From: an uncultured Gammaproteobacteria bacterium
Lineage (GTDB): Bacteria; Patescibacteriota; Patescibacteriia; UBA1558; 2-01-FULL-52-15
Assembly: GCA_964441335.1 (NCBI GenBank)
Contig: CAYTUI010000001.1
Span: 961 to 64,960, forward strand
Length of the DNA: 64,000 bases
Direction of reading: 5' to 3'
Both the position numbers and the translations under genes were made by a program. The notes beneath the pieces were generated by a model. It searched no databases. It saw only the letters and a program-made list of their open reading frames with translations, and had not been told where the DNA came from. Of this stretch, positions 1 to 64,000 are shown in pieces. Position 1 is the stretch's first letter; each line of letters opens with the position of its first letter.

Positions 1-12
1 AAAAAATCCTCA

Positions 13-96
13 GGAGGAGTCGCATAGCGGCCATTGCAACGGCTTGGAAAGCCGTGATCCGAAAGGGTCCCGCGGGTTCGAGTCCCGCCTCCTCCG
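13..96 (+). tRNA. tRNA-Ser (anticodon GGA), type II with long variable arm; CCA not encoded
   Basis: Cloverleaf read directly: acceptor GGAGGAG/CTCCTCC, anticodon stem ACGGC/GCCGT with loop TTGGAAA, long variable arm, T-arm GCGGG-TTCGAGT-CCCGC. Confidence 0.8.
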
Positions 97-219
97 CTTT
101 GGCAAAATTCATACCATTCGGTATTGAATTTTGACAACATGAGTGTGGGACTCGAAGGGCACGAGAGCGCGCAATGCCCAGGCCCGAATCGGAGTGAGGG
201 GAGTCCCGCCTCCTCCGCC

Positions 220-759
220 ATGACAATTTTTTATCGGCATGACCCGAGTACCTATAATAATAAAACAATTATGGCTTTTCCTAAGACAACCGAAGTTAGT
301 GAGGAGTATAAAGCAAGAATCAATTGGTTAGTACAGCCCACATTGAATAATGTAAAATTTCAACAATTACAAAACAAGCACTTGTTTAAGTTTATATTAT
401 ACTGGATGATATTTGATTCATATTTGACTGAAATTTCTCAATGTAGAGCGGATGAAGAAAAGCTAAAATATTTCTTTAAAGAAGATAGCGATTTTAAAAA
501 ATACATCGCAGATAAAAAAATTTCTGCAAAATCGCTAAAAGAACTTTCTCCCGTACAAGACATGCGTCCAAATTCAAACAGAAGCATTCTCCTAGAAGAC
601 GAAAATAATTTAGAGCAAATAATTAGATTTTTGTATCAAATTAGATGCAATCTCTTCCATGGCGCAAAGGATTTAAAAAAAGCCAGAGAGAATGACTTAG
701 TATATGAAGGCGCCAAGTACTTAGAATTATCAGTGGGAGGCTGGATAATAGGACAATAA
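220..759 (+). CDS. Hypothetical AT-rich protein with an Rx4HG (RCNLFHG) HEPN-like motif. ORF is open from 124; start set at the first ATG after the tRNA-Ser 3' echo copy
   Basis: ORF track 124..759; C-terminal motif IRCNLFHGAK fits the HEPN Rx4-6H signature. No other recognisable domain. Start codon uncertain (ATG 140, 220 or 271). Confidence 0.4.
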   Translation: MTIFYRHDPSTYNNKTIMAFPKTTEVSEEYKARINWLVQPTLNNVKFQQLQNKHLFKFILYWMIFDSYLTEISQCRADEEKLKYFFKEDSDFKKYIADKKISAKSLKELSPVQDMRPNSNRSILLEDENNLEQIIRFLYQIRCNLFHGAKDLKKARENDLVYEGAKYLELSVGGWIIGQ

Positions 760-975
760 TTTTAAACACCCAAACCCACGTGCCCCAAGCCTATCTCTTT
801 TCAGGCCATCAAAAAACCCTTACAATACTTGTATAACTTAGGTACATAACCCGAGTGTCCCGCCAAGGTGCACCTAGTAACGTTACGCACAGATCCTTAG
901 ACTATTACCATTATAAAATTAACAATCGGCAATACCGCTGTTTTTTTTATTCCCAAACGGAGTTATAATGTAAGT

Positions 976-1602
976 ATGAAAAGAGCAGAGGTTGTCGCTT
1001 TAATTATCGTTATTCTGGCCTTTATTTTGGGCTGGTATTTTTACCCGTTATTACCGGCGCAAACGGCCTCCCATTGGAATGCGGCCGGGCAGGTTGACGG
1101 TTATATGTCCGGTTTCTGGGGAGCTTTTTTAATGCCGGTAGTGGTCTTGGGTATGTGGCTGATGTTTTTTATCATCCCGCGCATTGATCCTTTGAAAAAC
1201 AATATTGAAAAGTTTCGGAAATATTTTGATGGTTTCGTAATTTTGATTTTGTTGTACATGATCTATATTTACGGTCTGACGATTGCTTGGAACCTTGGTC
1301 AGCAGTTAAACATTGTGCTCTGGATGACTCCGGCCATGGCAGTGTTGTTTTATTTTATCGGAGTTATGATGAAACACACAGAACGGAATTGGTTTGTCGG
1401 GATTAGAACTCCTTGGACTTTAAGTAGTGATAAGGTTTGGGAAAAGACTCACCGTTTGGCTGGCTTGATGTTTAAGATCGCGGCCGTTGTAAGTTTATTG
1501 GGAGTGTTATTTCCCGATCAAGCAATTTATTTTATTTTAATTCCGATAGCCATCGCCGGACTTTTTCCAGTTATTTATTCTTATTTTATTTTTAAAAAAT
1601 AA
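976..1602 (+). CDS. SdpI/YhfL-family (DUF1648-like) integral membrane protein
   Basis: Four or more TM segments; conserved HW..G and GIRTPWTLSSDKVWEKTHR motif typical of the SdpI immunity-protein family. Confidence 0.55.
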   Translation: MKRAEVVALIIVILAFILGWYFYPLLPAQTASHWNAAGQVDGYMSGFWGAFLMPVVVLGMWLMFFIIPRIDPLKNNIEKFRKYFDGFVILILLYMIYIYGLTIAWNLGQQLNIVLWMTPAMAVLFYFIGVMMKHTERNWFVGIRTPWTLSSDKVWEKTHRLAGLMFKIAAVVSLLGVLFPDQAIYFILIPIAIAGLFPVIYSYFIFKK

Positions 1603-1606
1603 TTAT

Positions 1607-1954
1607 ATGGCTAATAAAGCTTTTGATGATTTTGATAAAAAAAAGATTGGTTTCGGTAATAAATTCAGATCAGGCCAGGGTTATTTCCAGAGGACCGGCT
1701 TGGACGGCGCTTTCAAACGACTTAAAGACCCGTCTTATGGTGGAGTGGCTAAGAATCTGTCTTCACAAGATATTGATGCATTCAAGAAGATGCTGGAGGC
1801 TAAACTCAAAAGTAAATACGATTACAGCAAGGGTTTGAATTGGCAGGACAGAAGGGATATGACTCATGTACTGGAAACTTGGGTACGGGCCGGAAAAATT
1901 ACCAGAGAGGACATGGCTGATTTTGAAGAAATTATCGGCAAGTTGTCAGACTAA
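1607..1954 (+). CDS. Hypothetical protein (115 aa), first gene of the dnaG-rpoD transcription unit
   Basis: ORF with good coding periodicity and Lys-rich composition. No recognisable motif. Sits where rpsU usually is but does not resemble S21. Confidence 0.5.
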   Translation: MANKAFDDFDKKKIGFGNKFRSGQGYFQRTGLDGAFKRLKDPSYGGVAKNLSSQDIDAFKKMLEAKLKSKYDYSKGLNWQDRRDMTHVLETWVRAGKITREDMADFEEIIGKLSD

Positions 1955-2278
1955 AGATTTGACTATTTTTGGACAAGGTGTTAATAAATAAGCGTTTGCT
2001 AAGGAAGCTCATCACGTGAGTACGAATACGTAGCTCGCTGCTAACTCACAATCAGCGGCGACTTTTGTTCCGTCCGAGCAAAGTCTGACGATTACGGTCG
2101 TCAGGGGCTGCCGAATGGGCATGGGGCTCCTTTCCAGACTGCAGATCGAGCTGCGGTTTGACGTTGAGCAGAACGTTACCCCAAGTATGAACTGCCGGAA
2201 GTACCACACATGATCAATGGGGAAAGAGGCATTCAGGCCGAATTCCTGCTACGGGGTCTGGCTCGGCCTTAGCAAATT

Positions 2279-2319
2279 GCGCCTTCTGCACTGCTCTATG
2301 CGGAAGGCGCTTTTCTTTG
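2279..2319 (+). terminator. Rho-independent terminator (GCGCCTTC...GAAGGCGC plus T-tract)
   Basis: 8-bp GC stem with 16-nt loop followed by TTTTCTTT; closes the GC-rich structured region 1955-2330. Confidence 0.6.
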
Positions 2320-2353
2320 ACTTTAGACCTGTTTCAGATTAAACTAGGCACAT

Positions 2354-4144
2354 ATGACGCCAATTGAGGAAATAAAATCACGTCTGGATATAGTGGATAT
2401 TATCGGCGGCTATTTTCCGCTCAAGCAGTCAGGCACCAACTGGAAGGCTAACTGTCCGTTTCATCAGGAAAAAACGCCGTCTTTTATGGTTTCCAAAGAT
2501 AAGCAGATTTGGCATTGCTTTGGCTGTAATGAAGGTGGTGATGCTATTTCCTTTGTGCAAAAATATGAGGGTTTGGAATTTTCCGAGGCTTTAAAAATGC
2601 TGGCTGACAAAGCCGGTGTTATTTTACCCGATTTTAAAACCGGTGATCAGAGTTTTAAAAAAAATATTCTCTGGGAATTAAATGAGCAGGCTCTGAAGTA
2701 TTGGCAAAATATTTTAAATCAGGAAACCCCGAGCGCTGTTAAGACACGTGATTATTTACATCAAAGAGGTCTAACGCCGGAAACAATTACCCAATGGTCT
2801 TTGGGTTTATCTTCAGAAAAATGGGATGGTCTTTATAATTATTTGAAAGAAAAAAAATACCAAGACGAGGATATTAATCAGTCGGGGTTAATAATCAGGA
2901 AAGACAGTAAGGTTTTTGATCGTTTCAGACAACGTTTAATGTTTCCGATTCGTGACGGTCAGGGCAAAGTAGTTGGTTTTACCGCGCGGACTTTGATGGG
3001 CTTTGTTTTTGAAGGTGAAGATTTTGGCGGTAAGTATGTCAACACTCCACAGACCGCAGTTTATAACAAGAGCGCTATTCTTTATGGTTTGGATTTTGCC
3101 AAACAGGAAATTAAACGACATGATTATGTAATTGTTGTGGAAGGCAATATGGATGTCATCATGTCGCAGCAGGCCGGAGTAAAAAATGTGGTAGCTGTAT
3201 CTGGTACCGCTCTGACCCCAGATCAATTGAGAATAATTAAGAGATATACCAATAATATAATTTTATCTTTTGACGCTGACGCGGCCGGCTCGCAGGCGAT
3301 ATACAAAAGTGGAATAATTTCCGCGGCGGACTTTGATATGAATGTTAAAGCTTTAATTTTGGAAGGCGGTAAAGATCCGGCTGACATAGTTAAGGCAAAT
3401 TCGGAAGATTGGAAGGCTTTAATTAAAAAAAGTATTCCAATTGTGGATTTTTATTATAGTGAAATATTTAAACGAGTTGATATTAACCGCGCTGATCATA
3501 AAAAAATTGCGGTTCATAAAATATTGAGCATTTTGGCGATGCTGAAGGATAAGGTGGAGCAGGATCATTACATCAGGAAAATTGCCGATGATTTGAATAT
3601 CTCCTCACAAGTTTTGTGGGAACAGTTGGCCAAGTTAAATCGGCAGAATTCTTCGCAGGTTGGTGAGGTAGTGGGAGTAAAGACCAAACTTGCGGACGAC
3701 AGGGTTGATTTATTGAGTCAGACGATTTTGGCATTGGTTGGTTCATATCCAGCCTGTTTGCCGGCTTTAATAGATAAGGTAGAACCGGAGGTCTTTTCTT
3801 TGGAGCTCCAAGACCTTTACAAAAAGATAATAATCTATTACACTAAGAACCAATCTGACGATTTAAAGGGGCTTGGTACTGCCTTAGATAGTCAACAATT
3901 GAATCAGTGGAGCAAAATAGTTCACCAGTCTGAAGAATTTTATAATGATTGGGATGAACAACAGCTGGTCAAGGAGTTTGAGCAGTTATCCAAAAGATTG
4001 CTCAAGCGCTGGTTGCAAACGCGACTTAAAGCTCTGTCTCAAAGGATTGAGGCGGCCGAGCAGGCTGGTTTGCAGGAGGATGTTGACAGTTTAACCTTAG
4101 AATTTAGCGATTTGAGTAAAAAACTCTCTGAATATTTATCTTAA
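2354..4144 (+). CDS. dnaG: DNA primase DnaG
   Basis: CHC2 zinc finger (CPFHQEKTPSF...WHCFGCNEGGDAISFV), TOPRIM region (VVEGNMDV, SFDADAAG); followed by rpoD. Confidence 0.95.
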   Translation: MTPIEEIKSRLDIVDIIGGYFPLKQSGTNWKANCPFHQEKTPSFMVSKDKQIWHCFGCNEGGDAISFVQKYEGLEFSEALKMLADKAGVILPDFKTGDQSFKKNILWELNEQALKYWQNILNQETPSAVKTRDYLHQRGLTPETITQWSLGLSSEKWDGLYNYLKEKKYQDEDINQSGLIIRKDSKVFDRFRQRLMFPIRDGQGKVVGFTARTLMGFVFEGEDFGGKYVNTPQTAVYNKSAILYGLDFAKQEIKRHDYVIVVEGNMDVIMSQQAGVKNVVAVSGTALTPDQLRIIKRYTNNIILSFDADAAGSQAIYKSGIISAADFDMNVKALILEGGKDPADIVKANSEDWKALIKKSIPIVDFYYSEIFKRVDINRADHKKIAVHKILSILAMLKDKVEQDHYIRKIADDLNISSQVLWEQLAKLNRQNSSQVGEVVGVKTKLADDRVDLLSQTILALVGSYPACLPALIDKVEPEVFSLELQDLYKKIIIYYTKNQSDDLKGLGTALDSQQLNQWSKIVHQSEEFYNDWDEQQLVKEFEQLSKRLLKRWLQTRLKALSQRIEAAEQAGLQEDVDSLTLEFSDLSKKLSEYLS

Positions 4145-4147
4145 TCT

Positions 4148-5413
4148 ATGGTAGGTAAAAAACATAACACCAAGAAAATTTTAAAAAAAGTTGCCAAAAA
4201 GAAAATCGCCGTTAAAGCTAAGAAGAGTTTAAAAACTAAGGCGGCTAAAAAGATTATCACCGGACGCTCGGCAATAAAGAGTCCGGCGAAGATTAAGTTA
4301 ATGCCGGCCAAGAAGTTGATTTTGGAACAGGAGACTGTTGACTTCTTAGAAAAGAAAGGAGCTTCCCGCGGTTTTATTACTGAAGATGAGGCTTTGCGGG
4401 TTTTTGTTGATTTGGAAAATCACGTTCAAGAGTTTGAAGATTTTTTGGACGCTTTGGAAAAGAGCAGTATCCAACTGATTAGTATGGACGGCGGTATTCT
4501 GGATTTATCCAGCAAGGAGAAGTCCAATTCTGTTTTGAGTAAATTTGGTATTGCTGGAGATCAAAAGCGTTCTGATTTAGCTGACATTTCTGCTGACTCC
4601 ATCCAGATGTATTTACGGGAAATCGGTAAGGTTCATTTGCTGACTTCGGAAGAGGAGATCTCCTTGGCCAAGCGTAAGGAAAAGGGCGAGCTGGAAGCCA
4701 GACGTCGTTTGGTGGAAGCTAATTTGCGATTGGTAGTCAGTATTGCCAAAAAATTTACCGGCCGATCATTGACATTGTTAGATTTAATTCAAGAGGGTAA
4801 CATTGGTTTGTTCAGAGCCGTAGATAAATTTGATTACCGCAAGGGTTATAAATTTTCCACTTATGCTACTTGGTGGATCAGGCAGGCTGTCACCAGAGCT
4901 TTGGCTGATCAGTCCAGAACAATCAGAATCCCCGTCCACATGGTGGAAACCATCAATCGTTTTCAGCAGGTTCAAAGACGTTTGATTCAGGATTTGGGAC
5001 GCGAACCATTGCCCGAAGAAATTGCTTCAGAAATGGGTGAAGATATTGATAAAGTCCGACACATTATTAAAATTTCACAGGAGACAGTATCTCTGGAAAC
5101 TTCGGTCGGAGATGACGGTGATGACGATAGCACCTTAGGAGATTTTATTGAGGACATAAAGACCATTACTCCTGATAGAGTCGCCTCCTTGCAGTTATTG
5201 AAAAATCATGTTAATGCAATAATCAGTGATTTAAGTCCCAGAGAGCAAAAGATTTTGGAAATGCGTTTTGGGCTGAAAGACGGTATTGCTCATACTTTGG
5301 AAGAAGTCGGTCAGGAGTTTGGTGTTACCAGAGAGCGAATCAGGCAGATTGAGGCTAAAGCTTTGGAAAAGATTAAGCATCACCGGAGTATGAGGAAGTT
5401 GAAGGATTATTAG
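4148..5413 (+). CDS. rpoD: RNA polymerase sigma-70 factor RpoD with Lys/Ala-rich histone-H1-like N-terminal tail
   Basis: Regions 2-4 motifs ([48 protein letters not shown], region 4 HTH). First 60 aa are KKxAKK repeats. Confidence 0.95.
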
Positions 5414-5530
5414 GTTAGTGAGTAGTTTGTAGTGAGTAGTGAGTAGTTTGCCCCGCCATTTCTTTATAATTATATGGTTAGCGGGATAGGAGTAGTTAGT
5501 AGTTTAGGGTTTAGAGTTTAGGATTTATAA
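5414..5530. repeat. GTAG-rich low-complexity tract (GTGAGTAGTTT / TAGTAGTTTAGGGTTTAG)
   Basis: Tandem degenerate GTAG/TAGTTT units seen directly; same style recurs at 8160-8230, 12500-12560 and 52570-52640. Confidence 0.7.
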
Positions 5531-5554
5531 TTTGCAGGCGTTAGCCTGCTACGT

Positions 5555-5631
5555 CGCGGGGTAGAGCAGTCAGGCAGCTCGCCAGGCCCATAACCTGGAG
5601 GTCGCCGGTTCAAATCCGGCCCCCGCTACCA
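5555..5631 (+). tRNA. tRNA-Met (anticodon CAT), initiator-like (1:72 mismatch C.U, GG/CC in anticodon stem), CCA encoded
   Basis: Cloverleaf read directly: CGCGGGG-TA-GAGC..GCTC, anticodon loop CCCATAA, T-arm GCCGG-TTCAAAT-CCGGC, 3' CCCCGCTACCA. Confidence 0.8.
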
Positions 5632-5720
5632 CGCCATTCGCGAATGGCGTGGGCTACCCACATCGTTCCCGAACGACATGGGCTACCCATCACGCCATTC
5701 ACGAATGGCGTGAGTCCCCC
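5632..5720 (+). repeat. REP-like hairpin array directly abutting the tRNA-Met 3' end
   Basis: Perfect palindrome ACGCCATTCGCGAATGGCGT (centre TCGCGA), then two GGGCTACCCA-flanked hairpin units (GTGGG-CTA-CCCAC) and a second palindrome CACGCCATTCACGAATGGCGTG. Units contain CTAC and echo the tRNA GCTACCA end. Confidence 0.6.
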
Positions 5721-5811
5721 ACTTTATTATGGTGTCCACAATTTTACGCGCAGCTCGAGAACGATATAGTTTATTAAATAATTATCACAATAAACAGGGA
5801 AACCTGTTTTT

Positions 5812-6078
5812 ATGTTTTATTTTTATATTATACAAAGTCAAAAAGACAAAAATTGGTTCTATAAGGGTCAAACCGGCGATTTGCGAAATAGAATGCGGCG
5901 CCATCATAGTGGGATGGTTAAATCAACCGCTAAATATTTGCCAGTTAGATTGGTTTATTATGAGGCTTATATAACTAGGAGAGCCGCTAAACAAAGAGAA
6001 TGGAGTGTAAAATATCATGGATCGGTTTCTGTCCCGTTACTTAAAAGAATAAAGAGAAGCCTTGAAGATAAGGACTAG
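5812..6078 (+). CDS. GIY-YIG nuclease superfamily protein (UPF0213/YhbQ-like), 88 aa
   Basis: FYFYIIQSQKDKNWFYKGQTGDLRNRMRRH matches the GIY-x10-YIG..R..H core; small stand-alone gene between two tRNA-Met genes. Confidence 0.7.
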   Translation: MFYFYIIQSQKDKNWFYKGQTGDLRNRMRRHHSGMVKSTAKYLPVRLVYYEAYITRRAAKQREWSVKYHGSVSVPLLKRIKRSLEDKD

Positions 6079-6120
6079 GACTTGAAAAAATGCCTATTTA
6101 AGGTATGCTTTCTATGTTTT

Positions 6121-6197
6121 GGCGGGGTAGCTCAGTTGGTTAGAGCGCAGGACTCATAAGCCTGAGGTCGTGGGTTCGATTCCCACCCCCGCTACCA
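6121..6197 (+). tRNA. tRNA-Met/Ile2-type (anticodon CAT), elongator-like, CCA encoded
   Basis: GGCGGGG-TA-GCTC AGTTGGTTA GAGC, anticodon loop CTCATAA, T-arm GTGGG-TTCGATT-CCCAC, 3' CCCCGCTACCA. Confidence 0.8.
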
Positions 6198-6310
6198 CGT
6201 CGCTCGCGAGCGACGTGGGCTACCCACATCGTTCCCGAGCGACGTGGGCTACCCACATCGTTCCCGAGCGACGTGGGCTACCCACATCATTGCGAATGGC
6301 GTGAGCCACC
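6198..6310 (+). repeat. REP-like tandem array: palindrome CACGTCGCTCGCGAGCGACGTG plus 2.5 copies of 29-nt unit GGCTACCCACATCGTTCCCGAGCGACGTG
   Basis: Direct tandem repeats seen in sequence, no spacers (so not CRISPR). Each junction forms hairpin GTGGG-CTA-CCCAC containing CTAC. Confidence 0.65.
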
Positions 6311-6391
6311 CATAATGATTATAAATTAAATAAAGTATAACAGATGCCCGTAAGGGCTGTTTTTTTATTTCTGAACATGTATACTTGGCTA

Positions 6392-6958
6392 ATGAAGAAC
6401 TTTAAACAAATTTTCTTAGCAATACTTGTGCTAATTATTGCTAATGGCTGCAGTTTATTTATCAATAAATCCAATGTTCCGGTTAAACCGATCATGCCGG
6501 TTAATTCGCCGACTAACTCTAAAATATTAGACTTGAGTAACCAGGGTTTAACATCTATTAAGGCTGAACAGTTTAATGATGCTAATGTTACTGAGCTAGA
6601 TGTTTCTAATAATAATCTGATAGGGTCGCTGCCGGCGGAGGTCAGACGTCTCCCGGCGCTACAAATAATTAATGCTTCACACAATAATTTTACCGGTATA
6701 CCGGCGGAAATAGGTCAACTTAAAAATTTAATAAGTTTGGATTACAGTTACAATAATTTGGACACCATGCCGGATGAATTACAAAATCTTGTGGGCTTGA
6801 AGTATTTGTCGCTGGCCAATAATGACTACCAAGAAGTGCCGTTTGAGATAGCCAGTTTGAAAAATTTAAAGGTCTTGGATTTGGACGCTAATCCGATTCC
6901 GTCAGATCAGATTGATAAATTGCGTCAGGCTTTGCCCCAGACTGATATAAAATTTTAG
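6392..6958 (+). CDS. Leucine-rich-repeat (LRR) lipoprotein
   Basis: Signal peptide with lipobox LIIANGC; about seven LxxLxLxxNxL repeats (LDLSNQGLTSI, LDVSNNNLIGSLP, INASHNNFTGIP, LDYSYNNL, LSLANNDYQEVP, LDLDANPI). Confidence 0.75.
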   Translation: MKNFKQIFLAILVLIIANGCSLFINKSNVPVKPIMPVNSPTNSKILDLSNQGLTSIKAEQFNDANVTELDVSNNNLIGSLPAEVRRLPALQIINASHNNFTGIPAEIGQLKNLISLDYSYNNLDTMPDELQNLVGLKYLSLANNDYQEVPFEIASLKNLKVLDLDANPIPSDQIDKLRQALPQTDIKF

Positions 6959-6970
6959 GTATAAATTACA

Positions 6971-7010
6971 ACACCCCCGTCCAGTCAGATGACAGACGGG
7001 GGTGTTTTGG
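6971..7010. terminator. Bidirectional Rho-independent terminator between convergent genes
   Basis: ACACCCCCGTC-loop-GACGGGGGTGT flanked by T-runs on both strands. Confidence 0.7.
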
Positions 7011-7011
7011 T

Positions 7012-7719
7012 TCAGACCTCGGTGAAACAGGCATCGGCCAGTGTTAGGCCGGTTCGTTGCAGTTCCGGCGCCAGGAAATCCTGCAATAGCTGTTTGAATC
7101 GCGCTTGTTGCTCGGGATCCAAGGGATTGAAGAAGGCCGCCAGTTCATGTCTGCGCTTCTCGTTGAAGTCATAGAGCATACTGGTTAACCACGTTTCCAT
7201 CGCGCGGCTGTAGCTGTAAGACAGTTGACCAGGCTTTCTGAAGTTCAATGCTTTCCACATAGTAATCAGCCCCTCAGGGGTGGAGCAGTTAACCTGAACC
7301 CAGTATTTGATATCCCTGACGCCAGGATTGCTGGTGATTGGTCGCACATTCATCCAGACTAAGGACTCATTTTCCTTAGGCTCGATGTTGATGATGTCAG
7401 CACCATTGAGACGCTGATCCCAGCGCCAGAGACGCAGATTAGTTGCTGACTGCAAGACCAGCTTGGCATCTTGACTGTCGGGTTTGATGAAGGCAGCACG
7501 ATTAGGACCGACGCTGGTCACCATAACCCAGTGAGTGAGCGGCCAGATAAGCAGCCATGCCAGGCATGACAGAAATATTGCCATTGGCAAAGCTTCGGGG
7601 TCGCTCCTATTGGTGTAGGGATCGGCCAGGACGAGCAGATAAGTGGCAGTCAGAGCCAAGCCGTAGCCGATGACACCGGTCACGAAGAATTTGTTGAACT
7701 GGACGCGTTTCATGGTCAA
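7012..7719 (-). CDS. Hypothetical membrane protein encoded on a locally GC-rich (about 50%) patch
   Basis: Long ORF with RBS GGAGG upstream; two or three N-terminal TM helices. No recognisable catalytic motif. GC clearly above flanks. Confidence 0.55.
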   Translation of the reverse strand: MTMKRVQFNKFFVTGVIGYGLALTATYLLVLADPYTNRSDPEALPMAIFLSCLAWLLIWPLTHWVMVTSVGPNRAAFIKPDSQDAKLVLQSATNLRLWRWDQRLNGADIINIEPKENESLVWMNVRPITSNPGVRDIKYWVQVNCSTPEGLITMWKALNFRKPGQLSYSYSRAMETWLTSMLYDFNEKRRHELAAFFNPLDPEQQARFKQLLQDFLAPELQRTGLTLADACFTEV

Positions 7720-7787
7720 ACCTCCTCGGTGGTTGTGTAGAGAACAAAGATCAAAGTAGCTTAGGCCGAGCGGCTTTTTTTGTCAAG

Positions 7788-8156
7788 TTACTGACGGTTT
7801 GTTTTATAAATAAAATTCTCGTCCAGATACTCTTTGAGGATAGTTCGTTGGCAGTGCTGTGACTGCTTGGCATGGCCGACTAAAGTTATATTTTCATTTT
7901 CGGCCGCTTGGGCAATTTGCTCCAGAATATTTTGAATTCGCGGTTTTTTAAGTCTTTCTAAATACTGTTGCCGGAAATAATCCCAGTCAAATTTCTGACC
8001 GTGCCAATTTTTTATTAACTCCAACTCACTGCCGAGTTCCGGAAACCACATGTCAACAATATTACGCTCGGCAAATTTTGGCCAAAAACAGCTGACTAGA
8101 ATTCTCTTGCCGTCAGTCGGTTCAATAGGGTCGTGAACTGATTTAGTTTTTATCAT
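7788..8156 (-). CDS. DUF488 family protein (YeaO-like)
   Basis: RILVSCFWPKF...W.PEL.PS..L...W.G....W..F...Y..EL pattern matches the E. coli YeaO/DUF488 family closely. Confidence 0.7.
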   Translation of the reverse strand: MIKTKSVHDPIEPTDGKRILVSCFWPKFAERNIVDMWFPELGSELELIKNWHGQKFDWDYFRQQYLERLKKPRIQNILEQIAQAAENENITLVGHAKQSQHCQRTILKEYLDENFIYKTNRQ

Positions 8157-8159
8157 GGA

Positions 8160-8460
8160 TTAGAAGATAGGGAATAGTAGATAGAAGATGGGGAATAGGA
8201 GATGGAAGGTAGGGGATGGAAGATAGAAGATTGGGGTTGCCCCTCGTTCTTAAGTTCTTTGGTTCTTTCGTTCTGTGTTCTTCGGTTCTTTTGTTTTTAC
8301 GTTCTTTAGTTTTTAGATTATAGGTATTAGGTTCCCTCGTTCTTACGTTCTTAAGTTATTTTGTTCTTCGGTTCTTCAGTTCTTAAGTTCTTTAGTCCCT
8401 CCGTTCTTCCGTTCTTTCGTTCTTCGTTCTTCAGTTTCCCCGTCCCTCTGGTAACAAATG
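8160..8460. repeat. Composite low-complexity intergenic element: AGAAGATAG/TAGTAG purine tract followed by about 30 degenerate GTTCTT(A/C)(A/G) heptamer-like repeats
   Basis: Seen directly; the same two-part architecture recurs at 12500-12650. Confidence 0.7.
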
Positions 8461-9021
8461 CTTTGTAATACTGGCAACTGATAGAATTAAAGCCAGGTAG
8501 AAAATATAGAGCACTATTGTATTGTTAAACGTATTAGCGGGCATTATCAGCAACCACAGAACGCCTAAGGTTTGGAAGGCCATTTTATATTTACCGAATT
8601 TATTGGCACCCAAACTCCGGCGCTGACCGATTTTTTCAAAAAAAGGTTTAAGTAAAAATACCAAACAAACTAATAGTATCTCCAGACCGATGGTCGACCA
8701 GACTAACCAGAGTGGTAGAATTTTAATACCCAAGAAATAAAAAATCGGCAACACCATTACCTTGTCTGCAAAAGGGTCTAAAAGTTTGCCGTTGATAGTC
8801 GTTTGACCTCTAAGCCTAGCCAATGGTCCGTCAAGGTAATCTAGGGCGGCCATGATGAGGAATAATAAAATTGTGGTGAGATGAGCAGCGTAGATAACCG
8901 AAAATAACAAAGGGATGGTCATTACCAATCTAAGAACTGTCAGGTGCATCGGATGAACTCTGGTCGGAAAAGTAGAAACAATTTTTAAGGCCAGATTTTC
9001 TTTAAATTCAAAAAATGTCAT
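8431..9021 (-). CDS. CDP-alcohol phosphatidyltransferase (PgsA-like)
   Basis: D-x2-DG-x2-AR...G-x3-D-x3-D motif: DYLDGPLARLRGQTTINGKLLDPFADKV; multi-TM. Confidence 0.85.
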   Translation of the reverse strand: MTFFEFKENLALKIVSTFPTRVHPMHLTVLRLVMTIPLLFSVIYAAHLTTILLFLIMAALDYLDGPLARLRGQTTINGKLLDPFADKVMVLPIFYFLGIKILPLWLVWSTIGLEILLVCLVFLLKPFFEKIGQRRSLGANKFGKYKMAFQTLGVLWLLIMPANTFNNTIVLYIFYLALILSVASITKHLLPEGRGN

Positions 9022-9464
9022 AAAAATTTTTCAACCACCAAAGCGATAATTGTGGCGTAAATCCCGGCTAGAATGTCGTCGGCCATGATGCCAAATGTTT
9101 TGGGTAATGATTGCAGATAATTGATACCAACCCATTTAGTAATATCAAATAGTCTAAAAGCAATGAGACCCACCGCATATAACCAAATGTTTTGGGGTAG
9201 GAAAGTAACAACCAGTAGAGCACCGACGATTTCATCGGAGACGATAAAGTGAGGGTCTTGATAATTGTACTTGCTTCTGAACAGCTCGGTTGCTGGCCAT
9301 AGTATTAACAAACTAACAATGAAAATTAACGCTCGCCAGGTAATGTCCAAAGGACTGACAAATAAATAGGCCAAAATGAAAATTATTAGGCTGGTAATCG
9401 TGCCGGAAGCGGCCAGATAGCCCAAACCGAAAAAGGTGCTTAATAGTTTGCTAATTTTTAACAT
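9018..9464 (-). CDS. pgpA: Phosphatidylglycerophosphatase A (PgpA)
   Basis: FGLGY...G.T, DEIVG, FRLFDI, G.MADDILAG motifs characteristic of PgpA. Confidence 0.8.
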   Translation of the reverse strand: MLKISKLLSTFFGLGYLAASGTITSLIIFILAYLFVSPLDITWRALIFIVSLLILWPATELFRSKYNYQDPHFIVSDEIVGALLVVTFLPQNIWLYAVGLIAFRLFDITKWVGINYLQSLPKTFGIMADDILAGIYATIIALVVEKFL

Positions 9465-10338
9465 GGCGGTTGGTGATTATTGGTAAAGCTTGTTTAATGA
9501 TCTCTATATTGAGTGATTTCTGATTGTCTTCTAAATAATCTCCGTCAACTTGAACCTTATCGTCGGTTTCCAGACGGATGACGAAATGCCTACCTTCTAT
9601 GATAGATAAATGACGAGGTGGGCTATCATGAAAATAATAATAGTAGGTAGCTTCAATAAAGCTGAAAAAATTTTTATTGGTGGCCACGGTTAATTCAAAT
9701 TTTCCGTCCTGCAAATCGCTGTTACGCTTTGGCTCAAAGCCAAAAAGTCTGGAGGTGTTGACGACAAATAGACTGTTGCCCTGTCGCTGATAATCCTGAC
9801 CGTCCACAGTAAAACTAAAATTATATTGGGGCATTCTGGTTTTCCAAAGGAAACTCATTAAATAAGCCATAAAACCGAAAGATCTTTTTAGTTTTTGTTC
9901 GGCAGCCACAACTCTTTCCGATAAATAACCGATTGCAAAAGCCTCTAAGAAGTAATCTCTTTTGTTGATTAAGCCCACATCAATGTATTCTATGTTGCCC
10001 TCGTTAATAACCTCAAGAGCCTGATGGAGTGATCGGGGAATATAAAGACTTTGGGCCAGCACGTTTGCCGAGCCGGTAGGTAGTATTCCGATGGGGATAT
10101 TAAGCTTATTTTTTAGTATGAATTCTGCTACCCGGCGAATAGTTCCGTCGCCACCGGCGATAATAATAAGGTCGTATTTATAATCTTTGGCTAAAGGTTT
10201 GACGTTCAGAAAATTTTCAAAGTTTTTAAAATACAGCTGGTATTTGGATCGTTTAAGATTCTTTTTGATGGTTGGCAAAAGTCTGGAGCGGCGTCTGCGC
10301 CCGGCGGCTAAATTATAAATGACTAAAACTTTTTTCAT
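9451..10338 (-). CDS. Diacylglycerol/lipid kinase, catalytic-domain family (YegS/BmrU-like)
   Basis: VLVIYNLAAG..., IIAGGDGT, GILPTGSANVLA motifs of DAGK_cat lipid kinases. Confidence 0.8.
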   Translation of the reverse strand: MKKVLVIYNLAAGRRRRSRLLPTIKKNLKRSKYQLYFKNFENFLNVKPLAKDYKYDLIIIAGGDGTIRRVAEFILKNKLNIPIGILPTGSANVLAQSLYIPRSLHQALEVINEGNIEYIDVGLINKRDYFLEAFAIGYLSERVVAAEQKLKRSFGFMAYLMSFLWKTRMPQYNFSFTVDGQDYQRQGNSLFVVNTSRLFGFEPKRNSDLQDGKFELTVATNKNFFSFIEATYYYYFHDSPPRHLSIIEGRHFVIRLETDDKVQVDGDYLEDNQKSLNIEIIKQALPIITNRHVKN

Positions 10339-10339
10339 A

Positions 10340-10903
10340 TTACCACCAGACTTTTTTTATTTTGAAATAATAGCCGATTAAGTTAGAGACTGGATGAACC
10401 GCCAAAGTTATAATAACAGCCGCCCAGACAATTTCCGGAGTCCAGACGACTAATAGCCAGGTTAGTAGAAAAAAACCAACAATAAAATCTAGTTGGTCAA
10501 ACACCGGCCAAGCATTGCCGGATGTAATTTTAACCCGTCTTTTAATAAAACTTTTAACTAAATCTCCGCCTAAAGCTCCTAGGCCAGCCAAAAATCCGAA
10601 CAGCAAATAATTCAGCTCCCAGTAGTTAATCAAGCGTATACTGTCCAGCCAGCCTATTTGCTGGAAAAATGTCTGTATAATAACTGTTATCATGGCTACC
10701 AGCACGCCAATTATTAATCCCCGCCAAGTTTTACCTTTGCCCAATAAATCCTGGCCGAAAAGTTTTAATCCACCGTCAATCGGTTTAGCCAGTTGTTTCC
10801 AATAGCCAAGACGTTGGACAATCACTGGCGCCATGTTTGCTAAATAAACGGGCAACAGTAAATAAATGGTGGCCAGAATCAGCAGTATGTCTAATGTCAT
10901 CAA
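10340..10903 (-). CDS. CarS/CdsA-like (DUF46) CTP-dependent cytidylyltransferase-family membrane protein
   Basis: Multi-TM protein with DGG..FG...GKGKTWRG and GGDL.KS.KRR motifs resembling CDP-archaeol/CDP-diglyceride synthase-like DUF46 proteins. Confidence 0.5.
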   Translation of the reverse strand: MMTLDILLILATIYLLLPVYLANMAPVIVQRLGYWKQLAKPIDGGLKLFGQDLLGKGKTWRGLIIGVLVAMITVIIQTFFQQIGWLDSIRLINYWELNYLLFGFLAGLGALGGDLVKSFIKRRVKITSGNAWPVFDQLDFIVGFFLLTWLLVVWTPEIVWAAVIITLAVHPVSNLIGYYFKIKKVWW

Positions 10904-11982
10904 GCGTTTTTTAAAATTCTTAAAGTTTCAGCGGCTGTTTTTTCCCAGCGGAATTCTTGGCTACGTTTCAGTCCCTTGGTAATAAGGTCGGTCTGTAGGT
11001 TTTTGTCATAGTATAGTTTATTTATCGCCTCAACAACCTCGGGAATATTATTGGCGTCAACCAGTAGGGCGGCGTCCCCGGCAATTTCTGGCATACTGGC
11101 GGCACGATTGGTAATAATGGCTGTTTGGCAGGCCATAGCCTCAATTAAGCCAAAACAAAAGCCTTCATATTTTGCCAAATGGATATAAATAGCCGCTTCG
11201 GATATAAGTTTATATTTTTCTTCTTCATTAATCCAGCCGTGACGAATAACCTTTTCTTCCAGCCGAAACTGTTTGATCAGATTTTCAGCTTCTTGCCAGC
11301 CGCGGCTAGGATAACCGACTAAGTGTAAACTTATTCTTTTGCCCCAGCTAGTCTTTTGCATAGCCGCAAAAATCCTGATGAGTTGAGCAATATTTTTTTT
11401 ACTTTCCAGCCGCCCGACAAACAGCAGATAATTTTTTTTCTGTTTTGACGCTGGAGGAATTTTTTCGGGATTACTTAAACCAAGATAAGTTACCTGAATT
11501 TTGTCGGCGGCAATTTGATAGTACTTGATAATTTCGCTTTTAGAAAATTGTGAAACAGTGATAATTTGGCTACAAAATTTTTTGGCCCACTTAGCAGATA
11601 ATCTTTGGTAAGCTCGCCCCTTCCACGACAGATCGTTTTTATACGCTTCATAGGCCACGTCGTGCAGAGTGGTAACGGTTCTTTTGGGGGAGATGATAGG
11701 GATAATTGAAGCCGGGATAAATAAGACGTCAGGAGGGTTAAACAGCATTTCTAAAGACAGGCGAACTTGCGTCCAGAGATATTTAAAGGGCCAATATAGT
11801 CGGCGATATTCCACATTAGGACCCAAGTTCAGCAGTTCGGTTTCAGGAGCGCTATTGAAATAAAGCCTAAAAGTTATAGTTGGATCCAGTTTGGGCAGTT
11901 CCTTGATTAAAAAAAAGGAGTACCATTCTACCCCGGTTTTTTGTGGTTTGTTGGCCCTGGTCGCATCAATGCCTATAATCAT
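10900..11982 (-). CDS. Family GT4 glycosyltransferase
   Basis: C-terminal EX7E-type motif (YEGFCFGLIEAMACQTAII) and GT-B fold pattern. Confidence 0.85.
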   Translation of the reverse strand: MIIGIDATRANKPQKTGVEWYSFFLIKELPKLDPTITFRLYFNSAPETELLNLGPNVEYRRLYWPFKYLWTQVRLSLEMLFNPPDVLFIPASIIPIISPKRTVTTLHDVAYEAYKNDLSWKGRAYQRLSAKWAKKFCSQIITVSQFSKSEIIKYYQIAADKIQVTYLGLSNPEKIPPASKQKKNYLLFVGRLESKKNIAQLIRIFAAMQKTSWGKRISLHLVGYPSRGWQEAENLIKQFRLEEKVIRHGWINEEEKYKLISEAAIYIHLAKYEGFCFGLIEAMACQTAIITNRAASMPEIAGDAALLVDANNIPEVVEAINKLYYDKNLQTDLITKGLKRSQEFRWEKTAAETLRILKNA

Positions 11983-12348
11983 AATGAGGGTATTTTAGCA
12001 GACTATGGCTATAAAATGAAGCGTCCACAGATTGACAGCAGAGCATATTTTTAGTATCTTAACAACGTTATTTTGTTGCCGCTGTGTCCCTCGACTTCGC
12101 CATCAGCCATTGGCTGATCGGGACAAGCGGACGTAACGTACATGATAATAGTAAGTTTGTAAGTTAGCAGTATTATTGATATTTGATGCCGCTGTGGCGG
12201 AACCCCACTTCACTGAAGTTTCGTGGGGCAGGTTGGCAGACTCCGTATCGCTAAAGCTTTGCGGGATAGGCGTGCACGACTCTTGTCAGAGGCGAATAGG
12301 CAAAATCGCGCCTTGATAAGTGTATTATGTAAATTGTTATCATTTGTT

Positions 12349-12435
12349 GCCGCGGTGGCGGAACTGGTAGACGCGTAGGTCTCAAAAACCTATAGGAGTT
12401 CTCCTGTGAGAGTTCGAGTCTCTCCCGCGGCACCA
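12349..12435 (+). tRNA. tRNA-Leu (anticodon CAA), type II, CCA encoded
   Basis: GCCGCGG-TG-GCG..CGC, anticodon stem TAGGT/ACCTA with loop CTCAAAA, long variable arm, T-arm GAGAG-TTCGAGT-CTCTC, 3' CCGCGGCACCA. Confidence 0.8.
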
Positions 12436-12499
12436 AATGGAAGTAATATACACAGGTTCGCCTGCCCGCCGTAGCTTTAGCGTAGGCGGGACCCCGACC

Positions 12500-12650
12500 A
12501 GCGGCACCATTTAGTTAGTAGCTAGTAGTTAGTAGTCAGTAGCTTGCAGCCAGTAGCTTATGGAGTAGAGCTCGTAGTCCTTAAGTTCGTCAGTTCTTAA
12601 GTTCATCGGTTCATAGGTTATTAAGCATTAAGACTTAATACTTAATTATT
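12500..12650. repeat. Composite GTAG-rich (AGTTAGTAGCTAGTAG...) then GTTCTTAAGTTC-rich low-complexity tract
   Basis: Seen directly; same architecture as 8160-8460. Confidence 0.7.
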
Positions 12651-12656
12651 ATAATC

Positions 12657-13073
12657 ATGGATATTAAACTCTGGGTGGCTACTAAAGCTTTTATTGTTTA
12701 TCAGGGCAAGCTTTTGGTTATTAGGGAATCGTCAAAATATAGTGACGGAACTCAAACGGGTAAGTACGGAGAAGTGGGCGGACGGGTGACGCCTGGTGAG
12801 AATTTTCGCGACAGTTTAATCAGAGAGGTAAAAGAAGAAACTGGTCTTGATATTAAAATTGGTAAACCATTTTTCGTCAACGAATGGCGGCCGGTCGTCA
12901 GAGGGGAGCAATGGCAAATAGTAGGGATTTTTTTTGAATGCTTTGCCGATACTGATGAAGTTGTTTTAAGCGAGGATCATGATGATTACAAATGGATTGA
13001 GCCGGCTAACTGGCAAAACGAAGGAATGATTGAGAACTTACGGCCGGTTTTTGAAGCTTATTTAAAGAAATAG
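12657..13073 (+). CDS. NUDIX hydrolase
   Basis: Nudix box GGRVTPGENFRDSLIREVKEETGL (GX5EX7REVXEETG). Confidence 0.85.
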   Translation: MDIKLWVATKAFIVYQGKLLVIRESSKYSDGTQTGKYGEVGGRVTPGENFRDSLIREVKEETGLDIKIGKPFFVNEWRPVVRGEQWQIVGIFFECFADTDEVVLSEDHDDYKWIEPANWQNEGMIENLRPVFEAYLKK

Positions 13074-13176
13074 ATAAATACCATTTCAGGTTAGATTAAA
13101 AGAACAAATTATTGCTGAACTTGTCAAAATTATTGGACATGGTATACTATGCAGTGTAGTAGAAAATAAGAGATAT

Positions 13177-13563
13177 ATGGCAAAAAACAGTATAAAAATA
13201 TTTGGCGATTTGGAAGCAGAAATAATGGAAATCGTCTGGAAATCTGGCTCGGCATCAGTCAGGGATGTTCTATTGGCTTTAGAGAAAAGAAGAAAAATCG
13301 CCTATACCACCGTGATGACTGTTATGGCCAGGCTGTATGAGAAGGGCATTTTAAAACGCAAGATGGATGCTTGTAATGCTTTTATATATTTACCGACTCA
13401 AGGTAAACAGGCTTTTATGCAAAAAGCCTCTGAGAAAATAATCAAGGGATTCTTGAAGGAATACGGTGATGTTGCTGTAGCTCAATTTGTGGGTATAATT
13501 GAAACATCGGATGCTAAACATTCCGACGAATGGAAAAGAAAATTGAGAGGTCTGATTAAATAA
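13177..13563 (+). CDS. BlaI/MecI/CopY-family winged-helix transcriptional repressor
   Basis: N-terminal E.EIMEIVW..G..SVRDV........AYTTVMT...RL..KG pattern of the penicillinase-repressor/CopY family; paired with M56 gene downstream. Confidence 0.8.
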   Translation: MAKNSIKIFGDLEAEIMEIVWKSGSASVRDVLLALEKRRKIAYTTVMTVMARLYEKGILKRKMDACNAFIYLPTQGKQAFMQKASEKIIKGFLKEYGDVAVAQFVGIIETSDAKHSDEWKRKLRGLIK

Positions 13564-13567
13564 TATT

Positions 13568-14629
13568 ATGCAACGATCTTTTGCGCAGAAAGCCAATCTG
13601 ACATTTGTAGAAATTATAGCTATTGTTTTAAGCACAGTTGGCGTGGTTATTTTTTTATTTTGGGAAATTTATCAAAGAGTTTATTTATATGGTGGTGTCT
13701 TAATTCATAAATTACTAACCGCCTGTGGTTGTACGCAGATGGCCCAGTTAATTGCTATGCACCCATTAATATTTATTGCTGTAATTACTCTCGGTTTGGT
13801 CATTATGACCTATTTATTTTATACAGTTTATCGATTAATAAAATTAATTATTCAGACAAGAAGGTTTGTATCTTTATATTTAAAACGGGCAAAAGACCAA
13901 CACTCAACAAAATTGCGCGATGTTGTAGCTGGTTTAAATATTGATGCATCCAAGGTCATTGAAATTAGAGATGTTAGGACAGTGGTGTTTTGTTTTGGTC
14001 TTTGGCGTCCCAAAGTATGTATTTCTAGCGGTTTGATAAAAATGCTGGACAAAGGCGAGTTAGAAGCTGTTTTACTACACGAATATCATCACTTGATTTC
14101 CAGGGAGCCTGTTAAAATGTTTGCTATAAAATATTTTCAAAGTATTTTCTTCTTTTTACCGGGAATAAAAGCTGGTGTAAATAAGTATCTGACATATTCA
14201 GAATTAGCTGCTGATGAACGGGCGACGAATAATTTTCTTGATAAATTGAAGTTGGCCAGAGCTTTATACAAAATATCTGAAAAAGAGGAGAACTTACTTT
14301 TGCGAACTGGCTTGGCCTTATCTTTTTTCAGTTCCGTTATTGGGGTACGGGTTAGTAAGCTTTCAAATAATGACTACGTGCCTAATTTTAAATTGCAGGT
14401 CACGAGGTTTTATACGGGGTTAGGTATAGCAATCGTGGTTCTTTTGGGTATGATGTTATTTTTAACAGATAGCTCAAAAGCGTTCGCCATGCATGACACG
14501 GGCAGTTGTATTTCAAATATCAACGGAACTCAAAATAACGGCTTGGTTTGCGATGATAATACTCAGCAATCAGCCGGCTTAAATGAAGGCAATTACTCGG
14601 CAGCGTTAACCAACTGTAAAATGAAGTAA
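13568..14629 (+). CDS. BlaR1/M56-family membrane zinc-peptidase (signal transducer/antirepressor-like) without a recognisable sensor domain
   Basis: HEXXH (LLHEYHHLISREP) in a multi-TM context following a BlaI-like gene. Confidence 0.7.
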   Translation: MQRSFAQKANLTFVEIIAIVLSTVGVVIFLFWEIYQRVYLYGGVLIHKLLTACGCTQMAQLIAMHPLIFIAVITLGLVIMTYLFYTVYRLIKLIIQTRRFVSLYLKRAKDQHSTKLRDVVAGLNIDASKVIEIRDVRTVVFCFGLWRPKVCISSGLIKMLDKGELEAVLLHEYHHLISREPVKMFAIKYFQSIFFFLPGIKAGVNKYLTYSELAADERATNNFLDKLKLARALYKISEKEENLLLRTGLALSFFSSVIGVRVSKLSNNDYVPNFKLQVTRFYTGLGIAIVVLLGMMLFLTDSSKAFAMHDTGSCISNINGTQNNGLVCDDNTQQSAGLNEGNYSAALTNCKMK

Positions 14630-14796
14630 AGGTGGTTGTGGATAACCGGGGCTGGACAAAATATATAAACCCTACTATACTGTGTAGTAGGGTTTATTAA
14701 TTAACCATAAAATACTAATTTAAAGGCTTTTTGCGAGTTATTCAATGTTAACATCAGTAAAATATTTAATTTCATTAAACTAACTAAGAATTATTT

Positions 14797-16563
14797 ATGA
14801 GTAAAATTACAGTTCCTATAAAGGGCATGCACTGCCGGTCGTGTGAGATACTAATTGAGAATAATCTACATAACGTACCGGGTGTAAAAAAAGTTGAGGT
14901 AAGTCATAAAACTGGCAGAGCTGATATTTTTTATCACCATGAATTGCCGGCTGGAGATTTGATTGATCACGCTGTCCAAAACGCCGGTTATAGTATCGGG
15001 AAGAAAGATAAATTGGCTTGGCTTTCAAGAGACAGAAATGATTATCTCAATTTGCTCAAAGGAGCGGCAATTTTATTAATTCTGTATATTGCTGCCGAAC
15101 GTTTCGGTTTATTTAGTTTGGGGGTTAATACGCAAAGCACAAGTTTGTTTGTTGCCTTGATTGTTGGTTTGGTTGCGGGAATTTCCACTTGTATGGCTCT
15201 GGTCGGCGGATTGGTATTGAGTCTATCTGCGCGTCATGCTGAATTGCATCCAGAAATTTCCACAAAACAAAAATTTGTGCCGCACCTGTACTTCAATTTA
15301 GGCAGAATATTAGGCTTTGCTTTTTTAGGAGGCGTTATTGGGTTGGTTGGCTCCGTGGCCAGACCATCAACTGGCGTGCTTGGTTTTATGACCATAATCA
15401 TAGGTGGCGTGATGATTTTCTTGGGACTCAAGTTAGTTGAAATATTCCCGATATTAAAAGATAAATCCATATCTTTACCTAAGAGTATCTCAAAATTTTT
15501 TGGCTTAGGTCGGGAGCAAAAAGAGTATAGCCATAAAAATTCAGTTATCACAGGCGCCTTAACATTTTTCCTGCCTTGCGGTTTTACTCAAGCTATGCAG
15601 TTATACGCTGTTTCTACAGGTAGTTTTGGAAAGGGTGCATTGATTATGGGATTATTTGCTTTAGGAACCGCACCTGGATTACTCGGGGTTGGTGGTTTGG
15701 CCTCGGTCTTTAAGGGTAAAAAAGCTAAAGTATTTTTTGCTGGCACTGGGTTAGCGGTTATGTTGTTGGGTTGGTTTAATGTTGCCAATGGTAGCCAGTT
15801 GTTTTTTCAGGGCAGAACACAAGCCAATGTGGGCGTAGCTAATTCCACGGGAGTTCAGGAAGTTAAAATGGCTCAAGGCAGTTCAGGTTATTCGCCCAAT
15901 GTATTTACAGTAGAAAAAGGTAAAAAGGTAAGATGGATCATTACCTCGACTAATCAATTTACCTGTGCCAGCTCACTTGTTATGCCAAAATATGGCATTA
16001 ATAAAGGTCTGCAAAAAGGTGAAAATATTATTGAATTTGTGCCGACAGAGGTTGGGGAGATTGCTTTTTCCTGTTCAATGGGCATGTATCGGGGGAAATT
16101 TATAGTGGTTGAATCAGGTCAGGTGGGCTCTGCTGGTAAAAATTTGGCAGTTGCGCCAAGTGCTAACCTGCCCGCAGGTGGCGGGTGCGGTGGTGGAGGC
16201 GGAGGAGGGGGCTGTGGCGGGTGCGGTGGTGGTGCAAAAAAACCTTTAGATGCGGTTTCAACCAACGCCAAAGAGAACGCGACCGGTGAACAAGTAATAC
16301 AGTCGGAATATACTTTAGCCAAAGATATCGTGCCCAATAAATTTACAGTGAAAAAGGGTCAACCGGTTAGGTTTGAAGTTAACGTTAAGGAAAACGGGCG
16401 GGGTTGTATGAGTACGATTATGATACCAAACTTGGTTAATGACCCTCAGTATTTGCAGGGTGGGACAAAAATCGCCCTGACTTTTACGCCGGATAAAGCT
16501 GGGGACTATAATATTACTTGTGCTATGGGAGTGCCTCGAGGCGTAATTACCGTAACAAATTAA
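14797..16563 (+). CDS. HMA-domain fused to a DsbD_2/UreH-like polytopic permease with a Gly/Cys-rich linker and two C-terminal cupredoxin-like domains
   Basis: N-terminal GMHCRSCE (MxCxxC HMA); permease with conserved ISTCMA and FLPCGFTQAMQ cysteines; GGGCGGGGGGGGCGGCGGG linker; two ~90-aa domains with C....C.MG.Y/C.MGVPRG. Confidence 0.6.
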   Translation: MSKITVPIKGMHCRSCEILIENNLHNVPGVKKVEVSHKTGRADIFYHHELPAGDLIDHAVQNAGYSIGKKDKLAWLSRDRNDYLNLLKGAAILLILYIAAERFGLFSLGVNTQSTSLFVALIVGLVAGISTCMALVGGLVLSLSARHAELHPEISTKQKFVPHLYFNLGRILGFAFLGGVIGLVGSVARPSTGVLGFMTIIIGGVMIFLGLKLVEIFPILKDKSISLPKSISKFFGLGREQKEYSHKNSVITGALTFFLPCGFTQAMQLYAVSTGSFGKGALIMGLFALGTAPGLLGVGGLASVFKGKKAKVFFAGTGLAVMLLGWFNVANGSQLFFQGRTQANVGVANSTGVQEVKMAQGSSGYSPNVFTVEKGKKVRWIITSTNQFTCASSLVMPKYGINKGLQKGENIIEFVPTEVGEIAFSCSMGMYRGKFIVVESGQVGSAGKNLAVAPSANLPAGGGCGGGGGGGGCGGCGGGAKKPLDAVSTNAKENATGEQVIQSEYTLAKDIVPNKFTVKKGQPVRFEVNVKENGRGCMSTIMIPNLVNDPQYLQGGTKIALTFTPDKAGDYNITCAMGVPRGVITVTN

Positions 16564-16573
16564 AATAATCATT

Positions 16574-16777
16574 ATGCAAATAAATTTTACAATTACCAAC
16601 ATCGACTGTGCGGCTTGTATTAAATTAAGCCAGACAGCGCTCAAAGGTTTGCCCGGGGTGCTAAGAGTGGAGGTAAAAAATAACGGTTTAGTGTTGATAG
16701 AGTCCGAACAGGATATTGCCTGGGAGGAAATCACTGAAGCCTTAGTTAAGGTCGGTAAAAACGCCAAACAAAATTAA
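16574..16777 (+). CDS. copZ: CopZ-like copper chaperone (HMA domain)
   Basis: 67 aa, NIDCAAC metal-binding motif. Confidence 0.8.
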   Translation: MQINFTITNIDCAACIKLSQTALKGLPGVLRVEVKNNGLVLIESEQDIAWEEITEALVKVGKNAKQN

Positions 16778-16795
16778 GTTACTATTAATAAATAT

Positions 16796-17839
16796 ATGCA
16801 CACAAAATTGGACATAAAAATCAGAGGAGCGGTCGGAGTTGACGATCTTAAATTAATCGAAGGTAATTTAAAATCACAGAGCGGAATCAATACCATTAGA
16901 GCCATGCTTACTAAAGGACAGGCTATAATTAGGATTGAATTTGACAGCAAAAAAATTAGTCAACAACAAATTTACGCAATAATTAAACTGAGTGGCGATT
17001 TTAGCGTTGAAGAGCAAAGTGAAACAGATACGATACACTCCAAAGAGCTAGAGAGAGCGCCTCTAAAATCAGTAATGTCTCTGCCTGCTATGGTTAACTA
17101 TGGCTCAGAAGCTAATCCAAACAGAGCTCCATTTATTTGGGGTCTGTTGTGCGGTATTTCTATAGGTTTGAATATAATTTTTGGATTCTTGTTAATGACA
17201 GGCGGTGCTAATAACTTGCTAGCCACGAATTTATTTGCTAAGACAAATGGTCAGGTTGTCCAACAGGCAGTACAGCCACAGGCTGTTGCTCCTTCACCAA
17301 GCCAAGACGCTGGCGTGATTCAAACTTTTAATATCACTAAGAGTGATCATGTCCGCGGTGATTTCAACGCCCCGGTTACCTTGGTGGAGTATTCAGATTT
17401 TCAGTGTCCGTTCTGTGGTAAACACTTTCCGACCCTAAACAAGGTTTTGAGTGATTATACTGGGAAAGTTCGTTTGGTTTACAAACATTTCCCTTTAGGT
17501 TTTCATGAAAATGCCCAGAAAGCCGCGGAGGCGTCAGAGTGCGCTAACGAGCAAAATAAATTTTGGGAGTATCATGATAAATTATTTGAGAATCAGGCGA
17601 GTGGTTTTAGTCTAGCTAATTTTAAACAGTGGGCCAATGATTTAAGTCTTAATGCCAGTAAATTCAATGATTGTCTGGACTCTGGCAAGTACGCTAGCAA
17701 GGTACAGGCTGATGCAACTGATGGTCAAAGTAGAGGTGTACAAGGCACTCCGACGACATTCGTTAACGGGCAGGCGGTATCAGGAGCGGTTCCGTATGAA
17801 TCATTGAAAGCGGTCATTGATCAAGTTTTAAATAATTAA
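16796..17839 (+). CDS. DsbA-like thioredoxin-fold oxidoreductase with N-terminal HMA-like (Cys-less) domain and one TM segment
   Basis: C-terminal [12 protein letters not shown] (CPFC active site) in a DsbA-family context; N-terminal ferredoxin-like beta-alpha-beta-beta-alpha-beta pattern. Confidence 0.7.
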
Positions 17840-17847
17840 TCAAACCT

Positions 17848-20811
17848 ATGGATAGAACTGTAAAATTAGGCATTGAGGGAATGCATTGCGGGTCTTGTGA
17901 AAAAATTATTGAAATGCAATTGCTGGAGATCCCGGGAGTAAAAGAGGCGAAAATAAGCTTTCAGACTGGGGAAGGCCAGATTGTTGTCGGATCAAATGTC
18001 AGTACTGACCAGTTGGTTGAAGCTGTTACTCAGGCTGGTTATAATAGCCGAATCATTAATGACCAAAATATCAACGATCAAGTGAGTAGTCAAGATGAGT
18101 CAGATGTTATTATTGAACAAAGAATTGTTGATTCTGAATCGCCAGTCAAGATTAGACTGGAATCATCAGTCCTGACGGATGGGGAATTTTCACAGAAAGA
18201 CAGTGTACCCAGTTTTAATGGTAAGGTTAATCACATTAAGAAAGGAGAGTTCGAAATTCCTCAAGGTCGGCCGGACATTGAAAAAATTATAAAGAATTTA
18301 TTTAGTGTATCAAAAATTAATCAAATGTTTGGTTTAATCTCGGACGAAGCCCCGGCCGGAGCCCCTGCCATAATCGCATCATCAATGCCCGTTACGGGTG
18401 TTGAATCGGTTTCAGTAGCAACAATACCTGATGGCCTTAAAGATAAAAAGGAAGAGCAAGTGCAGTTGACTTTAATAGGTATGCACTGCGCATCATGTGC
18501 TGGATTGATTGAGCGTGGACTTAAGAAAGTTTCCGGGGTTAAAACTGCTAATGTTAATTTTGCGGCAGAAAAAGCTAGAATTATTTTTGATTCTTCGCTG
18601 GCGTCGGTTAATCAGCTCATCAGTGCAGTGGAAAAATCTGGTTATAAAGCACGTTTGACAGATAGTAGCGATCCCGAAGCAGATAGGAGACGACGTGAAA
18701 ATGTAATAAAGGGCTATTGGAAAAAATTCGTCTGGAGTCTTGTTCTAAGTTTGCCGTTGTTATATTTTATGTTTTTGGATTTTTTCTTTTTCCTGCCTGG
18801 ACGGATGCTCTTGTTACCATATATAGGCGTGGTGTCGTTGATTCTTACGATACCGGTGCAATTTATCATTGGCTACAGTTTCTATCAGGGCATGTGGAGT
18901 AGTTTGCGAATGAAGACCTTTAATATGGACAGCCTGATTGCTATTGGTACCAGCACAGCCTTCTTTTATAGTTTATGGCAATTTCTTGATTATGTCGGTC
19001 GCACAGGCAGTGTAATTGGTTTGAATGGAGAAAAAATTCCCGAGCTATATTTTGAAACAGCGGCTTTCCTGATAACTTTCGTTATACTAGGTAAGTGGCT
19101 AGAAGCTAGGACCAAAGGTGCAACATCGGATGCTATAAAGAAGTTGATGGGGCTTCAGGCTAAAACAGCTAGGGTCATAAAAAATGGCGTGGTGGCAGAT
19201 GTACCGATTGAACAGGTTATCGCTGGCGATACTATTGTTGTCCGTCCGGGTGAAAAAATACCGGTCGATGGCATAGTCAGTAAAGGGCAGTCCAGTGTGG
19301 ACGAATCCATGATTACCGGCGAAAGTATCCCAGTAGAAAAAAATGTCGGTGATACGATTATCGGGGCTACGATTAATAAACATGGCAGTTTTGAGTTTAC
19401 CGCCACCAAAGTGGGAAGTGAAAGTACCCTGGCGCAGATTATTCGTGTTGTGGAGGAAGCCCAAGGGTCCAAGGCGCCAATTCAGGCATTTGCCGATAAA
19501 ATTTCCGCCTATTTCGTGCCGATCGTAATTGTTTTGGCTATCCTTACGTTTTTGATTTGGTATCTGTTGCTCGGTGCCACTTTGACTTTTGCTCTCATGG
19601 CCTTTACCTCGGTCATAGTTATTGCCTGTCCTTGCGCATTAGGTTTAGCCACGCCTACCGCAATAATGGTTGGCACCGGTAAAGGAGCCGAGCATGGCAT
19701 TTTGATTAAAGGCGGTGAACCGCTGGAAGCGGCCTGTAAAATTAAAGCTGTGGTCTTTGATAAAACCGGGACTTTAACCAAAGGCAAACCAGAAGTGACC
19801 GATGTTATAAGCGCGGGTCTTTCTGATGAAGAAGAAATTACTTCTATCGTTGCGAGTTTGGAAAAACTTTCCGAGCATCCCTTGGCCGAGGCTATTGTTA
19901 AATACGCCGAAGAAGAAAGTATCTCGCTGCGGGAAGCCACAGAGTTTCGAGCGATTCCAGGACATGGTGTGGAAGCTAGTATTGATGGTCAAAAATATTT
20001 TTTTGGTAACCGTAAACTTGTTACTGATGTCGTTAATTTGGGTCAAGAAGTAATAGAAAAAATTGAGCGCAAGATTCGTAAACTTGAAGAGAGTGGTAAA
20101 ACAGTAATGATTTTGAGCTCGACACAGGAAATTCTTGGTCTGATAGCGGTCGCCGATACTATTAAGGAAACCTCAATGGAAGCAGTGCGGGCTCTACAGG
20201 ATCGTCATATCGAAGTCTTTATGATTACCGGTGATAATCGTCGGACAGCCGAAGCGATTGCCCGGCAGGCTGGAATAAAAAATGTCTTGGCCGAAGTACT
20301 GCCAGAAGACAAAGCTAATGAAGTAAAAAAATTGCAGGGAACCGGTATTAAAGTAGCTATGGTTGGCGACGGTATTAATGACGCACCCGCCTTAGCTCAG
20401 GCTGATTTAGGCATTGCCATGGGCAGTGGCACTGATGTGGCAATGGAAACGGGCGGAATTGTTATTATCAAAAATGATTTACGGGATGTTATTACTGCCA
20501 TTCAGCTTAGCCGTGAGACAATGGGTAAAATTAAGCAGAATATGTTCTTTGCTTTGTTCTATAATGTCATTGGCATTCCTATTGCCGCTCGCGTTTTTAT
20601 GGCTTTCGGGTTGGTACTTAAACCGGAGTTAGCTGGTCTGGCCATGGCGTTCAGTTCAATTTCGGTAGTTTCCAATTCCTTGCTCTTGCGCTGGTTTCGG
20701 GCAGGCAAACCTAATTATTTTTCGCAGATCGCTCCTTATGTGTTAGCAATTATTTTTACCTTGGTTTTTGTGGAATTTAGTAGAATTAGTTCTGGCATGG
20801 CCACTACTTAA
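17848..20811 (+). CDS. copA: Copper-translocating P1B-type ATPase CopA with two N-terminal HMA domains
   Basis: GMHCGSCE and [11 protein letters not shown] motifs, TGES, CPC ([12 protein letters not shown]), [15 protein letters not shown]. Confidence 0.95.
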
Positions 20812-20822
20812 CTTAATGACGT

Positions 20823-21332
20823 ATGAAAAATAATAAAAAATTGGACAATTTCAGTTTGTGGGTGATTATTGGTACTGTTATTTTATTATCCTTGATGATT
20901 TTTTGGGGTTCTTCAGTCCAAAAGGGTGAAGCGACTAGCAATGATGATAAAGGTAGTCAACTTCAAGCCTCCGAGAGCAGCTATGACTTCGGTTCAATTT
21001 CCATGGCCCAAGGAAAAGTTACAAAAGTTTTTAGTTTTAAGAATAACACTTCAGAAGCGATTAAGGCCAAAAAACTTTACACCTCATGTATGTGTACTAA
21101 AGCCACTCTAATTAAAACTGATCAGACCCTTGGTCCTTTTGGTATGCCAGCACATGGGTTTATTCCAGAAATTAACGTGAATATTGAGCCAGGAGAAGAG
21201 GCTAAAATTGAAACCGTATTTGATCCGGCTGCGCACGGTCCAGCTGGCGTCGGTCCCATCGCCAGAGAAGTAATATTAGAAACTAGTGATGGTAAGTTAA
21301 TATTTAAATTTAACGCCCAAGTAACTCCTTAA
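20823..21332 (+). CDS. Secreted DUF1573-family protein
   Basis: Signal peptide; YDFGSI...G.....F.F.N......I......SCMCT pattern resembling the DUF1573 conserved SCGCT core. Confidence 0.5.
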   Translation: MKNNKKLDNFSLWVIIGTVILLSLMIFWGSSVQKGEATSNDDKGSQLQASESSYDFGSISMAQGKVTKVFSFKNNTSEAIKAKKLYTSCMCTKATLIKTDQTLGPFGMPAHGFIPEINVNIEPGEEAKIETVFDPAAHGPAGVGPIAREVILETSDGKLIFKFNAQVTP

Positions 21333-21342
21333 GACCCAAAGC

Positions 21343-22128
21343 ATGAAAAACCAAAGATTATACTTTATTTTATCGGTGTTAGGGATACTCATAGCCGCTT
21401 TATTGTTATTAAAATCCAGTACTGGCTCCGCGCAGTTTATTTGGAATCTCTCCAAGGGCGGAACCTTCCTTTTTCCTTTGGTTTCTTTATCGGCTCTGAT
21501 TGACAGCATTAATCCCTGTGCTTTTTCCATCTTACTTTTGACCATCGCATTTTTATTCAGTCTGGACACTTCAAGGTCTGATCTGATTAAAATTGGCTCG
21601 GCCTATATCAGTGGAATTTTTTTGGCCTATTTACTGATTGGTCTGGGTATTTTGGGTGCTTTGCACATTTTTAACACCCCGCATTTTATGGGTAAACTGG
21701 GAGCATTTATATTGATTGCCATGGGCCTGATAAATTTGCTTGGCCAATTCATTCCGCGTTTTCCGATAAAATTACAAATTCCCGGCTTCGCGCATAACAG
21801 AATGGCAGAGTTGATGAAAAAGAGTTCGGTATCGGCGGTATTTTTCTTAGGTATGCTGGTTGGGCTTTGCGAATTTCCCTGTACCGGCGGCCCTTATCTG
21901 ATGGTTTTGGGTTTATTGAATGACGGCGCATCATATGTCAGAGGCCTGTTGTATCTTGTTTGGTATAATATTCTGTTTGTTCTACCGTTAGCGGCAATTT
22001 TATTCGTGGCCAGTGATAAAATATTGCTAACCAAATTACAGAATTGGAAGCGGAATAATTTGAATCAGACCAGATTAATCGGTGGCATAATTATGGTCGT
22101 TTTGGGAATAGTCATATTATTAATCTAA
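21343..22128 (+). CDS. CcdA/DsbD-family thiol:disulfide interchange membrane protein-like
   Basis: 6-8 TM helices with conserved Cys in TM1 (NPCAFSIL) and in a CxxC-like CEFPCTGGP segment. Confidence 0.5.
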   Translation: MKNQRLYFILSVLGILIAALLLLKSSTGSAQFIWNLSKGGTFLFPLVSLSALIDSINPCAFSILLLTIAFLFSLDTSRSDLIKIGSAYISGIFLAYLLIGLGILGALHIFNTPHFMGKLGAFILIAMGLINLLGQFIPRFPIKLQIPGFAHNRMAELMKKSSVSAVFFLGMLVGLCEFPCTGGPYLMVLGLLNDGASYVRGLLYLVWYNILFVLPLAAILFVASDKILLTKLQNWKRNNLNQTRLIGGIIMVVLGIVILLI

Positions 22129-22132
22129 AATT

Positions 22133-22642
22133 ATGAGAGAAATAAGAAATTATCAGGACTTAATGCAAAAGGTTAATCAGATCAAACAAGACGGCAAAAT
22201 TGATTTGTCCATGGAAGAGGATTTGAGTATTGCTGTCATGAATTTAATCAGTTTGGAGGAGCATTTCTTTTTTACGGCGGAAAAAACCGGTAAAGACTCC
22301 TATATTAATCTATTGGAAACAGTTAGAGATATGAGGAAAGAGCTTTTGGCTATGATGATAAAAAAGTATGAGGGAGAGACTTGGTGTATTGCCAAACATT
22401 TGCTGGCCGCCTCAATGAGATTAATGGAAGTAGGGACAAAATTACAGTCTGGGGGGCAGCCTGATCAGGCCAAAAATATGTTTGCTAAATCTTACGAACT
22501 GTTCAATTTATTTTTTGCCGTACGGCTTAAACTTATTGACTTGCCTGAACTAAAAAATAACGCAAAGTCAGAAATTAATTTGGATCAGCCATGGACCAAG
22601 GAAGAGATAATGAATAAATTATTGGATTGCTGCAAAGAATAA
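22133..22642 (+). CDS. Hypothetical cytoplasmic protein
   Basis: ORF with RBS; no recognisable motif. Confidence 0.45.
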   Translation: MREIRNYQDLMQKVNQIKQDGKIDLSMEEDLSIAVMNLISLEEHFFFTAEKTGKDSYINLLETVRDMRKELLAMMIKKYEGETWCIAKHLLAASMRLMEVGTKLQSGGQPDQAKNMFAKSYELFNLFFAVRLKLIDLPELKNNAKSEINLDQPWTKEEIMNKLLDCCKE

Positions 22643-22878
22643 ATCAAATTTTTATGCATCACGATTATAAAGGAGATCATGATAGCCACAAAAAAGTAAT
22701 GTGGCTAATGATGTTAATCTGTGCCCTGCCGATATTATTTATTCTCTTCTCCGCAGCTAAGACACGTTTTTTCGCTATATTATTTTTAGCAGCTTGCTGT
22801 ATTGATGGCCATTTTTTGCTGATGAAATTATTGGGGCATTCAGGCCATACTAATAAGGACAAGCCAGATAAAGAGTAA
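22627..22878 (+). CDS. Small His-rich membrane protein (possible metal-binding)
   Basis: HHDYKGDHDSHKK N-terminus, two TM helices, C-terminal HSGHTNKDKPDKE. Confidence 0.4.
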   Translation: MLQRINQIFMHHDYKGDHDSHKKVMWLMMLICALPILFILFSAAKTRFFAILFLAACCIDGHFLLMKLLGHSGHTNKDKPDKE

Positions 22879-23025
22879 TATATTCTTTGGCAACTGGTTC
22901 GGCATATTTAATCCGCAGTTAGAAGTTAGTCGAATATTTGCTGATAAAAACGTCCGCGGTTTAAAAAAAGAGGTCATTCTGGCTAGTGGGTATACATGAT
23001 ATAATACAGTGGCAACAATATTATC

Positions 23026-25290
23026 ATGCAGACAATAAAAAATAGTCATTATTCTAGCAATCAGAAAAAAAAGTGCTCTGATTGTATCAACTGTAGTGCT
23101 TGTCAGGTAAATCATCTAAGCGTCAGCTGTGGCTGTGACAATGAGGCCAAACAATTCGAATACCGCGGACATATTCACAGCGAGCATCATGATCATGGAG
23201 GTCGGGCGCCAATCACAGCGCAAACCAAAAAAGCACATTCTGGTCATGCTAGCGCTAAGATGAATCATGCAGATCATGCGGCTGCCATGAGTAATCCGGC
23301 GATAGCGAAATTTATGGAGGAAGATATGCGCCGCCGTTTTTTTATCTCTCTGATATTGTCCATACCGACTTTTCTGTATTCCCCTGTGGGCATAGATTTT
23401 TTTAAATTAAATTTACCTACTCCTATTCCCGTCAATTTGTTGCTGTTAATTTTTACCACGCCAATCGTTCTTTGGGCTGGCTCAATTTTTATTAGCGGGA
23501 CATATCATTCTCTGCGGGCAGGAAAATTAAATATGTCAGTATTGATTTTTACCGGGGTCATGACCGCCTATTTGTTTAGCCTTTTTTTGACCTTTACGGG
23601 TGGTCAGGAAACATTTTATGAAGCCGCGGCCTTGTTGGTGACTTTTGTACTCTTTGGGCACTGGATGGAAATGCGTTCGCGTCGGGGAACATCGGATGCT
23701 TTGCGCGCGCTTTTTGATTTAGTACCGCCACAGGCGATTATAATTCGTGACGGTCGGGAAATGACTGTTGCTAGCGCGGAGATAATTAATGGCGACGTGG
23801 TAATAATTAAACCTGGCAATAAAATTCCTGTTGATGGAGAGGTGGTTGAAGGGGACACGTATATTGATGAATCTTTAGTAACTGGCGAGTCGCTGCCGGT
23901 GCATAAGGCTAGTGGCAGTTCGGTGGTTGGGGGGTCAATCAATAAGAATGGCACGATTAAATTCAAGGCCACCAAAGTCGGTAGTGATACTGTTTTAGCT
24001 CAAATCATTAAACTGGTTGAGAGTGCCCAGAATTCCAAGGCACCGGGGCAGAGGATTGCGGACAAAGCGGCTGCGATATTAGTAATTGTTGCTATCGGTT
24101 CAGGCCTAGCCGCTTTTATTGGATGGTACGTGATAGCTGGCGTCAGTTTTATCATAGCTTTGACTTTTGCTGTTTCGACTATTGTTATTGCTTGTCCGGA
24201 TGCTTTGGGGTTGGCGACTCCTACTGCGGTGGCCGTGGGCACCGGCATAGGTGCTAAACATAATATTCTAATTAAAGATGCCACAACGCTGGAAAAAACC
24301 GCTAAAATTAATGCCATTGTTATGGATAAAACAGGTACCTTGACCAAAGGACAACCGGAGGTAACCGATGTTGTTTCCTTTAACTCTTCTTTGGCAGACG
24401 AGGCTGCTGTATTTCAACTGGTGGCATCAATAGAAAAAAATTCAGAGCACCCTTTGGCCAGCACTATTATCAAGAAAGCTGTCAAAGATAAAGTTGAATT
24501 TTTACCCCTTCATAACTTTGCTGCTATTACTGGTCAGGGCGTTAAGGGGACGACTACTGATAACCAGCAAATATTTTTAGGCAACATAAAATTATTAGCT
24601 GACGCTGGCATTTCTTTAACGGCAAAAGATCAGCAAAGAGTGCAATCTTTACAGACTGAAGGCAAAACAGTAATGATATTGGCCAAAGATAAAGAGGTTT
24701 TAGGGGTTATAGCTGTAGCCGATACTGTGCGCGATAGCTCGAAGAGGGCAGTAGAATTACTGCAAAGGATGAAAGTTGAAATAATTATGATTACTGGTGA
24801 TAATATTCAGACGGCGCAGGCCATCGCGGCCAAGCTGGGCATTGAACGCGTGTTTGCCGATGTCTTGCCGGCGGACAAAGCAAACTGGATAAAAAAACTT
24901 CAAACTGAAGGCAAATTCGTGGCTATGGTGGGTGATGGCATTAATGACGCGCCAGCCTTAGCCCAGTCTGATATTGGTATTGCTATCGGCGCCGGAACAG
25001 ACGTAGCTATAGAGACAGCTAGTATTGTTTTAATGAAATCCGATCCTTTGGATATCGTCGCTGCTATTCGCCTTAGTAAGGCGACGGTAAATAAAATGCG
25101 GCAGAATTTATTTTGGGCGGCAATTTATAATCTAATAGCCATTCCTTTTGCGGCTGGCGTTTTTTATAACTCTCTAGGATGGTCTTTACGACCGGAAATC
25201 TCGGCCTTACTGATGTCAGTGTCATCAATTGTTGTCGCTACCAATGCGGTATTGTTAAAAAGAGTAGAACCAAAATTAACAGTTAATTAG
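23026..25290 (+). CDS. CopB-like heavy-metal P1B-type ATPase with Cys/His-rich N-terminus and atypical CPD transmembrane motif
   Basis: N-terminal CSDCINCSAC..SCGCD and HIHSEHHDHGG.. His-rich stretch; TGES; IACPDALGLATP (CPD instead of CPC/CPH); DKTGTLT; GDGINDAP. Confidence 0.9.
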   Translation: MQTIKNSHYSSNQKKKCSDCINCSACQVNHLSVSCGCDNEAKQFEYRGHIHSEHHDHGGRAPITAQTKKAHSGHASAKMNHADHAAAMSNPAIAKFMEEDMRRRFFISLILSIPTFLYSPVGIDFFKLNLPTPIPVNLLLLIFTTPIVLWAGSIFISGTYHSLRAGKLNMSVLIFTGVMTAYLFSLFLTFTGGQETFYEAAALLVTFVLFGHWMEMRSRRGTSDALRALFDLVPPQAIIIRDGREMTVASAEIINGDVVIIKPGNKIPVDGEVVEGDTYIDESLVTGESLPVHKASGSSVVGGSINKNGTIKFKATKVGSDTVLAQIIKLVESAQNSKAPGQRIADKAAAILVIVAIGSGLAAFIGWYVIAGVSFIIALTFAVSTIVIACPDALGLATPTAVAVGTGIGAKHNILIKDATTLEKTAKINAIVMDKTGTLTKGQPEVTDVVSFNSSLADEAAVFQLVASIEKNSEHPLASTIIKKAVKDKVEFLPLHNFAAITGQGVKGTTTDNQQIFLGNIKLLADAGISLTAKDQQRVQSLQTEGKTVMILAKDKEVLGVIAVADTVRDSSKRAVELLQRMKVEIIMITGDNIQTAQAIAAKLGIERVFADVLPADKANWIKKLQTEGKFVAMVGDGINDAPALAQSDIGIAIGAGTDVAIETASIVLMKSDPLDIVAAIRLSKATVNKMRQNLFWAAIYNLIAIPFAAGVFYNSLGWSLRPEISALLMSVSSIVVATNAVLLKRVEPKLTVN

Positions 25291-25307
25291 GGAAGGAGGT
25301 GTATAAT

Positions 25308-25442
25308 ATGATTAATTATAGTTATATGATGGGCAGTTCGGGAGGCGGCTTGATGTTTTTTTCATGGACCACTTATATTCTGTTAACTGCATTGCTGATT
25401 CTTGGCATAGCCGCTTTATGGAAATATATTAATAAAAAATAG
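25308..25442 (+). CDS. Small membrane protein (44 aa), not in ORF track
   Basis: Strong RBS GGAAGGAGG 7 nt upstream of ATG; MINYSYMMGSSGGGLMFFSWTTYILLTALLILGIAALWKYINKK, one TM helix. Confidence 0.45.
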   Translation: MINYSYMMGSSGGGLMFFSWTTYILLTALLILGIAALWKYINKK

Positions 25443-25443
25443 T

Positions 25444-25698
25444 ATGATTAGTGCGAAACATTTACTTAAAGTCAGTTTAGTATGGGTCAATATCGTTTAT
25501 GTAATTTGTTTTTTGGTCGTGGTAATTTATCCGCCGCTAAGGGAACAATTCATGCTCTACGCGTTACACACTAACGTGGAGTTAGGCCAGGACGTGACCA
25601 CGGTTACTACGTTTATTACAGGCTTGATTTGGTGGAACATTTTAGCGGTGTCGGCAGTTGGACTGTTCGCTTGGTTAGACCATAAAATTAAGAAGTAG
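25444..25698 (+). CDS. Small hypothetical membrane protein
   Basis: 84-aa ORF, two TM helices. Confidence 0.4.
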   Translation: MISAKHLLKVSLVWVNIVYVICFLVVVIYPPLREQFMLYALHTNVELGQDVTTVTTFITGLIWWNILAVSAVGLFAWLDHKIKK

Positions 25699-25852
25699 AG
25701 TTACTTAGGGGACATTTTGGTGATCCTGGTAATTGATGTTGATTAATGTTGGGATTTGTTTATTTAGGCGATGTTATAAAATTTTTCGTCTTTTAGAGTT
25801 TCTATAATGACTGATTTTTTATGATTTTAAGATTGAAAATTTAATTGAAATT

Positions 25853-26878
25853 ATGTCAGACAGCAAAACATATGTATTTCACGTGGCCGGCATGCACTGT
25901 TCGGCCTGCGAGATATTAATTGAAGACGAATTAGGAGCGGCTCCGGGCGTTAGCCAAGTGAAGGCCAATTTAGCTAAAAATCAGGTGACAGTTACTTTGG
26001 ATAATCCGGGCGAGCCAGAAGCTATTACCAAAGAGTTATCGGCTAAAATTGCCTCCAAAGGCTACAGCCTGCAGACTGAAAAAATTAAGCCTAACCGGCA
26101 GTGGCAAGATTTCTGGTATGCCGTGCCTTTGGCCGCTATTCTGATTATCATATTTGTCTATCTGCAAAAGATTGGTTTAGTAAACTTAGTTAGTGGCTCA
26201 AGAGTTAATTACGCGACAGCTTTGTTAATCGGCGCTATTGCTTCTGTGTCCACCTGTTTAGCGGTAGTCGGAGGATTAACTTTATCGTTGTCGGCTAATT
26301 ATGCTAAGAGTGGCGCTAAATTTTTACCGCACGTAATGTTTCACACTGGACGATTGGTCGGTTTTTTTCTATTAGGTGGTTTACTGGGTTTGTTAGGGAA
26401 GTCATTTAATATGAGTTTAAGTATCGGAAATACTTTGGGTTTGGTAGTAGCTGTAATTATGTTAATACTAGGGTTAAATTTATTGGATGTTTTTAAGTTC
26501 ACAAAGAAATTACAGTTTAGGATGCCGAAAATTACGGCCAAGCATGCTACTAGACAATCAGTTAAAGGCGGGCGACTAACGCCGATAATAATTGGCGTAA
26601 TAACTTTTTTTCTGCCCTGCGGTTTTACGCAATCCATGCAGGTTTATGCTTTGACAACTGGTAGTTTTCTAACCGGCGCTCTGACCATGGCGACTTTTGC
26701 TTTAGGTACGCTACCTGCTTTGGCTTTATTGTCTTTTGGCTCATTTAGCCTAGCTCATAAATCCTGGTCAGGTATATTTTTTAAGACCGCTGGTCTGATA
26801 GTTATGACCATGGCGTTATTTAATCTGGCCAATATTTTAGCAGTGATGGGCATTATTAATCCAATCTTTAATTTTTAA
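25853..26878 (+). CDS. HMA-domain fused to DsbD_2/UreH-like permease (paralog of 14797..16563 without cupredoxin domains)
   Basis: GMHCSACE HMA motif; conserved VSTCLA and FLPCGFTQSMQ positions shared with the paralog. Confidence 0.6.
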   Translation: MSDSKTYVFHVAGMHCSACEILIEDELGAAPGVSQVKANLAKNQVTVTLDNPGEPEAITKELSAKIASKGYSLQTEKIKPNRQWQDFWYAVPLAAILIIIFVYLQKIGLVNLVSGSRVNYATALLIGAIASVSTCLAVVGGLTLSLSANYAKSGAKFLPHVMFHTGRLVGFFLLGGLLGLLGKSFNMSLSIGNTLGLVVAVIMLILGLNLLDVFKFTKKLQFRMPKITAKHATRQSVKGGRLTPIIIGVITFFLPCGFTQSMQVYALTTGSFLTGALTMATFALGTLPALALLSFGSFSLAHKSWSGIFFKTAGLIVMTMALFNLANILAVMGIINPIFNF

Positions 26879-26886
26879 TTATAAAA

Positions 26887-27279
26887 ATGAAAAAAATTAT
26901 TATTCCAATCGTCATAATAGTTGTTTTAGTGGGAGGGGTATATTTATTAGGTAAGCAGGCGAGTGGCGGCACCGATAATACTGGGATTTCCGACAACGTT
27001 AAACAAGTTGGCGGACAACAGGTAGTAGAGATTTTTGCCAAAGGCGGCTATTCGCCAAGAGTTGCCAATGCTCAAGCCGGGGTAGAAACAGTTTTGAAAA
27101 TTTCCACCAACGGAACGTATGATTGCTCTTCCAGTTTGGTAATCCCCAGCTTAAATTACCGTAAATTTTTACAACCGACCGGCGTGGAAGAGATTACTAT
27201 CCCTAAAGATAAAGCCATCGGCAAATTGCGAGGACTATGCGGTATGGGTATGTATTCTTTTGAGATTAGGTTTCAGTAG
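26887..27279 (+). CDS. Small secreted cupredoxin-like protein
   Basis: Signal anchor; domain homologous to the C-terminal modules of 14797..16563 (YDCSSSLVIPSL...GLCGMGMY). Confidence 0.5.
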   Translation: MKKIIIPIVIIVVLVGGVYLLGKQASGGTDNTGISDNVKQVGGQQVVEIFAKGGYSPRVANAQAGVETVLKISTNGTYDCSSSLVIPSLNYRKFLQPTGVEEITIPKDKAIGKLRGLCGMGMYSFEIRFQ

Positions 27280-27439
27280 TCTGTTTTAAACATATATAAG
27301 TCAGAGTAGTGCGAGGTTGAAGCTTTTTAGCGTTTTTAACTGCCTGTTTTAAACATTTATAACGCCGCCAACCGGGTCATTGACAAATTTTTGGAGTAGC
27401 GTTACTATGTGTATATAATACAGTAAGTAATCCACAGGT

Positions 27440-28114
27440 ATGACAGTTAATAGAAAATATGAATTCGCCGTAATTGCTACCGACATTGCTATTTTCGCCG
27501 TAATTGATGGTAAATTACAGGTATTAATGATTGAGATGGTGAAACCACCTTTTACCGGTCAGTGGGCTTTACCGGGCGGACTGATAAAAATCACAGAGAC
27601 CGTTGAAAATGCGGCTAAGCGCACTTTGCTGGAAAAGACTGGCGTCCAGGATGTTTATCTGGAGCAGCTCTTTACTTTTGGTGAGGTTAACCGTGATCCT
27701 TTTGGGAGAGTGGTATCGGTAGCTTATTTTGTTTTAATTTCTGATCCAACCAAGTTAAAACTAAAGGCCGGACGAGAATATAGAAATATAGGCTGGAAAT
27801 CAGTTGATCGGTTGCCTGTTTTGGCTTACGATCACAAGAAAATAGTAGCGGTAGCTATTGAGCGTTTACGATCTAAATTATCTTATACTAATATTGTTTA
27901 TGGTCTATTGCCGAAAGAATTTACTTTAACAGAATTCCAAAGTCTATATGAATTAATTTTAGATCAGCAGTTTGATAAAAGAAATTTCCGTAAAAAAATG
28001 TTGTCATTAGGACTAATAAAGAAGTCAGGACGAAAACAGAGTGGAGTGGCTAACCGACCAGCCAACCTTTTTTCCTTTTCCAGCCGCTCCCCAAAAGTAG
28101 TAGAAATATTATAA
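27440..28114 (+). CDS. nrtR: NrtR-type regulator: Nudix-like ADP-ribose-binding domain fused to C-terminal winged helix
   Basis: Degenerate Nudix fold (QWALPGG...E....AAKR.L.EKTG) plus ~90-aa C-terminal domain; sits directly upstream of pnuC-nadR. A paralog lies at 40501. Confidence 0.7.
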   Translation: MTVNRKYEFAVIATDIAIFAVIDGKLQVLMIEMVKPPFTGQWALPGGLIKITETVENAAKRTLLEKTGVQDVYLEQLFTFGEVNRDPFGRVVSVAYFVLISDPTKLKLKAGREYRNIGWKSVDRLPVLAYDHKKIVAVAIERLRSKLSYTNIVYGLLPKEFTLTEFQSLYELILDQQFDKRNFRKKMLSLGLIKKSGRKQSGVANRPANLFSFSSRSPKVVEIL

Positions 28115-28162
28115 TTTTTTTTAATTAAAGATAGTGTAAATTTTACAATAAATAATAAAGCC

Positions 28163-28741
28163 ATGAGTACATATGAAATTATAGCGGTAGTCTTTGGTCT
28201 AATCTCGGTCTATCTGACTACCAGTCAAAATATTTGGAGTTGGCCAACAGGCTTAGTCAGCGTAGTAGCTTTTGGCTTATTGTTTTTTGACATCAAGCTC
28301 TACGCTGATGTTATTCTGCAAGCCTTTTTCTTTGTTACGGGTTTATTGGGCTGGTATTGGTGGAAGTTTGGAGGAAAGAATAAAACTGAGCTCCAAGTTA
28401 AGTTGTTGAAATCCGTAAGCCGCTGGTGGATATTTCTGTCTATAATTCCTTGCCTTGCTTTGATGGGTTGGCTGTTGTCAAACTACACCGACGCCTCATT
28501 ACCCTATTGGGATTCTTTTATCAGTGTCGTCAGCATTTTTGCACAGTTATTACTGACCAAAAAAATTTTTGAAAATTGGATTCTTTGGATAGCGGTAGAT
28601 ATTGTGGCTATAGGAGTTTATAGTTTTAAAGAAGTTTATTTAACAACCGGTTTGTATGTCATATTTTTATGCTTAGCGACAGTCGGATTAATAAAGTGGT
28701 ATAGATCATGGCAACAGCAAAAAAAAATAACGATAGCATAG
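28163..28741 (+). CDS. pnuC: Nicotinamide riboside transporter PnuC
   Basis: PnuC-like TM protein; the WxxW signature appears in variant form GWYWWKF; adjacent to nadR. Confidence 0.8.
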   Translation: MSTYEIIAVVFGLISVYLTTSQNIWSWPTGLVSVVAFGLLFFDIKLYADVILQAFFFVTGLLGWYWWKFGGKNKTELQVKLLKSVSRWWIFLSIIPCLALMGWLLSNYTDASLPYWDSFISVVSIFAQLLLTKKIFENWILWIAVDIVAIGVYSFKEVYLTTGLYVIFLCLATVGLIKWYRSWQQQKKITIA

Positions 28742-29712
28742 GTTTGGTGCTGGGAAAGTTTGCCCCGCTGCACAAAGGCCATCAGCTGCTAATTGAAACC
28801 GCCCGCCGGGAAATGGATAGGGTTAAGGTGATGATTTATAACTGTCCCGAAACAACAAATATTCCGTTGAACGTACGTTCCGGCTGGATCAAAAAGCTTT
28901 ATCCCGATGTCGAGGTGATTGAAGCCTGGGACGGACCAACTGAAACAGGACGGGCGGCCTGGATAAAGAAAAAAAATGAGGATTATGTTCTTAAAAAAAT
29001 AAATGAACCAATTTCAGCCTTTTACAGTAGTGAGTGGTACGGGGACCATATGAGCAAATTCTTAAACTGCGCCAATATTATGGTTGATAGGCCTCGTCAA
29101 AATTTTAACGTTTCAGGCACTAGAGTAAGAAACAACTCCTATCGTTACAGAAAGTATTTAGACCCCATTGTTTACAATGACTATTTGATCTCAGTTGTTT
29201 TATTGGGCGCTGAATCTTCTGGTAAGACAACTTTAACAAAAGCTTTGGCAAAAAAGTACAAGACAGTTTGGCTGCCGGAATACGGTCGCGAGTATTGGGA
29301 GAAAAATCAGCAGAACGGTTTATTGACTCATAATCAGCTGGTTGAGTTAGCAATTGAACATCGTCACCGTGAGTATGAGTTGATTATGAAAGCTAAAATT
29401 TTTTTATTTATCGATACTAATGCCATGACCACAGCGCTGTTTGATGAATATTACCATGGAGAAATAGATAGTCGACTCCAGAAAATGGCCAACGAAGATG
29501 CCGAGAGGCAGAATATTTTTCTGCTCTGCGATATCGATATTCCTTATGAAGACGACGGTAGCCGTTCCGGCGCAGAACATAGGATCAAATTTGCCAGGCG
29601 GATAGAGGAGGATCTACAGGCCAAAAAAGTCTCTTATTATAAGATCAGGGGAACATTGGAACAGCGTTTAAAACAGGTTAAGAAAATTTTAAATAGGATT
29701 GACATTTATTAG
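28708..29712 (+). CDS. nadR: NadR-like bifunctional NMN adenylyltransferase / ribosylnicotinamide kinase
   Basis: HxGH-type nucleotidyltransferase motif (GKFAPLHKGH) and P-loop kinase motif (LLGAESSGKTTL). Confidence 0.85.
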   Translation: MATAKKNNDSIGLVLGKFAPLHKGHQLLIETARREMDRVKVMIYNCPETTNIPLNVRSGWIKKLYPDVEVIEAWDGPTETGRAAWIKKKNEDYVLKKINEPISAFYSSEWYGDHMSKFLNCANIMVDRPRQNFNVSGTRVRNNSYRYRKYLDPIVYNDYLISVVLLGAESSGKTTLTKALAKKYKTVWLPEYGREYWEKNQQNGLLTHNQLVELAIEHRHREYELIMKAKIFLFIDTNAMTTALFDEYYHGEIDSRLQKMANEDAERQNIFLLCDIDIPYEDDGSRSGAEHRIKFARRIEEDLQAKKVSYYKIRGTLEQRLKQVKKILNRIDIY

Positions 29713-29957
29713 ATGGCTAATATTAGCAAAAAAATCCATCAGAATATTTTCGATAAGTATCTAAAATAAGGATTTTTATCGAAGATCTGCTGATTAATCT
29801 TCCTGACTTGACAAAAATGGCTAATTTTAGTAAACTTGGCCGTTTACTGTCAGGTCTTGGCAGGTAAATTTTTTTGCTCTTTGTTAAGGAATTTAGCAGT
29901 TTTAAACGCAGACCTTTTGGTCATCAACCACTACCCAGAAACGAGGAGGTATAGGCT

Positions 29958-30875
29958 ATGAAGAAGCCTTTCGGTCTCTACGATCCGTCTTTGGTCGGGA
30001 TAAACTACAAGCCGCGTATTGAAGAAGCGCGGGCAGAGGGTCGCGCGGCAGGTCTCAGTGATGCCTCAACGGATACCTTCCGGACCATGCTGGCGCTGAT
30101 CGATTTCCAGCAGTGCTTCACACGTCCGGGTATGCCGCTGTGTGTACCGGGGGCCGTGGATGATATCCGACGGATCATCGCCTGGATTCTGACCCATCCG
30201 GAGGAGATCACGCGCGTTCTGATTACCCTGGATTCTCACAGCGCCTTGCAGGTCTTCACCCGCTGGTGGTGGAAACATCGTGACGGCTATCATCCGGATG
30301 ACTTTACCGATATCCTCACCGACCGTGTGGAATCTGGTATATGGATTCCGCAGGTGATGCCGAAGTGGTCGAGAACCTACCCGCGCCGTCTTGAAGAGAG
30401 CGGACAGGCTCCGCTCAAGATCTGGCCCCAGCACGGCGAGGTGGGTAGTGAGGGCTGGCAGTTGGACCCGGCGTTGATCGAGGTGATCGAGTGGCTGTGC
30501 GCCGCCCGCAACATTGCCCCCACCTATCTCTTCAAGGGCAATGTGCCGGAGTCCGAGTACTACGGAATTTTCCGTCCCTGCATTCTGGTGCCGACTCACC
30601 CGGATGGGGGATGGAACTATCCACTACTCAACTGGTTCCCGACCTTCGACCGCGTCATTGAAGCTGGTGAAGCGGAGGAATTCTGCGTTGGCGAATCCAT
30701 GAAACAGCAGATCGCTCACTACCGCGAGGTTGATCCCGAGGTTCTCAAGAAGATCGTCTTCTTGCGCGACTGCACCTCCACTGTTCTGCCTGAGAACCGA
30801 GGCCGAGCGGATGAGCTGCTGGACACGATGAAGCACGTGGGCATCCAGGTGTCTACCACAACTGAGTTGGTCTAG
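29958..30875 (+). CDS. Isochorismatase-family hydrolase (nicotinamidase PncA-like), GC-rich
   Basis: ALIDFQQCF..G.PLCVPGA pattern resembles the isochorismatase/PncA N-terminal catalytic-Asp region; later FCVGES Cys. First gene of the GC-rich NAD island. Confidence 0.55.
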   Translation: MKKPFGLYDPSLVGINYKPRIEEARAEGRAAGLSDASTDTFRTMLALIDFQQCFTRPGMPLCVPGAVDDIRRIIAWILTHPEEITRVLITLDSHSALQVFTRWWWKHRDGYHPDDFTDILTDRVESGIWIPQVMPKWSRTYPRRLEESGQAPLKIWPQHGEVGSEGWQLDPALIEVIEWLCAARNIAPTYLFKGNVPESEYYGIFRPCILVPTHPDGGWNYPLLNWFPTFDRVIEAGEAEEFCVGESMKQQIAHYREVDPEVLKKIVFLRDCTSTVLPENRGRADELLDTMKHVGIQVSTTTELV

Positions 30876-31060
30876 TTGCTGGCTGGTTGGCAGACTGCTT
30901 GGGATGTTAAGCCGGGCTTGTGGGAGGGTCACGTCAGTGACCCTCCCACACCTAATTTTTTAGAAACTTGTTCCCAACAATCGTTGGAGACAAATTTCTA
31001 ACCTTGATTTTTTTGAGGTTATGCACCTTTCCAAGTCAACAACAAACAAGGAGGTAGCCG

Positions 31061-32449
31061 ATGCCTAAGGTGGCGGTTTTCGGAGGCAGTTTCAATCCGC
31101 CGGGTCAGCATCATTTTCTGATCGTCAGGGAATTGTTAGAGCGGGGCGGCTTTAATCAAGTGATTGTAGTGCCCTGCGGCCCGCGGCCGGATAAATTGAC
31201 TACAAACGATATCGATTCTGTCTCCAGAGCCACTATGGTCGATCTGACTTTCCGCGGCCTGGCGAACGTTGAAGTCGACCTGTTCGATCTGGAGAACGGT
31301 ACCTTTACCAGAACTCACCAGCTGGACAAGCGCTATGGCCAACGAGGTGATCTCTGGCATGTGGTCGGCACTGATTTGATCAGTGGCGGAGCCGTCGGTC
31401 AGTCCCAGATTCAGCGAGTTTGGAAAAACGGATCGGAAATTTGGAGTAGCCTCCAGTTTCTGGTCCTGGTGCGCAACGGGTACAAGCTGAATCAGGCAGA
31501 TTTGCCGCCGCGCAGTCAGGTTCAGCAACTGGATCTGGACGGTGCCAGCTCGGATATTCGGACGGCAGCCATGAATCACCGGTCGTTGGCCGGACTGGTC
31601 AGACCGGAGGTAGCCAGCTACATCGAGCGTCATGAACTCTATCGCGGTTCCTGGCCGCGGCGGACCACTCGCTTGCGCCTGGTGCAACCGCAGATCCTGG
31701 TCTTTCACGATCAGCGCAATGAGCGTGCGGTGGAAGTTGCTGCCGCTTTGCGCCGCTGGGAGTCGGATGACCCGAATCTGGTGGTGGCCGTTGGTGGAGA
31801 TGGCACTATGCTGCGCGCCATTCATCAGCACTGGCAGAGACATTTACCGTTTATCGGTATCAATGTCGGACACCGGGGGTTTCTGCTGAATAACCTGGAA
31901 GGCGATCAGCTGGCGGAAGTGGTTTCACAGGGTCTGGAGGTCCATCGTTCGCCGCTGTTGTACGTTGAGACCGTTACCAATCAGGGAGCTGAGCAACGGT
32001 CTTTGGTGGCCAACGATGCTTGGGTGCAGTGTCAGCCTGGCACTACGGGCTGGTTGGAGGTAAAAATTGACGGTCAGGTTCGCCTGCCACGTCTGGTCTC
32101 CGACGGTGTTCTGGTTTCAACCGCCGCCGGTTCTACCGCTTATGCCAGAGCCATGGGAGCAACGCCCATACCGGTTGGCACGCCGGAGCTAGTCCTAGTC
32201 GGTAACAACGTTCTGGAACCACCCAACTGGCGCTCGGCCTACCTGCCGCTGGACTCGCTGATTCAAATCAGGAGTCTCGATCAGGCTAGGCCGACCAAAA
32301 GGCCGATTCTGGGCTTTGTGGACGGTTTGTCTCTGGGCGAGATTCGGCAGTTGGATATCCGCGCCAGTCGGATAGCGGCTATTGAGCTAGCTTTCTTGCC
32401 CGGTTATAACCTCGGACACAAGCTGGCCGAGATCCAATTCCCTTCCTAG
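31061..32449 (+). CDS. Fusion protein: N-terminal NMN/NaMN adenylyltransferase (NadD/NadM-like) plus C-terminal NAD kinase (NadK)
   Basis: N-term GGSFNPPGQHH (HxGH-class); C-term GGDGTML, GINVGHRGFL and DGVLVSTAAGSTAYARAMG NAD-kinase motifs. Confidence 0.8.
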   Translation: MPKVAVFGGSFNPPGQHHFLIVRELLERGGFNQVIVVPCGPRPDKLTTNDIDSVSRATMVDLTFRGLANVEVDLFDLENGTFTRTHQLDKRYGQRGDLWHVVGTDLISGGAVGQSQIQRVWKNGSEIWSSLQFLVLVRNGYKLNQADLPPRSQVQQLDLDGASSDIRTAAMNHRSLAGLVRPEVASYIERHELYRGSWPRRTTRLRLVQPQILVFHDQRNERAVEVAAALRRWESDDPNLVVAVGGDGTMLRAIHQHWQRHLPFIGINVGHRGFLLNNLEGDQLAEVVSQGLEVHRSPLLYVETVTNQGAEQRSLVANDAWVQCQPGTTGWLEVKIDGQVRLPRLVSDGVLVSTAAGSTAYARAMGATPIPVGTPELVLVGNNVLEPPNWRSAYLPLDSLIQIRSLDQARPTKRPILGFVDGLSLGEIRQLDIRASRIAAIELAFLPGYNLGHKLAEIQFPS

Positions 32450-32459
32450 TCGTTGAAAG

Positions 32460-32491
32460 CCGCAGGGACGAGCAGCAGCTCGTCCCTGCGG
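32460..32491 (+). terminator. Hairpin terminator CCGCAGGGACGAGC-AGC-AGCTCGTCCCTGCGG
   Basis: 14-bp perfect stem; followed by AT-rich spacer with a second palindrome CCTTGTTTCAAACAAGG. Confidence 0.55.
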
Positions 32492-32600
32492 ACCCAATTT
32501 TGAAATAAAGAATTGCCAGTTTTATAAGTTGTCAGTTCCTTGTTTCAAACAAGGCCAAGTTCTTTGTAAATCTAAGAGATCAAAACCAAGGAGGAAAAAC

Positions 32601-33188
32601 GTGGAACGTACGGTGATTCATAGCGGTTTTTTGCAGCTGGAAGTTGTGGCAACACCACAGGGCCAGAGGGAGCTGGTGCGTACCACTGATTCTCTTTGCC
32701 TGTTGATTTTCGATCAGCTACGCAATCGGCTGATCTTAGTTCGACAGCCGCGGCCTTCACAGATGTCTGAACTCAATCCCGATAGTCCCCTGGCCAATCG
32801 CGAGGGGCTGATCACCGAGTGCTGCGCCGGCCGTTTCGACGGTCGGTATTCTCCGCTGGAGTTGGCGGTCAAGGAAGCCGAGGAGGAAACTGGTATTCAG
32901 GTCAATCCGGAGAATGTCGAGCTGCTGAACGGCGGGCGGCCCATGGCTGTGTCCGCCGGGGTCATCACGGAGTTATCCTATCTGGCGTACGTGAGGATCA
33001 CTTCAGATACCTCCGGTCTCGACCAGAAGTTGCACGGTCGGGCAGATGAGGGTGAGGAGATTCGTCTGGTCAGTCTGGACGCGGATCCTCGTTATCTGCA
33101 GGTGTACTTGGGCGGAGCTTGTCAGGACATTCGTGTCTTCACTCTGCTGCAGTATCATCTCAACAAGATGGAATGTCAGGTGTCCTGA
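32601..33188 (+). CDS. NUDIX hydrolase, ADP-ribose pyrophosphatase-like (start GTG at 32601 after AAGGAGG)
   Basis: Nudix box AGRFDGRYSPLELAVKEAEEETGI; strong SD 7 nt upstream of GTG. ORF track lists 32529..33188. Confidence 0.7.
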   Translation: MERTVIHSGFLQLEVVATPQGQRELVRTTDSLCLLIFDQLRNRLILVRQPRPSQMSELNPDSPLANREGLITECCAGRFDGRYSPLELAVKEAEEETGIQVNPENVELLNGGRPMAVSAGVITELSYLAYVRITSDTSGLDQKLHGRADEGEEIRLVSLDADPRYLQVYLGGACQDIRVFTLLQYHLNKMECQVS

Positions 33189-33212
33189 CAGTTTCCAGGA
33201 GAGGAGTTTTCA

Positions 33213-34838
33213 GTGAGGAGTCTGTATCAAATCGTTCAGCAGATGTTTCCCCTGCAGCGTCTACCCTGGGATGAGTACTTCGCGGCCATGGCGCAGTCCG
33301 ACTTCAAGCTCGGGCGGCACCAGATTCCGGCCACCAAGTCATTCTTTATCAGGTCGGCGCCGTTTGGCGGATCGTTTGCGCTGCTGGGCGGTATTACCGA
33401 AGCCCTACGAACCATCAACGAGTTGCGCTTTGACGCAGATTTCCGGGCGATCATGGAGGAATTCGGCTACGAAGCCGATTTCCTGGACTGGTTGCAATCG
33501 GAAGAACGGTTGAAGGTTCAGGTCTACGCGCCGCCGGAAGGCAGCGTTTTCTTCCCCAGCGAGCCCGTGGTCACTTTTCGTGGGCCGTTGGCGCACATTC
33601 GGCTGGTCGAAGGCATGATGATTGAGGCGCTGAACTTCTCTACCTTGTCACTGACCAAATGGCAGCGACTGGTCAGGGTGGTGCGCCCCGGCTCTGTGTT
33701 GGAGTTCGCTCGTCGGCGATCGCAGCATCATCTCCGATCCTCGCTTTACGGTTTGCTGGCCGGTTGCCGGCAGATCAGCAACAGCGAAGCGGCCCGTCTG
33801 ATCGGCGTAAAGCCGGTCGGTACCATGGGTCATGAGTGGATGCAGTCGTTCGGCGATGTCCGCGAGGCCTTCGATGCCTGGCTCAAGGTCAATCCGCATA
33901 AGCCTGTTGGCTTGGTGGATACCTTGCAGTGTCTGGAGATCGATTTTCCGGCTTGGCTGGAGGCGGTCTACGAGCAGCGCGAGGTTGTAAAGGCCGCTGA
34001 CAGTCCGATCTGGGGCTGGCGCAACGATTCGGGTGACCTTGCCTACCTGACTATTGAGCAGTACATTCGCTTTTGGAAGCATCTGCTGTCTCAGGATCAG
34101 TGGTTTGCCGACCGCATGCACATTGTGCTGACCAACGATCTGGATGAGTACTCTTCGGAGGAAATCATCCAGCAGATTCGTAGCCAGGCCGGAGCCGCCG
34201 GTTTGGATGCCGAGGATCTGCTCCGACGGATCATTTGGGCGGCCGGTACCAAGCCGGGCACCTGCTATGATCAGCCGGCTTTGGGCGGCGTAGCCAAGCT
34301 GATGGAAGTCGATGGTCATGGCTGCATCAAGCTGGCTTTCGATGCCGACGGTAATCCGGGCGCCAAGACCTCGATTCCGGGGTTCAATCGCTCAGCGCTG
34401 ATCCGCGATCGTGATTCCGGTGAAGTTCACTGCCTGTTGATCTATCCGGCCGAGGACACTACTTTCCATCTGTTTGAGCATGATGGAGAAGGTTACTTCG
34501 GTGACGGGCGGAAGGGAGACGCTTGGGAGACCATTACCGCACATCATCCGGACACGCCCGGTTCGGAGCTGCACATCAAGAACTATCTGGTTCAGGGACG
34601 ACAGCAGCTGGTCTTTGATACGATCGATCAGAACGGCCTGACCGACGAGTGGATAGAGGACACTGTACAGTCGGTGGCTGAACGGGTTGTGAGGGAAATT
34701 GATTCCCTGCACTGGACTGTCAGCCGTCTCCGCAAGCCTCATCGGGTCAAGGTCTCTGTCACAGAAGGTCTGTTTGAGCAGCGGACGAATCTGATTCGTA
34801 CCCGCTGTCTGCGAACGGACAAGATGTGGAAGCAGTAG
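33213..34838 (+). CDS. pncB: Nicotinate phosphoribosyltransferase (PncB/NAPRT family, long form)
   Basis: N-terminal DEYFAAMAQ...SFFIRSAPFGGSFALLGGI..AL..L.ELRF and VYAPPEGSVFFPSEPVVTFRGPLAHIRLVE..MIEALNF.TL match type II PRTase NAPRTase conservation. Confidence 0.75.
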   Translation: MRSLYQIVQQMFPLQRLPWDEYFAAMAQSDFKLGRHQIPATKSFFIRSAPFGGSFALLGGITEALRTINELRFDADFRAIMEEFGYEADFLDWLQSEERLKVQVYAPPEGSVFFPSEPVVTFRGPLAHIRLVEGMMIEALNFSTLSLTKWQRLVRVVRPGSVLEFARRRSQHHLRSSLYGLLAGCRQISNSEAARLIGVKPVGTMGHEWMQSFGDVREAFDAWLKVNPHKPVGLVDTLQCLEIDFPAWLEAVYEQREVVKAADSPIWGWRNDSGDLAYLTIEQYIRFWKHLLSQDQWFADRMHIVLTNDLDEYSSEEIIQQIRSQAGAAGLDAEDLLRRIIWAAGTKPGTCYDQPALGGVAKLMEVDGHGCIKLAFDADGNPGAKTSIPGFNRSALIRDRDSGEVHCLLIYPAEDTTFHLFEHDGEGYFGDGRKGDAWETITAHHPDTPGSELHIKNYLVQGRQQLVFDTIDQNGLTDEWIEDTVQSVAERVVREIDSLHWTVSRLRKPHRVKVSVTEGLFEQRTNLIRTRCLRTDKMWKQ

Positions 34839-34970
34839 AGCTGCTACAAGCCGGTGGTCACCAGCAGGTGACCACCGGCCCTTACTTCAGCCTTGTCATA
34901 AAGAAAATGAAAGGGTTGAAGAGAGGCTAGTTCATTCAATGTCTATTCTAAAACCAAGGAGGTGCTCTAA

Positions 34971-35927
34971 ATGAGTTCTGCTCAGCCGATCGCTCACGGT
35001 AGCGGTCAAATGGGGGCGCAGTCTATCTCCATTCAGGTATCCACGCGGGAGCGTTGCAACGCCGGTTGTCGTTTTTGCATTTCGCGAACAACGCCGGGAG
35101 TGGAAACACCGGGCAATCCTCATGAAGTTAAGTTCTGCGATGAGCCGCGTCTGCAGGTCGGGTTGAACTATGCCCGGCAGTTGGGTGCGACGCATGCTAT
35201 CCTGACATCACGAGCTGATCCTTCGCAGGAGGACCCAAGGTATCTGCACCGACTGATCAGTACCAGTCGTCAGTTCTTGCCGCTAGTGGACATGCATACC
35301 AATGGTTTTCTTTGGCTGCCTGGTAAGCCGCAAGCCGATGATCTGTCTATACTGGTGGTTTCGGGTCTGACCATGCTTACTCTGTCGATCGCTTCTTTCG
35401 ATCAAAATCAGAATAGAGAGCTGATGATGATCCGCGAAAGCGGTGCCGGTTTGATCCGTCGGGCTCGGGATTTGGGTCTGCTGGTCCGCTGCTCTTTGGT
35501 TGTCAATTCCCAGGGAGTCAACGATTACCAGGGGGTTATCAACTACATCAAACAGGCCGGCAACCTGGGAGCCCACATGGTGGTCGTTAGAGAAGTCTGG
35601 CGACCGGAAGTGTATGGCGATTTCCAGCCCGAAGTGCTGGACTGGAACAACTGCAACTGGGTGGATATCGGTCCGATCCAGAGTCAGTTTATCCAGGCCG
35701 CCGGCCAGAGGGACAACCCTTACGGCTTGCAGCTTCGTGACCCCTTGCCCTGGGGCACACCGGTTATGGTGATGGGCGGAGTGTTCGACGACCCCAATCA
35801 TGGGGTCAATATCACTTTCGCTCGTTGCGAGGAGGGTACCAGGGGCTCGACCATTAAGAGCATCGTCCATAAGCCCGATGGTCACGGTTATCGCAACTGG
35901 GATCACAACGGCGATATCCTCTACTGA
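34971..35927 (+). CDS. Radical SAM domain protein (CX3CX2C)
   Basis: RERCNAGCRFCISRT cluster-binding motif near N-terminus; no further family assignment possible by eye. Confidence 0.6.
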   Translation: MSSAQPIAHGSGQMGAQSISIQVSTRERCNAGCRFCISRTTPGVETPGNPHEVKFCDEPRLQVGLNYARQLGATHAILTSRADPSQEDPRYLHRLISTSRQFLPLVDMHTNGFLWLPGKPQADDLSILVVSGLTMLTLSIASFDQNQNRELMMIRESGAGLIRRARDLGLLVRCSLVVNSQGVNDYQGVINYIKQAGNLGAHMVVVREVWRPEVYGDFQPEVLDWNNCNWVDIGPIQSQFIQAAGQRDNPYGLQLRDPLPWGTPVMVMGGVFDDPNHGVNITFARCEEGTRGSTIKSIVHKPDGHGYRNWDHNGDILY

Positions 35928-36057
35928 TTAGGTGGAGGACGGGGCATCTGCGTCGGCGCAGATGCCCCCTTTCCCGAGGTCTTATCATCTATAGATAAGG
36001 TCTTAGGAGAGTTCAGTTCTTTAACACGCAACCATCTAAAACCAAGGAGGAGAGGGA

Positions 36058-38082
36058 ATGCTAAAGTCCGAACAGTTTATGGACGTTCGACAGCATGGGT
36101 TTATCCGTTTGGCCGTGATTGTACCCAGAGTTCATTTGGGCAATGTACCGGCAAACGTGGCTGAACATCTGATGAAGATCAGCGAGGTTCGCAGACAAGG
36201 CGCCAGTTATATAGTGGCTCCTGAGTTGAGTCTGACCGGCTACTCCAACGGCGATCTGTTTCATTCACAGGCACTGCTGGAAGCGGCCGTGATCGGTTTG
36301 GGCGAGTTGCTGGAGGCAACGGCAGCCTGGCCGCAGATCATCTCGGTCGGCCTGCCCCTGCTGGTGGACGGCGCGGTCTACAACTGTGCTGTGACCATTC
36401 ATCGGGGCGTTATTCTGGCGGTGGTGCCTAAGGCCTATCCGCCGGAGTATCGCGAGTTTTATGAGCAGCGGCACTTCGCCTCGGCCTATGAGGCTCAGTC
36501 CACTGTTATCAACCTGCTGGGTCAGACAGCTGCTTTCGGAACCGACATTTTGTTGGTTTCGGATCACAACCCGCGTCTGACGATTCACACCGAGGTCTGC
36601 GAAGATCTTTGGGTGCCGATTCCGCCCAGCACTGAGGCGGCTCTAGCTGGCGCAACGGTGCTGGCCAACCTGTCGGCTTCCAATATCACCATCGGTAAGA
36701 GCGGATATCGGGAGCTGTTGGTGGCCGGATCGTCAGCCAAGAATCTGGCTGTGCAGATGTACAGCGCGGCAGGTTTCGGTGAGTCCACGACTGACCTGTC
36801 CTGGGACGGGGAAGCCCTGATCGCCGAGCGTGGCGAAATTCTGGTCAGGGGTCAGCGTTTCAGCCTTGACGGCGGCACTTCAGTTGTGGCCGACGTGGAT
36901 CTGGAGCTGTTGGCACTGGAACGCGCCAGGCAGAATTCCTTCAGGTCAAACGCCAGTCAGCATCCCCGTAAGTTCCGGCGCATCCTGATTACTGGACAGT
37001 TATCTGATGCTGTTCAGGACGGGCTGGAGCAGGTGCATCACAAGTTGCACCGCTTCGTGGATCCGCATCCCTTCGTGCCTAGCGACCAGTCTCAGCGCGA
37101 TGAGCGCTGTCGGGAAACTTTCCTGATTCAGGCAACGGCTTTGGCCAGACGGCTGGAACAGCTGCCACAGGATCGTCGGCACGTGGTGGTGGGTATTTCC
37201 GGTGGACAGGATTCAACGCACGCGCTCAACGTGGCGGTCCATGCTATGGATCTCATGAAGATGCCGCGTCGCAACATCCTGGCGGTAACCATGCCGGGGT
37301 TCGGCACAACCGACCTGACAAAGAACAATGCCGTGGCATTGGTCAAAGCGGTCGGCGCTGAACTGCTGGTGATTCCCGTTAGTGAACTGTCGCTCCTGAT
37401 GTTCCAAAACATCGGGCATAATCCGGATGAGCACGACCTGACCTACGAGAACGTTCAGGCTTGGGCCCGGATGTATACGGAGCTGTCATTAGCTGCCGAG
37501 AAAGGAGGGTTGGTACTGGGGACTGGTGACTTGTCGGAGCTGATGCTTGGCTGGTGTACTTACCTGGGTGATCACGCCAGTCATTATGGTATCAACGCCG
37601 GTGTGCCCAAGACTCTTATTTCCTATCTGATCGCCTGGACCGCAGAGCAGGTCTATGGAGAGAAGGAACCGGAAGTTAGGGGTATTCTGCAGAGCATTCT
37701 GGTAACTCCGATATCACCGGAGCTCTTACCACCGGCGGCTGACGGTTCTATAGCGCAGAGAACGGAAGACAAGGTTGGACCATATGAGCTGCATGATTTC
37801 TTCGGTTATTACTTCGTTCGCTTTGGTTTCAGCCCCAAGCGCATCGTGCGTCTGGCATTGGCTGCCTTTGGCGACAAGTACTCCATCGGAGAGATCAAGT
37901 CTTGGTTCAGGCTCTTCCTGACTCGTTTCTTCCGGAATCAGTTCAAGCGATCTTGTTTGCCCGATGGTCCCAAGGTAGGTCTGACGTGCATCTCGCCTCG
38001 CGGTGACTGGCGGATGCCCTCGGATGCTGACCCGACTGTTTGGCTTCAGGATCTGGAGCTGGTACCGGACAACCTCAACTAG
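36058..38082 (+). CDS. nadE: Glutamine-dependent NAD+ synthetase NadE (nitrilase-like glutaminase domain plus NAD synthetase domain)
   Basis: N-terminal CN-hydrolase fold (IVAPELSLTGY, ...CEDLW); C-terminal PP-loop VVGISGGQDST and long 674-aa architecture like actinobacterial NadE. Confidence 0.9.
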   Translation: MLKSEQFMDVRQHGFIRLAVIVPRVHLGNVPANVAEHLMKISEVRRQGASYIVAPELSLTGYSNGDLFHSQALLEAAVIGLGELLEATAAWPQIISVGLPLLVDGAVYNCAVTIHRGVILAVVPKAYPPEYREFYEQRHFASAYEAQSTVINLLGQTAAFGTDILLVSDHNPRLTIHTEVCEDLWVPIPPSTEAALAGATVLANLSASNITIGKSGYRELLVAGSSAKNLAVQMYSAAGFGESTTDLSWDGEALIAERGEILVRGQRFSLDGGTSVVADVDLELLALERARQNSFRSNASQHPRKFRRILITGQLSDAVQDGLEQVHHKLHRFVDPHPFVPSDQSQRDERCRETFLIQATALARRLEQLPQDRRHVVVGISGGQDSTHALNVAVHAMDLMKMPRRNILAVTMPGFGTTDLTKNNAVALVKAVGAELLVIPVSELSLLMFQNIGHNPDEHDLTYENVQAWARMYTELSLAAEKGGLVLGTGDLSELMLGWCTYLGDHASHYGINAGVPKTLISYLIAWTAEQVYGEKEPEVRGILQSILVTPISPELLPPAADGSIAQRTEDKVGPYELHDFFGYYFVRFGFSPKRIVRLALAAFGDKYSIGEIKSWFRLFLTRFFRNQFKRSCLPDGPKVGLTCISPRGDWRMPSDADPTVWLQDLELVPDNLN

Positions 38083-38088
38083 AGGTTT

Positions 38089-38131
38089 GACCCCGCCCCA
38101 ACACTTTTGTGTCATGGGCGGGGTCTTTTTT
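38089..38131 (+). terminator. Rho-independent terminator closing the GC-rich NAD island
   Basis: GACCCCGCCC-loop-GGGCGGGGTC followed by TTTTTT. Confidence 0.7.
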
Positions 38132-38312
38132 AATTTGATAGACCTTCGTACCGCCAGCCATTGGCTGATCGGGGCTTCGGTTTGGGGGCCTTAGATTTGT
38201 TTATTTTGTTAAATATATAAGCTTCAATGCTTAGCGCAGAAGTAGTTTGATCATCCTTGACAGCCTTAATTTTACCAGCTTAAATTAAGTTATAATTTGT
38301 AGTTATAAAAAT

Positions 38313-38597
38313 ATGAAGCCCTTGAGAATAACAATTTTAATGCTGGCGATAGTTGGTTTAAATGGCTGTTTTAAACTGTCGCAAAACAATTTAAAGGATG
38401 GAAATACTAATAAAGTAAACGATGAGGTAAATACTGCAGAGATATTACCGACGACTCCCACGACAACTCCAGAATCAGATATTAGTAAAGATGATGATAG
38501 CATTAAGGATTGTGTCTTATTAACCGAGCAGGAATGTCTGGTTAGAGAAGGTTGTCAGGGAAATGGATGGAGAGGAACGTTGTTTAGAATAAAATAA
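38313..38597 (+). CDS. Small lipoprotein, Thr/Pro/Asp-rich
   Basis: Lipobox LNGCF after signal peptide; AT-rich native composition. Confidence 0.5.
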   Translation: MKPLRITILMLAIVGLNGCFKLSQNNLKDGNTNKVNDEVNTAEILPTTPTTTPESDISKDDDSIKDCVLLTEQECLVREGCQGNGWRGTLFRIK

Positions 38598-38622
38598 TTT
38601 TAAAAAGTAATTACTCAATTAT

Positions 38623-39843
38623 ATGAAAAGGTTTTCTATTTTATTAATAGCGGGCGCGATAATTTTAAGCGGTTGCATTGATAGTAGACATTTTTCTAAA
38701 ACGGAAAGATTTAATGACCCGGATATTAAGAATGAATTTTGCGGCGCGGTCATAAGTTTTCAATACTGTAAATGTGCTTTTCATAACGATTATTGCGACG
38801 AAATTGGCATGTCGCGTCCAGAAGCAGATGCTTATGTTGAATCTGAATATGAAAAATGGCGTCAGGGGCAACTTCTAACTTTTAAGGAAAACTGTAAAAA
38901 TTACGGCGGGATATTTGTTGATGACGAATGTAATTATTGTGATGAAGATTTTGCTGTCCAGGATGATAAATGTGTCCTACAGGAAGAGGTTACTGTGGCT
39001 GACAATCAGGAATTTAAACCAGACGGACCTTTGGATGAAGATTGTACTATTAAAACAGAAGAGTTTAATCAGGACTGGAAGAAATATTCAGATATTGATA
39101 ATGCCATCCCCAAGGAAGACAGGAGTTATGAAGCGCAGCAGGCTTTAACAGCCTACGAAACAATGATTGGCAAGTTGGTGGAAACTTTTGAATTACAGCG
39201 CGATATTGAAATTGAAGAGCAATCGCAGACTGATTTGAATGAGTATCGTCAGGCTTTAGTTCAGAATCAGAAAGCCAATTTGTTAAAAGCGTTTTGGCGC
39301 ATGTCCTGGGTAACTTATTCAACTATTAAGAGTGGCGTCTCGGCTGGAACATCGTATAGTAAGTTGTTAACTAGCGCCGGTAGCGCCGTCCAGAGTATTG
39401 GTTCGGGTTTAAAAACTATTCAAGCTACGATTCCGTCTAATTCAGATATTGCTATAGATAAATCCACTGTGACGGGTAAAGCTCTAAGTGTCGGGTCTAA
39501 GACGGCTATGGAAGCAGTGGAAAGTTTAGGTGATCCGACAAAAATTGCTGTGCGTCTAGCGAAATCAGCGGCTGATATGACTCTTCCTTCGGCAAATTTG
39601 ACTGACGCTGAAATTAATATTTTAAGGCAACAACAGATTGATAAGGGCGTGTTAGACCAAGTGTTAGCGGCTAGTCAGGCGGCCAATGCCGAACGTCAGG
39701 CCAGGCTGACTATCTTGGAAACAGAGATTGACGGTTTAGAAGTGCAGATTGCCGATTGGGAAACAAAAGAACAGGAAAGAGTAAAGTCTATGTTAGAGGA
39801 TAGTTGTCAGAAACAAAAAGACGGTGCAGAGACAGAGGAGTAG
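38623..39843 (+). CDS. Lipoprotein with Cys-rich N-terminal domain and C-terminal coiled coil
   Basis: Lipobox LSGCI; about 14 Cys in first 130 aa; heptad-rich C-terminus. Confidence 0.55.
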   Translation: MKRFSILLIAGAIILSGCIDSRHFSKTERFNDPDIKNEFCGAVISFQYCKCAFHNDYCDEIGMSRPEADAYVESEYEKWRQGQLLTFKENCKNYGGIFVDDECNYCDEDFAVQDDKCVLQEEVTVADNQEFKPDGPLDEDCTIKTEEFNQDWKKYSDIDNAIPKEDRSYEAQQALTAYETMIGKLVETFELQRDIEIEEQSQTDLNEYRQALVQNQKANLLKAFWRMSWVTYSTIKSGVSAGTSYSKLLTSAGSAVQSIGSGLKTIQATIPSNSDIAIDKSTVTGKALSVGSKTAMEAVESLGDPTKIAVRLAKSAADMTLPSANLTDAEINILRQQQIDKGVLDQVLAASQAANAERQARLTILETEIDGLEVQIADWETKEQERVKSMLEDSCQKQKDGAETEE

Positions 39844-40132
39844 AGATAATTGTTGAGATTTGTTTATCACAAAAACAGCTGATAAAAGCTGTTTTGTGTA
39901 ATTTATAGCGTTTTAGTTTCTAGCAGGGTGTCAAATATTGACTTTTTGCCATTTGTCCATTAACATCTATCCTTGTGATATCAACTATGACTTTTGCTTG
40001 CTGTAGCACTATAGATATCGATGGTTTCAAAAAATCACTTGGTATTGGAAACAGCCCGCTCTTCGGAATTAAGTATTTAGGAAATTGTGATTTGTTTAGT
40101 ATTTTGGTTTTGGGATTTGAAATTTATTAAAG

Positions 40133-40208
40133 CGGGGTGTGGCGCAGTTGGTAGCGCGCATGCATGGGGTGCATGAGGCCGTGGGTTCAAGTCCCGCCAC
40201 CCCGACCA
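40133..40208 (+). tRNA. tRNA-Pro (anticodon GGG), CCA encoded
   Basis: CGGGGTG-TG-GCGC AGTTGGTA GCGC, anticodon stem CATGC/GCATG with loop ATGGGGT, T-arm GTGGG-TTCAAGT-CCCGC, 3' CACCCCGACCA. Confidence 0.8.
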
Positions 40209-40369
40209 AGTGATTCTGAAAAAATTCACAGGAGATGTAGTTGCGGGTTTCGCCCAAAGGGCGACCCGGTCGAATGACCGGGCAAGTCCTGTCACCCCGA
40301 CCATTCGACTTTGTTCAGCTTAGCTTGACCAAGAAAATTATATAACAATATTAAATCTCGTTTGATGGA

Positions 40370-40444
40370 TCCGCGGTAGCTCAGTGGTAGAGCAGCTGAC
40401 TGTTAATCAGCGGGTCGTCGGTTCGAACCCGACCCGCGGAGCCA
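40370..40444 (+). tRNA. tRNA-Asn (anticodon GUU), CCA encoded
   Basis: TCCGCGG-TA-GCTC AGTGGTA GAGC, anticodon loop CTGTTAA, T-arm GTCGG-TTCGAAC-CCGAC, 3' CCGCGGAGCCA. Confidence 0.85.
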
Positions 40445-40500
40445 TCAGGTGAGATTTTTTTGTACCACATGTTTCTGATATACAATTTGACTTTTCCCCC

Positions 40501-41202
40501 ATGAAGTGTAAATATAACACTAGAAATATGACTCGACCTAAAAGTATTGACGTTAAAAAATTAAAGTTTGCTATTATTGCTGTTGATGTGGCTGTCTTTC
40601 GGATTAACAACGGGATTTTAGAAGTGTTGCTGGGGGAGGTTATGAATCCTCACTTTAGAAACAGACCTGGTCTGATCGGTGGAGTTATCGAGACAACCGA
40701 AACAGCCGAGCAGGCAGTTGTTAATCATTTAAAAAATAAGACGGGCGTCAAAGTTGATTTTATTGAACAACTTCAGACATTTAGTAGAATTGACAGGGAT
40801 CCCCGCGGTCGCGTTTTGTCGGTTGCCTATTTGGCTATTATCAATAAGATAAGCCCTGTCGGAGGAAATATTAGAACCGTTTGGGTTCCAATTAACCAGG
40901 CCAAAAATTTAGCCTATGACCACGATGAAATATTGCGGGTAGCTGGTGAAAGACTGCGGGCTAAATTTGGTTATACTAATATTGCCCAGCATTTTTTACC
41001 GTTGAATTTTACTTTAACCGAACTGCAACAGGTTTATCAGATTGTTATGAATCAAACTATAGACAAGAGGAATTTTAGACGTAAAGTATTGAATGTCGGT
41101 TTAGTAGCACCGACCGGCAGAACAACGACTAAAGGCACCAAGAAACCTGCGCAACTGTTCAGATTCGCATCGTTGAAGCCAAAAATCATTGAACTGTTTT
41201 AA
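40501..41202 (+). CDS. Second NrtR-like regulator (Nudix-like domain plus C-terminal wHTH), paralog of 27440..28114
   Basis: Same architecture and alignable motifs (GG.IE..E.....V...L..KTGV, AYDH..I...A.ERLR.K..YTNI, FTLTELQ.VY..I....DKRNFR.KVL..GL). Confidence 0.7.
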   Translation: MKCKYNTRNMTRPKSIDVKKLKFAIIAVDVAVFRINNGILEVLLGEVMNPHFRNRPGLIGGVIETTETAEQAVVNHLKNKTGVKVDFIEQLQTFSRIDRDPRGRVLSVAYLAIINKISPVGGNIRTVWVPINQAKNLAYDHDEILRVAGERLRAKFGYTNIAQHFLPLNFTLTELQQVYQIVMNQTIDKRNFRRKVLNVGLVAPTGRTTTKGTKKPAQLFRFASLKPKIIELF

Positions 41203-41418
41203 TTTATCAGGGCGATATTTTTTTGCTTGTGAATAAGTGTCTACTTGACACTTATTTTGATTGTTGCTAAGGTAGAGGCAGAGGAGAAAGTGGACAACTA
41301 TTTAAGGGATTGACAAAATTCTATAAATATTGTAGGTTCACCAACTCTGTTTCTTTGACAATTTATAAGATATTTATAGTGAAATGGCCAAGAAACCTTG
41401 AAAGGAGGTGGACGACCA

Positions 41419-42245
41419 TGATTGTGAAACACGGAGACCGGCAATTCGAAGCCGGTCGTCTGGTGGCCGATAACGGCCGTTATCGCCAGTATCTCTGCGT
41501 GGAGATTGGCGCTGACAAGGAAAAGGAGTGTTTGTTGCAGATCGCCACCGCTACCAATGGTAACGGTCAACTCGATCGGGCAGCCTACTTCCTTCAGGAA
41601 CTTGAGCGTCGAGCTCGCGAAGTGGAGAAGGAGTTCAAGAAGGTCAGAACCGATCCCAAGGTGATGCTCAATTACGGGCTGGGCTTTCCCAAGCTGGTTG
41701 ACAGCTTCGTCTGTCAGGAGCAGGGCGGCCGCCGTATCAACATCCTGGCTTTCAGACGCGTTGATCAGGTTGGTCAGATGATCCCTTTGAGTAGTGTGAT
41801 CAAAAGCAACCTGATGATTGACCGTCGTACTAGCGTCTGGATTCTGGGAAAGCTTCTCAAGCTGTTGACTTTTAGTCACAGTGAAGGGATTGCTGTCGGA
41901 CGCCTGGACGCTGACAACATTCTGCTTCAGCCGAATCAGCACTACGTGGTGTTGTTTGACTGGTCGGAAGGAAGTCAGTATCCGGAAAAAGTGCCTGCGG
42001 AAATCGCCTGTCAGGAGATCACTCAAGCTGCCATATCAGTTATGGCCGCCCTGTACTATGATCCGGAGTCTGGGAAATTCCCTGACGATCCGGATGATCC
42101 TGACGATCGTTATGTCAAGCACCTGATGACTCTGGCTAAAGGTCAGGAGCATCGGGCGGATCAGGCTCACCAGGAATTCTACAAACTGGTTGACACTATC
42201 TGGGAAAGGAGATTCTACCCCTTTACGACTCGACCGAAGTTCTGA
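41419..42245 (+). CDS. APH/ChoK-like (aminoglycoside-phosphotransferase-fold) small-molecule kinase-like protein, GC-rich
   Basis: Catalytic-loop-like GRLDADNILL and metal-binding VVLFDWSEG (IDWE-type) motifs; start ATG 41419 after AAAGGAGG. ORF track lists 41310..42245. Confidence 0.5.
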
Positions 42246-42288
42246 AGCTACGCTACGTTAGACCAACGAAAGAAGGAGGACGAGTACT

Positions 42289-43452
42289 ATGGGACGCGAT
42301 ACCTTGTCTCGTGATGCCTTTACCAGAGTCAGCTCGTTGGCGACGAGGGGTGGCAGGAAAGCCACTCACGATGCTGAAGAGCAAGTCAGACAAGGCAAGG
42401 GTATTGATCCCCTTGTTGATCCGAAAGGGCCGTCTCATCTCGGTCCGATTCGTAGGTCGCTGCCGCGTTTTGAGAAGCAGAAGTCGCTTTGGCGATTGGT
42501 GATGAACATGCCGATGGCCGAGGAGACCCTGCTGGATACGACCGGTTCTATGCAACAAAACGTGGAGCTGGCGTTCGCGGCGTTGCCGAAGTCGTTCGGG
42601 ATGTACACCGAAGGATCTTGTCCGGTACTGGGTAGATACGATGTCCAGATCGCCACCGGAATCTTCAACGACGTCGACGATCTTGATGCAAATCCGTATG
42701 CCCAGGTCCTGTGTCGTTCGCAGTTTGAAATGGGCGAGAAGATCGCCTTGCAGATGACTCGGATGATCCCGGGACGCAACGGCTGCGGCAACTTCAAGGA
42801 GGATTCACAGTTTGGGCTGTTCGGAGCCGCCTATCTGACGGATGCCAGGATCACGAAGTACGGCCTCAGGACCTATCATTTCACGGTGTCGGACGAGCCG
42901 ACCGTGGAAACGATCGAACTGGGCTGGCTGAAGAAGATCTTCGGCGACGACGTGCTGGAGCGAACGGCCGAGAACGGCTGGGACTTCACCGCGCGTACTC
43001 TGCCGGACACGGCGCAGGCAGTTCGTGACCTGCAGACGCGGGCTCACGCCTTCTTTCTGCAAGTTCCGGGTTGGCATGATGAACGCAGGGTCACGAATCA
43101 GTGGACCGAGCTTTACGGCCCGGCTCATTTCGTGATGCTGCCCGGCGGGACTGAGTATGTGCACGCTGTCAAGGGCTGCATCATCGGTCTGACCGAGGGT
43201 GTTATCAGTCTCTCGTCGGCCAAGGACTTCCTGCGCGAGCATGGGGTTCCGGCTGACGCGGCTGCCAAAATCGTCCGCGCAGTCGCGCATATTCCTCTGG
43301 CAGCGCAGACCCTGGCTCCGAACTTCGACAAGCTGCCGAAGGTTGGGGATCTCTTCAAGGAAAAGACCGACCTCTGGCCGGTTGATCCCCAAGAGGTGCC
43401 GGAAGCGACTGTTGAAGACAAGGACAAGGGCGAGGAGACCGAGTGGCTGTAG
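42289..43452 (+). CDS. von Willebrand factor A (vWA) domain protein, TerY-like
   Basis: MIDAS motif LLDTTGSM after a ~70-aa N-terminal extension; strong SD GAAGGAGGA. Confidence 0.55.
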   Translation: MGRDTLSRDAFTRVSSLATRGGRKATHDAEEQVRQGKGIDPLVDPKGPSHLGPIRRSLPRFEKQKSLWRLVMNMPMAEETLLDTTGSMQQNVELAFAALPKSFGMYTEGSCPVLGRYDVQIATGIFNDVDDLDANPYAQVLCRSQFEMGEKIALQMTRMIPGRNGCGNFKEDSQFGLFGAAYLTDARITKYGLRTYHFTVSDEPTVETIELGWLKKIFGDDVLERTAENGWDFTARTLPDTAQAVRDLQTRAHAFFLQVPGWHDERRVTNQWTELYGPAHFVMLPGGTEYVHAVKGCIIGLTEGVISLSSAKDFLREHGVPADAAAKIVRAVAHIPLAAQTLAPNFDKLPKVGDLFKEKTDLWPVDPQEVPEATVEDKDKGEETEWL

Positions 43453-43498
43453 CTCCTTAACCTGACAACCGTAAATCCTAAACCAAAGAGAGGTGACT

Positions 43499-44884
43499 AT
43501 GACCAAGAAGGTCTACCTGGTCACCGATCTCGGTCCTGGAGACGGTGGTAAAGGTGGAGTGGTACACAAAGTCTCCAAGCTGATGCGTGCCCACACCATC
43601 ATCAAGGTTGGGGGTGCGCAAGGAAGCCATGGAGTCAGAACCTCAACAGGCGAACACTTCGCTTTCAGCCAATGGGGTTGCGGCACATTCGAGGGGGTGA
43701 GGTCTTACCTCTCCCCTCGGATGGTCGTTTCCCCGGAAGGGCTACTGAACGAAGCTGACGTTCTCCGCTACCGCTGGGGTATTTATAACCCCTTTGATCT
43801 ACTGATAGTGGACCAAAGGGCGTTGTGTGCCACGGCGTATCACGGGATTGCTTCGCGTCTAAAAGAAATGGCGCGCAAGGATAATCCCCGTGGCACGATC
43901 GGTACCGGAGTTGGCGAGGCTTACCGCGCTGCACAGCGGTTCCCTGATCTGGCGATTTATGCCCGTGATCTAAAACGGGCTGATCTGCGAGATCGGTTGG
44001 CCGTTGTTAGGCAACAACAGCAACAGGAATTGGCGCCGATCATAGCGGCGGAGTTTCTGCTCTATGATCAAGACGCCGTCGCCAAGGAAGTTAGTTGTCT
44101 GTTTGATGACGACTTCCTGGATTTCGTCGTTAGGCGGTTCCAAGAAGTATCCCAAAGAGCAACCATTGTTGACCAGGACTATCTGGGACGGGAAATCCTG
44201 TCCCGAGACGGTGTGGTCGTCGTGGAAAGCTCGCATGGGGTGCTGACTGATCACTACGCCGGGTTCCATCCGCACACCAGCGCCATTCGGACATTGCCTT
44301 GTTTCACCGAGGTGATGCTCCGGGAGGCTGGTTACAACGGACCAATCATCAACCTCGGGGTAACCCGAGCCTATCAGATACGCCACGGCGCAGGTCCGCT
44401 GCCAACTGCTGATCCAGCGTTGTCAGAGAATCTGTTGCCCGGCAGTCACAAGCAGGACAATCGTTACCAGGGCCAGGTTCGCGTTGGACCTCTGGACTTG
44501 GTGCTACTGCGCTACGCTCTGGCGGCTTGCGGCGGTCCAACTAGTTTTGATGGTTTGGCCATTACCTGGTTTGACCAGATTCAAGCTAATGGAGTTTGGC
44601 GTTTCTGTGACCGTTACCAAGGCAGTGACGACCCGACCTACTTCACGCCGTCCGGTGAGTTGCGGGTGCGGTTCGGAGCTGATGAAGAGCAGTTGTCCTT
44701 TCAAGAAAATCTCGGGCGTCAGCTTGGCAGTTGTCGTCCGGAGATTACTACCCAAGATATCCCGACGAGCATGGGGCGTGATGATCTGTATGATCTTTGC
44801 GCCAATACTCTGAAGGAGAAACTGGGTGTCCCTGTTCGCATGGTTTCGTTCGGTCCGACCGAGCGGGACAAAGTCTGCAAGTAA
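43499..44884 (+). CDS. Divergent adenylosuccinate synthetase (PurA)-like enzyme
   Basis: Alignable with PurA: P-loop TDLGPGDGGKGGVV (vs GDEGKGK), GGAQGSHGV (vs QGGHNAGHT), PRGTIGTGVGEAY (vs IGTTGRGIGPAY), VVESSHGVLTDHYAGFHPHTSA (vs [22 protein letters not shown]), TRAYQIRHGAGPLP (vs KAYSTRVGAGPFP). Confidence 0.65.
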   Translation: MTKKVYLVTDLGPGDGGKGGVVHKVSKLMRAHTIIKVGGAQGSHGVRTSTGEHFAFSQWGCGTFEGVRSYLSPRMVVSPEGLLNEADVLRYRWGIYNPFDLLIVDQRALCATAYHGIASRLKEMARKDNPRGTIGTGVGEAYRAAQRFPDLAIYARDLKRADLRDRLAVVRQQQQQELAPIIAAEFLLYDQDAVAKEVSCLFDDDFLDFVVRRFQEVSQRATIVDQDYLGREILSRDGVVVVESSHGVLTDHYAGFHPHTSAIRTLPCFTEVMLREAGYNGPIINLGVTRAYQIRHGAGPLPTADPALSENLLPGSHKQDNRYQGQVRVGPLDLVLLRYALAACGGPTSFDGLAITWFDQIQANGVWRFCDRYQGSDDPTYFTPSGELRVRFGADEEQLSFQENLGRQLGSCRPEITTQDIPTSMGRDDLYDLCANTLKEKLGVPVRMVSFGPTERDKVCK

Positions 44885-44913
44885 ATGCGTGAACGCGAAA
44901 GGAGATAGTGCAG

Positions 44914-46083
44914 ATGAGTGAAGATCGGGAAGGAACGCGGCAAATTTCCGCGGGTGATGCTATCGCTTTGTTGCTCACCGACCACGGCTTGGAAGCCGCG
45001 GTTATCGACAAGATCAAGACCGATCTGGGCGCCGCTACCGTTGAGGATTTGTCGGCGCTGACCGAAGCCGACCTCGTCGGTATCGGCATGAAGAAGCTGC
45101 CGGCTCGCAAGCTGGTGGCGGATCTGAAGCCGGTGGAGGTTGCTCCGACACCTGCGGCCAGTCCGGTCAGTACCATGTCCTTCGATTCCATCCTGCCCAA
45201 CGTCCCTACGGACTCTTCCTGGCTGGAAGCGCTTCGGACGGGCGGTGTTCTCAAGGTCGATCAGTCCACCGTCATCGGCGCCATTCGGGCGGCCTTGGCT
45301 CACAAGGCCAGGCTGTATGACATCCCGGACGGGCTGGTGACCATGTTGGAACGGTTCGCCGAGGAGAACGAGGAACAGGTGGACGTCGAGTTCTTCAAGT
45401 TGAAGAAGCAGCTGACCCGCCGAAACTACGCCGAGATCTTCTCGGCCATCGAAGGGCTGGACGGCAGCTACGTGACCGAGGGTCGGAAGAAGCAGCTGTT
45501 CGGTCGCATCGACGAGCATCTCTGGCCGTCGATCGAAACCTTCTACGGCCAGTTGAAGGGCTGGCAGGAGGCTTGGCTCCAGGGCGGGGCCAATCCGATG
45601 ATCATGATGAGCGCGATCATGGCGGCTTCGGGCGGCGGCGCGGGTGTCATGCCTCCCGGCGTGATGCAACCGCCGGATACCGGGGGGCTCCGTGATCATG
45701 CCGACGCCGTGGCCGACGCCATCAACAAGTGCTTCGCTGGCACTGGCGTGCAGATCGCGTCGGCTTTGGCCTACGATGCCACCAAGATCCGGGAGACGTT
45801 GGAGAACCCGCGTCTGCCGGCACTGGTCGGAGCTGCCAACCGCGATCAGATGCTCCGGCAACTGGGAGTGGCCGTTTCGGCCACCTACCCGCGGCTGGAG
45901 ACCAATCTGACCCGCTTCGTCCTGTCGACGTTGCAGGTCAAGGACCAGGCGGCCGGCACCGAGGAGCTGCAGTACTTCAGCTCCCTGTTCATGCTCGGGT
46001 CGCAGATCCCTTGGGATCAGCTTGGTAACAAGCGTCCCAGTGGCAAGCTCTCGGGCATCGGCGTCACGAGGCGCGACCTCTAG
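44914..46083 (+). CDS. Hypothetical protein, last gene of the GC-rich 4-gene operon
   Basis: ATG 44914 with SD AAAGGAG; 389 aa, Ala/Gly-rich, no recognisable motif; followed by terminator. Confidence 0.5.
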   Translation: MSEDREGTRQISAGDAIALLLTDHGLEAAVIDKIKTDLGAATVEDLSALTEADLVGIGMKKLPARKLVADLKPVEVAPTPAASPVSTMSFDSILPNVPTDSSWLEALRTGGVLKVDQSTVIGAIRAALAHKARLYDIPDGLVTMLERFAEENEEQVDVEFFKLKKQLTRRNYAEIFSAIEGLDGSYVTEGRKKQLFGRIDEHLWPSIETFYGQLKGWQEAWLQGGANPMIMMSAIMAASGGGAGVMPPGVMQPPDTGGLRDHADAVADAINKCFAGTGVQIASALAYDATKIRETLENPRLPALVGAANRDQMLRQLGVAVSATYPRLETNLTRFVLSTLQVKDQAAGTEELQYFSSLFMLGSQIPWDQLGNKRPSGKLSGIGVTRRDL

Positions 46084-46111
46084 ATCCAACGCGGTTCTGG
46101 AGTAACCTTGG

Positions 46112-46148
46112 GGCCGGACAACGACATGTTGTCCGGCCTCTTTTTTTA
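46112..46148 (+). terminator. Rho-independent terminator (GGCCGGACAACG-ACAT-GTTGTCCGGCC plus T9)
   Basis: Perfect 11-bp stem then TCTTTTTTTT; marks end of GC-rich island 2. Confidence 0.75.
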
Positions 46149-46198
46149 TCCAAAAAAATAAACCGCGATATTTTATTAGGCAGTTTATTATTGTTTGA

Positions 46199-48127
46199 TT
46201 ATTTAGAAATTTTTGGCAGAAAAACCCGGCTGGCAAATAGTTTGGTAGCTGTTTGCCGATAACCAGAATCCCAAAAGGTGCTTTGACCGTCAATCAAATC
46301 AGAATGCGGAGTGCTAATACCACCAAAGGTAGGGAAATATCGGCTATAACCTTTATGCATTAGTCGGTAGTGCAAAGTGTCCCGTTCCATTTCTTCAAGA
46401 TATAAACCTCGTGCTTCCCGATCGTAAATTATTTTATCTGTGTCATACATATATGGCGTCAGCAATTGGCCTTGCAATTGTTTAATGGTTGTCTTATCAC
46501 CTTCCCAGGCCGCTCCAAACAAGACATGTGTCCAGGTACTATGACCAAGTGAAACATCAGGTTTGTCAAAGTCGCGGACAGCTAAGCCGTCAGCAGTTTC
46601 TTCCAGCCAAAATTCAACCACTTGCCCCTGTATCTTTTCATGAGAGAATATTTTTCTTAGTGCAGCCTGTAATTGACCGCGATTATCCGAAGAGGTGCCG
46701 GGTTTGATAAATACTCCAACATCAATGTCGGCGTTTTGCTGACCATAACCTTTGAGGCGCGAGCCAAAAATCAAAGCCACTGGGTAGATGAATTTTGTCA
46801 GTTCATGATCAGATTCAATTAAGCCAATAATATCTTGGACATCGCTCATCTCGGTTTTCATAGTTTTAAGGTTTTCGGAAAACGGGCCAGCTAATTGAGG
46901 GATGGTGATATCTAGTTTGTCTAACTGTTGATCATCTAAAATACCTAATCCGTGCAACCGACAAAATGTTTTGGACAAAGCCTCGCGGATTTCCATCGTG
47001 TCATTATCCCATAAAGATAGCAGTGTTTCCCGATAGCGATCGTATAGTGCCAGAGCTTCATCATTGGACGCAGTTTCAACAGCCATTCTAATGCCTTCAA
47101 TTAAAGCCAGTTGGCAGGTAGGATCAGCTTCAGCTGTGGCTAATTGTGAGACAATCTCAGCCGACAGTTTATTGTCGGCAATGGCCAGACTGATATCCTC
47201 GGCGGCTGATTTAACGGCTTGCTGTTTCTTTTCTTGTTTAAGCCAAGCTGTCCGTTTTTTAGTGATGCCCCTAATCTCTTCAGCGTCAATGCGACTAAAT
47301 TCTTCTCGCAGTTTATTTTGTAGTGTTGATAATGTTATGTCTGACGATTGAACTTTATCGTCATCTTTATTTTCCCATGAGCTGATAAGTATTGCCATAT
47401 TGCGAGCTAGCGGATCGGCAGAGGCCTTAAGACGCGCTATTTCAGGTTTTTGTATGAACCCTAGATCAGCTAACACGGGCAGGGTATCGGCAATACTTTG
47501 TTTTAAAGTCTCATCCTCGCTGGTTTCCAATAGTTTAAAAACGTCTTCAATTGCAATTAAATTATTTTCTACCAATTTAGGAATTAGATGAGCAGCTTTG
47601 ACGACTCGGGGTAAATCAGACACTCGCGATTCTACTTCCAGAACATCGCCGTCAACAAAATTAGCCCGGACATCATGTATATGCAGTAAATCATTCCAAG
47701 CGGCTAAATAGGCTTCTTTAAATTGTGCGGCTGCCTTTTTGAGTTCTGGCGATTCAGGCTGCCAATCAGCCTTTGGTAAAAATTCAAAAGGCAGATAGAG
47801 AACAAGACGTTTATAGTCCGAGCTGGTCTCTAATAAATTGCTTAGTGAGACGTATAATTCAGCTACCTGGCTTTCAGTTAAATGATTTTCAGAGACAGCA
47901 CTTTGTAAAGTGATATCTGGTCGCGGCAGTCTGGAGATAACAGCGTCCAGCCGTTGGTTAAGCTCTTGCCTGTCGGCCACTTGTTTTAAAAATTCTTTAT
48001 TGTCGCTAAGGTGCTCGGGCCAGGCAATTTTGGCTTGTTCAGGATCAAGCAGTAACTCTACGGCCGGTGGAGTAAAAATGTCGATTTTGGGTAACTCTTT
48101 TTGGTTGTCTAATCTTTCGTTATTCAT
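46199..48127 (-). CDS. Large (642 aa) protein with C-terminal Pol-beta-superfamily nucleotidyltransferase domain and long helical N-terminal region
   Basis: GSRLKGYGQQNADIDVGVFIKP (GS-x10-DxD) NTase signature near residue 490, with downstream acidic EFWLEE. The N-terminal 480 aa are helical and unassigned. Confidence 0.55.
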   Translation of the reverse strand: MNNERLDNQKELPKIDIFTPPAVELLLDPEQAKIAWPEHLSDNKEFLKQVADRQELNQRLDAVISRLPRPDITLQSAVSENHLTESQVAELYVSLSNLLETSSDYKRLVLYLPFEFLPKADWQPESPELKKAAAQFKEAYLAAWNDLLHIHDVRANFVDGDVLEVESRVSDLPRVVKAAHLIPKLVENNLIAIEDVFKLLETSEDETLKQSIADTLPVLADLGFIQKPEIARLKASADPLARNMAILISSWENKDDDKVQSSDITLSTLQNKLREEFSRIDAEEIRGITKKRTAWLKQEKKQQAVKSAAEDISLAIADNKLSAEIVSQLATAEADPTCQLALIEGIRMAVETASNDEALALYDRYRETLLSLWDNDTMEIREALSKTFCRLHGLGILDDQQLDKLDITIPQLAGPFSENLKTMKTEMSDVQDIIGLIESDHELTKFIYPVALIFGSRLKGYGQQNADIDVGVFIKPGTSSDNRGQLQAALRKIFSHEKIQGQVVEFWLEETADGLAVRDFDKPDVSLGHSTWTHVLFGAAWEGDKTTIKQLQGQLLTPYMYDTDKIIYDREARGLYLEEMERDTLHYRLMHKGYSRYFPTFGGISTPHSDLIDGQSTFWDSGYRQTATKLFASRVFLPKISK

Positions 48128-48650
48128 AGTGGGTATTATAAACTACTGTCTGCCTAGAACACAAGCGGGTATTTTTACGCAACAACTTGTGGTTATCTTT
48201 AGATAGAATGGAATAGATGAAGCCCCGTCCAGATGTACCGAACGGGGCTTCGCGAGCATTCATCGCACTTGCGTGCGGGCAGGAGTGAACCAACCGGTTC
48301 TGATGTCGTTTCGCCTACATATAGGGTGTCGTCTTTTGTTCCACTTGGGGAACTGTGTCCCGCTTGGGAACCCCTTTGCGAAAACGTTGCCACCAGTCAC
48401 TCCTGATTGTGCCTGATTGCCGCTCCGAGCGCTATCTACCAGCTACGGGGGATGGTCCGTCACGAGATTCACGCGAACCTCCTAGTTGATCCGACACTGG
48501 TCGATGGATAGCTAGCTCCCGAAGGAACCGCTGGCAACATACTATACTTTATTTGGTAAATTGTCAATATCAGTCGGTTTAGGGCTAAATAAATGGTATA
48601 ATATAATCATGAAATTTAAGTTTAGAGGCTTTACCCAGCACCGTTTTTGT

Positions 48651-49349
48651 ATGTCGTTTGGTGCAACTGATGCGGGGGTTAAACAGTTTATCGGAAGATA
48701 TTTTTACCAGATAAAAAAGGGTGCTGGGTTTACGTTGATTGAACTACTGGTGGTTATTTCTGTGATCAGCATCTTAAGCTCTATCACTATCGTTAGTATG
48801 TCCAAGGCTAGAGCTAAAGCCAGGGATGCTGTTAGGTTAAGTGAGATAAATACTATATTAACTGCCTTGCAGGCTTATTACCAAAATCACAATGGTTGGC
48901 CGCTAGGAGATACGGGTTCGTATTCTGCCCCCGTAGGTTTTCCAGCGACTGGTAAGTGTTCAAAACCATTAAATTATTATGTTTGTCGTTCTTATGAGCC
49001 CTGCCAGTCGCAGAAAACTGATGGGACCCCAAATGATAGTAATTGGATTGATGCTCTAGGCCCTTATTTTGCATCTGGTCATCCTCCAATGGGCCCGACT
49101 TTTTCAGGAGATAAATGTCCACATCCGGGCGCTCCTGCAGCGACACAATCTAACTATTTTTATACTTATGTACGGTATAATGAAGAAAGCTCCCGCTTCG
49201 GAGAAATGGATCTTTTCTATATTCTAGAAAATGATAATTCATTAAATAACTTAAGAGGGGAATATTTTGCAATTTGTCCTCTACAGGAGTTAAGCTCTTC
49301 TTATTGTATGCGTATAACGGGACAGGCTGATGGCAAGATAATAGATTGA
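48651..49349 (+). CDS. Type IV pilin/pseudopilin-like protein (prepilin N-terminal methylation motif) with large Cys-containing C-terminal domain
   Basis: KGAGFTLIELLVVISVISIL class III signal/N-methylation site. Start uncertain: the nearest in-frame ATG gives a 32-aa leader, and a non-ATG start closer to the G|FTLIEL site is possible. Confidence 0.7.
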   Translation: MSFGATDAGVKQFIGRYFYQIKKGAGFTLIELLVVISVISILSSITIVSMSKARAKARDAVRLSEINTILTALQAYYQNHNGWPLGDTGSYSAPVGFPATGKCSKPLNYYVCRSYEPCQSQKTDGTPNDSNWIDALGPYFASGHPPMGPTFSGDKCPHPGAPAATQSNYFYTYVRYNEESSRFGEMDLFYILENDNSLNNLRGEYFAICPLQELSSSYCMRITGQADGKIID

Positions 49350-49398
49350 GTATAAGGCATTTTTCTTGTACAATAGAACAGTTGATTTTAAATTTATT

Positions 49399-50163
49399 AT
49401 GGCCAGAGTAATCGCGATTGTTAATCAAAAAGGCGGGGTAGGTAAAACTACTACCGCTATTAATCTGGCTTCTTATTTAGCGGCGGCCGGCCGACGGGTG
49501 TTGGTTATAGATATTGATCCGCAGGGCAATGCCACTTCCGGTTTGGGACTAAATCACCGTTCGGAAGAGGCCGGCATTTATCAGGTATTGGTGAACGAAC
49601 CGTTAAAACTTAGTTCTGTTGTTAAGGTAGTCAGCGATAATTTACATTTAGCGCCTTCAACACCGCATCTGGCCGGAGCAACTGTGGAATTAGTTAATTA
49701 TCCGGGGCGGGAGTATGTTTTGCATAAGAATATTCAGGAGGTTCTGCCTTATTATGATTATATTTTAATAGACAACCCGCCGTCTTTAGGGCTGTTGACT
49801 TTAAACGGTTTGGTGGCTGCGAATGAAGTATTGATTCCGGTGCAGTGTGAATATTATGCTCTGGAAGGTTTGAGTCAGTTATTGCATACAATTAGTTTGG
49901 TGAAAGACAGCTTGAACCCTGACTTGCAAGTTTTAGGCGCTGTTATGACTATGTTTGACGGTCGCAATAAATTATCCGAGGCGGTATTTGAAGAACTTTA
50001 TCAATTTTTTCCCAATAAGATTTTTCGTTCAGTTATTCCGCGCAATGTCAAATTGGCAGAGGCGCCTTCGCACGGCTTGGCCATTAAAGATTATGATAAT
50101 AAATCACGTGGCGCTGTCGCTTATCAAAAATTAGCTGAAGAAATAGTAAAAGCATATGAATAA
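49399..50163 (+). CDS. parA: Chromosome partitioning ATPase ParA/Soj
   Basis: Deviant Walker A IVNQKGGVGKTTTAINLA. Confidence 0.9.
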   Translation: MARVIAIVNQKGGVGKTTTAINLASYLAAAGRRVLVIDIDPQGNATSGLGLNHRSEEAGIYQVLVNEPLKLSSVVKVVSDNLHLAPSTPHLAGATVELVNYPGREYVLHKNIQEVLPYYDYILIDNPPSLGLLTLNGLVAANEVLIPVQCEYYALEGLSQLLHTISLVKDSLNPDLQVLGAVMTMFDGRNKLSEAVFEELYQFFPNKIFRSVIPRNVKLAEAPSHGLAIKDYDNKSRGAVAYQKLAEEIVKAYE

Positions 50164-51025
50164 TAATACTTTAGGCAGGGGATTGGGCGCACTAATCCCG
50201 GGGTCAGATTTAAAAGATAGTCAGAAGTCACAGCCGGCTTTTAAAAGCGAGCCTGATGTTTTGGGACAGCAGATTATTAAAGTCCCGCTGGCAAAAATTA
50301 TTTCTAATCCTTGGCAGCCGCGTACCGGCTTTGATCATGACAAAATGGCAGAGTTGGCGGCCTCAATCAAGAGGTATGGAATTATTCAACCCTTAGTTTT
50401 GTCACCCGGTGACAATGACGGTTATCAGTTGATTGCCGGCGAAAGGCGATTTAAGGCGGCTCAATTGCTTGGTCTGACAGAAGTGCCGGCGATTATCCGC
50501 AAAGCGCAGGATCATGAGAAATTGGAATTGGCACTGGTGGAAAATATTCAAAGACAGAATCTTAATCCTTTGGAAGAGTCTGGTAGTTACCAGAGATTAA
50601 TGGACGAGTTTGGTTTGACGCAGGAGGAAGTGGCCGAGCGGGTTGGTAAAAGCCGTTCAACGGTAGCCAATTGTTTACGTCTGAAAAATTTACCTGATGA
50701 AGTTAAGCAGGCCTTACGTGATGAAAAGATTTCTTTTTCCCATGCCAAAGTTTTATTAGGTTTGTCTACAAAGCAGGAACAGCTGAAATTGATGAAGAAA
50801 ATTATAGACGACAGTATACCGGTGGCCGTTTTACAGCAGAAGCAAACAGTTGTTAGGCAACATACCAGACAGATTAAAGACCCTGTTTTATCAGCTTTGG
50901 AATTAAAATTAACACAGTCATTGTCAGCACGTGTGAATGTCAAGAAATCAGGTTTGGGCGGGACTGTAGAGATTGCCTGGGAATCGGAAGAAGACCTTAA
51001 ACGTTTGGCTGATCGTTTGAGTTAG
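50156..51025 (+). CDS. parB: Chromosome partitioning protein ParB/Spo0J
   Basis: ParB box GERRFKAAQLLGL and HTH region; overlaps parA stop. Confidence 0.9.
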   Translation: MNNNTLGRGLGALIPGSDLKDSQKSQPAFKSEPDVLGQQIIKVPLAKIISNPWQPRTGFDHDKMAELAASIKRYGIIQPLVLSPGDNDGYQLIAGERRFKAAQLLGLTEVPAIIRKAQDHEKLELALVENIQRQNLNPLEESGSYQRLMDEFGLTQEEVAERVGKSRSTVANCLRLKNLPDEVKQALRDEKISFSHAKVLLGLSTKQEQLKLMKKIIDDSIPVAVLQQKQTVVRQHTRQIKDPVLSALELKLTQSLSARVNVKKSGLGGTVEIAWESEEDLKRLADRLS

Positions 51026-52482
51026 TTCCAAAATTTTTCTGAACTATTTTTTCTTAGTTGATTGCGAATTTTATCACGGGCCTTACCAGTTTTGGCCATT
51101 CTTAACCAGTCGGCATTCGGCTGTTTTCTGTTTTTATCCTTAATGATTTCCACCACGTCGCCGCTTTTAAGAGGCCTATCCAAGCTGGACATTTGCTGGT
51201 TAACCAGAGCGCCTGACATGTGACCGCCAATCTCTGAATGAATGTGATAGGCAAAGTCTATCGGGGTGGCTGCTTCCGGCAAATCAATAACATCACCTTC
51301 GGGTGTAAAGACAAAAATTCGATCCTGAAAAATATCGTTTTTAATATCTTTGAGATATTGCATGTTGTCCTTAATGTCCTTTTGCCAGCCCAGCAAGTCG
51401 TCTATCCAATGCAGACTCTTTTTGGAATAAAATTTATTGGTAATTTCTTTGTATTTAGTATGGGCGGCAATACCGTATTCGGAAATTTCGTGCATCATTT
51501 CGTCGCGAATCTGAAACTCCACGACTTTGCCAAATTCGGTGAAAACAGAAGTATGTAAAGATTGATAACCGTTTGGTTTGGGTTGGGCGATATAATCTTT
51601 AACGCGGCCTTTCAGTGGCGTCCAGCGACGGTGGATAACACCCAATGCCTGATAACAATCGGCTACAGTCGGAACAATAATGCGCAAGGCTATCAGATCA
51701 TAGATTCTGGTTATATCTTTTCCGCGGCTAAGTAATTTTTTGTAGAGACTGTAGATATGTTTAACTCGGCCCTGAATTTCAATTACCGGCACATTGTTTT
51801 TCATCAGTTGGTGGTAAGCAATTTTTTGGGCCTTGTCAATGTATTTACGTTCGTTTTTTAGACGATCTTTGACCAGAGAATTGACCCACTTATATTCTTC
51901 CGGATAGACAAAGGGGAAAGAATAATCCTCTAGTTGGCTTTTTAATTCAAACATACCCAGACGATTAGCAATCGGCGCGTAGATTTCCAGGGTTTCTTGG
52001 GCAATACGCTTGGCCTTATCCGGGCGATGAATGTCTAAGGTTTTTATATTATCCAACCGGTCGGCCAGTTTGATAATGATAATTCTTAAATCGCTAGCCA
52101 TCGCCACGAACATTTTTCGCAGGTTTTCCGCGTAGCGTTCAATGCCGCGGTATTTTAATGTCCCCAGCTTGGTAATACCGGATACTAGAGTGCAGATATC
52201 ATCGCCAAACTCCCGTTTAATATCCTCTAAAGTTTTGTCAGTATCTTCAGGCACATCATGCAGTAGTCCGGTAACGATTGTGGCCATGTCCATTTTTAAT
52301 TCCACCAAATTATAAGCGGTGGCCAGACTGTGGTAGATGTATTCCTCGCCGGTTTTTCTTTTTTGACCGGCGTGCGCCTGGCGGGCAAAGTCATAGGCTT
52401 TAACCAATAAAGTAATATCTTCATCAGGATGAAGCTGAATAACAGCCGATTTCAATTTTTGCCAGGTAATTTTTGGGGTCAT
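51022..52482 (-). CDS. Short bifunctional (p)ppGpp synthetase/hydrolase Rel/SpoT homolog (HD + synthetase + TGS, no ACT/RRM tail)
   Basis: HD-domain HD motif (LHDVPEDT), RelA/SpoT synthetase region (RVKHIYSLYKKL, LIALRIIV), TGS-like C-terminus (IFVFTPEGDVIDLP). Confidence 0.85.
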   Translation of the reverse strand: MTPKITWQKLKSAVIQLHPDEDITLLVKAYDFARQAHAGQKRKTGEEYIYHSLATAYNLVELKMDMATIVTGLLHDVPEDTDKTLEDIKREFGDDICTLVSGITKLGTLKYRGIERYAENLRKMFVAMASDLRIIIIKLADRLDNIKTLDIHRPDKAKRIAQETLEIYAPIANRLGMFELKSQLEDYSFPFVYPEEYKWVNSLVKDRLKNERKYIDKAQKIAYHQLMKNNVPVIEIQGRVKHIYSLYKKLLSRGKDITRIYDLIALRIIVPTVADCYQALGVIHRRWTPLKGRVKDYIAQPKPNGYQSLHTSVFTEFGKVVEFQIRDEMMHEISEYGIAAHTKYKEITNKFYSKKSLHWIDDLLGWQKDIKDNMQYLKDIKNDIFQDRIFVFTPEGDVIDLPEAATPIDFAYHIHSEIGGHMSGALVNQQMSSLDRPLKSGDVVEIIKDKNRKQPNADWLRMAKTGKARDKIRNQLRKNSSEKFWN

Positions 52483-52559
52483 AGGCTTATCATGAATCTT
52501 AGGCTAAAAAGCCGAGGTTTTCAAGACAGCGGTATGTTAGAAATAATAAACATGTCCAA

Positions 52560-52680
52560 TTGAATTATGGATTGAAAGAGGTAGTAGGAAGTAGGTAGTA
52601 GGAAGTAGGTAGTAGCTAGTAGGTAGTAGGTTATCGCCCAGTTGGTGGTGGGCGAAGGTTGTGGGCGGGGGTTCCGATTA
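52560..52680. repeat. GTAG/CTAC-rich low-complexity tract plus terminator hairpin (CGCCCA..TGGGCG on minus strand) downstream of topA
   Basis: AGGTAGTAGGAAGTAGGTAGTAG... repeats seen directly. Confidence 0.65.
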
Positions 52681-52681
52681 A

Positions 52682-54880
52682 CTAATTTTGGTATTTGCAG
52701 TTAGAGTTGGAACACTTAATTTTATCGTTAGCGGCGTAGGTTAACAGTGAACGGCAGTCTGGGCATTTGTCGCCTGTGGGTTTTTGCCAGAGAGCAAATT
52801 TGCAGTCCGGATAGCGATTACAGCTATAGAAAATTTTGCCTTTGCGACTTTTCTTTTCGGTTATTTCTCCCTGATTACATTCCGGACATTTAACGCCGGT
52901 AGAAACCGAGTGGTTCTTAATATTTTTACAGTCAGGATAACCGGTGCAGGCTAAAAATTTTCCGAAGCGGCCGTGTTTGAAAGCCATAGGCTTACCACAC
53001 TTGTCGCAGATTTCATCAGTAGTTTCTGCCGGAGCCGGCTCGCCGTCACCGCCCAGCTGTTTGGTATTTTTGCAGTCCGGATAACCGGTGCAGGCTAAAA
53101 ATTTGCCGAAACGCCCCATTTTTACCACCATCGGCTTACCGCATTTTTCGCAAATCTCGTCGGTAGCTTCTTCAGTCAATTCTTTTTTGGTTAAGTCTTG
53201 TTCCTTTTGCATGAGATTATCTTTAAATGGATAATAAAAGTCGGCAATGACCGGCTGCCATTTGATTTCTCCTTGGGCAACTTTGTCCAGGTTATCTTCC
53301 ATGGAAGCTGTAAAATCATAGTCGATAATTTGACTAAAATGTTCTTTAAGAATATTCGTGACTAACTTACCCATGTCTGTTGGTTTGAGACGCTTTTCCT
53401 CTTTGACGACATATTTTCTGGCAATCACCGTAGAGATAGTCGGAGCATAAGTAGATGGTCGGCCAATACCTTTTTCTTCTAAAGCCTTAACCAAACCGGC
53501 TTCAGAATAACGGGCCGGTGGTTGGGTATAATGCTGATTGGCTAGTAATTCTTTTAAAGTTACTTGATCGCCTTGAGCTAAAGTCGGCAATTCTTTGTCA
53601 CCATTGCTGCTATGATAAACTTTTAACCAACCGGGAAATTTAACAACTGAACCGGTAGCTCTTAAAGTATAGGGTGTTCCTTCGGCTTTAATATCTACCG
53701 AAGTCATAGCGACTTTGGCGTCAGGCATTTGAGTAGCCAAAGCTCTAGACCAGATTAAATTATAAAGTTTGTGTTGACGGCTATCCAAGTATTGTTTGAT
53801 TGACTCTGGTTCGCGGTTGGGGTCGGTCGGTCTAATTGCTTCGTGAGCTTCCTGTGCCAGTTTGGACTTTTGTTTGAAAAAACGGGGTTTATCCAAACTG
53901 TAGTCTGAACCAAATTTTTGATTTAAATAGGTCACGGCTTGGCCGGTAAATTCGTTAGACAAATTTAAAGAGTCGGTTCTCATGTATGTAATTAAACCGG
54001 TGGAGCCTTCAGAGCCGATATCTATACCTTCGTATAGTTGCTGGGCGAGCATCATAGTTTGCTTGGCTGAAAAACCCAGTTTACGGTTAGCCTCCTGCTG
54101 TAAGGTGGAAGTGGTAAAAGGTGTTGGGGCTTTGCGGCTAATTTCTTTGCCGTTAACTTCAACAACCTTTAGTGTGCTGTTTTTGATTTGCTGTTCAGCT
54201 TCTTTGGACTGCTGTTCCTGAAGGTCAAATTTTTTGAATGGTTTATCGTCTTTGGAATATAAACTTATTTCAAAATCAATCTTATCTTTGGTTGCCAGAC
54301 CGTCCACGGTCCAGTATTCCTCTGGCTTGAATGCCTCAATTTCTTCTTCCCGTTCCACAATTAATCTGACAGCCACCGATTGAACGCGACCGGCGGATAA
54401 ACCGCGGGCCACTTTTTTCCAGAGGAAAGGCGACAGTTCATAACCGACCAACCGGTCAAGAACACGACGAGCCTGTTGGGCGTCTATTAGATTGATGTTC
54501 AGAGAATGAGGATGTTTTAAAGCGTCTAAAATAGCCTGTTTGGTTATTTCATGAAAAGTAATTCGTTTAACTTTGTCAGCCGGCACTTTAAATATCTGCT
54601 GTAAATGCCAAGAGATGGCTTCTCCTTCACGGTCTTCGTCAGTCGCGAAGTAGATTTCATCAGCCTTATCGGCCAACTTCTTTAACTCTGTGACAATTTT
54701 TTTGGCTTTCAAAGGAATAACATATTGAGGTTCGAAATCATTCTTTATATCTATACCCATCTTGCTTTTTGGCAAATCACGGATATGACCAAAGGAGGAC
54801 TTGATGGTGTAGTCCTTGTCTAAAAATTTAGAAATTGTTTTGGCTTTTGTCGGAGATTCGACGATGACCAGATTTTTCAT
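52682..54880 (-). CDS. topA: DNA topoisomerase I TopA with C-terminal zinc ribbons
   Basis: Toprim N-terminus (LVIVESPTKAKTI), active-site region, three C4 zinc-ribbon repeats (CxxC...CxxC). Confidence 0.95.
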   Translation of the reverse strand: MKNLVIVESPTKAKTISKFLDKDYTIKSSFGHIRDLPKSKMGIDIKNDFEPQYVIPLKAKKIVTELKKLADKADEIYFATDEDREGEAISWHLQQIFKVPADKVKRITFHEITKQAILDALKHPHSLNINLIDAQQARRVLDRLVGYELSPFLWKKVARGLSAGRVQSVAVRLIVEREEEIEAFKPEEYWTVDGLATKDKIDFEISLYSKDDKPFKKFDLQEQQSKEAEQQIKNSTLKVVEVNGKEISRKAPTPFTTSTLQQEANRKLGFSAKQTMMLAQQLYEGIDIGSEGSTGLITYMRTDSLNLSNEFTGQAVTYLNQKFGSDYSLDKPRFFKQKSKLAQEAHEAIRPTDPNREPESIKQYLDSRQHKLYNLIWSRALATQMPDAKVAMTSVDIKAEGTPYTLRATGSVVKFPGWLKVYHSSNGDKELPTLAQGDQVTLKELLANQHYTQPPARYSEAGLVKALEEKGIGRPSTYAPTISTVIARKYVVKEEKRLKPTDMGKLVTNILKEHFSQIIDYDFTASMEDNLDKVAQGEIKWQPVIADFYYPFKDNLMQKEQDLTKKELTEEATDEICEKCGKPMVVKMGRFGKFLACTGYPDCKNTKQLGGDGEPAPAETTDEICDKCGKPMAFKHGRFGKFLACTGYPDCKNIKNHSVSTGVKCPECNQGEITEKKSRKGKIFYSCNRYPDCKFALWQKPTGDKCPDCRSLLTYAANDKIKCSNSNCKYQN

Positions 54881-54965
54881 AAGTCTGACTATAATAGAAA
54901 AGCTTTATTTTGGCAAGTTTTTGGTTGTTGATAGTCAAAGTCATATATAATATTGTCCGTTGCGA

Positions 54966-55556
54966 TCAATCAGCATCGTTAGAATTATTTCGGTCTTTTA
55001 GCCAATTAATCGGGTTATTTTTAATGTACATACGAATTTTATATAGAGATTCTTCATTCCGTATAATATGATCGTGGAATCGCGATTGCCAGAATTGTCG
55101 TCCGAGGGTGCCGCGGTGCTGGTTAATGCGGCGGGCCGAAAATGTTTTAAAACCGCGAATTATTTCTGATACCGAATAGCGCCCGGTTGGGTAATCGTTG
55201 AAATGACGTTGATTTAATGCAAAACCCGTGGAGGCGGGTTTGAAACCCGCCTCTACAGGACGCCGGTTGCAATTATACCGGGCGTTAATGCGGATTATTC
55301 CATGAACGTGGTTCGGCATTATGACAAATGCGTCCAATCGGCAATCGCAATAATGTTTTGTTAAATCACGCCAGCATTTTTTCACGATTTGTCCCAATGG
55401 TGATAGTTGCATTTTACCGTTAACAATTTGTCCTAAATCGCAGATTCTGTTTTTGACGCAAATGGTTATAAAATAATATCCTTGATTTGAATAATCCCAA
55501 TATGGTAAACGTGTTGATTCGATTCTATATCTGCCTAGGTATTTTGAATATTTCAT
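54966..55556 (-). mobile_element. IS200/IS605-type Y1 (HuH) tyrosine transposase, RAYT/YafM-like, carrying an in-frame GTAG+hairpin (REP-like) insertion
   Basis: HuH motif MPNHVHGII and C-terminal FWQSRFHDHIIRNEESLYKIRMYIKNNP (YafM-like catalytic region). Perfect palindrome GAGGCGGGTTT-G-AAACCCGCCTC + CTAC at 55231-55256 lies inside the reading frame. Gene sits between topA and dprA. Confidence 0.75.
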
Positions 55557-56608
55557 TTCAATTCAATAATATTCCCCGGTTTTTTTTCAATCCAATTATT
55601 CAATTCCAGCTGCGAAATTGTTGAACGAACTGTGGAATTGTCTGTTGAAAGTTTTCTTAATAGTTCATTAATTTCTTGCGAACCATTTTTTAATATTTCG
55701 ATAATTTGTTTTTCTAGCGGATTGGCAGATTGATATTTGTCGGTTTGTTTCGGCGAAATTACCGGCAAACCCATTATTTCCAAAATGTCCCGGCCGGAGG
55801 TTATTAAATGAGCGCCTTGCTGTAACAGATAATTACTGCCTTCAGATAACGGCTGATTAATATTGCCCGGTATAGCCATGACCTCACGGTTAATATCAGC
55901 CGCCAGACGAGCAGTGATCAGGGCGCCGGATTTAACCGCCGCCGAAACTATCAGCACCGATTTAACTAAACTGGCGATTGTTTGATTACGTCTGGGGAAG
56001 TTAATGCGATCAACCGGACTGTTTTTTGAAAATGGCGAAATAATTAAACCGTTGGCCTTTAATATATTTTTGGCTAGTCCTAAATTTGATTGCGGATAGA
56101 TTTCCTGATCGGAAATAGGTGTGCCAAGGACCGCAATTGTCGGTAAATTATGTTCCAGAGCTAATTGATGCGCTAGGGCGTCTATGCCGTAAGCCAGACC
56201 GCTGACAATCGTTAAACCACTGTTGTTTAAATCTTGGAAAATTTTTTTTAAAGCCGGCGCATTATAGTTATCCAATCGCCGGCTACCAATAATAGCTAAA
56301 CAAGTGGTTGTTAATAAATTTAGATTACCCCGATAGTAGAGTAACGGCTCGGGATAGCCGTCTTTAAGGATCTCCGGATAATCATCATCAACCATGGTGA
56401 TGAATTGAGGATTGTTCAGCCGATGCTCTTGCCATTGGGCCAGAGACCCATTAAGACCGCCCCTTTTTTCCTGCTCCCAGGCAAATTTAAAAGAACCATA
56501 ATGGTCCCTGATTTTCATTAAGCTGGCCGGTCCGATCCCTTTGGTATTTAGCCAAGCAAAAAAATAAATTTTTTCTTCTTCAGTTGTCATAAAATCGCTT
56601 TTCCGCAT
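55553..56608 (-). CDS. dprA: DNA processing protein DprA (Smf)
   Basis: Rossmann-like DprA core (GLAYGIDALAHQ, VLGTPI, AVKSGALITARLAADINREV) plus C-terminal wHTH-like tail. Confidence 0.9.
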   Translation of the reverse strand: MRKSDFMTTEEEKIYFFAWLNTKGIGPASLMKIRDHYGSFKFAWEQEKRGGLNGSLAQWQEHRLNNPQFITMVDDDYPEILKDGYPEPLLYYRGNLNLLTTTCLAIIGSRRLDNYNAPALKKIFQDLNNSGLTIVSGLAYGIDALAHQLALEHNLPTIAVLGTPISDQEIYPQSNLGLAKNILKANGLIISPFSKNSPVDRINFPRRNQTIASLVKSVLIVSAAVKSGALITARLAADINREVMAIPGNINQPLSEGSNYLLQQGAHLITSGRDILEIMGLPVISPKQTDKYQSANPLEKQIIEILKNGSQEINELLRKLSTDNSTVRSTISQLELNNWIEKKPGNIIELK

Positions 56609-56725
56609 TAGTTGTCCCCAAAAACTCTGGAGCCCTAGACTAATATTGACATTTTAAATCATTGGCGATAAATTTCAAGTGCAGTTCATCGAAAACCCCG
56701 TGTTTTCTTGCGAAAGGAGAAAACC

Positions 56726-56983
56726 GTGTCAATCAGCGTGAATACGGAGCAGCCAAGCAAAGGCCCGCCGCCGATAGCTCGAATGTCCAACAGACAGTTG
56801 GCAACCGAGCTGGCAACCTTTGGCAATCAGAGCGACATGGCGCTGTTGAAGCCTCAAGATTTTCTTACCTTCAATGGTCGTCAGGTGCCGCGACAAGATC
56901 TGTTGGACGAAGTCCAGTATGTTCGGACCAACGGCAGATCGCTGTGGGTCAAGGAGGTTCTGGAGAGAAAGAGTCGGACGTAG
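56726..56983 (+). CDS. Small hypothetical protein on a GC-rich (about 52%) patch
   Basis: GTG start after GAAAGGAGAAAACC; 85 aa; followed by hairpin terminator 57028-57062. Confidence 0.35.
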   Translation: MSISVNTEQPSKGPPPIARMSNRQLATELATFGNQSDMALLKPQDFLTFNGRQVPRQDLLDEVQYVRTNGRSLWVKEVLERKSRT

Positions 56984-57027
56984 GCTCTAGATAGGGGGAG
57001 CGGTGTGGTCAATACGAGAGCTGCGAT

Positions 57028-57062
57028 AAAGCCTGTTTTCCATCATGGACGGACAGGCTTTA
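57028..57062. terminator. Bidirectional hairpin terminator (AAAGCCTGT...ACAGGCTTT)
   Basis: 9-bp stem, 16-nt loop, between convergent genes. Confidence 0.55.
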
Positions 57063-60008
57063 CCTTTGTAGCGAAATAACAGAATCTTTTAGATATTTAT
57101 GCCAGTTCTGCAGACTGGATTTTTTTATTTTCAATTTATCCTTAGTCCAGATCCAGTCAGGAAATTTTTGTAGTAGCGTTTTGAGATAATCAACAGACGG
57201 TTCGTTGGTAAAAAATATTTCCAGCCAGTAATCAGCAACTGGCGATTGACCTCGGGCAGAAATTTTTTCAATTAAACTATCCTGCGCTAAAATTCGCAGT
57301 CCTTGAATATAGCGGATGTTATCAAAAACCTGACCGTCATAGTTTTTAAAAAAAGCCTGAAGCTCATGAGTGGTTCTGATAGCCGCCAGTTGTTGCCAGA
57401 AAAATATTTTGGCCTGGACATGCGGAAATAAATTATCGGGTAAAGCCGTGTCTAACGGCAACTCAATTTCCACCTGACGCCAGATTTTTGTTTCCATTCC
57501 TCTTAGCTCGTTCACTGATTGTTCAATCAATTCCTGATACAATTGCAGACCAATCGCCTTTACTCGGCCATGCTGATTTTTACCCAGAATATTTCCTACA
57601 CCCCTTAACTCCATATCACGGTTGGCAATTCTAAAGCCACTGCCCAAAGCTGTCTCTCTTTTGATGGTTTTTAATCTTTCCAGAGCATCGCCTTGAAGTT
57701 TTTGCTGATTGTAAAGAAAATAAGCATAGGCCTGGCGATCACTACGGCCGACTCGTCCTCGTAACTGGTGTAATTGCGCTAAACCAAAATTAACCGTGTC
57801 AGTTACAATGATAGTATTGACGTTGGCCAAATCCAGACCGTTAGTAATAATAGTAGAGCAGATTAAAATATCTATCTTTCCTTCGTCAAAATTATGCATG
57901 GTCCTGGCCAGCTGTTTATCGTCCATTTGCCCATGAGCAATGGCTAGCTTGGCTTTGGGGAATAGTTTGGTTAAAGTTTGTTTGGCAAAATCAATAGTCT
58001 CTACTTTATTATGTAGATAATAGACTTGGCCGTGGCGTTTAAGCTCATTGCTGATAACTTTTTTTATCAGCTCTTCGTTCCAAGGTAAAACTTCGGTTTT
58101 AATATCTTGGCGTCCTTTGGGCGGCTCTGTCAGCAAACTGATATTGCGGATGTTGGATAGTGATAAGTGTAAAGTCCGAGGGATAGGAGTGGCTGATAAA
58201 CTTAAGACATGAATTTGATCGGCCAGCTCTTTAAGTTTTTCTTTATCTTTAACGCCAAAATTTTGCTCCTCATCAATAATCAGTAATCTTAGATTGGAAA
58301 ATTTAATGTCTCGGGATAATAAGCGGTGCGTACCGACAACGATATCGGCTTTAGCTTGGCTGATTTTTTTTACAATGTCGTGTTGTTGTGTTTTTGTCTG
58401 CCAGCGGGATAAAAGTTCAATATCAGCGCCGTATTTGCTTAATCGTTTATTAAAGGTGTCAAAATGTTGTTGCGCCAAAATAGTTGTCGGACAGATTAAA
58501 GCAACTTGTCCGCCATTCAGAACAGTCCGCCAGCTGGCTCGCAGAGCAATCTCTGTTTTACCAAAGCCAACATCGCCGCAAATCAGTCTTTCTGTCGGGT
58601 AATCCTTCGCCAAGTCGTTCAAGGTATCAGACAGTGCGGTTAACTGCGAAGGAGTTTCTTCAAAAGGGAAATCATCAGCTACTAGGCGTTCATCTTTTTG
58701 TTGACTTAGGGGTCTAATGTGTCGCAGTTTTCTTTGCGCTTCATGACGCAAGATTTTTAAGGCCAAAGCCCAAGTTTCCTCTTTGATTTTTTTAATACTG
58801 TTGATCCAAGAGCTGTCATTAGATAAACGTGAAATTTTGGGCTGACTGGGCCCGACATATTTGGAAATTTTGTCAGCCTGATCGGTCGGCAGGTAGATTT
58901 TATCTTGGGCCGCGTATTCAATGGTTAAATATTCTCTGGTAATACCATCCACAGTCAGCGGTTCAATATTAATTAATTGACCAATACCATGGTCACGATG
59001 CACTACATAATCGCCTGGTTTAATTTCCGCCAGCCAGATATTAGACCGTTTAGTCAGTTTTTCAGCCGGTGGTAGCAGATGATTATCGTTTAAAACCAGA
59101 ATTTTATCTTGGGCCGATTGCCAGCCGGGAGGAGTCTGTAATAAATTATTCGACAGTTTCAGTAAGTTAATTTTTAGATGGTGTTCCTTAATAATTTTCA
59201 GCGCTTGTTGTGACTGACTGCTTAACCAATAAATAGAGTAATTAGATAATTGACGGAGCTGTTGCCAGTTCTGTGCGCCCTGTAAATAGGAAAAATCCGG
59301 CCAGGTTTCATTTTTGACAATGTCCGGTTCCTGATCAAGTTCGGAAATAATTAATTGCTGGGGTAAATTATTATCCTGATAGCCGATAGTTAATACCCGG
59401 TCGCTTAAATAATCCTCCAAATGGCCCTTGGGCATGGTAATGTTGAGTGGTGGTATTTGAACTATATTTATGGAAGCTATTTTAGTTTGATCATGGAGTG
59501 TTAACCAGTGAATACTTTCCAAATTATTACCGCTAAATTCCAGCCGCAAAATTTTTCCAAATAACCCAAGATCAATAATTCCACCGCGGGCAGCCACTTC
59601 ACCCTCTAGATTAACCTGAATGTTCGGCTCAAAACCAATATTTTGACATTGTGTAATTAGTTTGGAAAAATTATAGGTTGAGCCAACTTCCAGTGATAGG
59701 CTGTATTTTTTTGTTTGTTCAAGACTGGGAATTTTTAACTTCAGATTGTTGGTAGTCGTTAGGATGATTGCATTTTTATGATGGAGAAAAGCATCGGTGA
59801 CAGCTGGAGATAGGGGAGAATCGCTGACCCAAGTTAGAATTGGTTTAGAATATTTCCAAATGTTTAAACTGTCAGCTAGATTTTTTATTTGATGATCGTC
59901 TTCCAGTAAACACAAAAGCACCTCATACTTATTTAAGAGGGGGGTGTTCGCCAGCCAATAGCCCAGCGAATTATAGTTCCATATGCCGTTTACGATAATT
60001 TTTTTCAT
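57060..60008 (-). CDS. mfd: Transcription-repair coupling factor Mfd (short form, 982 aa)
   Basis: RNAP-interacting domain, SF2 helicase motifs (GDVGFGKTEIALRA, LLIIDEEQNFGV), TRCF C-terminal domain. Confidence 0.9.
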   Translation of the reverse strand: MKKIIVNGIWNYNSLGYWLANTPLLNKYEVLLCLLEDDHQIKNLADSLNIWKYSKPILTWVSDSPLSPAVTDAFLHHKNAIILTTTNNLKLKIPSLEQTKKYSLSLEVGSTYNFSKLITQCQNIGFEPNIQVNLEGEVAARGGIIDLGLFGKILRLEFSGNNLESIHWLTLHDQTKIASINIVQIPPLNITMPKGHLEDYLSDRVLTIGYQDNNLPQQLIISELDQEPDIVKNETWPDFSYLQGAQNWQQLRQLSNYSIYWLSSQSQQALKIIKEHHLKINLLKLSNNLLQTPPGWQSAQDKILVLNDNHLLPPAEKLTKRSNIWLAEIKPGDYVVHRDHGIGQLINIEPLTVDGITREYLTIEYAAQDKIYLPTDQADKISKYVGPSQPKISRLSNDSSWINSIKKIKEETWALALKILRHEAQRKLRHIRPLSQQKDERLVADDFPFEETPSQLTALSDTLNDLAKDYPTERLICGDVGFGKTEIALRASWRTVLNGGQVALICPTTILAQQHFDTFNKRLSKYGADIELLSRWQTKTQQHDIVKKISQAKADIVVGTHRLLSRDIKFSNLRLLIIDEEQNFGVKDKEKLKELADQIHVLSLSATPIPRTLHLSLSNIRNISLLTEPPKGRQDIKTEVLPWNEELIKKVISNELKRHGQVYYLHNKVETIDFAKQTLTKLFPKAKLAIAHGQMDDKQLARTMHNFDEGKIDILICSTIITNGLDLANVNTIIVTDTVNFGLAQLHQLRGRVGRSDRQAYAYFLYNQQKLQGDALERLKTIKRETALGSGFRIANRDMELRGVGNILGKNQHGRVKAIGLQLYQELIEQSVNELRGMETKIWRQVEIELPLDTALPDNLFPHVQAKIFFWQQLAAIRTTHELQAFFKNYDGQVFDNIRYIQGLRILAQDSLIEKISARGQSPVADYWLEIFFTNEPSVDYLKTLLQKFPDWIWTKDKLKIKKSSLQNWHKYLKDSVISLQR

Positions 60009-60052
60009 CGGCCCAGTCAGTTTAGCTGAAGACTGGTTTTTGGTCTAGCTGG

Positions 60053-60127
60053 GTCACGCCTCTCGCGAGAGGCGTGACTAATGTTTACGAGCGACGGGAT
60101 TGACCCAGCACCTCGCGAGGTGCTGGG
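60053..60127. promoter_or_regulatory. Two perfect GC-rich palindromes centred on TCGCGA (26 bp and 24 bp) in the mfd upstream / divergent promoter region
   Basis: GTCACGCCTC-TCGCGA-GAGGCGTGAC (60053-60078) and CCCAGCACC-TCGCGA-GGTGCTGGG (60104-60127). Confidence 0.5.
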
Positions 60128-60501
60128 TTGACACAAATCTCAATTTATGATAGCTTCGGCTGTTAACCTTTGGTTCTTATATCTACTCGCCAGGCAGTGA
60201 TGGAAATGACACCCCCTCCTTGTTGTTGAAATCATTGCGCTAAGGCCGCGGTCTTCATGGCTTTAGGTCTTGGCTTTTGCTGGTGGGTAGTTATAAGTGT
60301 CAGAGGTTTTTATTTTTGTTAATTTTTATTACTTCATTAATGACATTGAAGTTGGAAAATTAAGACGGAAAATTATTAAACTGAGAATAGATTATTTGTA
60401 ATTTTGGGTTGACTTTTTCCAAAAAAAGGAGTATAATTAATCAATAAGACTAAATTTTGTGGATAATTGAGAACACAAAATAATACTACGCGAGCGCACC
60501 C

Positions 60502-61170
60502 ATGGCGCCTAAAAGAAAAACTTTATCAGCACTAGTTATTATCTCGACACTGATGTTGATGGTTTTTTTTAATTTTCCATGGTTACGGACAGTCTGGGCG
60601 GTCAACACCACTACTTTATCCCAGACGATTAATGCGGGCACCTTAGCGGTTAGTATTGTTGATGGCGATGGTAACGCGGTAGGGTCTCCGGCAGTTGCTT
60701 TTGGAGCCTTGGCTTTTTCTTTTGATGCCGCCACTACAACAGCTACATTAGGCACAGCATCGGAAAAGATTCGTTTATCAAATCCCACTGCTACTGCCGC
60801 TTGGAGTGTGACTTTGGCCGGCAGTGCTCCGACCGCAGTCTGGACTGACGGAGGCAGTAATACTTTTGACTTTAATGATTCTGCTTGGTCGCAGGATGGA
60901 GCAGATGACGATACTAAAGGTGGCAGGTTAGCTGTAGATCCTTCTGCCGGTACCATCACTGGTGTTAACGGTTGTGCCACCACCAATACTTCCCTAGGGT
61001 CTTCATCGGCCTTTGTGGAAACATCCAATAATTCTATCACCTTATTTTCCTCCACCACAGCTGCTACTTATTGTCGTTTTGAGTTGATAGATGTGTCCTT
61101 GTCACAAGCTATACCGGCGGCTCAACCAGCGGCAGTTTATACCTTGGGCTTGACACTGACCGCTAGTTAA
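60502..61170 (+). CDS. Secreted Thr/Ala/Ser-rich cell-surface protein, WxL-domain-like (small)
   Basis: Signal peptide; domain shared with C-terminus of the 62723.. protein (TL[AS]VSIVD[GA]DG..VGSP.V, TLG.AS.KIR). Confidence 0.5.
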   Translation: MAPKRKTLSALVIISTLMLMVFFNFPWLRTVWAVNTTTLSQTINAGTLAVSIVDGDGNAVGSPAVAFGALAFSFDAATTTATLGTASEKIRLSNPTATAAWSVTLAGSAPTAVWTDGGSNTFDFNDSAWSQDGADDDTKGGRLAVDPSAGTITGVNGCATTNTSLGSSSAFVETSNNSITLFSSTTAATYCRFELIDVSLSQAIPAAQPAAVYTLGLTLTAS

Positions 61171-61275
61171 AATAATTTGATGAAGAGAGATATTTGACGC
61201 AGCAGTAATGCGGCGTTTTAATTTGTGGCAGAGCTGAATAGATGGTATAATTTATGAGTTAATAGCTATATTTAA

Positions 61276-62700
61276 ATGACAGAAAACTCAAGAAATTTTT
61301 TTATAAAACGGCACTGGATCATCTATTCGCTGATAATTATTTTTTCATTATTAATATCTAACGCCAGTATTGTTCGGGCTCTGGATTATGGCGGTATTGG
61401 TGGTAGGCCGGCGACTTCTGATCCGAATGTTCAAAACTCACAGAGCTGGTTTATTTATAATTTGGCGGCCAAAACTCAAAAGCAAGATGTTTTGATTGTG
61501 GTCAATTCCACCAATGAAGAACAGGAAATAATGGTTTATCCGGCCGACTCCACGCCCTCTTCTGACGGGGCGTTTGCTTTGAAACAAAAAACTGAAGCCA
61601 TGACCGATATCGGTAGCTGGATTAAATTATATCCGTCCGAAGCTGTCTTTGCAGATGAGGCGGTTTGGAAAGCGCTGTATCCTAAGGAAGCTGATTCTAA
61701 GTCTATTATTGATCGATGTTCGATTATACAGTTGGGCGCTGGTGATTTAGCCAAGTCATTGGAAGTGGTTGAGTCGCTCAAAGGAAAAAAAATATCTGCT
61801 GTGGAAATAGCTTACCTGACAGCTTTAGTTCCCTGGTGTCAGGGAGTCAGCGAATATACTTTTAAATTAGCGTCGAACACTCAAACAGAACTACCTTTTG
61901 TTATTAGTATTCCGGAGACAGCCGATGTGGGGGAGCATACCGGCGGTATTATGGTACAGAAAGTTGAAGCTCAACAGGTTCAGGGCACCGGCATCGCTTT
62001 AACTACCAGAGTGGGTGTCAGGGTTTATGAGACTGTTCCGGGTGAACAAATCTCCAAAATTACCTTGGGTAATTTTAATTATACCTATGATGTGGTCAAA
62101 AAATCTTATTCATTTTCTGTAGCTGTGAAGAATGAGGGCAATGTCGGTAAAGATGTTTTAATTACTTTGCATATTATTAATAAGTTGACAGGTCAGGAAG
62201 TTATATTAGACCAAGGCAAGAAGTCAACTTTTGAACGACCGTTGCAAGTTATGCGTAATGATCAGTTGATTTCTAATTTTGAATGGCAGGCGCCTGTCTT
62301 TGGCTATTATCAGGTGCGGGCGGAAGTATCTTACGATGATAATGGTCAGGCGATGACTTTAAATACCAGTGATTTAATAATCATTGTTGTACCTTGGCTG
62401 TATGTAGGAGCGATATTAGTTTTGATGGTTTTAGTCGTAGTTATTATTATATACAGAAAATCCCGATATCGTCAGAAGGTTAAGAAACATCAGTGGAAAC
62501 AGTATCGCATGAAAAAAGATGTTTCGCTGATGCAGTTGGCCCGCGTTTCCGGTGTTAACTGGAAGACCTTGGCTAAGGTCAATAAAATTAGGAAGCCATA
62601 TTTTGTCGAGGCTGGTCAAACTGTTAAACTGCCCGCGGTAGCTGTTAAACCAAAAGCGCGAAGGTCAGCGACTGGGGTTAAGAAAACGAAACGCCCATAG
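61276..62700 (+). CDS. Cell-surface protein, DUF916/DUF3324-like, with C-terminal TM anchor and LysM domain
   Basis: Signal peptide, long beta-rich ectodomain, TM helix (VVPWLYVGAILVLMVLVVVIIIY), C-terminal LysM (DVSLMQLARVSGVNWKTLAKVNKI...GQTVKLP). Confidence 0.55.
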   Translation: MTENSRNFFIKRHWIIYSLIIIFSLLISNASIVRALDYGGIGGRPATSDPNVQNSQSWFIYNLAAKTQKQDVLIVVNSTNEEQEIMVYPADSTPSSDGAFALKQKTEAMTDIGSWIKLYPSEAVFADEAVWKALYPKEADSKSIIDRCSIIQLGAGDLAKSLEVVESLKGKKISAVEIAYLTALVPWCQGVSEYTFKLASNTQTELPFVISIPETADVGEHTGGIMVQKVEAQQVQGTGIALTTRVGVRVYETVPGEQISKITLGNFNYTYDVVKKSYSFSVAVKNEGNVGKDVLITLHIINKLTGQEVILDQGKKSTFERPLQVMRNDQLISNFEWQAPVFGYYQVRAEVSYDDNGQAMTLNTSDLIIIVVPWLYVGAILVLMVLVVVIIIYRKSRYRQKVKKHQWKQYRMKKDVSLMQLARVSGVNWKTLAKVNKIRKPYFVEAGQTVKLPAVAVKPKARRSATGVKKTKRP

Positions 62701-62722
62701 CTTAACTCATTTTTGTTTAACC

Positions 62723-64000
62723 ATGGAGGAGTGTTGGCAGAAAAAATTTTCATTCAAGTTAGTCAAAGTCACTGCTGTGGCTTTGATTGTTTTTATGATT
62801 TTAAGTCAGTGGGGGAGAGTTGTTTTTAATATTTCATATTACGAACTGAAGAAAGTTCAAGCGGTGGCGACTGATAATTTTATTGCTTTTTGGGCTGGAG
62901 GATCCGCACCAACTGACTGGACTATTATTTCCGATGATGTAGGAGAAGATTTTTATCAGAAATTTCCCCGCGGTGCCTCCACCTATAGCAGTACTGGCGG
63001 AGCCACCATTCATAGTGATCATACTATCACCCGTGTCTCAGTTGCCGCGCAGTCCGCCTCTCCACTCACAAAAACTGCTGGGGCTGTTAGTCAAGCGAGC
63101 AAAGCTCATACCCATGGCACAATTTCCAGCACTACAATGGGGTCAGGAACTTTACTGCCGGTTTACCGGGATATTGAGGTGATTAAGTATAACTTAACAG
63201 GAACTCCTACTGTGATTCCTTCGGGAGTCATACTGATGTTTGATGCCGCCCAATCAGCCCCGTGGTCTAGGTATACAGTGCAGGACGGAAACTTTATTTA
63301 TGGTGCCGCCGATGTCTCAGGAACAGGCGGTAGTGCCACCCATACCCATGGGAGTGTGGGTTATACTGTGGACGCATCTTCTGGCGCCAATACTTTAGCT
63401 TGTGTCACTTGCGCTGGTTCGGGTTCGTTTAATCCTCATACACATACTGTATCAGGTAAGACAACAGCATCAGGCGATCATACACCGCCTTACATGGATG
63501 TTCTGCTTTATCAGGCAACGACGGATACTACTTTGCCTGATGGCGCAATTGCTATGTGGGACGCGACTCCGGCAGATACTAACTGGACAGTCAATTCTGG
63601 CGCCTCGCAGACGTTTAACGGAAAATTTTTACGTGGTACTGCAAGCTATACAGGCACGCCGGGAGGAAATTCAGCACATAACCATAGTAATTTATCAAGC
63701 GCTACAAGCGGGTCAGTAGAAGGAGCTAATTATGCTGATCAGTCTACGTTTGGTGGCGCGACTTCAAATCACACACACACCGCTGTTGTTTCTTTTGGTA
63801 ACTCCAATAATTTACCGCCGTATATTGATGTGATTATGGCCAAATACACGGCGCCGCCGGCTGGTACGTTATCAGTCTCAATCGTTGATGCTGACGGCGT
63901 TGATGTCGGTAGTCCGTCTGTTACTATGGATGCGGGAGAATATTCTTTCGTTTACCAAACTGTCAGTGGCACGCTGGGAGCAGCTAGTCAAAAAATCAGA
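62723..64000 (+). CDS. Large surface protein (partial, runs off window end) with about 50-aa repeats each carrying an H-T/N-H motif and a WxL-like domain
   Basis: Open frame from ATG 62723 with no stop to end of window (absent from ORF track because incomplete). Repeats KAHTHGT, SATHTHGS, NPHTHTVSG, SAHNHSN, SNHTHTAV. 3' part homologous to 60502 protein. Confidence 0.6.
   Translation, partial: MEECWQKKFSFKLVKVTAVALIVFMILSQWGRVVFNISYYELKKVQAVATDNFIAFWAGGSAPTDWTIISDDVGEDFYQKFPRGASTYSSTGGATIHSDHTITRVSVAAQSASPLTKTAGAVSQASKAHTHGTISSTTMGSGTLLPVYRDIEVIKYNLTGTPTVIPSGVILMFDAAQSAPWSRYTVQDGNFIYGAADVSGTGGSATHTHGSVGYTVDASSGANTLACVTCAGSGSFNPHTHTVSGKTTASGDHTPPYMDVLLYQATTDTTLPDGAIAMWDATPADTNWTVNSGASQTFNGKFLRGTASYTGTPGGNSAHNHSNLSSATSGSVEGANYADQSTFGGATSNHTHTAVVSFGNSNNLPPYIDVIMAKYTAPPAGTLSVSIVDADGVDVGSPSVTMDAGEYSFVYQTVSGTLGAASQKIR

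What the first reader, a model, noticed from the sequence alone, without database searches (positions are those of the whole stretch)
29940..38131. GC-rich (about 60%) horizontally acquired island encoding a complete Preiss-Handler/NAD(P) salvage pathway
Six co-directional genes sit on DNA about 20% higher in GC than the genome: PncA-like, NadD-NadK fusion, ADPR-Nudix, PncB, radical SAM and NadE. Each is preceded by a short AT-rich spacer and a near-identical leader (T/A)C(T/A)AAAACCAAGGAGG (before 32601, 34971, 36058). The AAGGAGG SD is also found before the genes of island 2. The island ends with a strong terminator at 38089-38131. The high-GC donor is compatible with Actinomycetota, the known hosts of epibiotic Saccharibacteria. 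For a reduced-genome symbiont, capture of a whole cofactor salvage pathway is biologically significant.
Basis: partly seen in the sequence, partly recalled or inferred. Interest (0 to 1): 0.7.

Follow-up and report, generated by a model that had tools for sequence, protein, structure and literature searches.

The report
Foreign NAD-salvage operon in a Parcubacterium
A small groundwater bacterium of the Parcubacteria group (not Saccharibacteria) carries a six-gene vitamin-B3-to-NAD(P) recycling operon whose DNA composition and translation signals mark it as imported. The nearest relatives of its genes, its gene order and its folded RNA-like spacers are all found in other Patescibacteria, not in Actinomycetota.

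Summary
A block at about 29.91-38.20 kb is 55-57% GC against about 40% in the flanks (GC3 0.63-0.71 against 0.32-0.45). It has six co-directional genes: a nicotinamidase-like protein, a NadD-NadK fusion, a Nudix, NAPRTase, a radical SAM protein and glutamine-dependent NadE. The 13-mer AAAACCAAGGAGG occurs three times, and the only canonical terminator is at 38089-38131.

Two parts of the interpretation fail.
- The recipient is a Parcubacteria-group organism. TopA is 65-69% identical to Ca. Komeilibacteria. It is not a Saccharibacterium.
- No protein points to Actinomycetota. The best NadE, radical SAM and long-PncB relatives, and the gene order NadD(K)-Nudix-PncB-…-rSAM-NadE, are Patescibacterial. 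Codon usage best matches the NAD cluster of a 53% GC Komeilibacterium (r = 0.87).

New points:
- Native genes have no Shine-Dalgarno sequence. Every gene of island 1 and three of the four genes of island 2 have GGAGG.
- Islands 1 and 2 share codon usage (r = 0.90).
- The spacers hold two covarying hairpin motifs, absent from Rfam and found only in Patescibacterial NAD clusters.
- A second population carries the island at the same site, with its Nudix-PncB cassette swapped.
- The radical SAM family is known only from Patescibacteria and has no assigned function.

The parts
27440..28114 (+). Native-GC NrtR-family regulator (NrtR1), part of the resident NAD regulon into which the island is set
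   Evidence: Pfam NrtR_WHD 81 bits plus NUDIX 55 bits. GC 0.38, no SD. Candidate operator TGTGTATATAATACAGT at 27408-27424.
28163..29712 (+). Native-GC PnuC transporter (28163-28741) and NadR-type NMN adenylyltransferase/ribosylnicotinamide kinase (28708-29712): the resident nicotinamide-riboside salvage route
   Evidence: PF04973 171 bits. TIGR01526 160 bits plus AAA_28 105 bits, both NCBIfam matches below their curated cut-offs. GC 0.38-0.41, no SD. NrtR box AGTGTAAATTTTACAAT at 28133-28149.
29808..29836 (+). Sigma-70-like promoter (TTGACA-17-TAAACT) in native AT-rich DNA upstream of the first island gene; the likely driver of the operon (inferred)
   Evidence: 10 of 12 consensus match. It overlaps the second copy of the direct repeat ATGGCTAAT(A/T)TTAG(C/T)AAA.
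29910..38195 (+). The GC-rich island proper. The left junction lies just after GTTTTAAAC (29899-29907). The right junction is about 65 nt past the terminator, where GC falls to the native level.
   Evidence: Fine-scale GC profile and sequence reads. The junctions are approximate and are inferred from composition.
29958..30875 (+). g1: long (305 aa) nicotinamidase-like isochorismatase-fold hydrolase, taken as the PncA step
   Evidence: No Pfam or NCBIfam hit. AF2 pLDDT 96.6. The top 15 PDB fold matches are all nicotinamidase/pyrazinamidase chains, E from 6e-12 to 4e-8. D49, K193 and C243 plus H94 and H159 are invariant, and D92 is at least 90% conserved, in 50 homologues.
30919..30950 (+). Intercistronic GC hairpin after g1. 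The U-run is 7 nt from the stem.
   Evidence: 14-bp perfect stem, -32.1 kcal/mol, z = -7.0.
30956..31035 (+). Type A leader motif (two covarying hairpins plus a GCACCTTT box) upstream of nadD-nadK
   Evidence: cmsearch 74.5 bits, E = 2.7e-13. This copy is one of the sequences the model was built from. Covariation statistics.
31061..32449 (+). g2: NadD-like adenylyltransferase fused to NAD kinase
   Evidence: PF01467 plus PF01513; NF003406 142 bits and TIGR00482 82 bits, both below their curated cut-offs. GGDG motif present. Variant motif GGSFNPPGxHH is conserved in the family. About 1100 homologues, the best at 50-55%.
32460..32491 (+). Intercistronic GC hairpin after g2
   Evidence: 14-bp perfect stem, -32.0 kcal/mol, z = -8.5.
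32601..33188 (+). g3: Nudix hydrolase of the YffH/AdpP (ADP-ribose pyrophosphatase) type; 24 nt from pncB with no hairpin between
   Evidence: TIGR00052 48.9 bits, below its cut-off of 79.55; PF00293 22.2 bits. The tight Nudix-PncB pair also occurs in L035 and L036.
33213..34838 (+). g4: long-type nicotinate phosphoribosyltransferase (PncB)
   Evidence: NF006695 255 bits (below its cut-off of 469); NAPRTase_N and NAPRTase_C. PDB 2f7f 137 bits. 58% identical to the L035 gene.
34852..34880 (+). Intercistronic GC hairpin after g4, with no U-run
   Evidence: -29.1 kcal/mol, z = -6.9.
34879..34943 (+). Type B leader motif upstream of the radical SAM gene
   Evidence: cmsearch 35.8 bits, E = 2.3e-4. 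This copy is one of the sequences the model was built from. Covariation.
34971..35927 (+). g5: radical SAM protein of a family named only from Patescibacteria; function unknown, fold nearest to nucleotide-modifying radical SAM enzymes
   Evidence: C29-x3-C33-x2-C36 is invariant. 155 homologues, every named one from a CPR lineage. AF2 pLDDT 91.8. The fold is nearest MoaA, viperin and BlsE. No PADLOC hit.
35940..35970 (+). Intercistronic GC hairpin after g5
   Evidence: -30.1 kcal/mol, z = -4.7.
35967..36028 (+). Type B leader motif upstream of nadE
   Evidence: cmsearch 36.6 bits, E = 1.5e-4. This copy is one of the sequences the model was built from.
36058..38082 (+). g6: glutamine-dependent NAD+ synthetase (NadE, long form)
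   Evidence: NF002730 824 bits, above its cut-off of 473. 61-64% identical to Patescibacterial NadE. Falls in a Patescibacterial clade, 93/100.
38089..38131 (+). The only canonical intrinsic terminator of the operon (stem followed directly by U6)
   Evidence: -27.8 kcal/mol, z = -5.7; sequence read.
41236..46140 (+). Island 2, same donor type: an NrtR box at 41236-41252, then four genes (41418-42245, 42289-43452, PurA-like 43493-44884, 44908-46083) and a terminator at 46110-46140
   Evidence: GC 0.52-0.63; GGAGG upstream of three of the four genes, a weaker AGAGAG upstream of the PurA-like one. RSCU r = 0.90 with island 1. A PurA-like gene lies directly beside the NAD cluster in Uhrbacteria L037, 33% identical. 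Box with 0 mismatches. Terminator.

Best explanation
The block is a laterally acquired copy of a gene cluster typical of Patescibacteria (the CPR): an NAD(P) salvage and recycling operon.

Host and donor. The host is a 40% GC Parcubacteria-group bacterium related to Ca. Komeilibacteria. The donor was most likely another Patescibacterium of higher GC, about 53-60%. It was not an actinobacterium.

Site. The block landed next to the host's own NrtR-PnuC-NadR nicotinamide-riboside module.

How it works (inferred from the families):
1. The nicotinamidase-like g1 converts nicotinamide to nicotinate.
2. PncB plus PRPP makes NaMN.
3. The NadD domain makes NaAD.
4. NadE makes NAD+.
5. The fused NadK domain makes NADP+.
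6. The Nudix enzyme splits ADP-ribose, the other product of NAD consumption, into AMP and ribose 5-phosphate.
7. The radical SAM enzyme is a conserved member of the cluster with an unknown step, probably acting on a nucleotide.

Transcription (inferred). The six genes are probably read as one unit, from a host-type promoter at about 29808 to the single canonical terminator at 38131.

Donor-type punctuation. Between the genes the island keeps a strong GGAGG ribosome-binding site, which host genes lack. It also keeps a GC hairpin after each cistron and two kinds of conserved, covarying leader hairpin motifs. Their role is not established: regulatory RNA, mRNA processing or stability, or recombination joints.

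Shown: composition, gene content, folds and motifs, nearest relatives, synteny, motif covariation and motif distribution.
Inferred: the direction and source of the transfer, the operon structure, the enzyme activities and the function of the leaders.
For: Foreignness:
- GC 55-57% against about 40%. GC3 0.66 against 0.39. RSCU correlation with native genes is 0.11.
- All six island genes have GGAGG-type SDs. None of about 40 native genes does. The closest relative by TopA (L039, 72%) also lacks SDs.

A Patescibacterial cluster type:
- The order NadD(K)-Nudix-PncB-(HisPhos)-rSAM-(Prs)-NadE, in whole or in part, recurs in six loci: L003 (Buchananbacteria), L006 (Parcubacteria), L036 (Komeilibacteria), L037 (Uhrbacteria), L038 and L035.
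- Best identities: rSAM 70% and 68% (L035, and Komeilibacteria L036); long PncB 58% (L035); NadE 61-64%; Nudix 50%; NadDK 53%.
- The NadE tree puts the window in the Patescibacterial clade, 93/100.

Donor-like composition:
- RSCU r = 0.87 with the Komeilibacteria L036 cluster (GC3 0.63). Clusters of 59-66% GC also exist, in L035 and L037.

Function:
- Family hits.
- g1 has a nicotinamidase fold with a conserved catalytic triad and metal site.

Leaders:
- Type A: 92% of cells paired, 16 of 23 pairs with compensatory changes, 0 of 500 shuffles reach the observed score.
- Type B: 87.5% of cells paired, 11 of 11 pairs with compensatory changes, 0 of 500 shuffles.
- In 540 kb searched, every hit with E below 0.01 lies in a locus that carries NAD-salvage genes, on the sense strand. 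These include copies not used to build the models, in L030, L004 and L020.
- No Rfam family matches.

Real and stable:
- Identical junctions in independent assemblies.
- A second population (L040) has the same NadR|g1 junction at 94.7% identity.
Against: - No donor is identified. The best matches are only 50-70% identical and differ from gene to gene. The L036 NadE and the short PncB of L003, L006 and L036 are different subtypes, so the cluster is a mosaic.
- No integrase, transposase or flanking direct repeats were found.
- No empty site was seen in a relative.
- rSAM identity to Komeilibacteria (68%) is about the same as TopA identity to Komeilibacteria (65-69%). That is what vertical descent would also give.
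- In L003, L030, L035, L036 and L038 the NAD cluster is also richer in GC than some of the neighbouring DNA. Part of the contrast may therefore be a property of the cluster and not a sign of a recent event.
- The taxonomy rests on submitters' names for MAGs.
- L035 has no name, and L020 is labelled Gammaproteobacteria.
Confidence: 0.7

Rival explanations
1. The island came from Actinomycetota, the hosts of epibiotic Saccharibacteria.
For: GC of about 56% is compatible with some Actinomycetota. The long glutamine-dependent NadE type also occurs in mycobacteria: PDB 3dla scores 544 bits, and its organism is from my own knowledge.
Against: - The recipient is Komeilibacteria-like, not a Saccharibacterium.
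- NadE is much closer to Patescibacterial NadEs (880-953 bits, 59-64% identity) and next to Binatia and Deltaproteobacteria.
- Named rSAM hits are Patescibacterial only.
- Named NadD-NadK hits include no Actinomycetota.
- The synteny and the leader motifs are shared with Patescibacterial clusters.
Confidence: 0.03
2. The cluster is an old, vertically inherited Patescibacterial NAD locus. Its high GC, its SDs and its hairpins are kept by the cluster's own dynamics and do not reflect a discrete import. Those dynamics could be frequent homologous exchange between lineages, GC-biased gene conversion, or selection on its structured mRNA.
For: - The cluster, with the same order, is widespread in Patescibacteria.
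- rSAM identity to Komeilibacteria is about the same as TopA identity.
- In L003, L030, L035, L036 and L038 the NAD cluster exceeds some of the neighbouring DNA by roughly 5-15 GC points.
- L040 shows cassette-level allelic replacement bounded by 98.7-99.2% identical spacers, so recombination is active here.
Against: - Codon usage is uncorrelated with native genes (r = 0.11) yet nearly identical between two separate islands (r = 0.90).
- A third, unrelated GC-rich gene with an SD (7012-7719) also shows the foreign signature.
- The flanks of the cluster differ in every genome seen.
- PncB and NadE subtypes are swapped between genomes.
Confidence: 0.2
3. The block is an assembly chimera: a contig of a 56% GC organism joined into a 40% GC genome by the assembler.
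For: The source is a metagenome, and abrupt GC steps are a classic sign of a chimera.
Against: - Both junctions of both islands are reproduced at 99.98-100% identity in contigs from ENA/MEGAHIT, Logan and JGI, built from different runs.
- An independent run from another project (SRR22388171) gives a diverged copy with the same NadR|g1 junction.
- An NrtR box matching the native regulon lies directly upstream of island 2.
Confidence: 0.02
4. The cluster is a phage-derived or defence-related NAD module: a counter-measure to NAD-depleting immunity, or a viperin-like antiviral system built round the radical SAM gene.
For: The rSAM fold resembles viperins. NAD-reconstitution pathways are known in phages (from my own knowledge).
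Against: - None of the 10 island proteins hits PADLOC.
- The rSAM family has no relative in 2.9 million viral contigs.
- No phage genes lie nearby.
- The same cluster sits among chromosomal genes in many Patescibacteria.
Confidence: 0.05

Closest known systems
Bacterial Preiss-Handler salvage (PncA, PncB, NadD, NadE) under the NrtR regulon, as in the comparative genomics of Rodionov and colleagues (recalled from memory, not read here)
   Same: The same four enzymatic steps are encoded. A Nudix ADP-ribose pyrophosphatase and NrtR-family regulators with AGTGT-N7-ACACT-like boxes are in the neighbourhood.
   Different: - PncA is replaced by a long 305-aa nicotinamidase-like family that Pfam does not see.
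- NadD is fused to NadK and carries a GxHH motif instead of HxGH.
- A radical SAM gene is an integral member of the cluster.
- No NrtR box lies upstream of island 1.
- Each cistron has its own hairpin and leader motif.
Patescibacterial NAD clusters found here: L035 (GCA_040960375.1), L036 (Ca. Komeilibacteria GCA_043801745.1), L037 (Ca. Uhrbacteria RIFOXYB12_FULL_58_10), L003 (Ca. Buchananbacteria), L006 (Parcubacteria Gr01-1014_20) and L038
   Same: - Gene order NadD(K)-Nudix-PncB-…-rSAM-NadE.
- Strong SDs.
- A GC hairpin after each gene.
- Type A leader before nadD(K) and Type B leader before rSAM, nadE, prs or HisPhos.
   Different: - The window's copy is trimmed. It lacks the histidine phosphatase, PRPP synthetase, ADP-ribosylglycohydrolase, NDT-like protein, LSDAT proteins and canonical PF00857 PncA that the others carry.
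- It sits in a genome 16 GC points poorer that does not use SDs.
- It is split from its PurA-like module by native DNA.
NAD+ riboswitches class I (nadA motif) and class II (pnuC motif)
   Same: Structured elements in 5' leaders of NAD-metabolism genes, with hairpins that covary.
   Different: No match to any Rfam family, even at E up to 5. Ligand binding is untested. The motifs recur before almost every gene of the cluster, not once per operon. The predicted folds do not hide the SD more than shuffled leaders do.
Classical genomic islands
   Same: Sharp GC and codon-usage discontinuity, tRNA genes within 2 kb (tRNA-Pro, tRNA-Asn), and a metabolic cargo.
   Different: No integrase, no flanking direct repeats, and no mobility genes in the window.
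MoaA / viperin / BlsE group of radical SAM enzymes
   Same: The nearest folds (Foldseek E from 4.5e-11 to 6e-9), a CxxxCxxC cluster site, and known substrates that are nucleotides or nucleosides.
   Different: Only 12-18% identity. No MoaA-type second cluster motif was identified. No PADLOC viperin hit. The genomic context is strictly NAD salvage.

Membership tests
Preiss-Handler NAD salvage pathway | Nicotinamidase (nicotinamide to nicotinate) | tested here: inconclusive
   For: g1 has a nicotinamidase fold, an invariant D-K-C triad, and a D/H/H metal site (H94 and H159 invariant, D92 at least 90% conserved). Against: no PF00857 hit, and L036 carries both a canonical PncA and a g1-like gene. 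The g1 family may therefore act on a related substrate. Activity was not assayed.
Preiss-Handler NAD salvage pathway | Nicotinate phosphoribosyltransferase | tested here: met
   NAPRTase_N and NAPRTase_C domains; NF006695 255 bits and TIGR01513 234 bits, both below the NCBIfam cut-offs. PDB NAPRTase 2f7f, 137 bits.
Preiss-Handler NAD salvage pathway | NaMN adenylyltransferase (NadD) | tested here: inconclusive
   The N-terminal domain matches TIGR00482 (82 bits, cut-off 112) and PF01467. The signature is GGSFNPPGxHH, not HxGH, and this variant is conserved in the family. The preference for NaMN or NMN cannot be tested here.
Preiss-Handler NAD salvage pathway | NAD+ synthetase (NadE) | tested here: met
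   NF002730 824 bits, above its cut-off of 473, with CN_hydrolase and NAD_synthase domains.
Horizontally acquired genomic island | Composition and codon usage differ from the host | tested here: met
   +16 GC points. GC3 0.66 against 0.39. RSCU r = 0.11 with native genes.
Horizontally acquired genomic island | Mobility signatures (integrase, direct repeats, tRNA target) | tested here: not met
   No integrase or transposase domains in the flanking genes. No flanking direct repeats. The tRNAs lie 2 kb away and not at a junction.
Horizontally acquired genomic island | Absent from the same site in relatives | not testable with these tools
   The only close relative recovered, L040 (about 95% identity), has the island. 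L039 (TopA 72%) does not cover the site.
Horizontally acquired genomic island | Phylogeny disagrees with the host lineage | tested here: inconclusive
   The nearest relatives are Patescibacteria, the host's own phylum. Resolution within the phylum is too low to separate transfer within the phylum from vertical descent.
   The best named TopA hits are Komeilibacteria, Kerfeldbacteria and the Parcubacteria group. There is no Saccharibacteria name among the 120 proteins listed.
Radical SAM superfamily (g5) | CxxxCxxC cluster motif and partial TIM-barrel fold | tested here: met
   C29, C33 and C36 are invariant. The fold matches MoaA and viperin. The window protein is below the Pfam cut-off (21 against 29.5 bits), but most homologues are annotated PF04055.
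Prokaryotic viperin defence (pVip) | Match to the defence-system models | tested here: not met
   No PADLOC hit.
Known NAD+ riboswitches / any Rfam family (leaders) | Covariance-model match | tested here: not met
   Nothing but tRNAs reaches a gathering score. No NAD-related family appears at E up to 5 in the window, L035 or L036.
Riboswitch-like cis-regulatory RNA (leaders, as a new class) | Conserved structure with covariation, tied to one gene set | tested here: met
   One caveat: the alignments were fitted to the structure, and hairpins are also DNA palindromes.
Riboswitch-like cis-regulatory RNA (leaders, as a new class) | Ligand binding or an expression platform | tested here: not met
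   The predicted SD accessibility (mean 0.38) is no lower than for shuffled leaders (0.32), and only 9 of 24 leaders are lower than their shuffles. Ligand binding cannot be tested here.

The most novel reading that the evidence does not exclude
Patescibacterial NAD-recycling clusters may carry two things that have not been described. First, two new classes of cis-acting structured RNA, Type A and Type B, repeated before almost every cistron. They could sense an NAD-pathway metabolite or set the stoichiometry of the cistrons. Second, a lineage-specific radical SAM enzyme of the MoaA/viperin fold that would perform an unknown nucleotide-level step in NAD(P) or ADP-ribose metabolism. The window would then show this whole package, ribosome-binding sites included, transplanted into a host that otherwise starts translation without a Shine-Dalgarno sequence.
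Probability: 0.35. Interest if true: 0.8.

Novelty: new variant of a known kind. Interest (0 to 1): 0.6.

Why it matters
CPR/Patescibacteria are thought to depend on others for most cofactors. A self-contained, mobile operon shared between lineages, which recycles both products of NAD breakdown (nicotinamide and ADP-ribose) into NAD and NADP, would show how these reduced cells secure an essential cofactor.

The locus is also a natural experiment. SD-led foreign genes sit in a host whose own genes have no SD. The cassettes are visibly exchanged between populations at conserved spacers.

It yields three directly testable items: a new long nicotinamidase-like family, a CPR-only radical SAM enzyme tied to NAD genes, and two covarying leader motifs absent from Rfam.

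Tried and rejected
- Actinomycetota donor and Saccharibacteria recipient: rejected.
- Known riboswitches or other Rfam families in the spacers: none.
- The conserved CCTTT box hiding the SD: the predicted SD accessibility is no lower than in shuffled leaders. Not supported.
- GTTTTAAAC as the NrtR operator: it is enriched in the window (6 copies against 1.3 expected; 5 of them lie between 27.28 and 38.38 kb, in or beside the NAD locus). It is not conserved upstream of NrtR or PnuC in L020, L030 or L031. The conserved box is AGTGT-N7-ACACT instead, and it is absent upstream of g1.
- GCTAATATTAGC palindrome: not enriched in the window.
- Flanking direct repeats or att sites: none convincing.
- Defence or phage origin: no PADLOC hits and no viral contig.
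- Integron-like cassette array: considered because each gene has its own hairpin. The hairpins are short perfect GC stems, and no integrase is present in the window. There was no formal attC search.
- Sister genomes: all contigs recovered by exact protein look-up are the same population at 99.98-100% identity, except L040.
- NadD-NadK homologues from a large-genome assembly (L026/L027), a Planctomycetes MAG (L028) and the unnamed contig of the best hit are stand-alone genes with no cluster, so they say nothing about the donor.
- Literature searches for CPR NAD salvage found nothing relevant.
- The BioProject paper only confirms a groundwater origin.

Full report
1. THE OBSERVATION

The window is about 40% GC. 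Two blocks stand out, at 30-38 kb (55.2-57.4% in 1-kb windows) and at 42-46 kb (55-63%). At 150-nt resolution the first block rises between 29900 and 29975 and falls between 38150 and 38225.

It contains six + strand ORFs: 29958-30875, 31061-32449, 32601-33188 (GTG start, as in the metagenome gene calls), 33213-34838, 34971-35927 and 36058-38082.

Their GC is 0.55-0.58 and their GC3 0.63-0.71. About 40 native ORFs have GC3 of 0.32-0.45.

The 13-mer AAAACCAAGGAGG occurs three times, only before 32601, 34971 and 36058. The expectation is 0.14, and 0 of 100 shuffles reach three.

The stem at 38089-38125 (-27.8 kcal/mol, z = -5.7) is followed at once by U6.

The block is not an assembly artefact. 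Contigs from ENA, Logan and JGI, built from different runs, reproduce both junctions at 99.98-100% identity.

2. WHAT THE GENES ARE

- g2 is a NadD-like adenylyltransferase fused to NAD kinase (PF01467 plus PF01513; NF003406 142 bits; TIGR00482 82 bits).
- g3 is a Nudix hydrolase of the YffH/AdpP ADP-ribose pyrophosphatase type.
- g4 is a long NAPRTase.
- g6 is glutamine-dependent NadE (NF002730, 824 bits).
- g1 has no Pfam or NCBIfam hit.
  - A search of 1.84 billion representatives found about 1500 relatives.
  - In 50 of them D49, K193 and C243 plus H94 and H159 are invariant, and D92 is at least 90% conserved.
  - The AlphaFold model (pLDDT 96.6) matches nicotinamidase/pyrazinamidase chains in its first 15 PDB hits: A. 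baumannii, yeast Pnc1, P. horikoshii, Drosophila, Leishmania, B. subtilis, M. tuberculosis and S. pneumoniae.
  - 'PncA-like' is therefore justified. One caveat: a Komeilibacteria cluster (L036) has both a canonical PF00857 PncA and a g1-like gene.
- g5 has the invariant CxxxCxxC motif. Its model (pLDDT 91.8) is nearest to MoaA, viperins and BlsE, which are nucleotide- or nucleoside-modifying radical SAM enzymes. It matches no defence model.
- In the NadD-like domain the usual HxGH signature is replaced by GGSFNPPGxHH. This variant is conserved across the fusion family, and GGDG is present in 119 of 120 members.

3. SURROUNDINGS

Immediately upstream, at native GC and without SDs, lie an NrtR-family regulator (27440-28114), PnuC (28163-28741) and a NadR-type NMNAT/ribosylnicotinamide kinase (28708-29712).

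Downstream come two native ORFs of unknown function, tRNA-Pro, tRNA-Asn and a second NrtR (40501-41202; the start is probably 40528, as called in L022). Then comes island 2.

Comparison with the NrtR loci L020, L030 and L031 gives a box AGTGT-N7-ACACT. In the window it occurs:
- upstream of NrtR2, with no mismatch (40505-40521);
- upstream of island 2, with no mismatch (41236-41252);
- upstream of PnuC, with one mismatch (28133-28149);
- upstream of NrtR1, with two mismatches (27408-27424).
It does not occur upstream of g1.

The host therefore already had nicotinamide-riboside salvage. The island adds the nicotinamide/nicotinate route, NADP formation and ADP-ribose breakdown.

4. WHO IS THE HOST

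The best named relatives of TopA (52682-54880) are Ca. Komeilibacteria (69% and 65%), Kerfeldbacteria and the Parcubacteria group. No Saccharibacteria name appears among the 120 proteins listed.

The closest contig, L039 (TopA 72%, RelA 73%, ParA 75%), is syntenic for Mfd-DprA-TopA-RelA-ParB-ParA. It is 46% GC and also lacks SDs.

The samples are groundwater.

5. WHERE THE ISLAND COMES FROM

NadE. Among 185,579 species-representative genomes, the nearest NadE sequences are Patescibacterial: L006 64%, L004 62%, L003 61%. Binatia and Deltaproteobacteria follow at 54-56%, and no Actinomycetota were retrieved.
- A neighbour-joining tree groups the window with L003, L004, L006, L020 and L035 in 93 of 100 bootstraps.
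- phmmer scores are 880-953 bits to the full-length sequences of that group (L006 is truncated and scores 821). They are about 783-849 bits to Binatia, Deltaproteobacteria, Thermodesulfobacteriota and Pseudomonadales MAGs, and 544 bits to PDB 3dla. I recall 3dla to be M. tuberculosis NadE.

Radical SAM. It has only 155 relatives in 5.8 billion proteins. Every named one is from a CPR lineage: Komeilibacteria 68%, Uhrbacteria, Buchananbacteria, Falkowbacteria and Parcubacteria.

NadD-NadK. The fusion has about 1100 relatives, the best 50-55% identical, named from Planctomycetota, Verrucomicrobiota, Acidobacteriota and Patescibacteria. In the three non-CPR contexts examined it stands alone.

Synteny. 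Six Patescibacterial loci carry the same cluster type, in whole or in part:
- L035: PncA, two LSDAT genes, NadDK, ARH, Nudix, long PncB (58%), an NDT-like gene, HisPhos, rSAM (70%), NadE (62%). It is 59-65% GC.
- L036 (Komeilibacteria): PP2C, a 624-aa protein, a g1-like gene, a 272-aa protein, PncA, NadDK, Nudix (50%), PncB, HisPhos, rSAM (68%), NadE. It is 53% GC.
- L037 (Uhrbacteria): two unknown genes, a PurA-like gene, PncA, NadDK, PncB, IUNH, Nudix, HisPhos, rSAM, NadE. It is 63-66% GC.
- L003, L006 and L038: variants of the same cluster.

Codon usage. Islands 1 and 2 are nearly identical (RSCU r = 0.90) and uncorrelated with native genes (0.11 and -0.01). They are closest to the L036 Komeilibacteria cluster (0.87 and 0.84).

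The most economical reading is import from a higher-GC Patescibacterium. No donor above 70% identity is in the databases. PncB and NadE subtypes differ between clusters, so the cluster family is a mosaic.

6. TRANSLATION SIGNALS

None of the native ORFs has GGAGG within 25 nt of its start. Many have TATAAT-like sequences a few bases upstream, which suggests leaderless or short-leader mRNAs.

All six genes of island 1, three of the four genes of island 2 and one more GC-rich gene (7012-7719, minus strand, 52% GC) have a GGAGG-type SD. The PurA-like gene of island 2 has only AGAGAG.

The same AAAGGAGG sites punctuate the clusters of L003, L006, L035, L036 and L038.

7. THE SPACERS

After g1, g2, g4 and g5 there are perfect GC hairpins (-29 to -32 kcal/mol, z from -4.7 to -8.5). 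They either lack a U-run or have it 7-8 nt away from the stem. Only the last hairpin, after nadE, is a canonical terminator.

Downstream of these hairpins the spacers carry two motifs shared with the other Patescibacterial clusters.

Type A lies before nadD(K), and in L035 also before ARH and Nudix. It has the form TTT-AGARA-[long bulged stem]-TYTCT-[second hairpin]-GCACCTTT.
- RNAalifold predicts 23 pairs, 15 of them with compensatory changes.
- On the model-based alignment 92.1% of cells pair and 16 of 23 pairs show double changes. The covariation score is 0.599, against 0.265 when shuffled (0 of 500) and at most 0.19 when the partners are slid.

Type B lies before rSAM, nadE, prs, HisPhos and the NDT-like gene. 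It has the form CTTTT-CTCRAGC-[hairpin]-GCTYRAG…GTCCTTT.
- All 11 modelled pairs have compensatory changes and 87.5% of cells pair. The score is 0.645 against 0.288 (0 of 500).

Distribution. Covariance models searched over 540 kb (the window plus 30 loci, including about 250 kb that is not CPR) hit only loci that carry NAD-salvage genes, on the sense strand. The hits include copies not used in training:
- L030 3403-3482, 56.6 bits;
- L004 106-170, 45.1 bits;
- L020 12049-12113;
- two more in L030.
In the window the hits are at 30956-31035 (Type A) and at 34879-34943 and 35967-36028 (Type B).

No Rfam family matches, even at E up to 5.

Mechanism. I tested whether the conserved CCTTT box hides the SD. 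Predicted SD accessibility (0.38) is no lower than with shuffled leaders (0.32), and only 9 of 24 leaders are lower than their shuffles. That mechanism is not supported.

What the motifs do is open. They may be metabolite- or protein-responsive RNA, processing or stability signals that set cistron ratios, promoter-operator DNA, or recombination joints.

Upstream of g1 only a tail resembling the 3' end of Type A remains (ACCTTTTGGTCATCAACC…GAGGAGG). This suggests that the left junction cut through a leader (inference).

8. A SECOND POPULATION

L040 (SRR22388171) has NrtR-PnuC-NadR-g1-NadDK-Nudix-PncB-rSAM with the same GC contrast. Divergence along it is blockwise:

| Segment | nt identity to the window |
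|---|---|
| NrtR | 73% |
| PnuC | 78% |
| NadR | 94.8% |
| spacer upstream of g1 | 94.7% |
| g1 | 94.8% |
| g2 | 96.4% |
| spacer 2 | 98.7% |
| Nudix | 78.2% |
| PncB | 76.9% |
| spacer 4 | 99.2% |
| rSAM | 94.9% |

The island therefore predates the split of these two populations. The Nudix-PncB cassette has since been replaced by a diverged allele that is equally GC-rich, with the breakpoints in the conserved spacers.

9. VERDICT

The feature is real and foreign in composition.

The block is best described as a trimmed copy of a Patescibacteria-specific NAD(P) salvage and recycling operon, set beside the host's own NrtR/PnuC/NadR module. It still carries the translation signals and structured spacers of its source.

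Vertical inheritance with cluster-specific composition remains a minority alternative. In L003, L030, L035, L036 and L038 the NAD cluster is also richer in GC than some of the neighbouring DNA.

The most novel elements are the CPR-only radical SAM enzyme and the two leader motifs. They are supported as conserved features, but their functions are unknown.

Noticed in passing
window 41236-46140: Island 2 has four genes, three of unknown function and one very divergent PurA-like (72 bits to purA models, cut-off about 400). It has the same codon usage as island 1 (r = 0.90) and is preceded by a perfect NrtR-type box, AGTGTCTACTTGACACT. In Uhrbacteria L037 a PurA-like gene (33% identical) lies directly beside the NAD cluster, so island 2 probably belongs to the same functional package.
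   Followed up: partly
whole window, e.g. upstream of 976, 12657, 38313, 46199(-), 52682(-); also L039: Native genes have no Shine-Dalgarno sequence. Many have a TATAAT-like box a few bases before the ATG, which suggests leaderless or short-leader mRNAs. The closest relative, L039, shows the same. Only the GC-rich foreign genes have GGAGG.
   Followed up: partly
window 7012-7719 (-): A third foreign-looking gene: 52% GC, GC3 0.64, GAGGAGG before a TTG start, and no family hit in NCBIfam. Pfam was not run on it.
   Followed up: no
window 27408-27424, 28133-28149, 40505-40521, 41236-41252: Candidate NrtR operators of the form AGTGT-N7-ACACT, conserved upstream of NrtR and PnuC in L020, L030 and L031. 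The box at 40505 lies inside the longest NrtR2 ORF, so the true start is probably 40528.
   Followed up: partly
window 27283, 27346, 29666(-), 29899, 38368: GTTTTAAAC occurs 6 times in the window against 1.3 expected. Five copies lie between 27.28 and 38.38 kb, in or beside the NAD locus, and one sits at the left island junction. It is not conserved upstream of NrtR or PnuC in related loci. Meaning unknown.
   Followed up: partly
L040 5196-7428 against window 32601-34838: The Nudix-PncB cassette is only 77-78% identical between two populations that are otherwise about 95% identical. The bounding spacers are 98.7-99.2% identical, which points to cassette exchange by recombination in the spacers. 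NrtR-PnuC is likewise 73-78% identical.
   Followed up: partly
L003, L030, L035, L036, L038: In each of these Patescibacterial loci the NAD cluster is roughly 5-15 GC points richer than some of the neighbouring DNA, for example L038 at about 41% against about 30%. This suggests repeated lateral spread, or a composition intrinsic to the cluster.
   Followed up: partly
L006 72-4526, L036 1-4667, L030 2379-8364, L038 1-4008: A recurring module accompanies NAD clusters: a PP2C phosphatase, a protein of about 620 aa with no Pfam hit, a g1-like nicotinamidase-fold protein and a protein of 262-277 aa. The window has kept only the g1-like gene.
   Followed up: no
window 29713-29730 and 29817-29834: Direct repeat ATGGCTAAT(A/T)TTAG(C/T)AAA containing the palindrome GCTAATATTAGC. 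The second copy lies between the -35 and -10 boxes of the predicted promoter upstream of g1, so it is a possible operator.
   Followed up: partly
window 14797-27279: A dense native cluster for copper and heavy-metal handling: HMA-DsbD_2-cupredoxin proteins, two P-type ATPases and a DsbA-like thioredoxin. It lies just upstream of the NAD locus.
   Followed up: no
L020 (labelled uncultured Gammaproteobacteria, 42% GC): It carries an NrtR 52% identical to the window's, a NadE in the Patescibacterial clade and a Type B leader. The bin's taxonomic label is probably wrong.
   Followed up: no

What the first reader, a model, noticed from the sequence alone, without database searches (positions are those of the whole stretch)
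31061..32449. Single polypeptide fusing NaMN/NMN adenylyltransferase to NAD kinase
The N-terminal about 190 aa carry the (H/T)xGH nucleotidyltransferase signature as GGSFNPPGQHH. The C-terminal about 270 aa carry GGDGTML, NxGxxGFL and DGxxVSTxxGSTAY NAD-kinase motifs. Fusing the NaAD-forming step directly to NADP formation is an unusual architecture and would channel salvage intermediates.
Basis: partly seen in the sequence, partly recalled or inferred. Interest (0 to 1): 0.5.

Follow-up and report, generated by a model that had tools for sequence, protein, structure and literature searches.

The report
NadD–NAD kinase fusion enzyme gene
This is a genuine single gene joining an NAD-building enzyme (NaMN adenylyltransferase) to NAD kinase; it belongs to a widespread but unstudied bacterial family and sits in a foreign DNA island that gives a tiny groundwater bacterium a complete vitamin-B3 recycling pathway.

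Summary
The ORF at 31061-32449 (+, 462 aa) is intact and really has two domains. Residues 1-197 are NadD-type; residues ~201-462 are a short-type NAD kinase. It is not an assembly or frameshift artefact. The identical protein occurs on 14 contigs, from several sequencing runs and assemblers. More than 100 full-length homologues (48-56% identity) share the junction.

The architecture is common. 74 of the 150 closest N-domain cluster representatives are this fusion, and 58 are stand-alone. Others are fused to NadE or Nudix.

The "HxGH" motif is actually GQHH. In the subfamily, a His at motif position 3 and an H/T at position 1 never occur together (0/149). That suggests a relocated but functional catalytic His.

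The two reactions are not consecutive, because NadE acts between them. Substrate channelling is therefore unsupported.

The host is a Komeilibacteria-like Patescibacterium with ~40% GC. The gene lies in an 8.2-kb, 56% GC island encoding a PncA-like protein, NadD-NadK, a Nudix protein, PncB and NadE. The island sits beside native nrtR-pnuC-nadR.

I found no publication on this fusion. Verdict: an ordinary but uncharacterised bifunctional enzyme, of modest interest.

The parts
31048..31054 (+). Shine-Dalgarno AAGGAGG, 6 nt before the ATG
   Evidence: Read directly from the sequence.
31061..32449 (+). Complete NadD-NadK fusion gene (462 aa plus stop)
   Evidence: ORF list. Pfam and NCBIfam hits to both domains. 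AF2 model with pLDDT 92.2 and pTM 0.91.
31061..31651 (+). N-terminal NadD-type nucleotidyltransferase domain (aa 1-197)
31082..31114 (+). ATP-site motif GGSFNPPGQHH (aa 8-18), the GxHH variant of (H/T)xGH
   Evidence: Alignment to NadD. H17 and H18 are invariant and G15 is at least 90% conserved in the family. Covariation result.
31541..31561 (+). GASSDIR (aa 161-167), counterpart of the NadD ISSTxxR motif
   Evidence: Aligned to VSSTMIR of 1kam. G161 and S163 are at least 90% conserved and R167 is invariant.
31637..31690 (+). Domain junction: conserved LYRG (aa 193-196) and a short linker into the first NADK strand
   Evidence: Family conservation. The model has no low-confidence linker. The stand-alone N-domain ORF in L041 ends just after LYG.
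31661..32446 (+). C-terminal short-type NAD kinase domain (aa ~201-462)
31793..31804 (+). GGDG catalytic motif (aa 245-248)
   Evidence: Invariant in 53 aligned homologues. Aligns to the GGDG of LmNadK1.
30919..30950 (+). Hairpin terminator of the upstream PncA-like gene, so the fusion gene has its own transcription unit
   Evidence: Terminator scan: 14-bp stem followed by a T run.
32461..32492 (+). GC-rich hairpin directly after the stop codon (probable terminator)
   Evidence: Read from the sequence. The consensus scan did not call it.
29958..30875 (+). First gene of the GC island: divergent isochorismatase-like protein, probable nicotinamidase (PncA role)
   Evidence: Only PDB hit is the isochorismatase-family protein 3hu5, E 0.037. 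E 4e-37 to the L040 375-aa protein, which lies between genes that include a stand-alone NADK and PncB.
32601..33188 (+). Nudix hydrolase, ADP-ribose pyrophosphatase-like
   Evidence: PF00293 and TIGR00052 5e-13. GTG start at 32601, matching the gene calls.
33213..34838 (+). Nicotinate phosphoribosyltransferase (PncB), which makes NaMN
   Evidence: NF006695 1.2e-75 plus the Pfam NAPRTase N and C domains.
36058..38082 (+). Glutamine-dependent NAD synthetase (NadE), the step between the two fused activities
   Evidence: NF002730 at 823.9 bits, above the cutoff of 473. PF02540 plus PF00795.
27440..29712 (+). Native low-GC nrtR-pnuC-nadR(NMNAT/RNK) cluster bordering the island
   Evidence: GC3 0.32-0.44.

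Best explanation
The gene encodes a bifunctional enzyme of NAD(P) biosynthesis. The N-terminal domain is a NadD-type nucleotidyltransferase, and the C-terminal domain is a short-type NAD kinase.

The N-domain most likely adenylylates nicotinate mononucleotide: NaMN + ATP -> NaAD + PPi. Its phosphate-contacting His has moved from position 1 to position 3 of the classical (H/T)xGH motif, giving GxHH. The C-domain phosphorylates NAD to NADP.

The intervening amidation, NaAD -> NAD, is done by a separate NadE encoded 3.6 kb downstream. The fusion therefore couples the expression and stoichiometry of two ATP-dependent 'universal' steps. It does not channel an intermediate.

In this genome the gene is one unit of an 8.2-kb horizontally acquired high-GC island. 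The island encodes the whole Preiss-Handler salvage route: a PncA-like nicotinamidase, PncB, NadD-NadK and NadE, plus an ADP-ribose Nudix hydrolase. It is inserted next to the native nrtR-pnuC-nadR genes of a Komeilibacteria-like Patescibacterium.

Shown here: the domain identities, the intactness of the ORF, the family distribution, the motif conservation and covariation, the island composition and the host affiliation. Inferred: catalytic activity of both domains, the NaMN preference, and regulation by NrtR.
For: Domain identity:
- Sequence hits.
- AF2 model pLDDT 92.2 and pTM 0.91.

Catalytic residues:
- NADK residues are kept: GGDG, NxGHxGFL, N318-D319, D348 and TAAGSTAY.
- NadD marks are kept: K45, R56, E78, W121, R138 and S163..R167.

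Motif behaviour in the 150 best N-domain representatives:
- The position-4 His is present in 147 of the 149 rows with no gap at the motif.
- Position 1 in {H,T} together with position 3 = H: 0 cases.
- Position 1 H/T only: 30 cases. Position 3 His only: 112 cases. Neither: 7 cases.
- Fisher p = 4e-25.

Other forms of the same subfamily:
- It exists stand-alone: 58 of 150 representatives, plus the L041 ORF. A pseudo-enzyme would be unlikely to persist alone.
- It is fused to NadE in P0309, P0378, P0384 and P0390. NadE uses NaAD, which points to NaMN as the substrate.

Context in the window: PncB makes NaMN and NadE consumes NaAD in the same island. A NadR-type NMNAT already covers NMN.

Horizontal transfer: GC3 is 0.63-0.71 in the island against 0.32-0.45 in host genes. 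Contigs built by different assemblers span both island borders.

Host: TopA is 65-69% identical to proteins named Komeilibacteria. Housekeeping genes are present in the window.

NrtR link: NrtR lies within 8 kb of the fusion in four other loci. nrtR-pncA-pncB-nadD-nadE regulons are published (PMC2330246).
Against: - No biochemical data exist for any family member (literature).
- The strict (H/T)xGH signature is not met.
- Both domains score below NCBIfam equivalog cutoffs: 81.9 bits against 112.45, and 142.4 against 211.
- The covariation statistic is not corrected for phylogeny.
- In large genomes the gene sits in unrelated neighbourhoods. Context support for NaMN therefore comes mainly from this island and from the NadE fusions.
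- Whether the host has other nadD or nadK genes is unknown. Only 64 kb was searched.
Confidence: 0.75

Rival explanations
1. The N-domain prefers NMN. The polypeptide would then catalyse two consecutive reactions, NMN -> NAD -> NADP, and could hand NAD directly to the kinase site.
Against: The best sequence matches are all bacterial NaMN-preferring NadDs. The island carries PncB and NadE, which make sense only with a NaMN -> NaAD step. NadR already supplies an NMNAT domain. The same NadD subfamily is fused to NadE in other organisms.
Confidence: 0.15
2. The N-domain is a catalytically dead ligand-sensing module, because it has lost the first His of HxGH. It would regulate the attached NAD kinase in response to NaMN, NaAD, NAD or ATP.
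For: The strict (H/T)xGH motif is absent. The TIGR00482 score is below the equivalog cutoff. NAD kinases are known to be allosterically controlled (my own background knowledge, not tested here).
Against: The terminal His is nearly invariant, and the position-1/position-3 covariation looks compensatory. Other substrate-site residues are conserved. 58 of the 150 closest relatives are stand-alone ~200-aa proteins with the same GxHH motif. NadE-NadD fusions carry it too. The island would otherwise lack a NaMN adenylyltransferase between PncB and NadE.
Confidence: 0.08
3. The fusion is an artefact. A frameshift, a missed stop or a chimeric assembly would have joined two separate genes, perhaps at the junction between high-GC and low-GC DNA.
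For: The GC content jumps from 40% to 56% near the gene, which could suggest a chimeric contig.
Against: The GC borders lie at ~29.9 kb and ~38.15 kb, not inside the gene. The identical 462-aa protein and its flanks are recovered by JGI, ENA (MEGAHIT-style contig names) and Logan assemblies from different runs. More than 100 homologues share the same length and the conserved LYRG junction. The whole chain models confidently.
Confidence: 0.01
4. The locus belongs to a jumbo phage that rebuilds NAD to counter NAD-depleting host defence.
For: The window holds six tRNA genes and many NAD-salvage genes, including an ADP-ribose Nudix hydrolase.
Against: The window carries DnaG, RpoD, TopA, Mfd, RelA/SpoT and copper ATPases. 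TopA is closest to Komeilibacteria and Kerfeldbacteria. There is no megablast match to phage records. IMG/VR holds only stand-alone NADK-like hits and no fusion.
Confidence: 0.01

Closest known systems
Bacterial NadD (nicotinate-mononucleotide adenylyltransferase, EC 2.7.7.18; e.g. B. subtilis 1kam, S. aureus 2h29, E. coli 1k4k)
   Different: HxGH is replaced by GxHH. There is an 8-residue insertion after GTD (aa ~107-114). The score is below the TIGR00482 cutoff. The domain is covalently joined to NAD kinase.
Short-type bacterial NAD kinase (NadK/PpnK, EC 2.7.1.23; L. monocytogenes NadK1 2i1w; NCBIfam PRK04761 type)
   Different: It has no free N-terminus. It is preceded by a NadD domain with almost no linker. 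The score is below the NF003406 cutoff (142 against 211).
Other bifunctional NAD enzymes: NadR (NMNAT + NR kinase), NadM-Nudix (2qjt/2qjo), and the bifunctional NADP phosphatase/NAD kinase of NCBIfam model PRK14076
   Same: They follow the same evolutionary theme of fusing two NAD-pathway activities in one chain. NadR and a Nudix protein are encoded in the same locus here.
NrtR-controlled pncA-pncB-nadD-nadE and nadR-pnuC clusters (Rodionov et al. 2008, PMC2330246)
   Same: The gene set and the NrtR association are the same.
   Different: Here nadD carries nadK. The salvage block is a compositionally foreign island. It also includes a very divergent PncA-like protein and a radical-SAM-like gene.

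Membership tests
NadD / cytidylyltransferase-like nucleotidyltransferases (PF01467, TIGR00482) | Strict N-terminal (H/T)xGH ATP-binding signature after GxFxP | tested here: not met
   The sequence is GGSFNPP-G-Q-H-H. Aligned to PP-H-N-G-H of 1kam, position 1 is Gly and position 3 is His. The terminal His and GxFxP are present and conserved.
NadD / cytidylyltransferase-like nucleotidyltransferases (PF01467, TIGR00482) | Score above curated family thresholds | tested here: inconclusive
   PF01467 scores 31.0 bits, above the cutoff of 21, so this is met. TIGR00482 scores 81.9 bits, below the equivalog cutoff of 112.45, so this is not met.
NadD / cytidylyltransferase-like nucleotidyltransferases (PF01467, TIGR00482) | NadD-type fold and C-terminal ISSTxxR-like motif | tested here: met
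NadD / cytidylyltransferase-like nucleotidyltransferases (PF01467, TIGR00482) | NaMN (over NMN) adenylyltransferase activity | not testable with these tools
   Only indirect evidence: PncB and NadE in the same island, and NadE-NadD fusions in the same subfamily.
NAD kinase (PF01513 / PF20143) | GGDG motif, NxGxxGFL glycine-rich motif, and the conserved DG..ST..GSTAY segment | tested here: met
   These lie at aa 245-248, 268-275 and 348-361. They are invariant or at least 90% conserved in 53 homologues and align to LmNadK1.
NAD kinase (PF01513 / PF20143) | Two-domain NADK fold, complete | tested here: met
NAD kinase (PF01513 / PF20143) | Score above curated thresholds | tested here: inconclusive
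   PF01513 scores 38.5, above 25.5, so this is met. PF20143 scores 18.2, below 23.7. NF003406 scores 142.4, below 211.
NadD-NadK fusion family (database-level, uncharacterised) | Full-length collinear homology with the conserved LYRG junction | tested here: met
   120 of 120 listed hits are 454-480 aa with 98-100% coverage and 48-56% identity. The junction is conserved.
Phage NAD-reconstitution / counter-defence loci | Location on a viral genome | tested here: not met
   Bacterial housekeeping genes are present. The host TopA is closest to Patescibacteria. There is no phage match and no fusion in IMG/VR.

The most novel reading that the evidence does not exclude
The GxHH NadD subfamily may be a mechanistically distinct class of pyridine-nucleotide adenylyltransferase. 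Its rigid fusion to NAD kinase (pTM 0.91) might support a non-canonical order of reactions. For example, NaAD could be phosphorylated to NaADP and then amidated to NADP. Alternatively, the fusion might form a NadD-NadK/NadE complex that commits salvaged niacin directly to NADP. For a genome-reduced Patescibacterium, acquiring this cassette would also mean a switch from cofactor dependence to niacin-based self-sufficiency.
Probability: 0.06. Interest if true: 0.6.

Novelty: new member of a known kind. Interest (0 to 1): 0.33.

Why it matters
NadD and NadK are two of the essential steps of NAD(P) synthesis in bacteria and are studied as drug targets (background knowledge). This work shows that a large, multi-phylum family carries both on one chain, with a rearranged ATP-site motif. 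The same NadD variant is also fused to NadE or to Nudix.

That gives a well-defined and easily testable case of active-site plasticity. It also corrects automatic annotations that name these proteins only 'NAD(+)/NADH kinase'.

For the organism, the finding is part of a more interesting picture. A symbiont-type CPR bacterium has imported a full nicotinamide/nicotinate salvage pathway next to its native NR uptake genes. This bears on how cofactor-dependent such bacteria really are.

Tried and rejected
- Phage origin (suggested by the tRNAs and NAD genes): rejected. Megablast to phage records found nothing. The window holds housekeeping genes. The TopA affinities point to Patescibacteria. IMG/VR has no fusion.
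- Assembly chimera at the GC jump: rejected, because several contigs built by different assemblers cross both borders.
- Single-sequence AF2 of the 305-aa PncA-like protein: failed (pLDDT 36.5), so no fold search was possible. A homologue search found only the protein itself.
- The afdb50 fold library was unavailable, so UniProt annotations of the fusion could not be listed.
- The genome-contig scan with a single sequence returned only 4 loci.
- The radical SAM gene beside the fusion in L020 is not homologous to the window's 318-aa protein. Only the CxxxCxxC motif is shared, so it is not a conserved partner.
- The TTGTT-N3-AACAA palindrome upstream of the fusion gene is not found in other lineages' loci. 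With one mismatch allowed it is not enriched.
- Five literature searches for a described NadD-NadK fusion found nothing relevant.

Full report
**1. The observation**

The ORF at 31061-32449 (+) is uninterrupted. It has 462 codons, an ATG start, and AAGGAGG at 31048-31054. A 14-bp-stem terminator at 30919-30950 ends the upstream gene. A GC-rich hairpin at ~32461-32492 follows the stop codon. The gene therefore looks like its own transcription unit.

Pfam finds the cytidylyltransferase-like domain at aa 6-147 and the NAD-kinase N-domain at aa 220-286, both above gathering thresholds. NCBIfam gives NadD TIGR00482 over aa 6-194 (6e-23). It gives the short NAD kinase model NF003406 over aa 221-460 (1.4e-41). 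Both are below equivalog cutoffs.

**2. Not an artefact**

The identical protein lies on 14 contigs from JGI, ENA and Logan assemblies of several groundwater runs. Several of these contigs span both flanks.

The protein search returned 1105 hits. The 120 listed are all 454-480 aa, 48-56% identical, with 98-100% coverage, and nearly all carry both Pfam domains. The junction (LYRG, aa 193-196) is conserved, and there is essentially no linker.

**3. The motif**

Aligned to B. subtilis NadD (GGTFDPPHNGH), the window protein reads GGSFNPPGQHH. The first His of HxGH is Gly, and the Gly is His. In the family, G15 is at least 90% conserved, and H17 and H18 are invariant.

I searched the N-domain alone against 1.84 billion cluster representatives. 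This gave 3090 hits at E<=1e-3, 401 at E<=1e-10 and 204 at E<=1e-30. I aligned the best 150 to a family HMM:

| Motif state | Count |
|---|---|
| Position-4 His present | 147 of 149 |
| Position 1 in {H,T} and position 3 = H | 0 |
| Position 1 in {H,T} only | 30 |
| Position 3 = H only | 112 |
| Neither | 7 |

Fisher's exact test gives p = 4e-25, not corrected for phylogeny. This pattern is what a relocation of the phosphate-contacting side chain would produce. It is not what decay would produce.

Other NadD marks are conserved: K45, R56, E78, W121, R138 and S163..R167. All NAD-kinase catalytic and binding motifs align with L. monocytogenes NadK1.

**4. Distribution and architectures**

Of the 150 best N-domain representatives, 74 are NadD-NadK fusions and 58 are stand-alone ~200-aa proteins. 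The rest include:
- NadE-NadD fusions (P0309, P0378, P0384, P0390);
- NadD-Nudix fusions (P0288, P0330);
- one NadD-NadD'-NadK protein (P0317).

A metagenome contig (L041) shows a stand-alone GRHH-motif ORF that ends just after LYG. L040 shows a stand-alone NADK of the same subfamily (47% identity), lying between a PncA-like gene and PncB. Named MAGs carrying the fusion include Acidobacteria, Verrucomicrobiota (Prosthecobacter, Phragmitibacter), Planctomycetes and Patescibacteria.

In large genomes the gene sits alone in unrelated neighbourhoods, with the genome's own GC content. NrtR lies within 8 kb in L012, L020, L023 and L039. IMG/VR contains only stand-alone NADK-like genes. I found no paper describing this fusion.

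**5. Context in the window**

The window is a bacterial chromosome. It carries DnaG, RpoD, TopA, Mfd, RelA/SpoT and copper ATPases. Its TopA is closest to Candidatus Komeilibacteria (65-69%), then to Kerfeldbacteria and Parcubacteria. The base composition is ~40% GC, but 29.9-38.15 kb and 41.3-46.1 kb are 55-60% GC. GC3 is 0.63-0.71 in island 1, against 0.32-0.45 in host genes.

Island 1 encodes, in order:
- a 305-aa divergent isochorismatase-like protein, probably a nicotinamidase;
- NadD-NadK;
- an ADPR-type Nudix hydrolase;
- PncB;
- a radical-SAM-like protein;
- glutamine-dependent NadE, at 824 bits against a cutoff of 473.

Immediately upstream lie the native low-GC nrtR-pnuC-nadR genes. 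A second nrtR follows at 40501-41202. These gene sets match published NrtR regulons: nrtR-pncA-pncB-nadD-nadE and nadR-pnuC-nrtR (PMC2330246). No other NadD-like or NADK-like ORF is present in the 64 kb.

**6. Mechanism**

The most economical reading has five steps:
- PncA-like: nicotinamide -> nicotinate.
- PncB: nicotinate -> NaMN.
- Fusion N-domain: NaMN -> NaAD.
- NadE: NaAD -> NAD.
- Fusion C-domain: NAD -> NADP.

The Nudix protein would clear or recycle ADP-ribose, which is also the effector ligand of NrtR.

The two fused reactions are separated by the NadE step. The fusion therefore cannot channel a shared intermediate unless the N-domain actually prefers NMN. That remains a minority possibility (~0.15). 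The NadE-NadD fusions in the same subfamily argue for NaMN. Co-expression and fixed stoichiometry, or joint assembly on the NADK oligomer, are the likely benefits. This last point is inference.

**7. Verdict**

The protein is a new member of an already catalogued but experimentally uncharacterised bifunctional family. Some JGI records already name it 'NAD kinase/nicotinic acid mononucleotide adenylyltransferase'. Interest is modest.

The more notable by-products are the compensatory GxHH motif and the imported complete niacin-salvage island in a CPR bacterium.

Noticed in passing
window 29900-38150 and 41300-46100: There are two compositionally foreign islands (55-60% GC, GC3 0.58-0.81) in a ~40% GC Patescibacteria chromosome. 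Contigs built by different assemblers cross the borders, so they are real insertions and not chimeras.
   Followed up: partly
window 29958-30875: This 305-aa protein has no Pfam or NCBIfam hit, and a homologue search found only the protein itself. It still shows nicotinamidase-like motifs (DFQQCF, LDSH, WPQH, FKG, FCV). It is homologous (E 4e-37) to a 375-aa protein in L040 that lies near a stand-alone NADK and PncB, and at 29% identity to a neighbour of the fusion in L018. It is probably a long, divergent PncA family.
   Followed up: partly
window 34971-35927: A 318-aa radical-SAM-like protein (CNAGCRFC; PF04055 below threshold) is embedded in the NAD salvage island between pncB and nadE. Its function is unknown. 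It is not homologous to the radical SAM gene next to the fusion in L020.
   Followed up: partly
window 32579-32594, 34947-34962, 36035-36050: Three island genes (Nudix, rSAM-like, NadE) share a near-identical leader, (T)CTAAAACCAAGGAGG. The expected count is 0.14. Each island gene is also followed by its own GC-rich hairpin, giving a cassette-like modular layout with AT-rich spacers.
   Followed up: partly
window 27282-27292, 27345-27355, 32541-32551 (degenerate copies at 30969-30979 and 38367-38377): The palindrome TGTTTNAAACA occurs exactly three times (expected 0.26). Two copies lie upstream of nrtR1-pnuC-nadR and one lies upstream of the island's Nudix gene. It is a candidate NrtR operator. 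The pattern was chosen post hoc, so the statistic is biased.
   Followed up: partly
window 40188-40208 and 40283-40303: The 3' end of tRNA-Pro (CAAGTCCCGCCACCCCGACCA) is duplicated at 90% identity 95 bp downstream. This resembles a remnant att site of an integrated element, and it lies between the two GC islands.
   Followed up: no
window 41310-46083: Island 2, downstream of the second nrtR, encodes three proteins without family hits (311, 387 and 391 aa). It also encodes a very divergent adenylosuccinate-synthetase-like protein (PF00709 1.5e-31; about 72 bits against NCBIfam cutoffs near 400; PDB hits around 1e-9). Its function is unknown.
   Followed up: partly
proteins P0309, P0378, P0384, P0390, P0288, P0330, P0317: The same GxHH NadD subfamily is also fused to NadE at its N-terminus and to Nudix at its C-terminus. 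One protein has tandem NadD domains (one HVGH, one SKYH) followed by NADK.
   Followed up: partly
window 14797-26878: This is a copper-handling cluster. It has two P-type ATPases (17848-20811 and 23026-25290). It also has HMA-DsbD_2 proteins at 14797-16563 (with a fused cupredoxin domain) and 25853-26878, the latter followed by a separate cupredoxin gene at 26887-27279. That is unusually rich for a small CPR genome.
   Followed up: no
window 13-97, 5555-5631, 6121-6197, 12349-12435, 40133-40208, 40370-40444: Six tRNA genes are scattered through 64 kb, including two tRNA-Met. This first suggested a jumbo phage, but the region is chromosomal.
   Followed up: yes

What the first reader, a model, noticed from the sequence alone, without database searches (positions are those of the whole stretch)
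34971..35927. Radical-SAM enzyme of unknown function embedded in the NAD salvage island
CNAGCRFC (CX3CX2C) occurs at residues 29-36, in a 318-aa protein that shares the island's RBS leader. Radical SAM chemistry has no role in canonical Preiss-Handler salvage. Its placement between pncB and nadE suggests an unrecognised cofactor-related step or a co-transferred accessory, for example a prokaryotic-viperin-like or nucleotide-modifying enzyme.
Basis: partly seen in the sequence, partly recalled or inferred. Interest (0 to 1): 0.55.

Follow-up and report, generated by a model that had tools for sequence, protein, structure and literature searches.

The report
Uncharacterised radical SAM enzyme in NAD operons
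This gene encodes a real but unstudied iron-sulfur "radical SAM" enzyme that sits inside the NAD (vitamin B3 cofactor) gene clusters of ultra-small bacteria and archaea, which suggests a step of NAD metabolism that nobody has described.

Summary

The main result is the context. All 25 loci of its own clade (47-70% identity) carry NAD genes within 10 kb (pncB, nadD/nadK, nadE, NrtR, Nudix, pncA). A far larger out-clade (~1,600 clusters, 25-35% identity, other CPR lineages and DPANN archaea) is also in NAD clusters: 31 of 44 surveyed metagenome loci, 12 of 19 loci on contigs catalogued as viral, and all 3 hand-checked contexts. That out-clade is often coupled to, and once fused with, an unannotated PLP enzyme.

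No paper in the searched library describes the family. The chemistry is unknown. My best inference is a MoaA/viperin-style attack on a phosphorylated ribosyl or pyridine nucleotide. It is a strong, testable lead.

The parts
34971..35927 (+). Radical SAM protein, 318 aa. The core barrel spans about residues 15-210 and a family-specific C-terminal beta domain spans about residues 250-318.
35055..35078 (+). Codons for C29-N-A-G-C33-R-F-C36, the CX3CX2C motif that would ligate the SAM-binding [4Fe-4S] cluster
   Evidence: sequence; C29, C33 and C36 are invariant in alignments A1 and A2
34951..34962 (+). AAACCAAGGAGG ribosome-binding leader, shared with the Nudix gene and nadE of the island
   Evidence: intergenic sequences
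34851..34878 (+). GC-rich hairpin (CCGGTGGTCACC-AGCA-GGTGACCACCGG) after pncB. It has no T tract, so it is not a canonical terminator.
   Evidence: sequence; not listed by the terminator scan
35941..35968 (+). GC-rich hairpin (GGGGCATCTGCG-TCGG-CGCAGATGCCCC) after the radical SAM gene
   Evidence: sequence
29808..29836 (+). The only sigma-70-like promoter match near the head of the island (TTGACA-17-TAAACT), upstream of the first island gene
   Evidence: consensus scan only
29958..30875 (+). 305-aa divergent isochorismatase-like hydrolase (candidate nicotinamidase or another amidase), the first gene of the GC-rich island
   Evidence: weak PDB match to 3hu5, E=0.037; homologues recur in NAD clusters and overlap the radical SAM start in L034
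31061..32449 (+). NadD-NadK fusion (NaMN adenylyltransferase plus NAD kinase)
   Evidence: Pfam and NCBIfam
32529..33188 (+). Nudix hydrolase of the YffH/AdpP (ADP-ribose pyrophosphatase-like) type. The true start is probably 32601 (195 aa, as called in public assemblies).
33213..34838 (+). Nicotinate phosphoribosyltransferase family protein (541 aa, divergent and long)
   Evidence: Pfam NAPRTase_N/C; NF006695 255 bits, below its cutoff of 469
36058..38082 (+). Glutamine-dependent NAD synthetase NadE
   Evidence: NF002730, 824 bits against a cutoff of 473
27440..29712 (+). Low-GC native NAD module: NrtR regulator (27440-28114), PnuC (28163-28741) and NadR-like NMNAT/ribosylnicotinamide kinase (28708-29712)
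   Evidence: Pfam; GC 0.39
40501..41202 (+). Second NrtR-family regulator, downstream of the island
   Evidence: Pfam NrtR_WHD plus NUDIX

Best explanation
The gene encodes a functional, SAM-cleaving [4Fe-4S] radical enzyme. It is a dedicated accessory of the NAD salvage and recycling operons of CPR bacteria and DPANN archaea, many of which sit next to an NrtR regulator gene. SHOWN: the cluster-binding motif and the radical SAM fold; a family-specific C-terminal domain; strict sequence conservation; a persistent position among pncA, pncB, nadD, nadK, nadE, Nudix ADP-ribose-pyrophosphatase-like genes, ADP-ribosylglycohydrolase, prs and NrtR across two domains of life; and coupling or fusion with a PLP enzyme in the larger sister clade. 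INFERRED: it acts on a small, phosphate-bearing ribosyl or pyridine-nucleotide substrate, with NaMN/NMN, NaAD/NAD(P), ADP-ribose and a ribose bisphosphate as candidates, in the manner of its closest structural relatives MoaA (GTP) and viperin (CTP). In this scheme the reduced cluster cleaves SAM, and the 5'-deoxyadenosyl radical abstracts a ribose hydrogen. Conserved basic residues (R/K81, R173, R207, K296, R308, plus His75/109/300/305) would hold the phosphates. The nearly invariant Cys286 in the C-terminal domain is a candidate hydrogen-atom donor to quench the product radical. The altered product would then go to the partner encoded beside it: a HisC/CobD-like PLP enzyme in the out-clade, or a fructose-2,6-bisphosphatase-like His_Phos_1 phosphatase or Nudix hydrolase in this clade. 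Its parts would re-enter the Preiss-Handler route ending at NadE. The precise reaction is not known.
For: NAD linkage, own clade: 25 of 25 non-redundant loci have at least one NAD gene within 10 kb (pncB 19, nadD/K 17, nadE 17, Nudix 14, NrtR 12, pncA 10, His_Phos_1 10, prs 7, ARH 7), with Pfam-annotated gene maps.
NAD linkage, out-clade: a 41%-identity relative is in an NAD cluster; so were the three contexts I picked to check, from Parcubacteria, Nanoarchaeia and an unnamed source; so are 31 of 44 metagenome loci with at least 4 kb of flank and 12 of 19 loci on IMG/VR contigs. The loci without NAD genes show no alternative recurrent context. The neighbouring NadE and NAPRTase proteins are bona fide.
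Partner: a PLP enzyme gene lies directly downstream in 18 loci, carries a PLP lysine motif, and P0249 is a radical SAM plus PLP fusion scoring 349 bits.
Anionic substrate: R173 aligns with MoaA K163, T110 with T102 and H75 with K69 (alignment). That those MoaA residues bind GTP is from my memory of the MoaA structure papers, not tested here.
Other: no SPASM/twitch cysteines and no recurrent small-peptide gene. No literature on the family was found.
Against: No substrate is identified, and canonical NAD metabolism has no gap that needs radical chemistry. The clusters often already hold every known step, including nadA, nadB and nadC in some. About 30% of out-clade loci show no NAD gene within the sequence available. 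Overlapping start and stop codons occur with whichever gene happens to be adjacent (His_Phos_1, pncA, nadE, the isochorismatase-like gene, the PLP gene), so coupling is weak evidence for specific partners; only the fusion is strong. I found no NrtR operator directly upstream of the gene. The substrate-binding inference rests on sequence alignment to MoaA and on recalled residue roles, not on a docked model. The loci are phylogenetically related, so the counts are not independent events.
Confidence: 0.5

Rival explanations
1. Precursor-forming enzyme. Together with the PLP partner where present, the radical SAM enzyme makes or liberates the pyridine base (nicotinate or nicotinamide) from an unconventional precursor, which then enters via PncA and PncB. 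This could be a salvage lyase, analogous to radical SAM queuine lyase, or an oxygen-independent de novo ring-forming step.
Against: The window's clade lacks the PLP partner altogether. The gene co-occurs with complete nadA/nadB/nadC sets in several loci, so it is not a substitute for de novo synthesis. The nearest folds act on nucleotides, not on amino acids or bases. I can name no candidate precursor.
Confidence: 0.2
2. Protein maturase or activase. The enzyme installs a radical or a post-translational modification on one of the NAD enzymes, such as NadE or the unusually long NAPRTase, or on a glycyl-radical protein.
Against: No glycyl-radical enzyme gene occurs in any locus. The window protein gave no PflA or NrdG match in NCBIfam, and out-clade members scored about 20-35 bits against cutoffs of 126-375. 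There is no SPASM/twitch domain. The neighbouring NadE and NAPRTase types vary (short or long NadE; 397-541 aa NAPRTase) while the radical SAM protein stays constant. Fusion to a PLP enzyme points to small-molecule chemistry.
Confidence: 0.1
3. Viperin-like antiviral or conflict enzyme. It converts a nucleotide into a chain terminator or toxic analogue and merely travels with a mobile NAD island.
For: Viperin is among the closest folds. Out-clade members give weak pVip hits of 15-43 bits. The island is compositionally foreign in this window, and the gene is more GC-rich than its surroundings in 24 of 24 loci. Relatives occur on contigs catalogued as viral.
Against: The window's clade gives no PADLOC hit and no hit to the NCBIfam viperin model. 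I saw no kinase, defence or phage genes alongside it. The context is metabolic and stable across two domains of life. The 'viral' contigs carry the same NAD operons, and one is identical in length to a metagenome contig, so they look like cellular genome fragments.
Confidence: 0.04
4. Misplaced housekeeping MoaA (molybdenum cofactor synthesis), as some automatic annotations name it.
For: JGI's automatic name for several homologues is 'molybdenum cofactor biosynthesis enzyme MoaA'. MoaA is the best sequence-profile hit in the PDB.
Against: The window protein gave no TIGR02666 (moaA) match in NCBIfam, and out-clade members score 25-43 bits against a cutoff of 284. There are no C-terminal auxiliary-cluster cysteines and no Gly-Gly tail: the protein ends ...NGDILY and only C286 is conserved in the C-terminal part. 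No moaC, moaB or moaE gene appears in any locus.
Confidence: 0.02

Closest known systems
MoaA (GTP 3',8-cyclase, radical SAM; PDB 1tv7/2fb2)
   Different: Only 16% identity. It has no second [4Fe-4S] cluster site, no C-terminal Gly-Gly, and a different C-terminal domain with its own motifs (PLPWG, HGVNxTFAxC, KSIVHKPDGHGYRNWDHNGDILY). It is never found next to Moco genes and fails the curated MoaA model.
Viperin / prokaryotic viperins (CTP, UTP or GTP to ddh-nucleotide; PDB 5vsl, 6q2p, 9dfn)
   Different: 14-18% identity. The window's clade gives no hit to the pVip or NF038283 models. The context is metabolic (NAD operon), not defence. The C-terminal motifs differ.
Queuine lyase (radical SAM enzyme of queuosine-precursor salvage; PDB 6p78)
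   Same: A functional analogy only: a radical SAM enzyme embedded in a micronutrient salvage pathway.
Radical SAM enzymes that work with PLP or a PLP partner (lysine 2,3-aminomutase, PDB 2a5h; BtrN with its aminotransferase, recalled from memory)
   Same: The sister clade is coupled or fused to a fold-type I PLP enzyme. The only NCBIfam hit of the window protein is a faint aminomutase-like one (15 bits).

Membership tests
Radical SAM superfamily (PF04055) | CX3CX2C motif supplying three Cys to a [4Fe-4S] cluster | tested here: met
   C29, C33 and C36 are present and invariant in 58 clade members and in 17 superfamily members
Radical SAM superfamily (PF04055) | Partial (beta/alpha)6 TIM-barrel fold | tested here: met
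Radical SAM superfamily (PF04055) | Score above the Pfam gathering threshold | tested here: not met
   21 bits against 29.5 for the window protein. Most homologues and all tested out-clade members but one (P0155, 26 bits) pass, so this reflects divergence, not non-membership
Radical SAM superfamily (PF04055) | Reductive cleavage of SAM to the 5'-deoxyadenosyl radical | not testable with these tools
   Needs anaerobic biochemistry. SAM-motif equivalents (ADPxQE in place of GGE, TNG, SxxS) are visible in the alignment
MoaA (GTP 3',8-cyclase) | C-terminal auxiliary [4Fe-4S] cluster (three further Cys) that binds GTP | tested here: not met
   Only C286 is conserved in the C-terminal half. C56 is the only other near-invariant Cys
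MoaA (GTP 3',8-cyclase) | Curated model TIGR02666 above its cutoff (284 bits), and genomic association with moaC, moaD or moaE | tested here: not met
   No hit for the window protein. Out-clade members score 25-43 bits. No Moco genes appear in the gene maps I read
Viperin / pVip | Match to curated viperin models (NF038283, cutoff 180; PADLOC pVip) | tested here: not met
   No hit for the window protein or two clade members. Out-clade members score 15-43 bits over the core only
Viperin / pVip | Defence-island or nucleotide-kinase context | tested here: not met
   The neighbours are NAD metabolic genes
Viperin / pVip | Dehydration of CTP, UTP or GTP to a ddh-nucleotide | not testable with these tools
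   Needs an enzymatic assay
Glycyl-radical enzyme activases (PflA/NrdG) | Cognate glycyl-radical enzyme encoded nearby, and a match to the PflA or NrdG models | tested here: not met
QueE / HemW-HemN | Fold and sequence similarity to these subfamilies | tested here: not met
NrtR-linked NAD gene cluster (membership by context) | Conserved co-localisation with NAD salvage or biosynthesis genes and an NrtR gene | tested here: met
   25 of 25 clade loci have NAD genes and 12 of 25 have NrtR within 10 kb. In the out-clade, 31 of 44 have NAD genes and 15 of 44 have NrtR. NrtR is divergent and immediately upstream in L025, L027 and L029
NrtR-linked NAD gene cluster (membership by context) | NrtR operator upstream of the gene or its operon | tested here: inconclusive
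   The candidate palindrome TGTTTTAAACA is exact only upstream of NrtR1. Degenerate copies lie at 29665, 29898 and 32541, and none lies directly before the radical SAM gene. The overall count is only marginally above chance

The most novel reading that the evidence does not exclude
NAD metabolism in the ultra-small symbiotic prokaryotes (CPR bacteria and DPANN archaea) includes an enzymatic step unknown from model organisms. It would be catalysed by this radical SAM family, in most lineages together with a dedicated PLP enzyme. It could be an oxygen-independent radical transformation of a pyridine nucleotide, of ADP-ribose or of a precursor, serving salvage, repair, or synthesis of a modified nicotinamide cofactor.
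Probability: 0.45. Interest if true: 0.85.

Novelty: new variant of a known kind. Interest (0 to 1): 0.72.

Why it matters
NAD biosynthesis and salvage are generally regarded as enzymatically complete, and no radical SAM enzyme has a place in them. This family is large: about 155 clusters in the window's clade and about 1,600 in the sister clade, at 90% identity. Its conserved home is the NAD operon of two huge, poorly understood radiations of organisms that live by scavenging cofactors from hosts. If it performs a real NAD-related reaction, that would add a new step, and possibly a new metabolite, to a central pathway. It would also explain part of how CPR and DPANN cells maintain NAD, and it would extend radical SAM chemistry on nucleotides beyond MoaA and viperin. 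The protein is small, has a single cluster and is predicted with high confidence. The candidate substrates are commercially available, so the question can be tested directly.

Tried and rejected
1. Direct sequence searches gave nothing useful. Single-sequence phmmer against the PDB found no hit, and NCBIfam gave only a 15-bit aminomutase-like hit.
2. A megablast of the island against phage genomes found no match.
3. The Foldseek AFDB50 library was not available.
4. An NrtR operator search with TGTTTTAAACA gave no site at the gene, and the overall count was barely above shuffled sequence.
5. Rfam found only tRNAs in the window and no riboswitch in the island.
6. The promoter and terminator scan placed no promoter in front of the gene. 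Most post-gene hairpins lack T tracts.
7. The roughly 30% of out-clade loci without NAD genes show no recurrent alternative context.
8. Long relatives (430-860 aa) with an N-terminal aminotransferase-like domain are not the same PLP family as the operon partner, because only P0249 matches its HMM. I did not use them as evidence.
9. Seven literature searches and one paper look-up found no description of the family.
10. I considered and set aside the following ideas:
- Replacement of NadA, NadB or NadC: the gene co-occurs with them.
- An ammonia supplier for NadE: there is no correlation with short or long NadE.
- A quinolinate decarboxylase: the substrate has no abstractable sp3 hydrogen.
- A cobamide-loop role suggested by the CobC/CobD-like partners: there is no cobT, cobS or cobU in any locus, and the resemblance is only at family level.

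Full report
**Observation**

The ORF at 34971-35927 (+) is real. It starts with ATG and encodes 318 aa, with CNAGCRFC at residues 29-36 (nt 35055-35078). It lies between a NAPRTase-family gene (33213-34838) and a glutamine-dependent NAD synthetase gene (36058-38082; NF002730, 824 bits against a cutoff of 473). The leader AAACCAAGGAGG precedes this gene, the Nudix gene and nadE.

The surrounding block, 29958-38082, has 56% GC, against about 40% on both sides, and the boundaries are sharp. It encodes, in order:
- a divergent isochorismatase-like protein;
- a NadD-NadK fusion;
- a YffH/AdpP-type Nudix hydrolase;
- the NAPRTase;
- the radical SAM protein;
- NadE.

To its left is a low-GC NrtR-PnuC-NadR module. 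To its right are two tRNA genes and a second NrtR gene. The only promoter-like site near the island is at 29808-29836, before its first gene. Each island gene is followed by a GC-rich hairpin, mostly without a T tract. The genome is a groundwater Patescibacteria (CPR) genome, and identical copies of the protein occur on several groundwater metagenome contigs.

**What the protein is**

Direct annotation is nearly empty:
- Pfam Radical_SAM scores 21 bits, below its threshold of 29.5.
- NCBIfam gives only a 15-bit hit.
- Single-sequence search of the PDB finds nothing.

Homologues are plentiful and well conserved: 155 clusters, and the 120 listed are all at least 47% identical. In a 58-sequence alignment, 31 positions are invariant. 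They include C29, C33, C36, Q86-E87, D107, H109-T110-N111, R173, S175, R207, W210, P212, L259-P260-W261-G262 and W310. C56, C286 and a C-terminal tail KSIVHKPDGHGYRNWDHNGDILY are nearly invariant.

AlphaFold2 run on this alignment gives a confident model (pLDDT 92.0, pTM 0.90) of six beta/alpha repeats followed by a four-stranded C-terminal domain.

| Search | Nearest solved relatives |
|---|---|
| Foldseek | MoaA and viperins first (TM about 0.5-0.63) |
| Profile vs PDB | MoaA E=3e-5 with the clade profile and 6e-11 with the superfamily profile; viperins 4e-9 |

Identity to all of these is only 13-18%. The protein is therefore a true radical SAM enzyme in the MoaA/viperin neighbourhood of the superfamily, but it belongs to neither family:
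- It lacks MoaA's auxiliary-cluster cysteines and Gly-Gly tail.
- It gives no match to the curated MoaA or viperin models or to the PADLOC pVip models.
- It has no SPASM/twitch cysteines.
- It is never next to Moco, defence or glycyl-radical enzyme genes.

**Neighbourhood of the window's own clade**

A scan of one genome per species (GTDB) returned 24 loci. Their record titles name Uhrbacteria, Falkowbacteria, Komeilibacteria, Buchananbacteria and Parcubacteria; eight TPA MAG records carry other labels ('uncultured Gammaproteobacteria', seven records; 'uncultured Candidatus Saccharibacteria', one), which I did not verify. I ran tblastn with NAD-pathway proteins on 25 non-redundant loci, including the window. 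Every locus has at least one NAD gene within 10 kb:

| Gene | Loci (of 25) |
|---|---|
| pncB | 19 |
| nadD/nadK | 17 |
| nadE | 17 |
| ADP-ribose-pyrophosphatase-like Nudix | 14 |
| NrtR | 12 |
| pncA | 10 |
| His_Phos_1 phosphatase | 10 |
| prs | 7 |
| ADP-ribosylglycohydrolase | 7 |

SLOG/LSDAT pairs and NDT-like genes also occur, and Pfam-annotated gene maps confirm the picture. Gene order varies:
- nadE is immediately downstream in 8 loci.
- The His_Phos_1 gene is immediately upstream in 9.
- The Nudix gene is immediately upstream in 5.
- In L025, L027 and L029 the gene stands next to a divergently transcribed NrtR.

The association therefore survives rearrangement.

**The family is much larger, and the link to NAD extends to archaea**

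A profile search of 1.84 billion representative proteins found 1,422 relatives at E≤1e-3 and 625 at E≤1e-10. Most are 285-300 aa and match end to end. They keep S20, the three Cys, T41, T79, T110-N111, R173, W225 and W310, and nearly always R207, G262, C286 and P302. They have GEP where the window's clade has ADPxQE, and they lack C56. None has a curated family. A search with their profile gave 1,588 clusters. Where sources name them, the names are Parcubacteria, Pacebacteria, Nanoarchaeota and Nanoarchaeia, always as plain 'radical SAM protein' or an automatic 'MoaA'.

Their contexts are again NAD clusters:
- A 41%-identity relative sits with SLOG x2, ARH, nadD-nadK, Nudix and a 541-aa NAPRTase.
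- Parcubacteria locus: NrtR-nadB-nadA-nadE-rSAM-nadK-Nudix-NAPRTase-pncA.
- Nanoarchaeia locus: pncB-like, pncA, rSAM, PLP enzyme, nadE, NDT-Nudix, pnuC, nadR, nadA, nadC-nadB.
- A third lineage has the gene overlapping nadE by 4 nt.

In a survey of 80 metagenome loci, 31 of the 44 with at least 4 kb of flank carry NAD genes (pncB 20, pncA 19, nadE 19, nadD 16, NrtR 15). The remainder show no alternative recurrent context. Nineteen relatives lie on large contigs catalogued as viral, and 12 of these show the same operons. At least one of those contigs has the same length as a metagenome contig already surveyed, so they look like cellular genome fragments. Some operons are minimal, for example pncA-rSAM-pncB-nadD-nadE, or NrtR-rSAM-pncB-pncA-nadE-Nudix-ARH-nadD. 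The adjacent NadE and NAPRTase proteins pass or approach their curated cutoffs.

**Partners**

In the out-clade, the commonest immediate neighbour is a gene of about 300-315 aa directly downstream, seen in 18 loci and often with overlapping stop and start codons. It encodes a fold-type I PLP enzyme with an SxSKPFG lysine motif and an SNPSxRxGN motif. Its nearest solved relative is histidinol-phosphate aminotransferase, and only weakly (E=0.007). The family has about 800 clusters, in DPANN archaea, Microgenomates and other CPR lineages, all unannotated. P0249 is a natural fusion: radical SAM residues 20-292 followed by this PLP domain at residues 307-657, scoring 349 bits. The window has no such gene.

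In the window's clade, the frequent upstream partner is a His_Phos_1 phosphatase closest to fructose-2,6-bisphosphatase domains (E=8e-12). These are phosphatases of furanose sugar phosphates. Overlaps occur with whichever gene is adjacent, so only the fusion is strong evidence of a functional partnership.

**Mechanism: what is shown and what is inferred**

Shown:
- a SAM-type cluster site and the radical SAM fold;
- a conserved family-specific C-terminal domain;
- membership of NAD operons.

Inferred: a small, anionic nucleotide or ribosyl-phosphate substrate. The grounds are as follows.
1. Several of the closest folds, including MoaA, viperin and BlsE, act on nucleotides or nucleosides.
2. 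Many conserved basic residues lie at the C-terminal ends of the barrel strands and in the C-terminal domain (R/K81, R173, R207, K296, R308, several His).
3. R173, T110 and H75 align with MoaA K163, T102 and K69. I recall these as GTP ligands, but I did not test that here.
4. There is no peptide-maturase hallmark.
5. The partners (PLP enzyme, sugar-phosphate phosphatase, Nudix) are small-molecule enzymes.

The nearly invariant C286 could return a hydrogen atom to a product radical. That would fit a redox-neutral isomerisation, epimerisation or dehydration without a second cluster. What the reaction is for remains open, because the clusters already encode every canonical step. I put the general explanation at about 0.5 and any specific reaction well below that.

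Rivals:

| Rival | Confidence | Main evidence |
|---|---|---|
| Enzyme that forms or frees the pyridine base | 0.2 | For: the minimal five-gene operons and the PLP fusion. Against: co-occurrence with nadABC, and no PLP partner in the window's clade |
| Maturase of a cluster protein | 0.1 | Against: no glycyl-radical enzyme nearby, and fusion to a PLP enzyme |
| Viperin-like conflict enzyme | 0.04 | Against: no pVip hit and no defence context |
| True MoaA | 0.02 | Against: fails the MoaA model and lacks the auxiliary cluster site |

**Novelty**

Seven full-text searches and one paper look-up found no description of a radical SAM enzyme in NAD operons or in the NrtR regulon. No curated model exists for the family. 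It is a new functional family inside a known superfamily, with an unexpected and very consistent pathway context.

Caveats:
- The loci are phylogenetically related, so the counts are not independent events.
- About 30% of out-clade loci show no NAD gene in the sequence available.
- Regulon membership by operator is unproven.
- Nothing here identifies the substrate.

Noticed in passing
window 41418-46083: A second GC-rich block (GC 0.58) lies directly after the second NrtR gene. It encodes two unknown proteins (275 and 387 aa), a divergent adenylosuccinate-synthetase-like protein (43493-44884; PF00709, 110 bits) and a 391-aa unknown. PurA-like genes also sit beside the NAD clusters of L008 (33% identity) and L037, so this may be another unrecognised NAD-linked function.
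   Followed up: partly
window 29958-30875; L034 804-1733; L035; L024; L027; L031; L087; L089; L132: The first island gene encodes a very divergent isochorismatase-like hydrolase with no Pfam hit (PDB 3hu5, E=0.037). It recurs in NAD clusters, sometimes alongside a canonical PncA (L031), and in L034 it overlaps the radical SAM start. It may not be a simple nicotinamidase.
   Followed up: partly
window 30919-30950, about 32460-32491, 34851-34878, 35941-35968, about 38086-38125: Every gene of the GC-rich island is followed by its own perfect GC-rich hairpin and then a spacer of about 70-100 nt with a near-identical AAACCAAGGAGG leader. This is an unusually regular, cassette-like organisation. I do not know whether the hairpins act as terminators, stabilisers or processing sites.
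   Followed up: no
window 27282-27292 and 27345-27355: CTGTTTTAAACAT[A/T]TATAA occurs twice, 63 bp apart, just upstream of NrtR1, and these are the only exact copies in 64 kb. It is a candidate NrtR operator. One-mismatch copies lie at 29665, 32541 and 38367.
   Followed up: partly
core-clade loci L005-L033: The radical SAM gene is more GC-rich than its 10-20 kb locus in all 24 loci checked, by 1.5 to 14 points. This suggests either repeated horizontal movement of these NAD clusters among CPR lineages or a strong compositional constraint.
   Followed up: partly
L121-L139 (IMG/VR contigs): Contigs of 19-416 kb catalogued as viral carry the same NAD operons. L125's contig has exactly the length (190,284 bp) of the metagenome contig of L082. 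They are probably CPR or DPANN genome fragments, or host regions around prophages, rather than phages.
   Followed up: partly
L038 7863-8798; L055, L064, L068, L074, L076 and others; P0249: A family of short (about 300-315 aa) fold-type I PLP enzymes, about 800 clusters in DPANN and CPR, has no functional annotation. It is almost always directly downstream of the out-clade radical SAM gene and is fused to it in P0249.
   Followed up: yes
L031 9174-10004; L032 9186-10004; L033 9180-9986: A His_Phos_1 phosphatase, closest to fructose-2,6-bisphosphatase domains, lies immediately upstream of the radical SAM gene in 9 of 25 core-clade loci. It is a candidate phosphatase for ribose-1,5-bisphosphate, ADP-ribose-phosphate or NADP. 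The window lacks it.
   Followed up: partly
window 31061-32449: NadD (NaMN adenylyltransferase) and NadK (NAD kinase) are fused into one 462-aa protein. The same fusion is seen in many CPR loci (L005, L006, L008, L009, L022-L024, L028, L031, L034).
   Followed up: no
window 40133-40208 and 40370-40444: tRNA-Pro(GGG) and tRNA-Asn(GTT) lie between the GC-rich NAD island and NrtR2. Between them, at about 40210-40330, is a stretch resembling part of a tRNA that was not called as a gene. This could be an integration scar.
   Followed up: no
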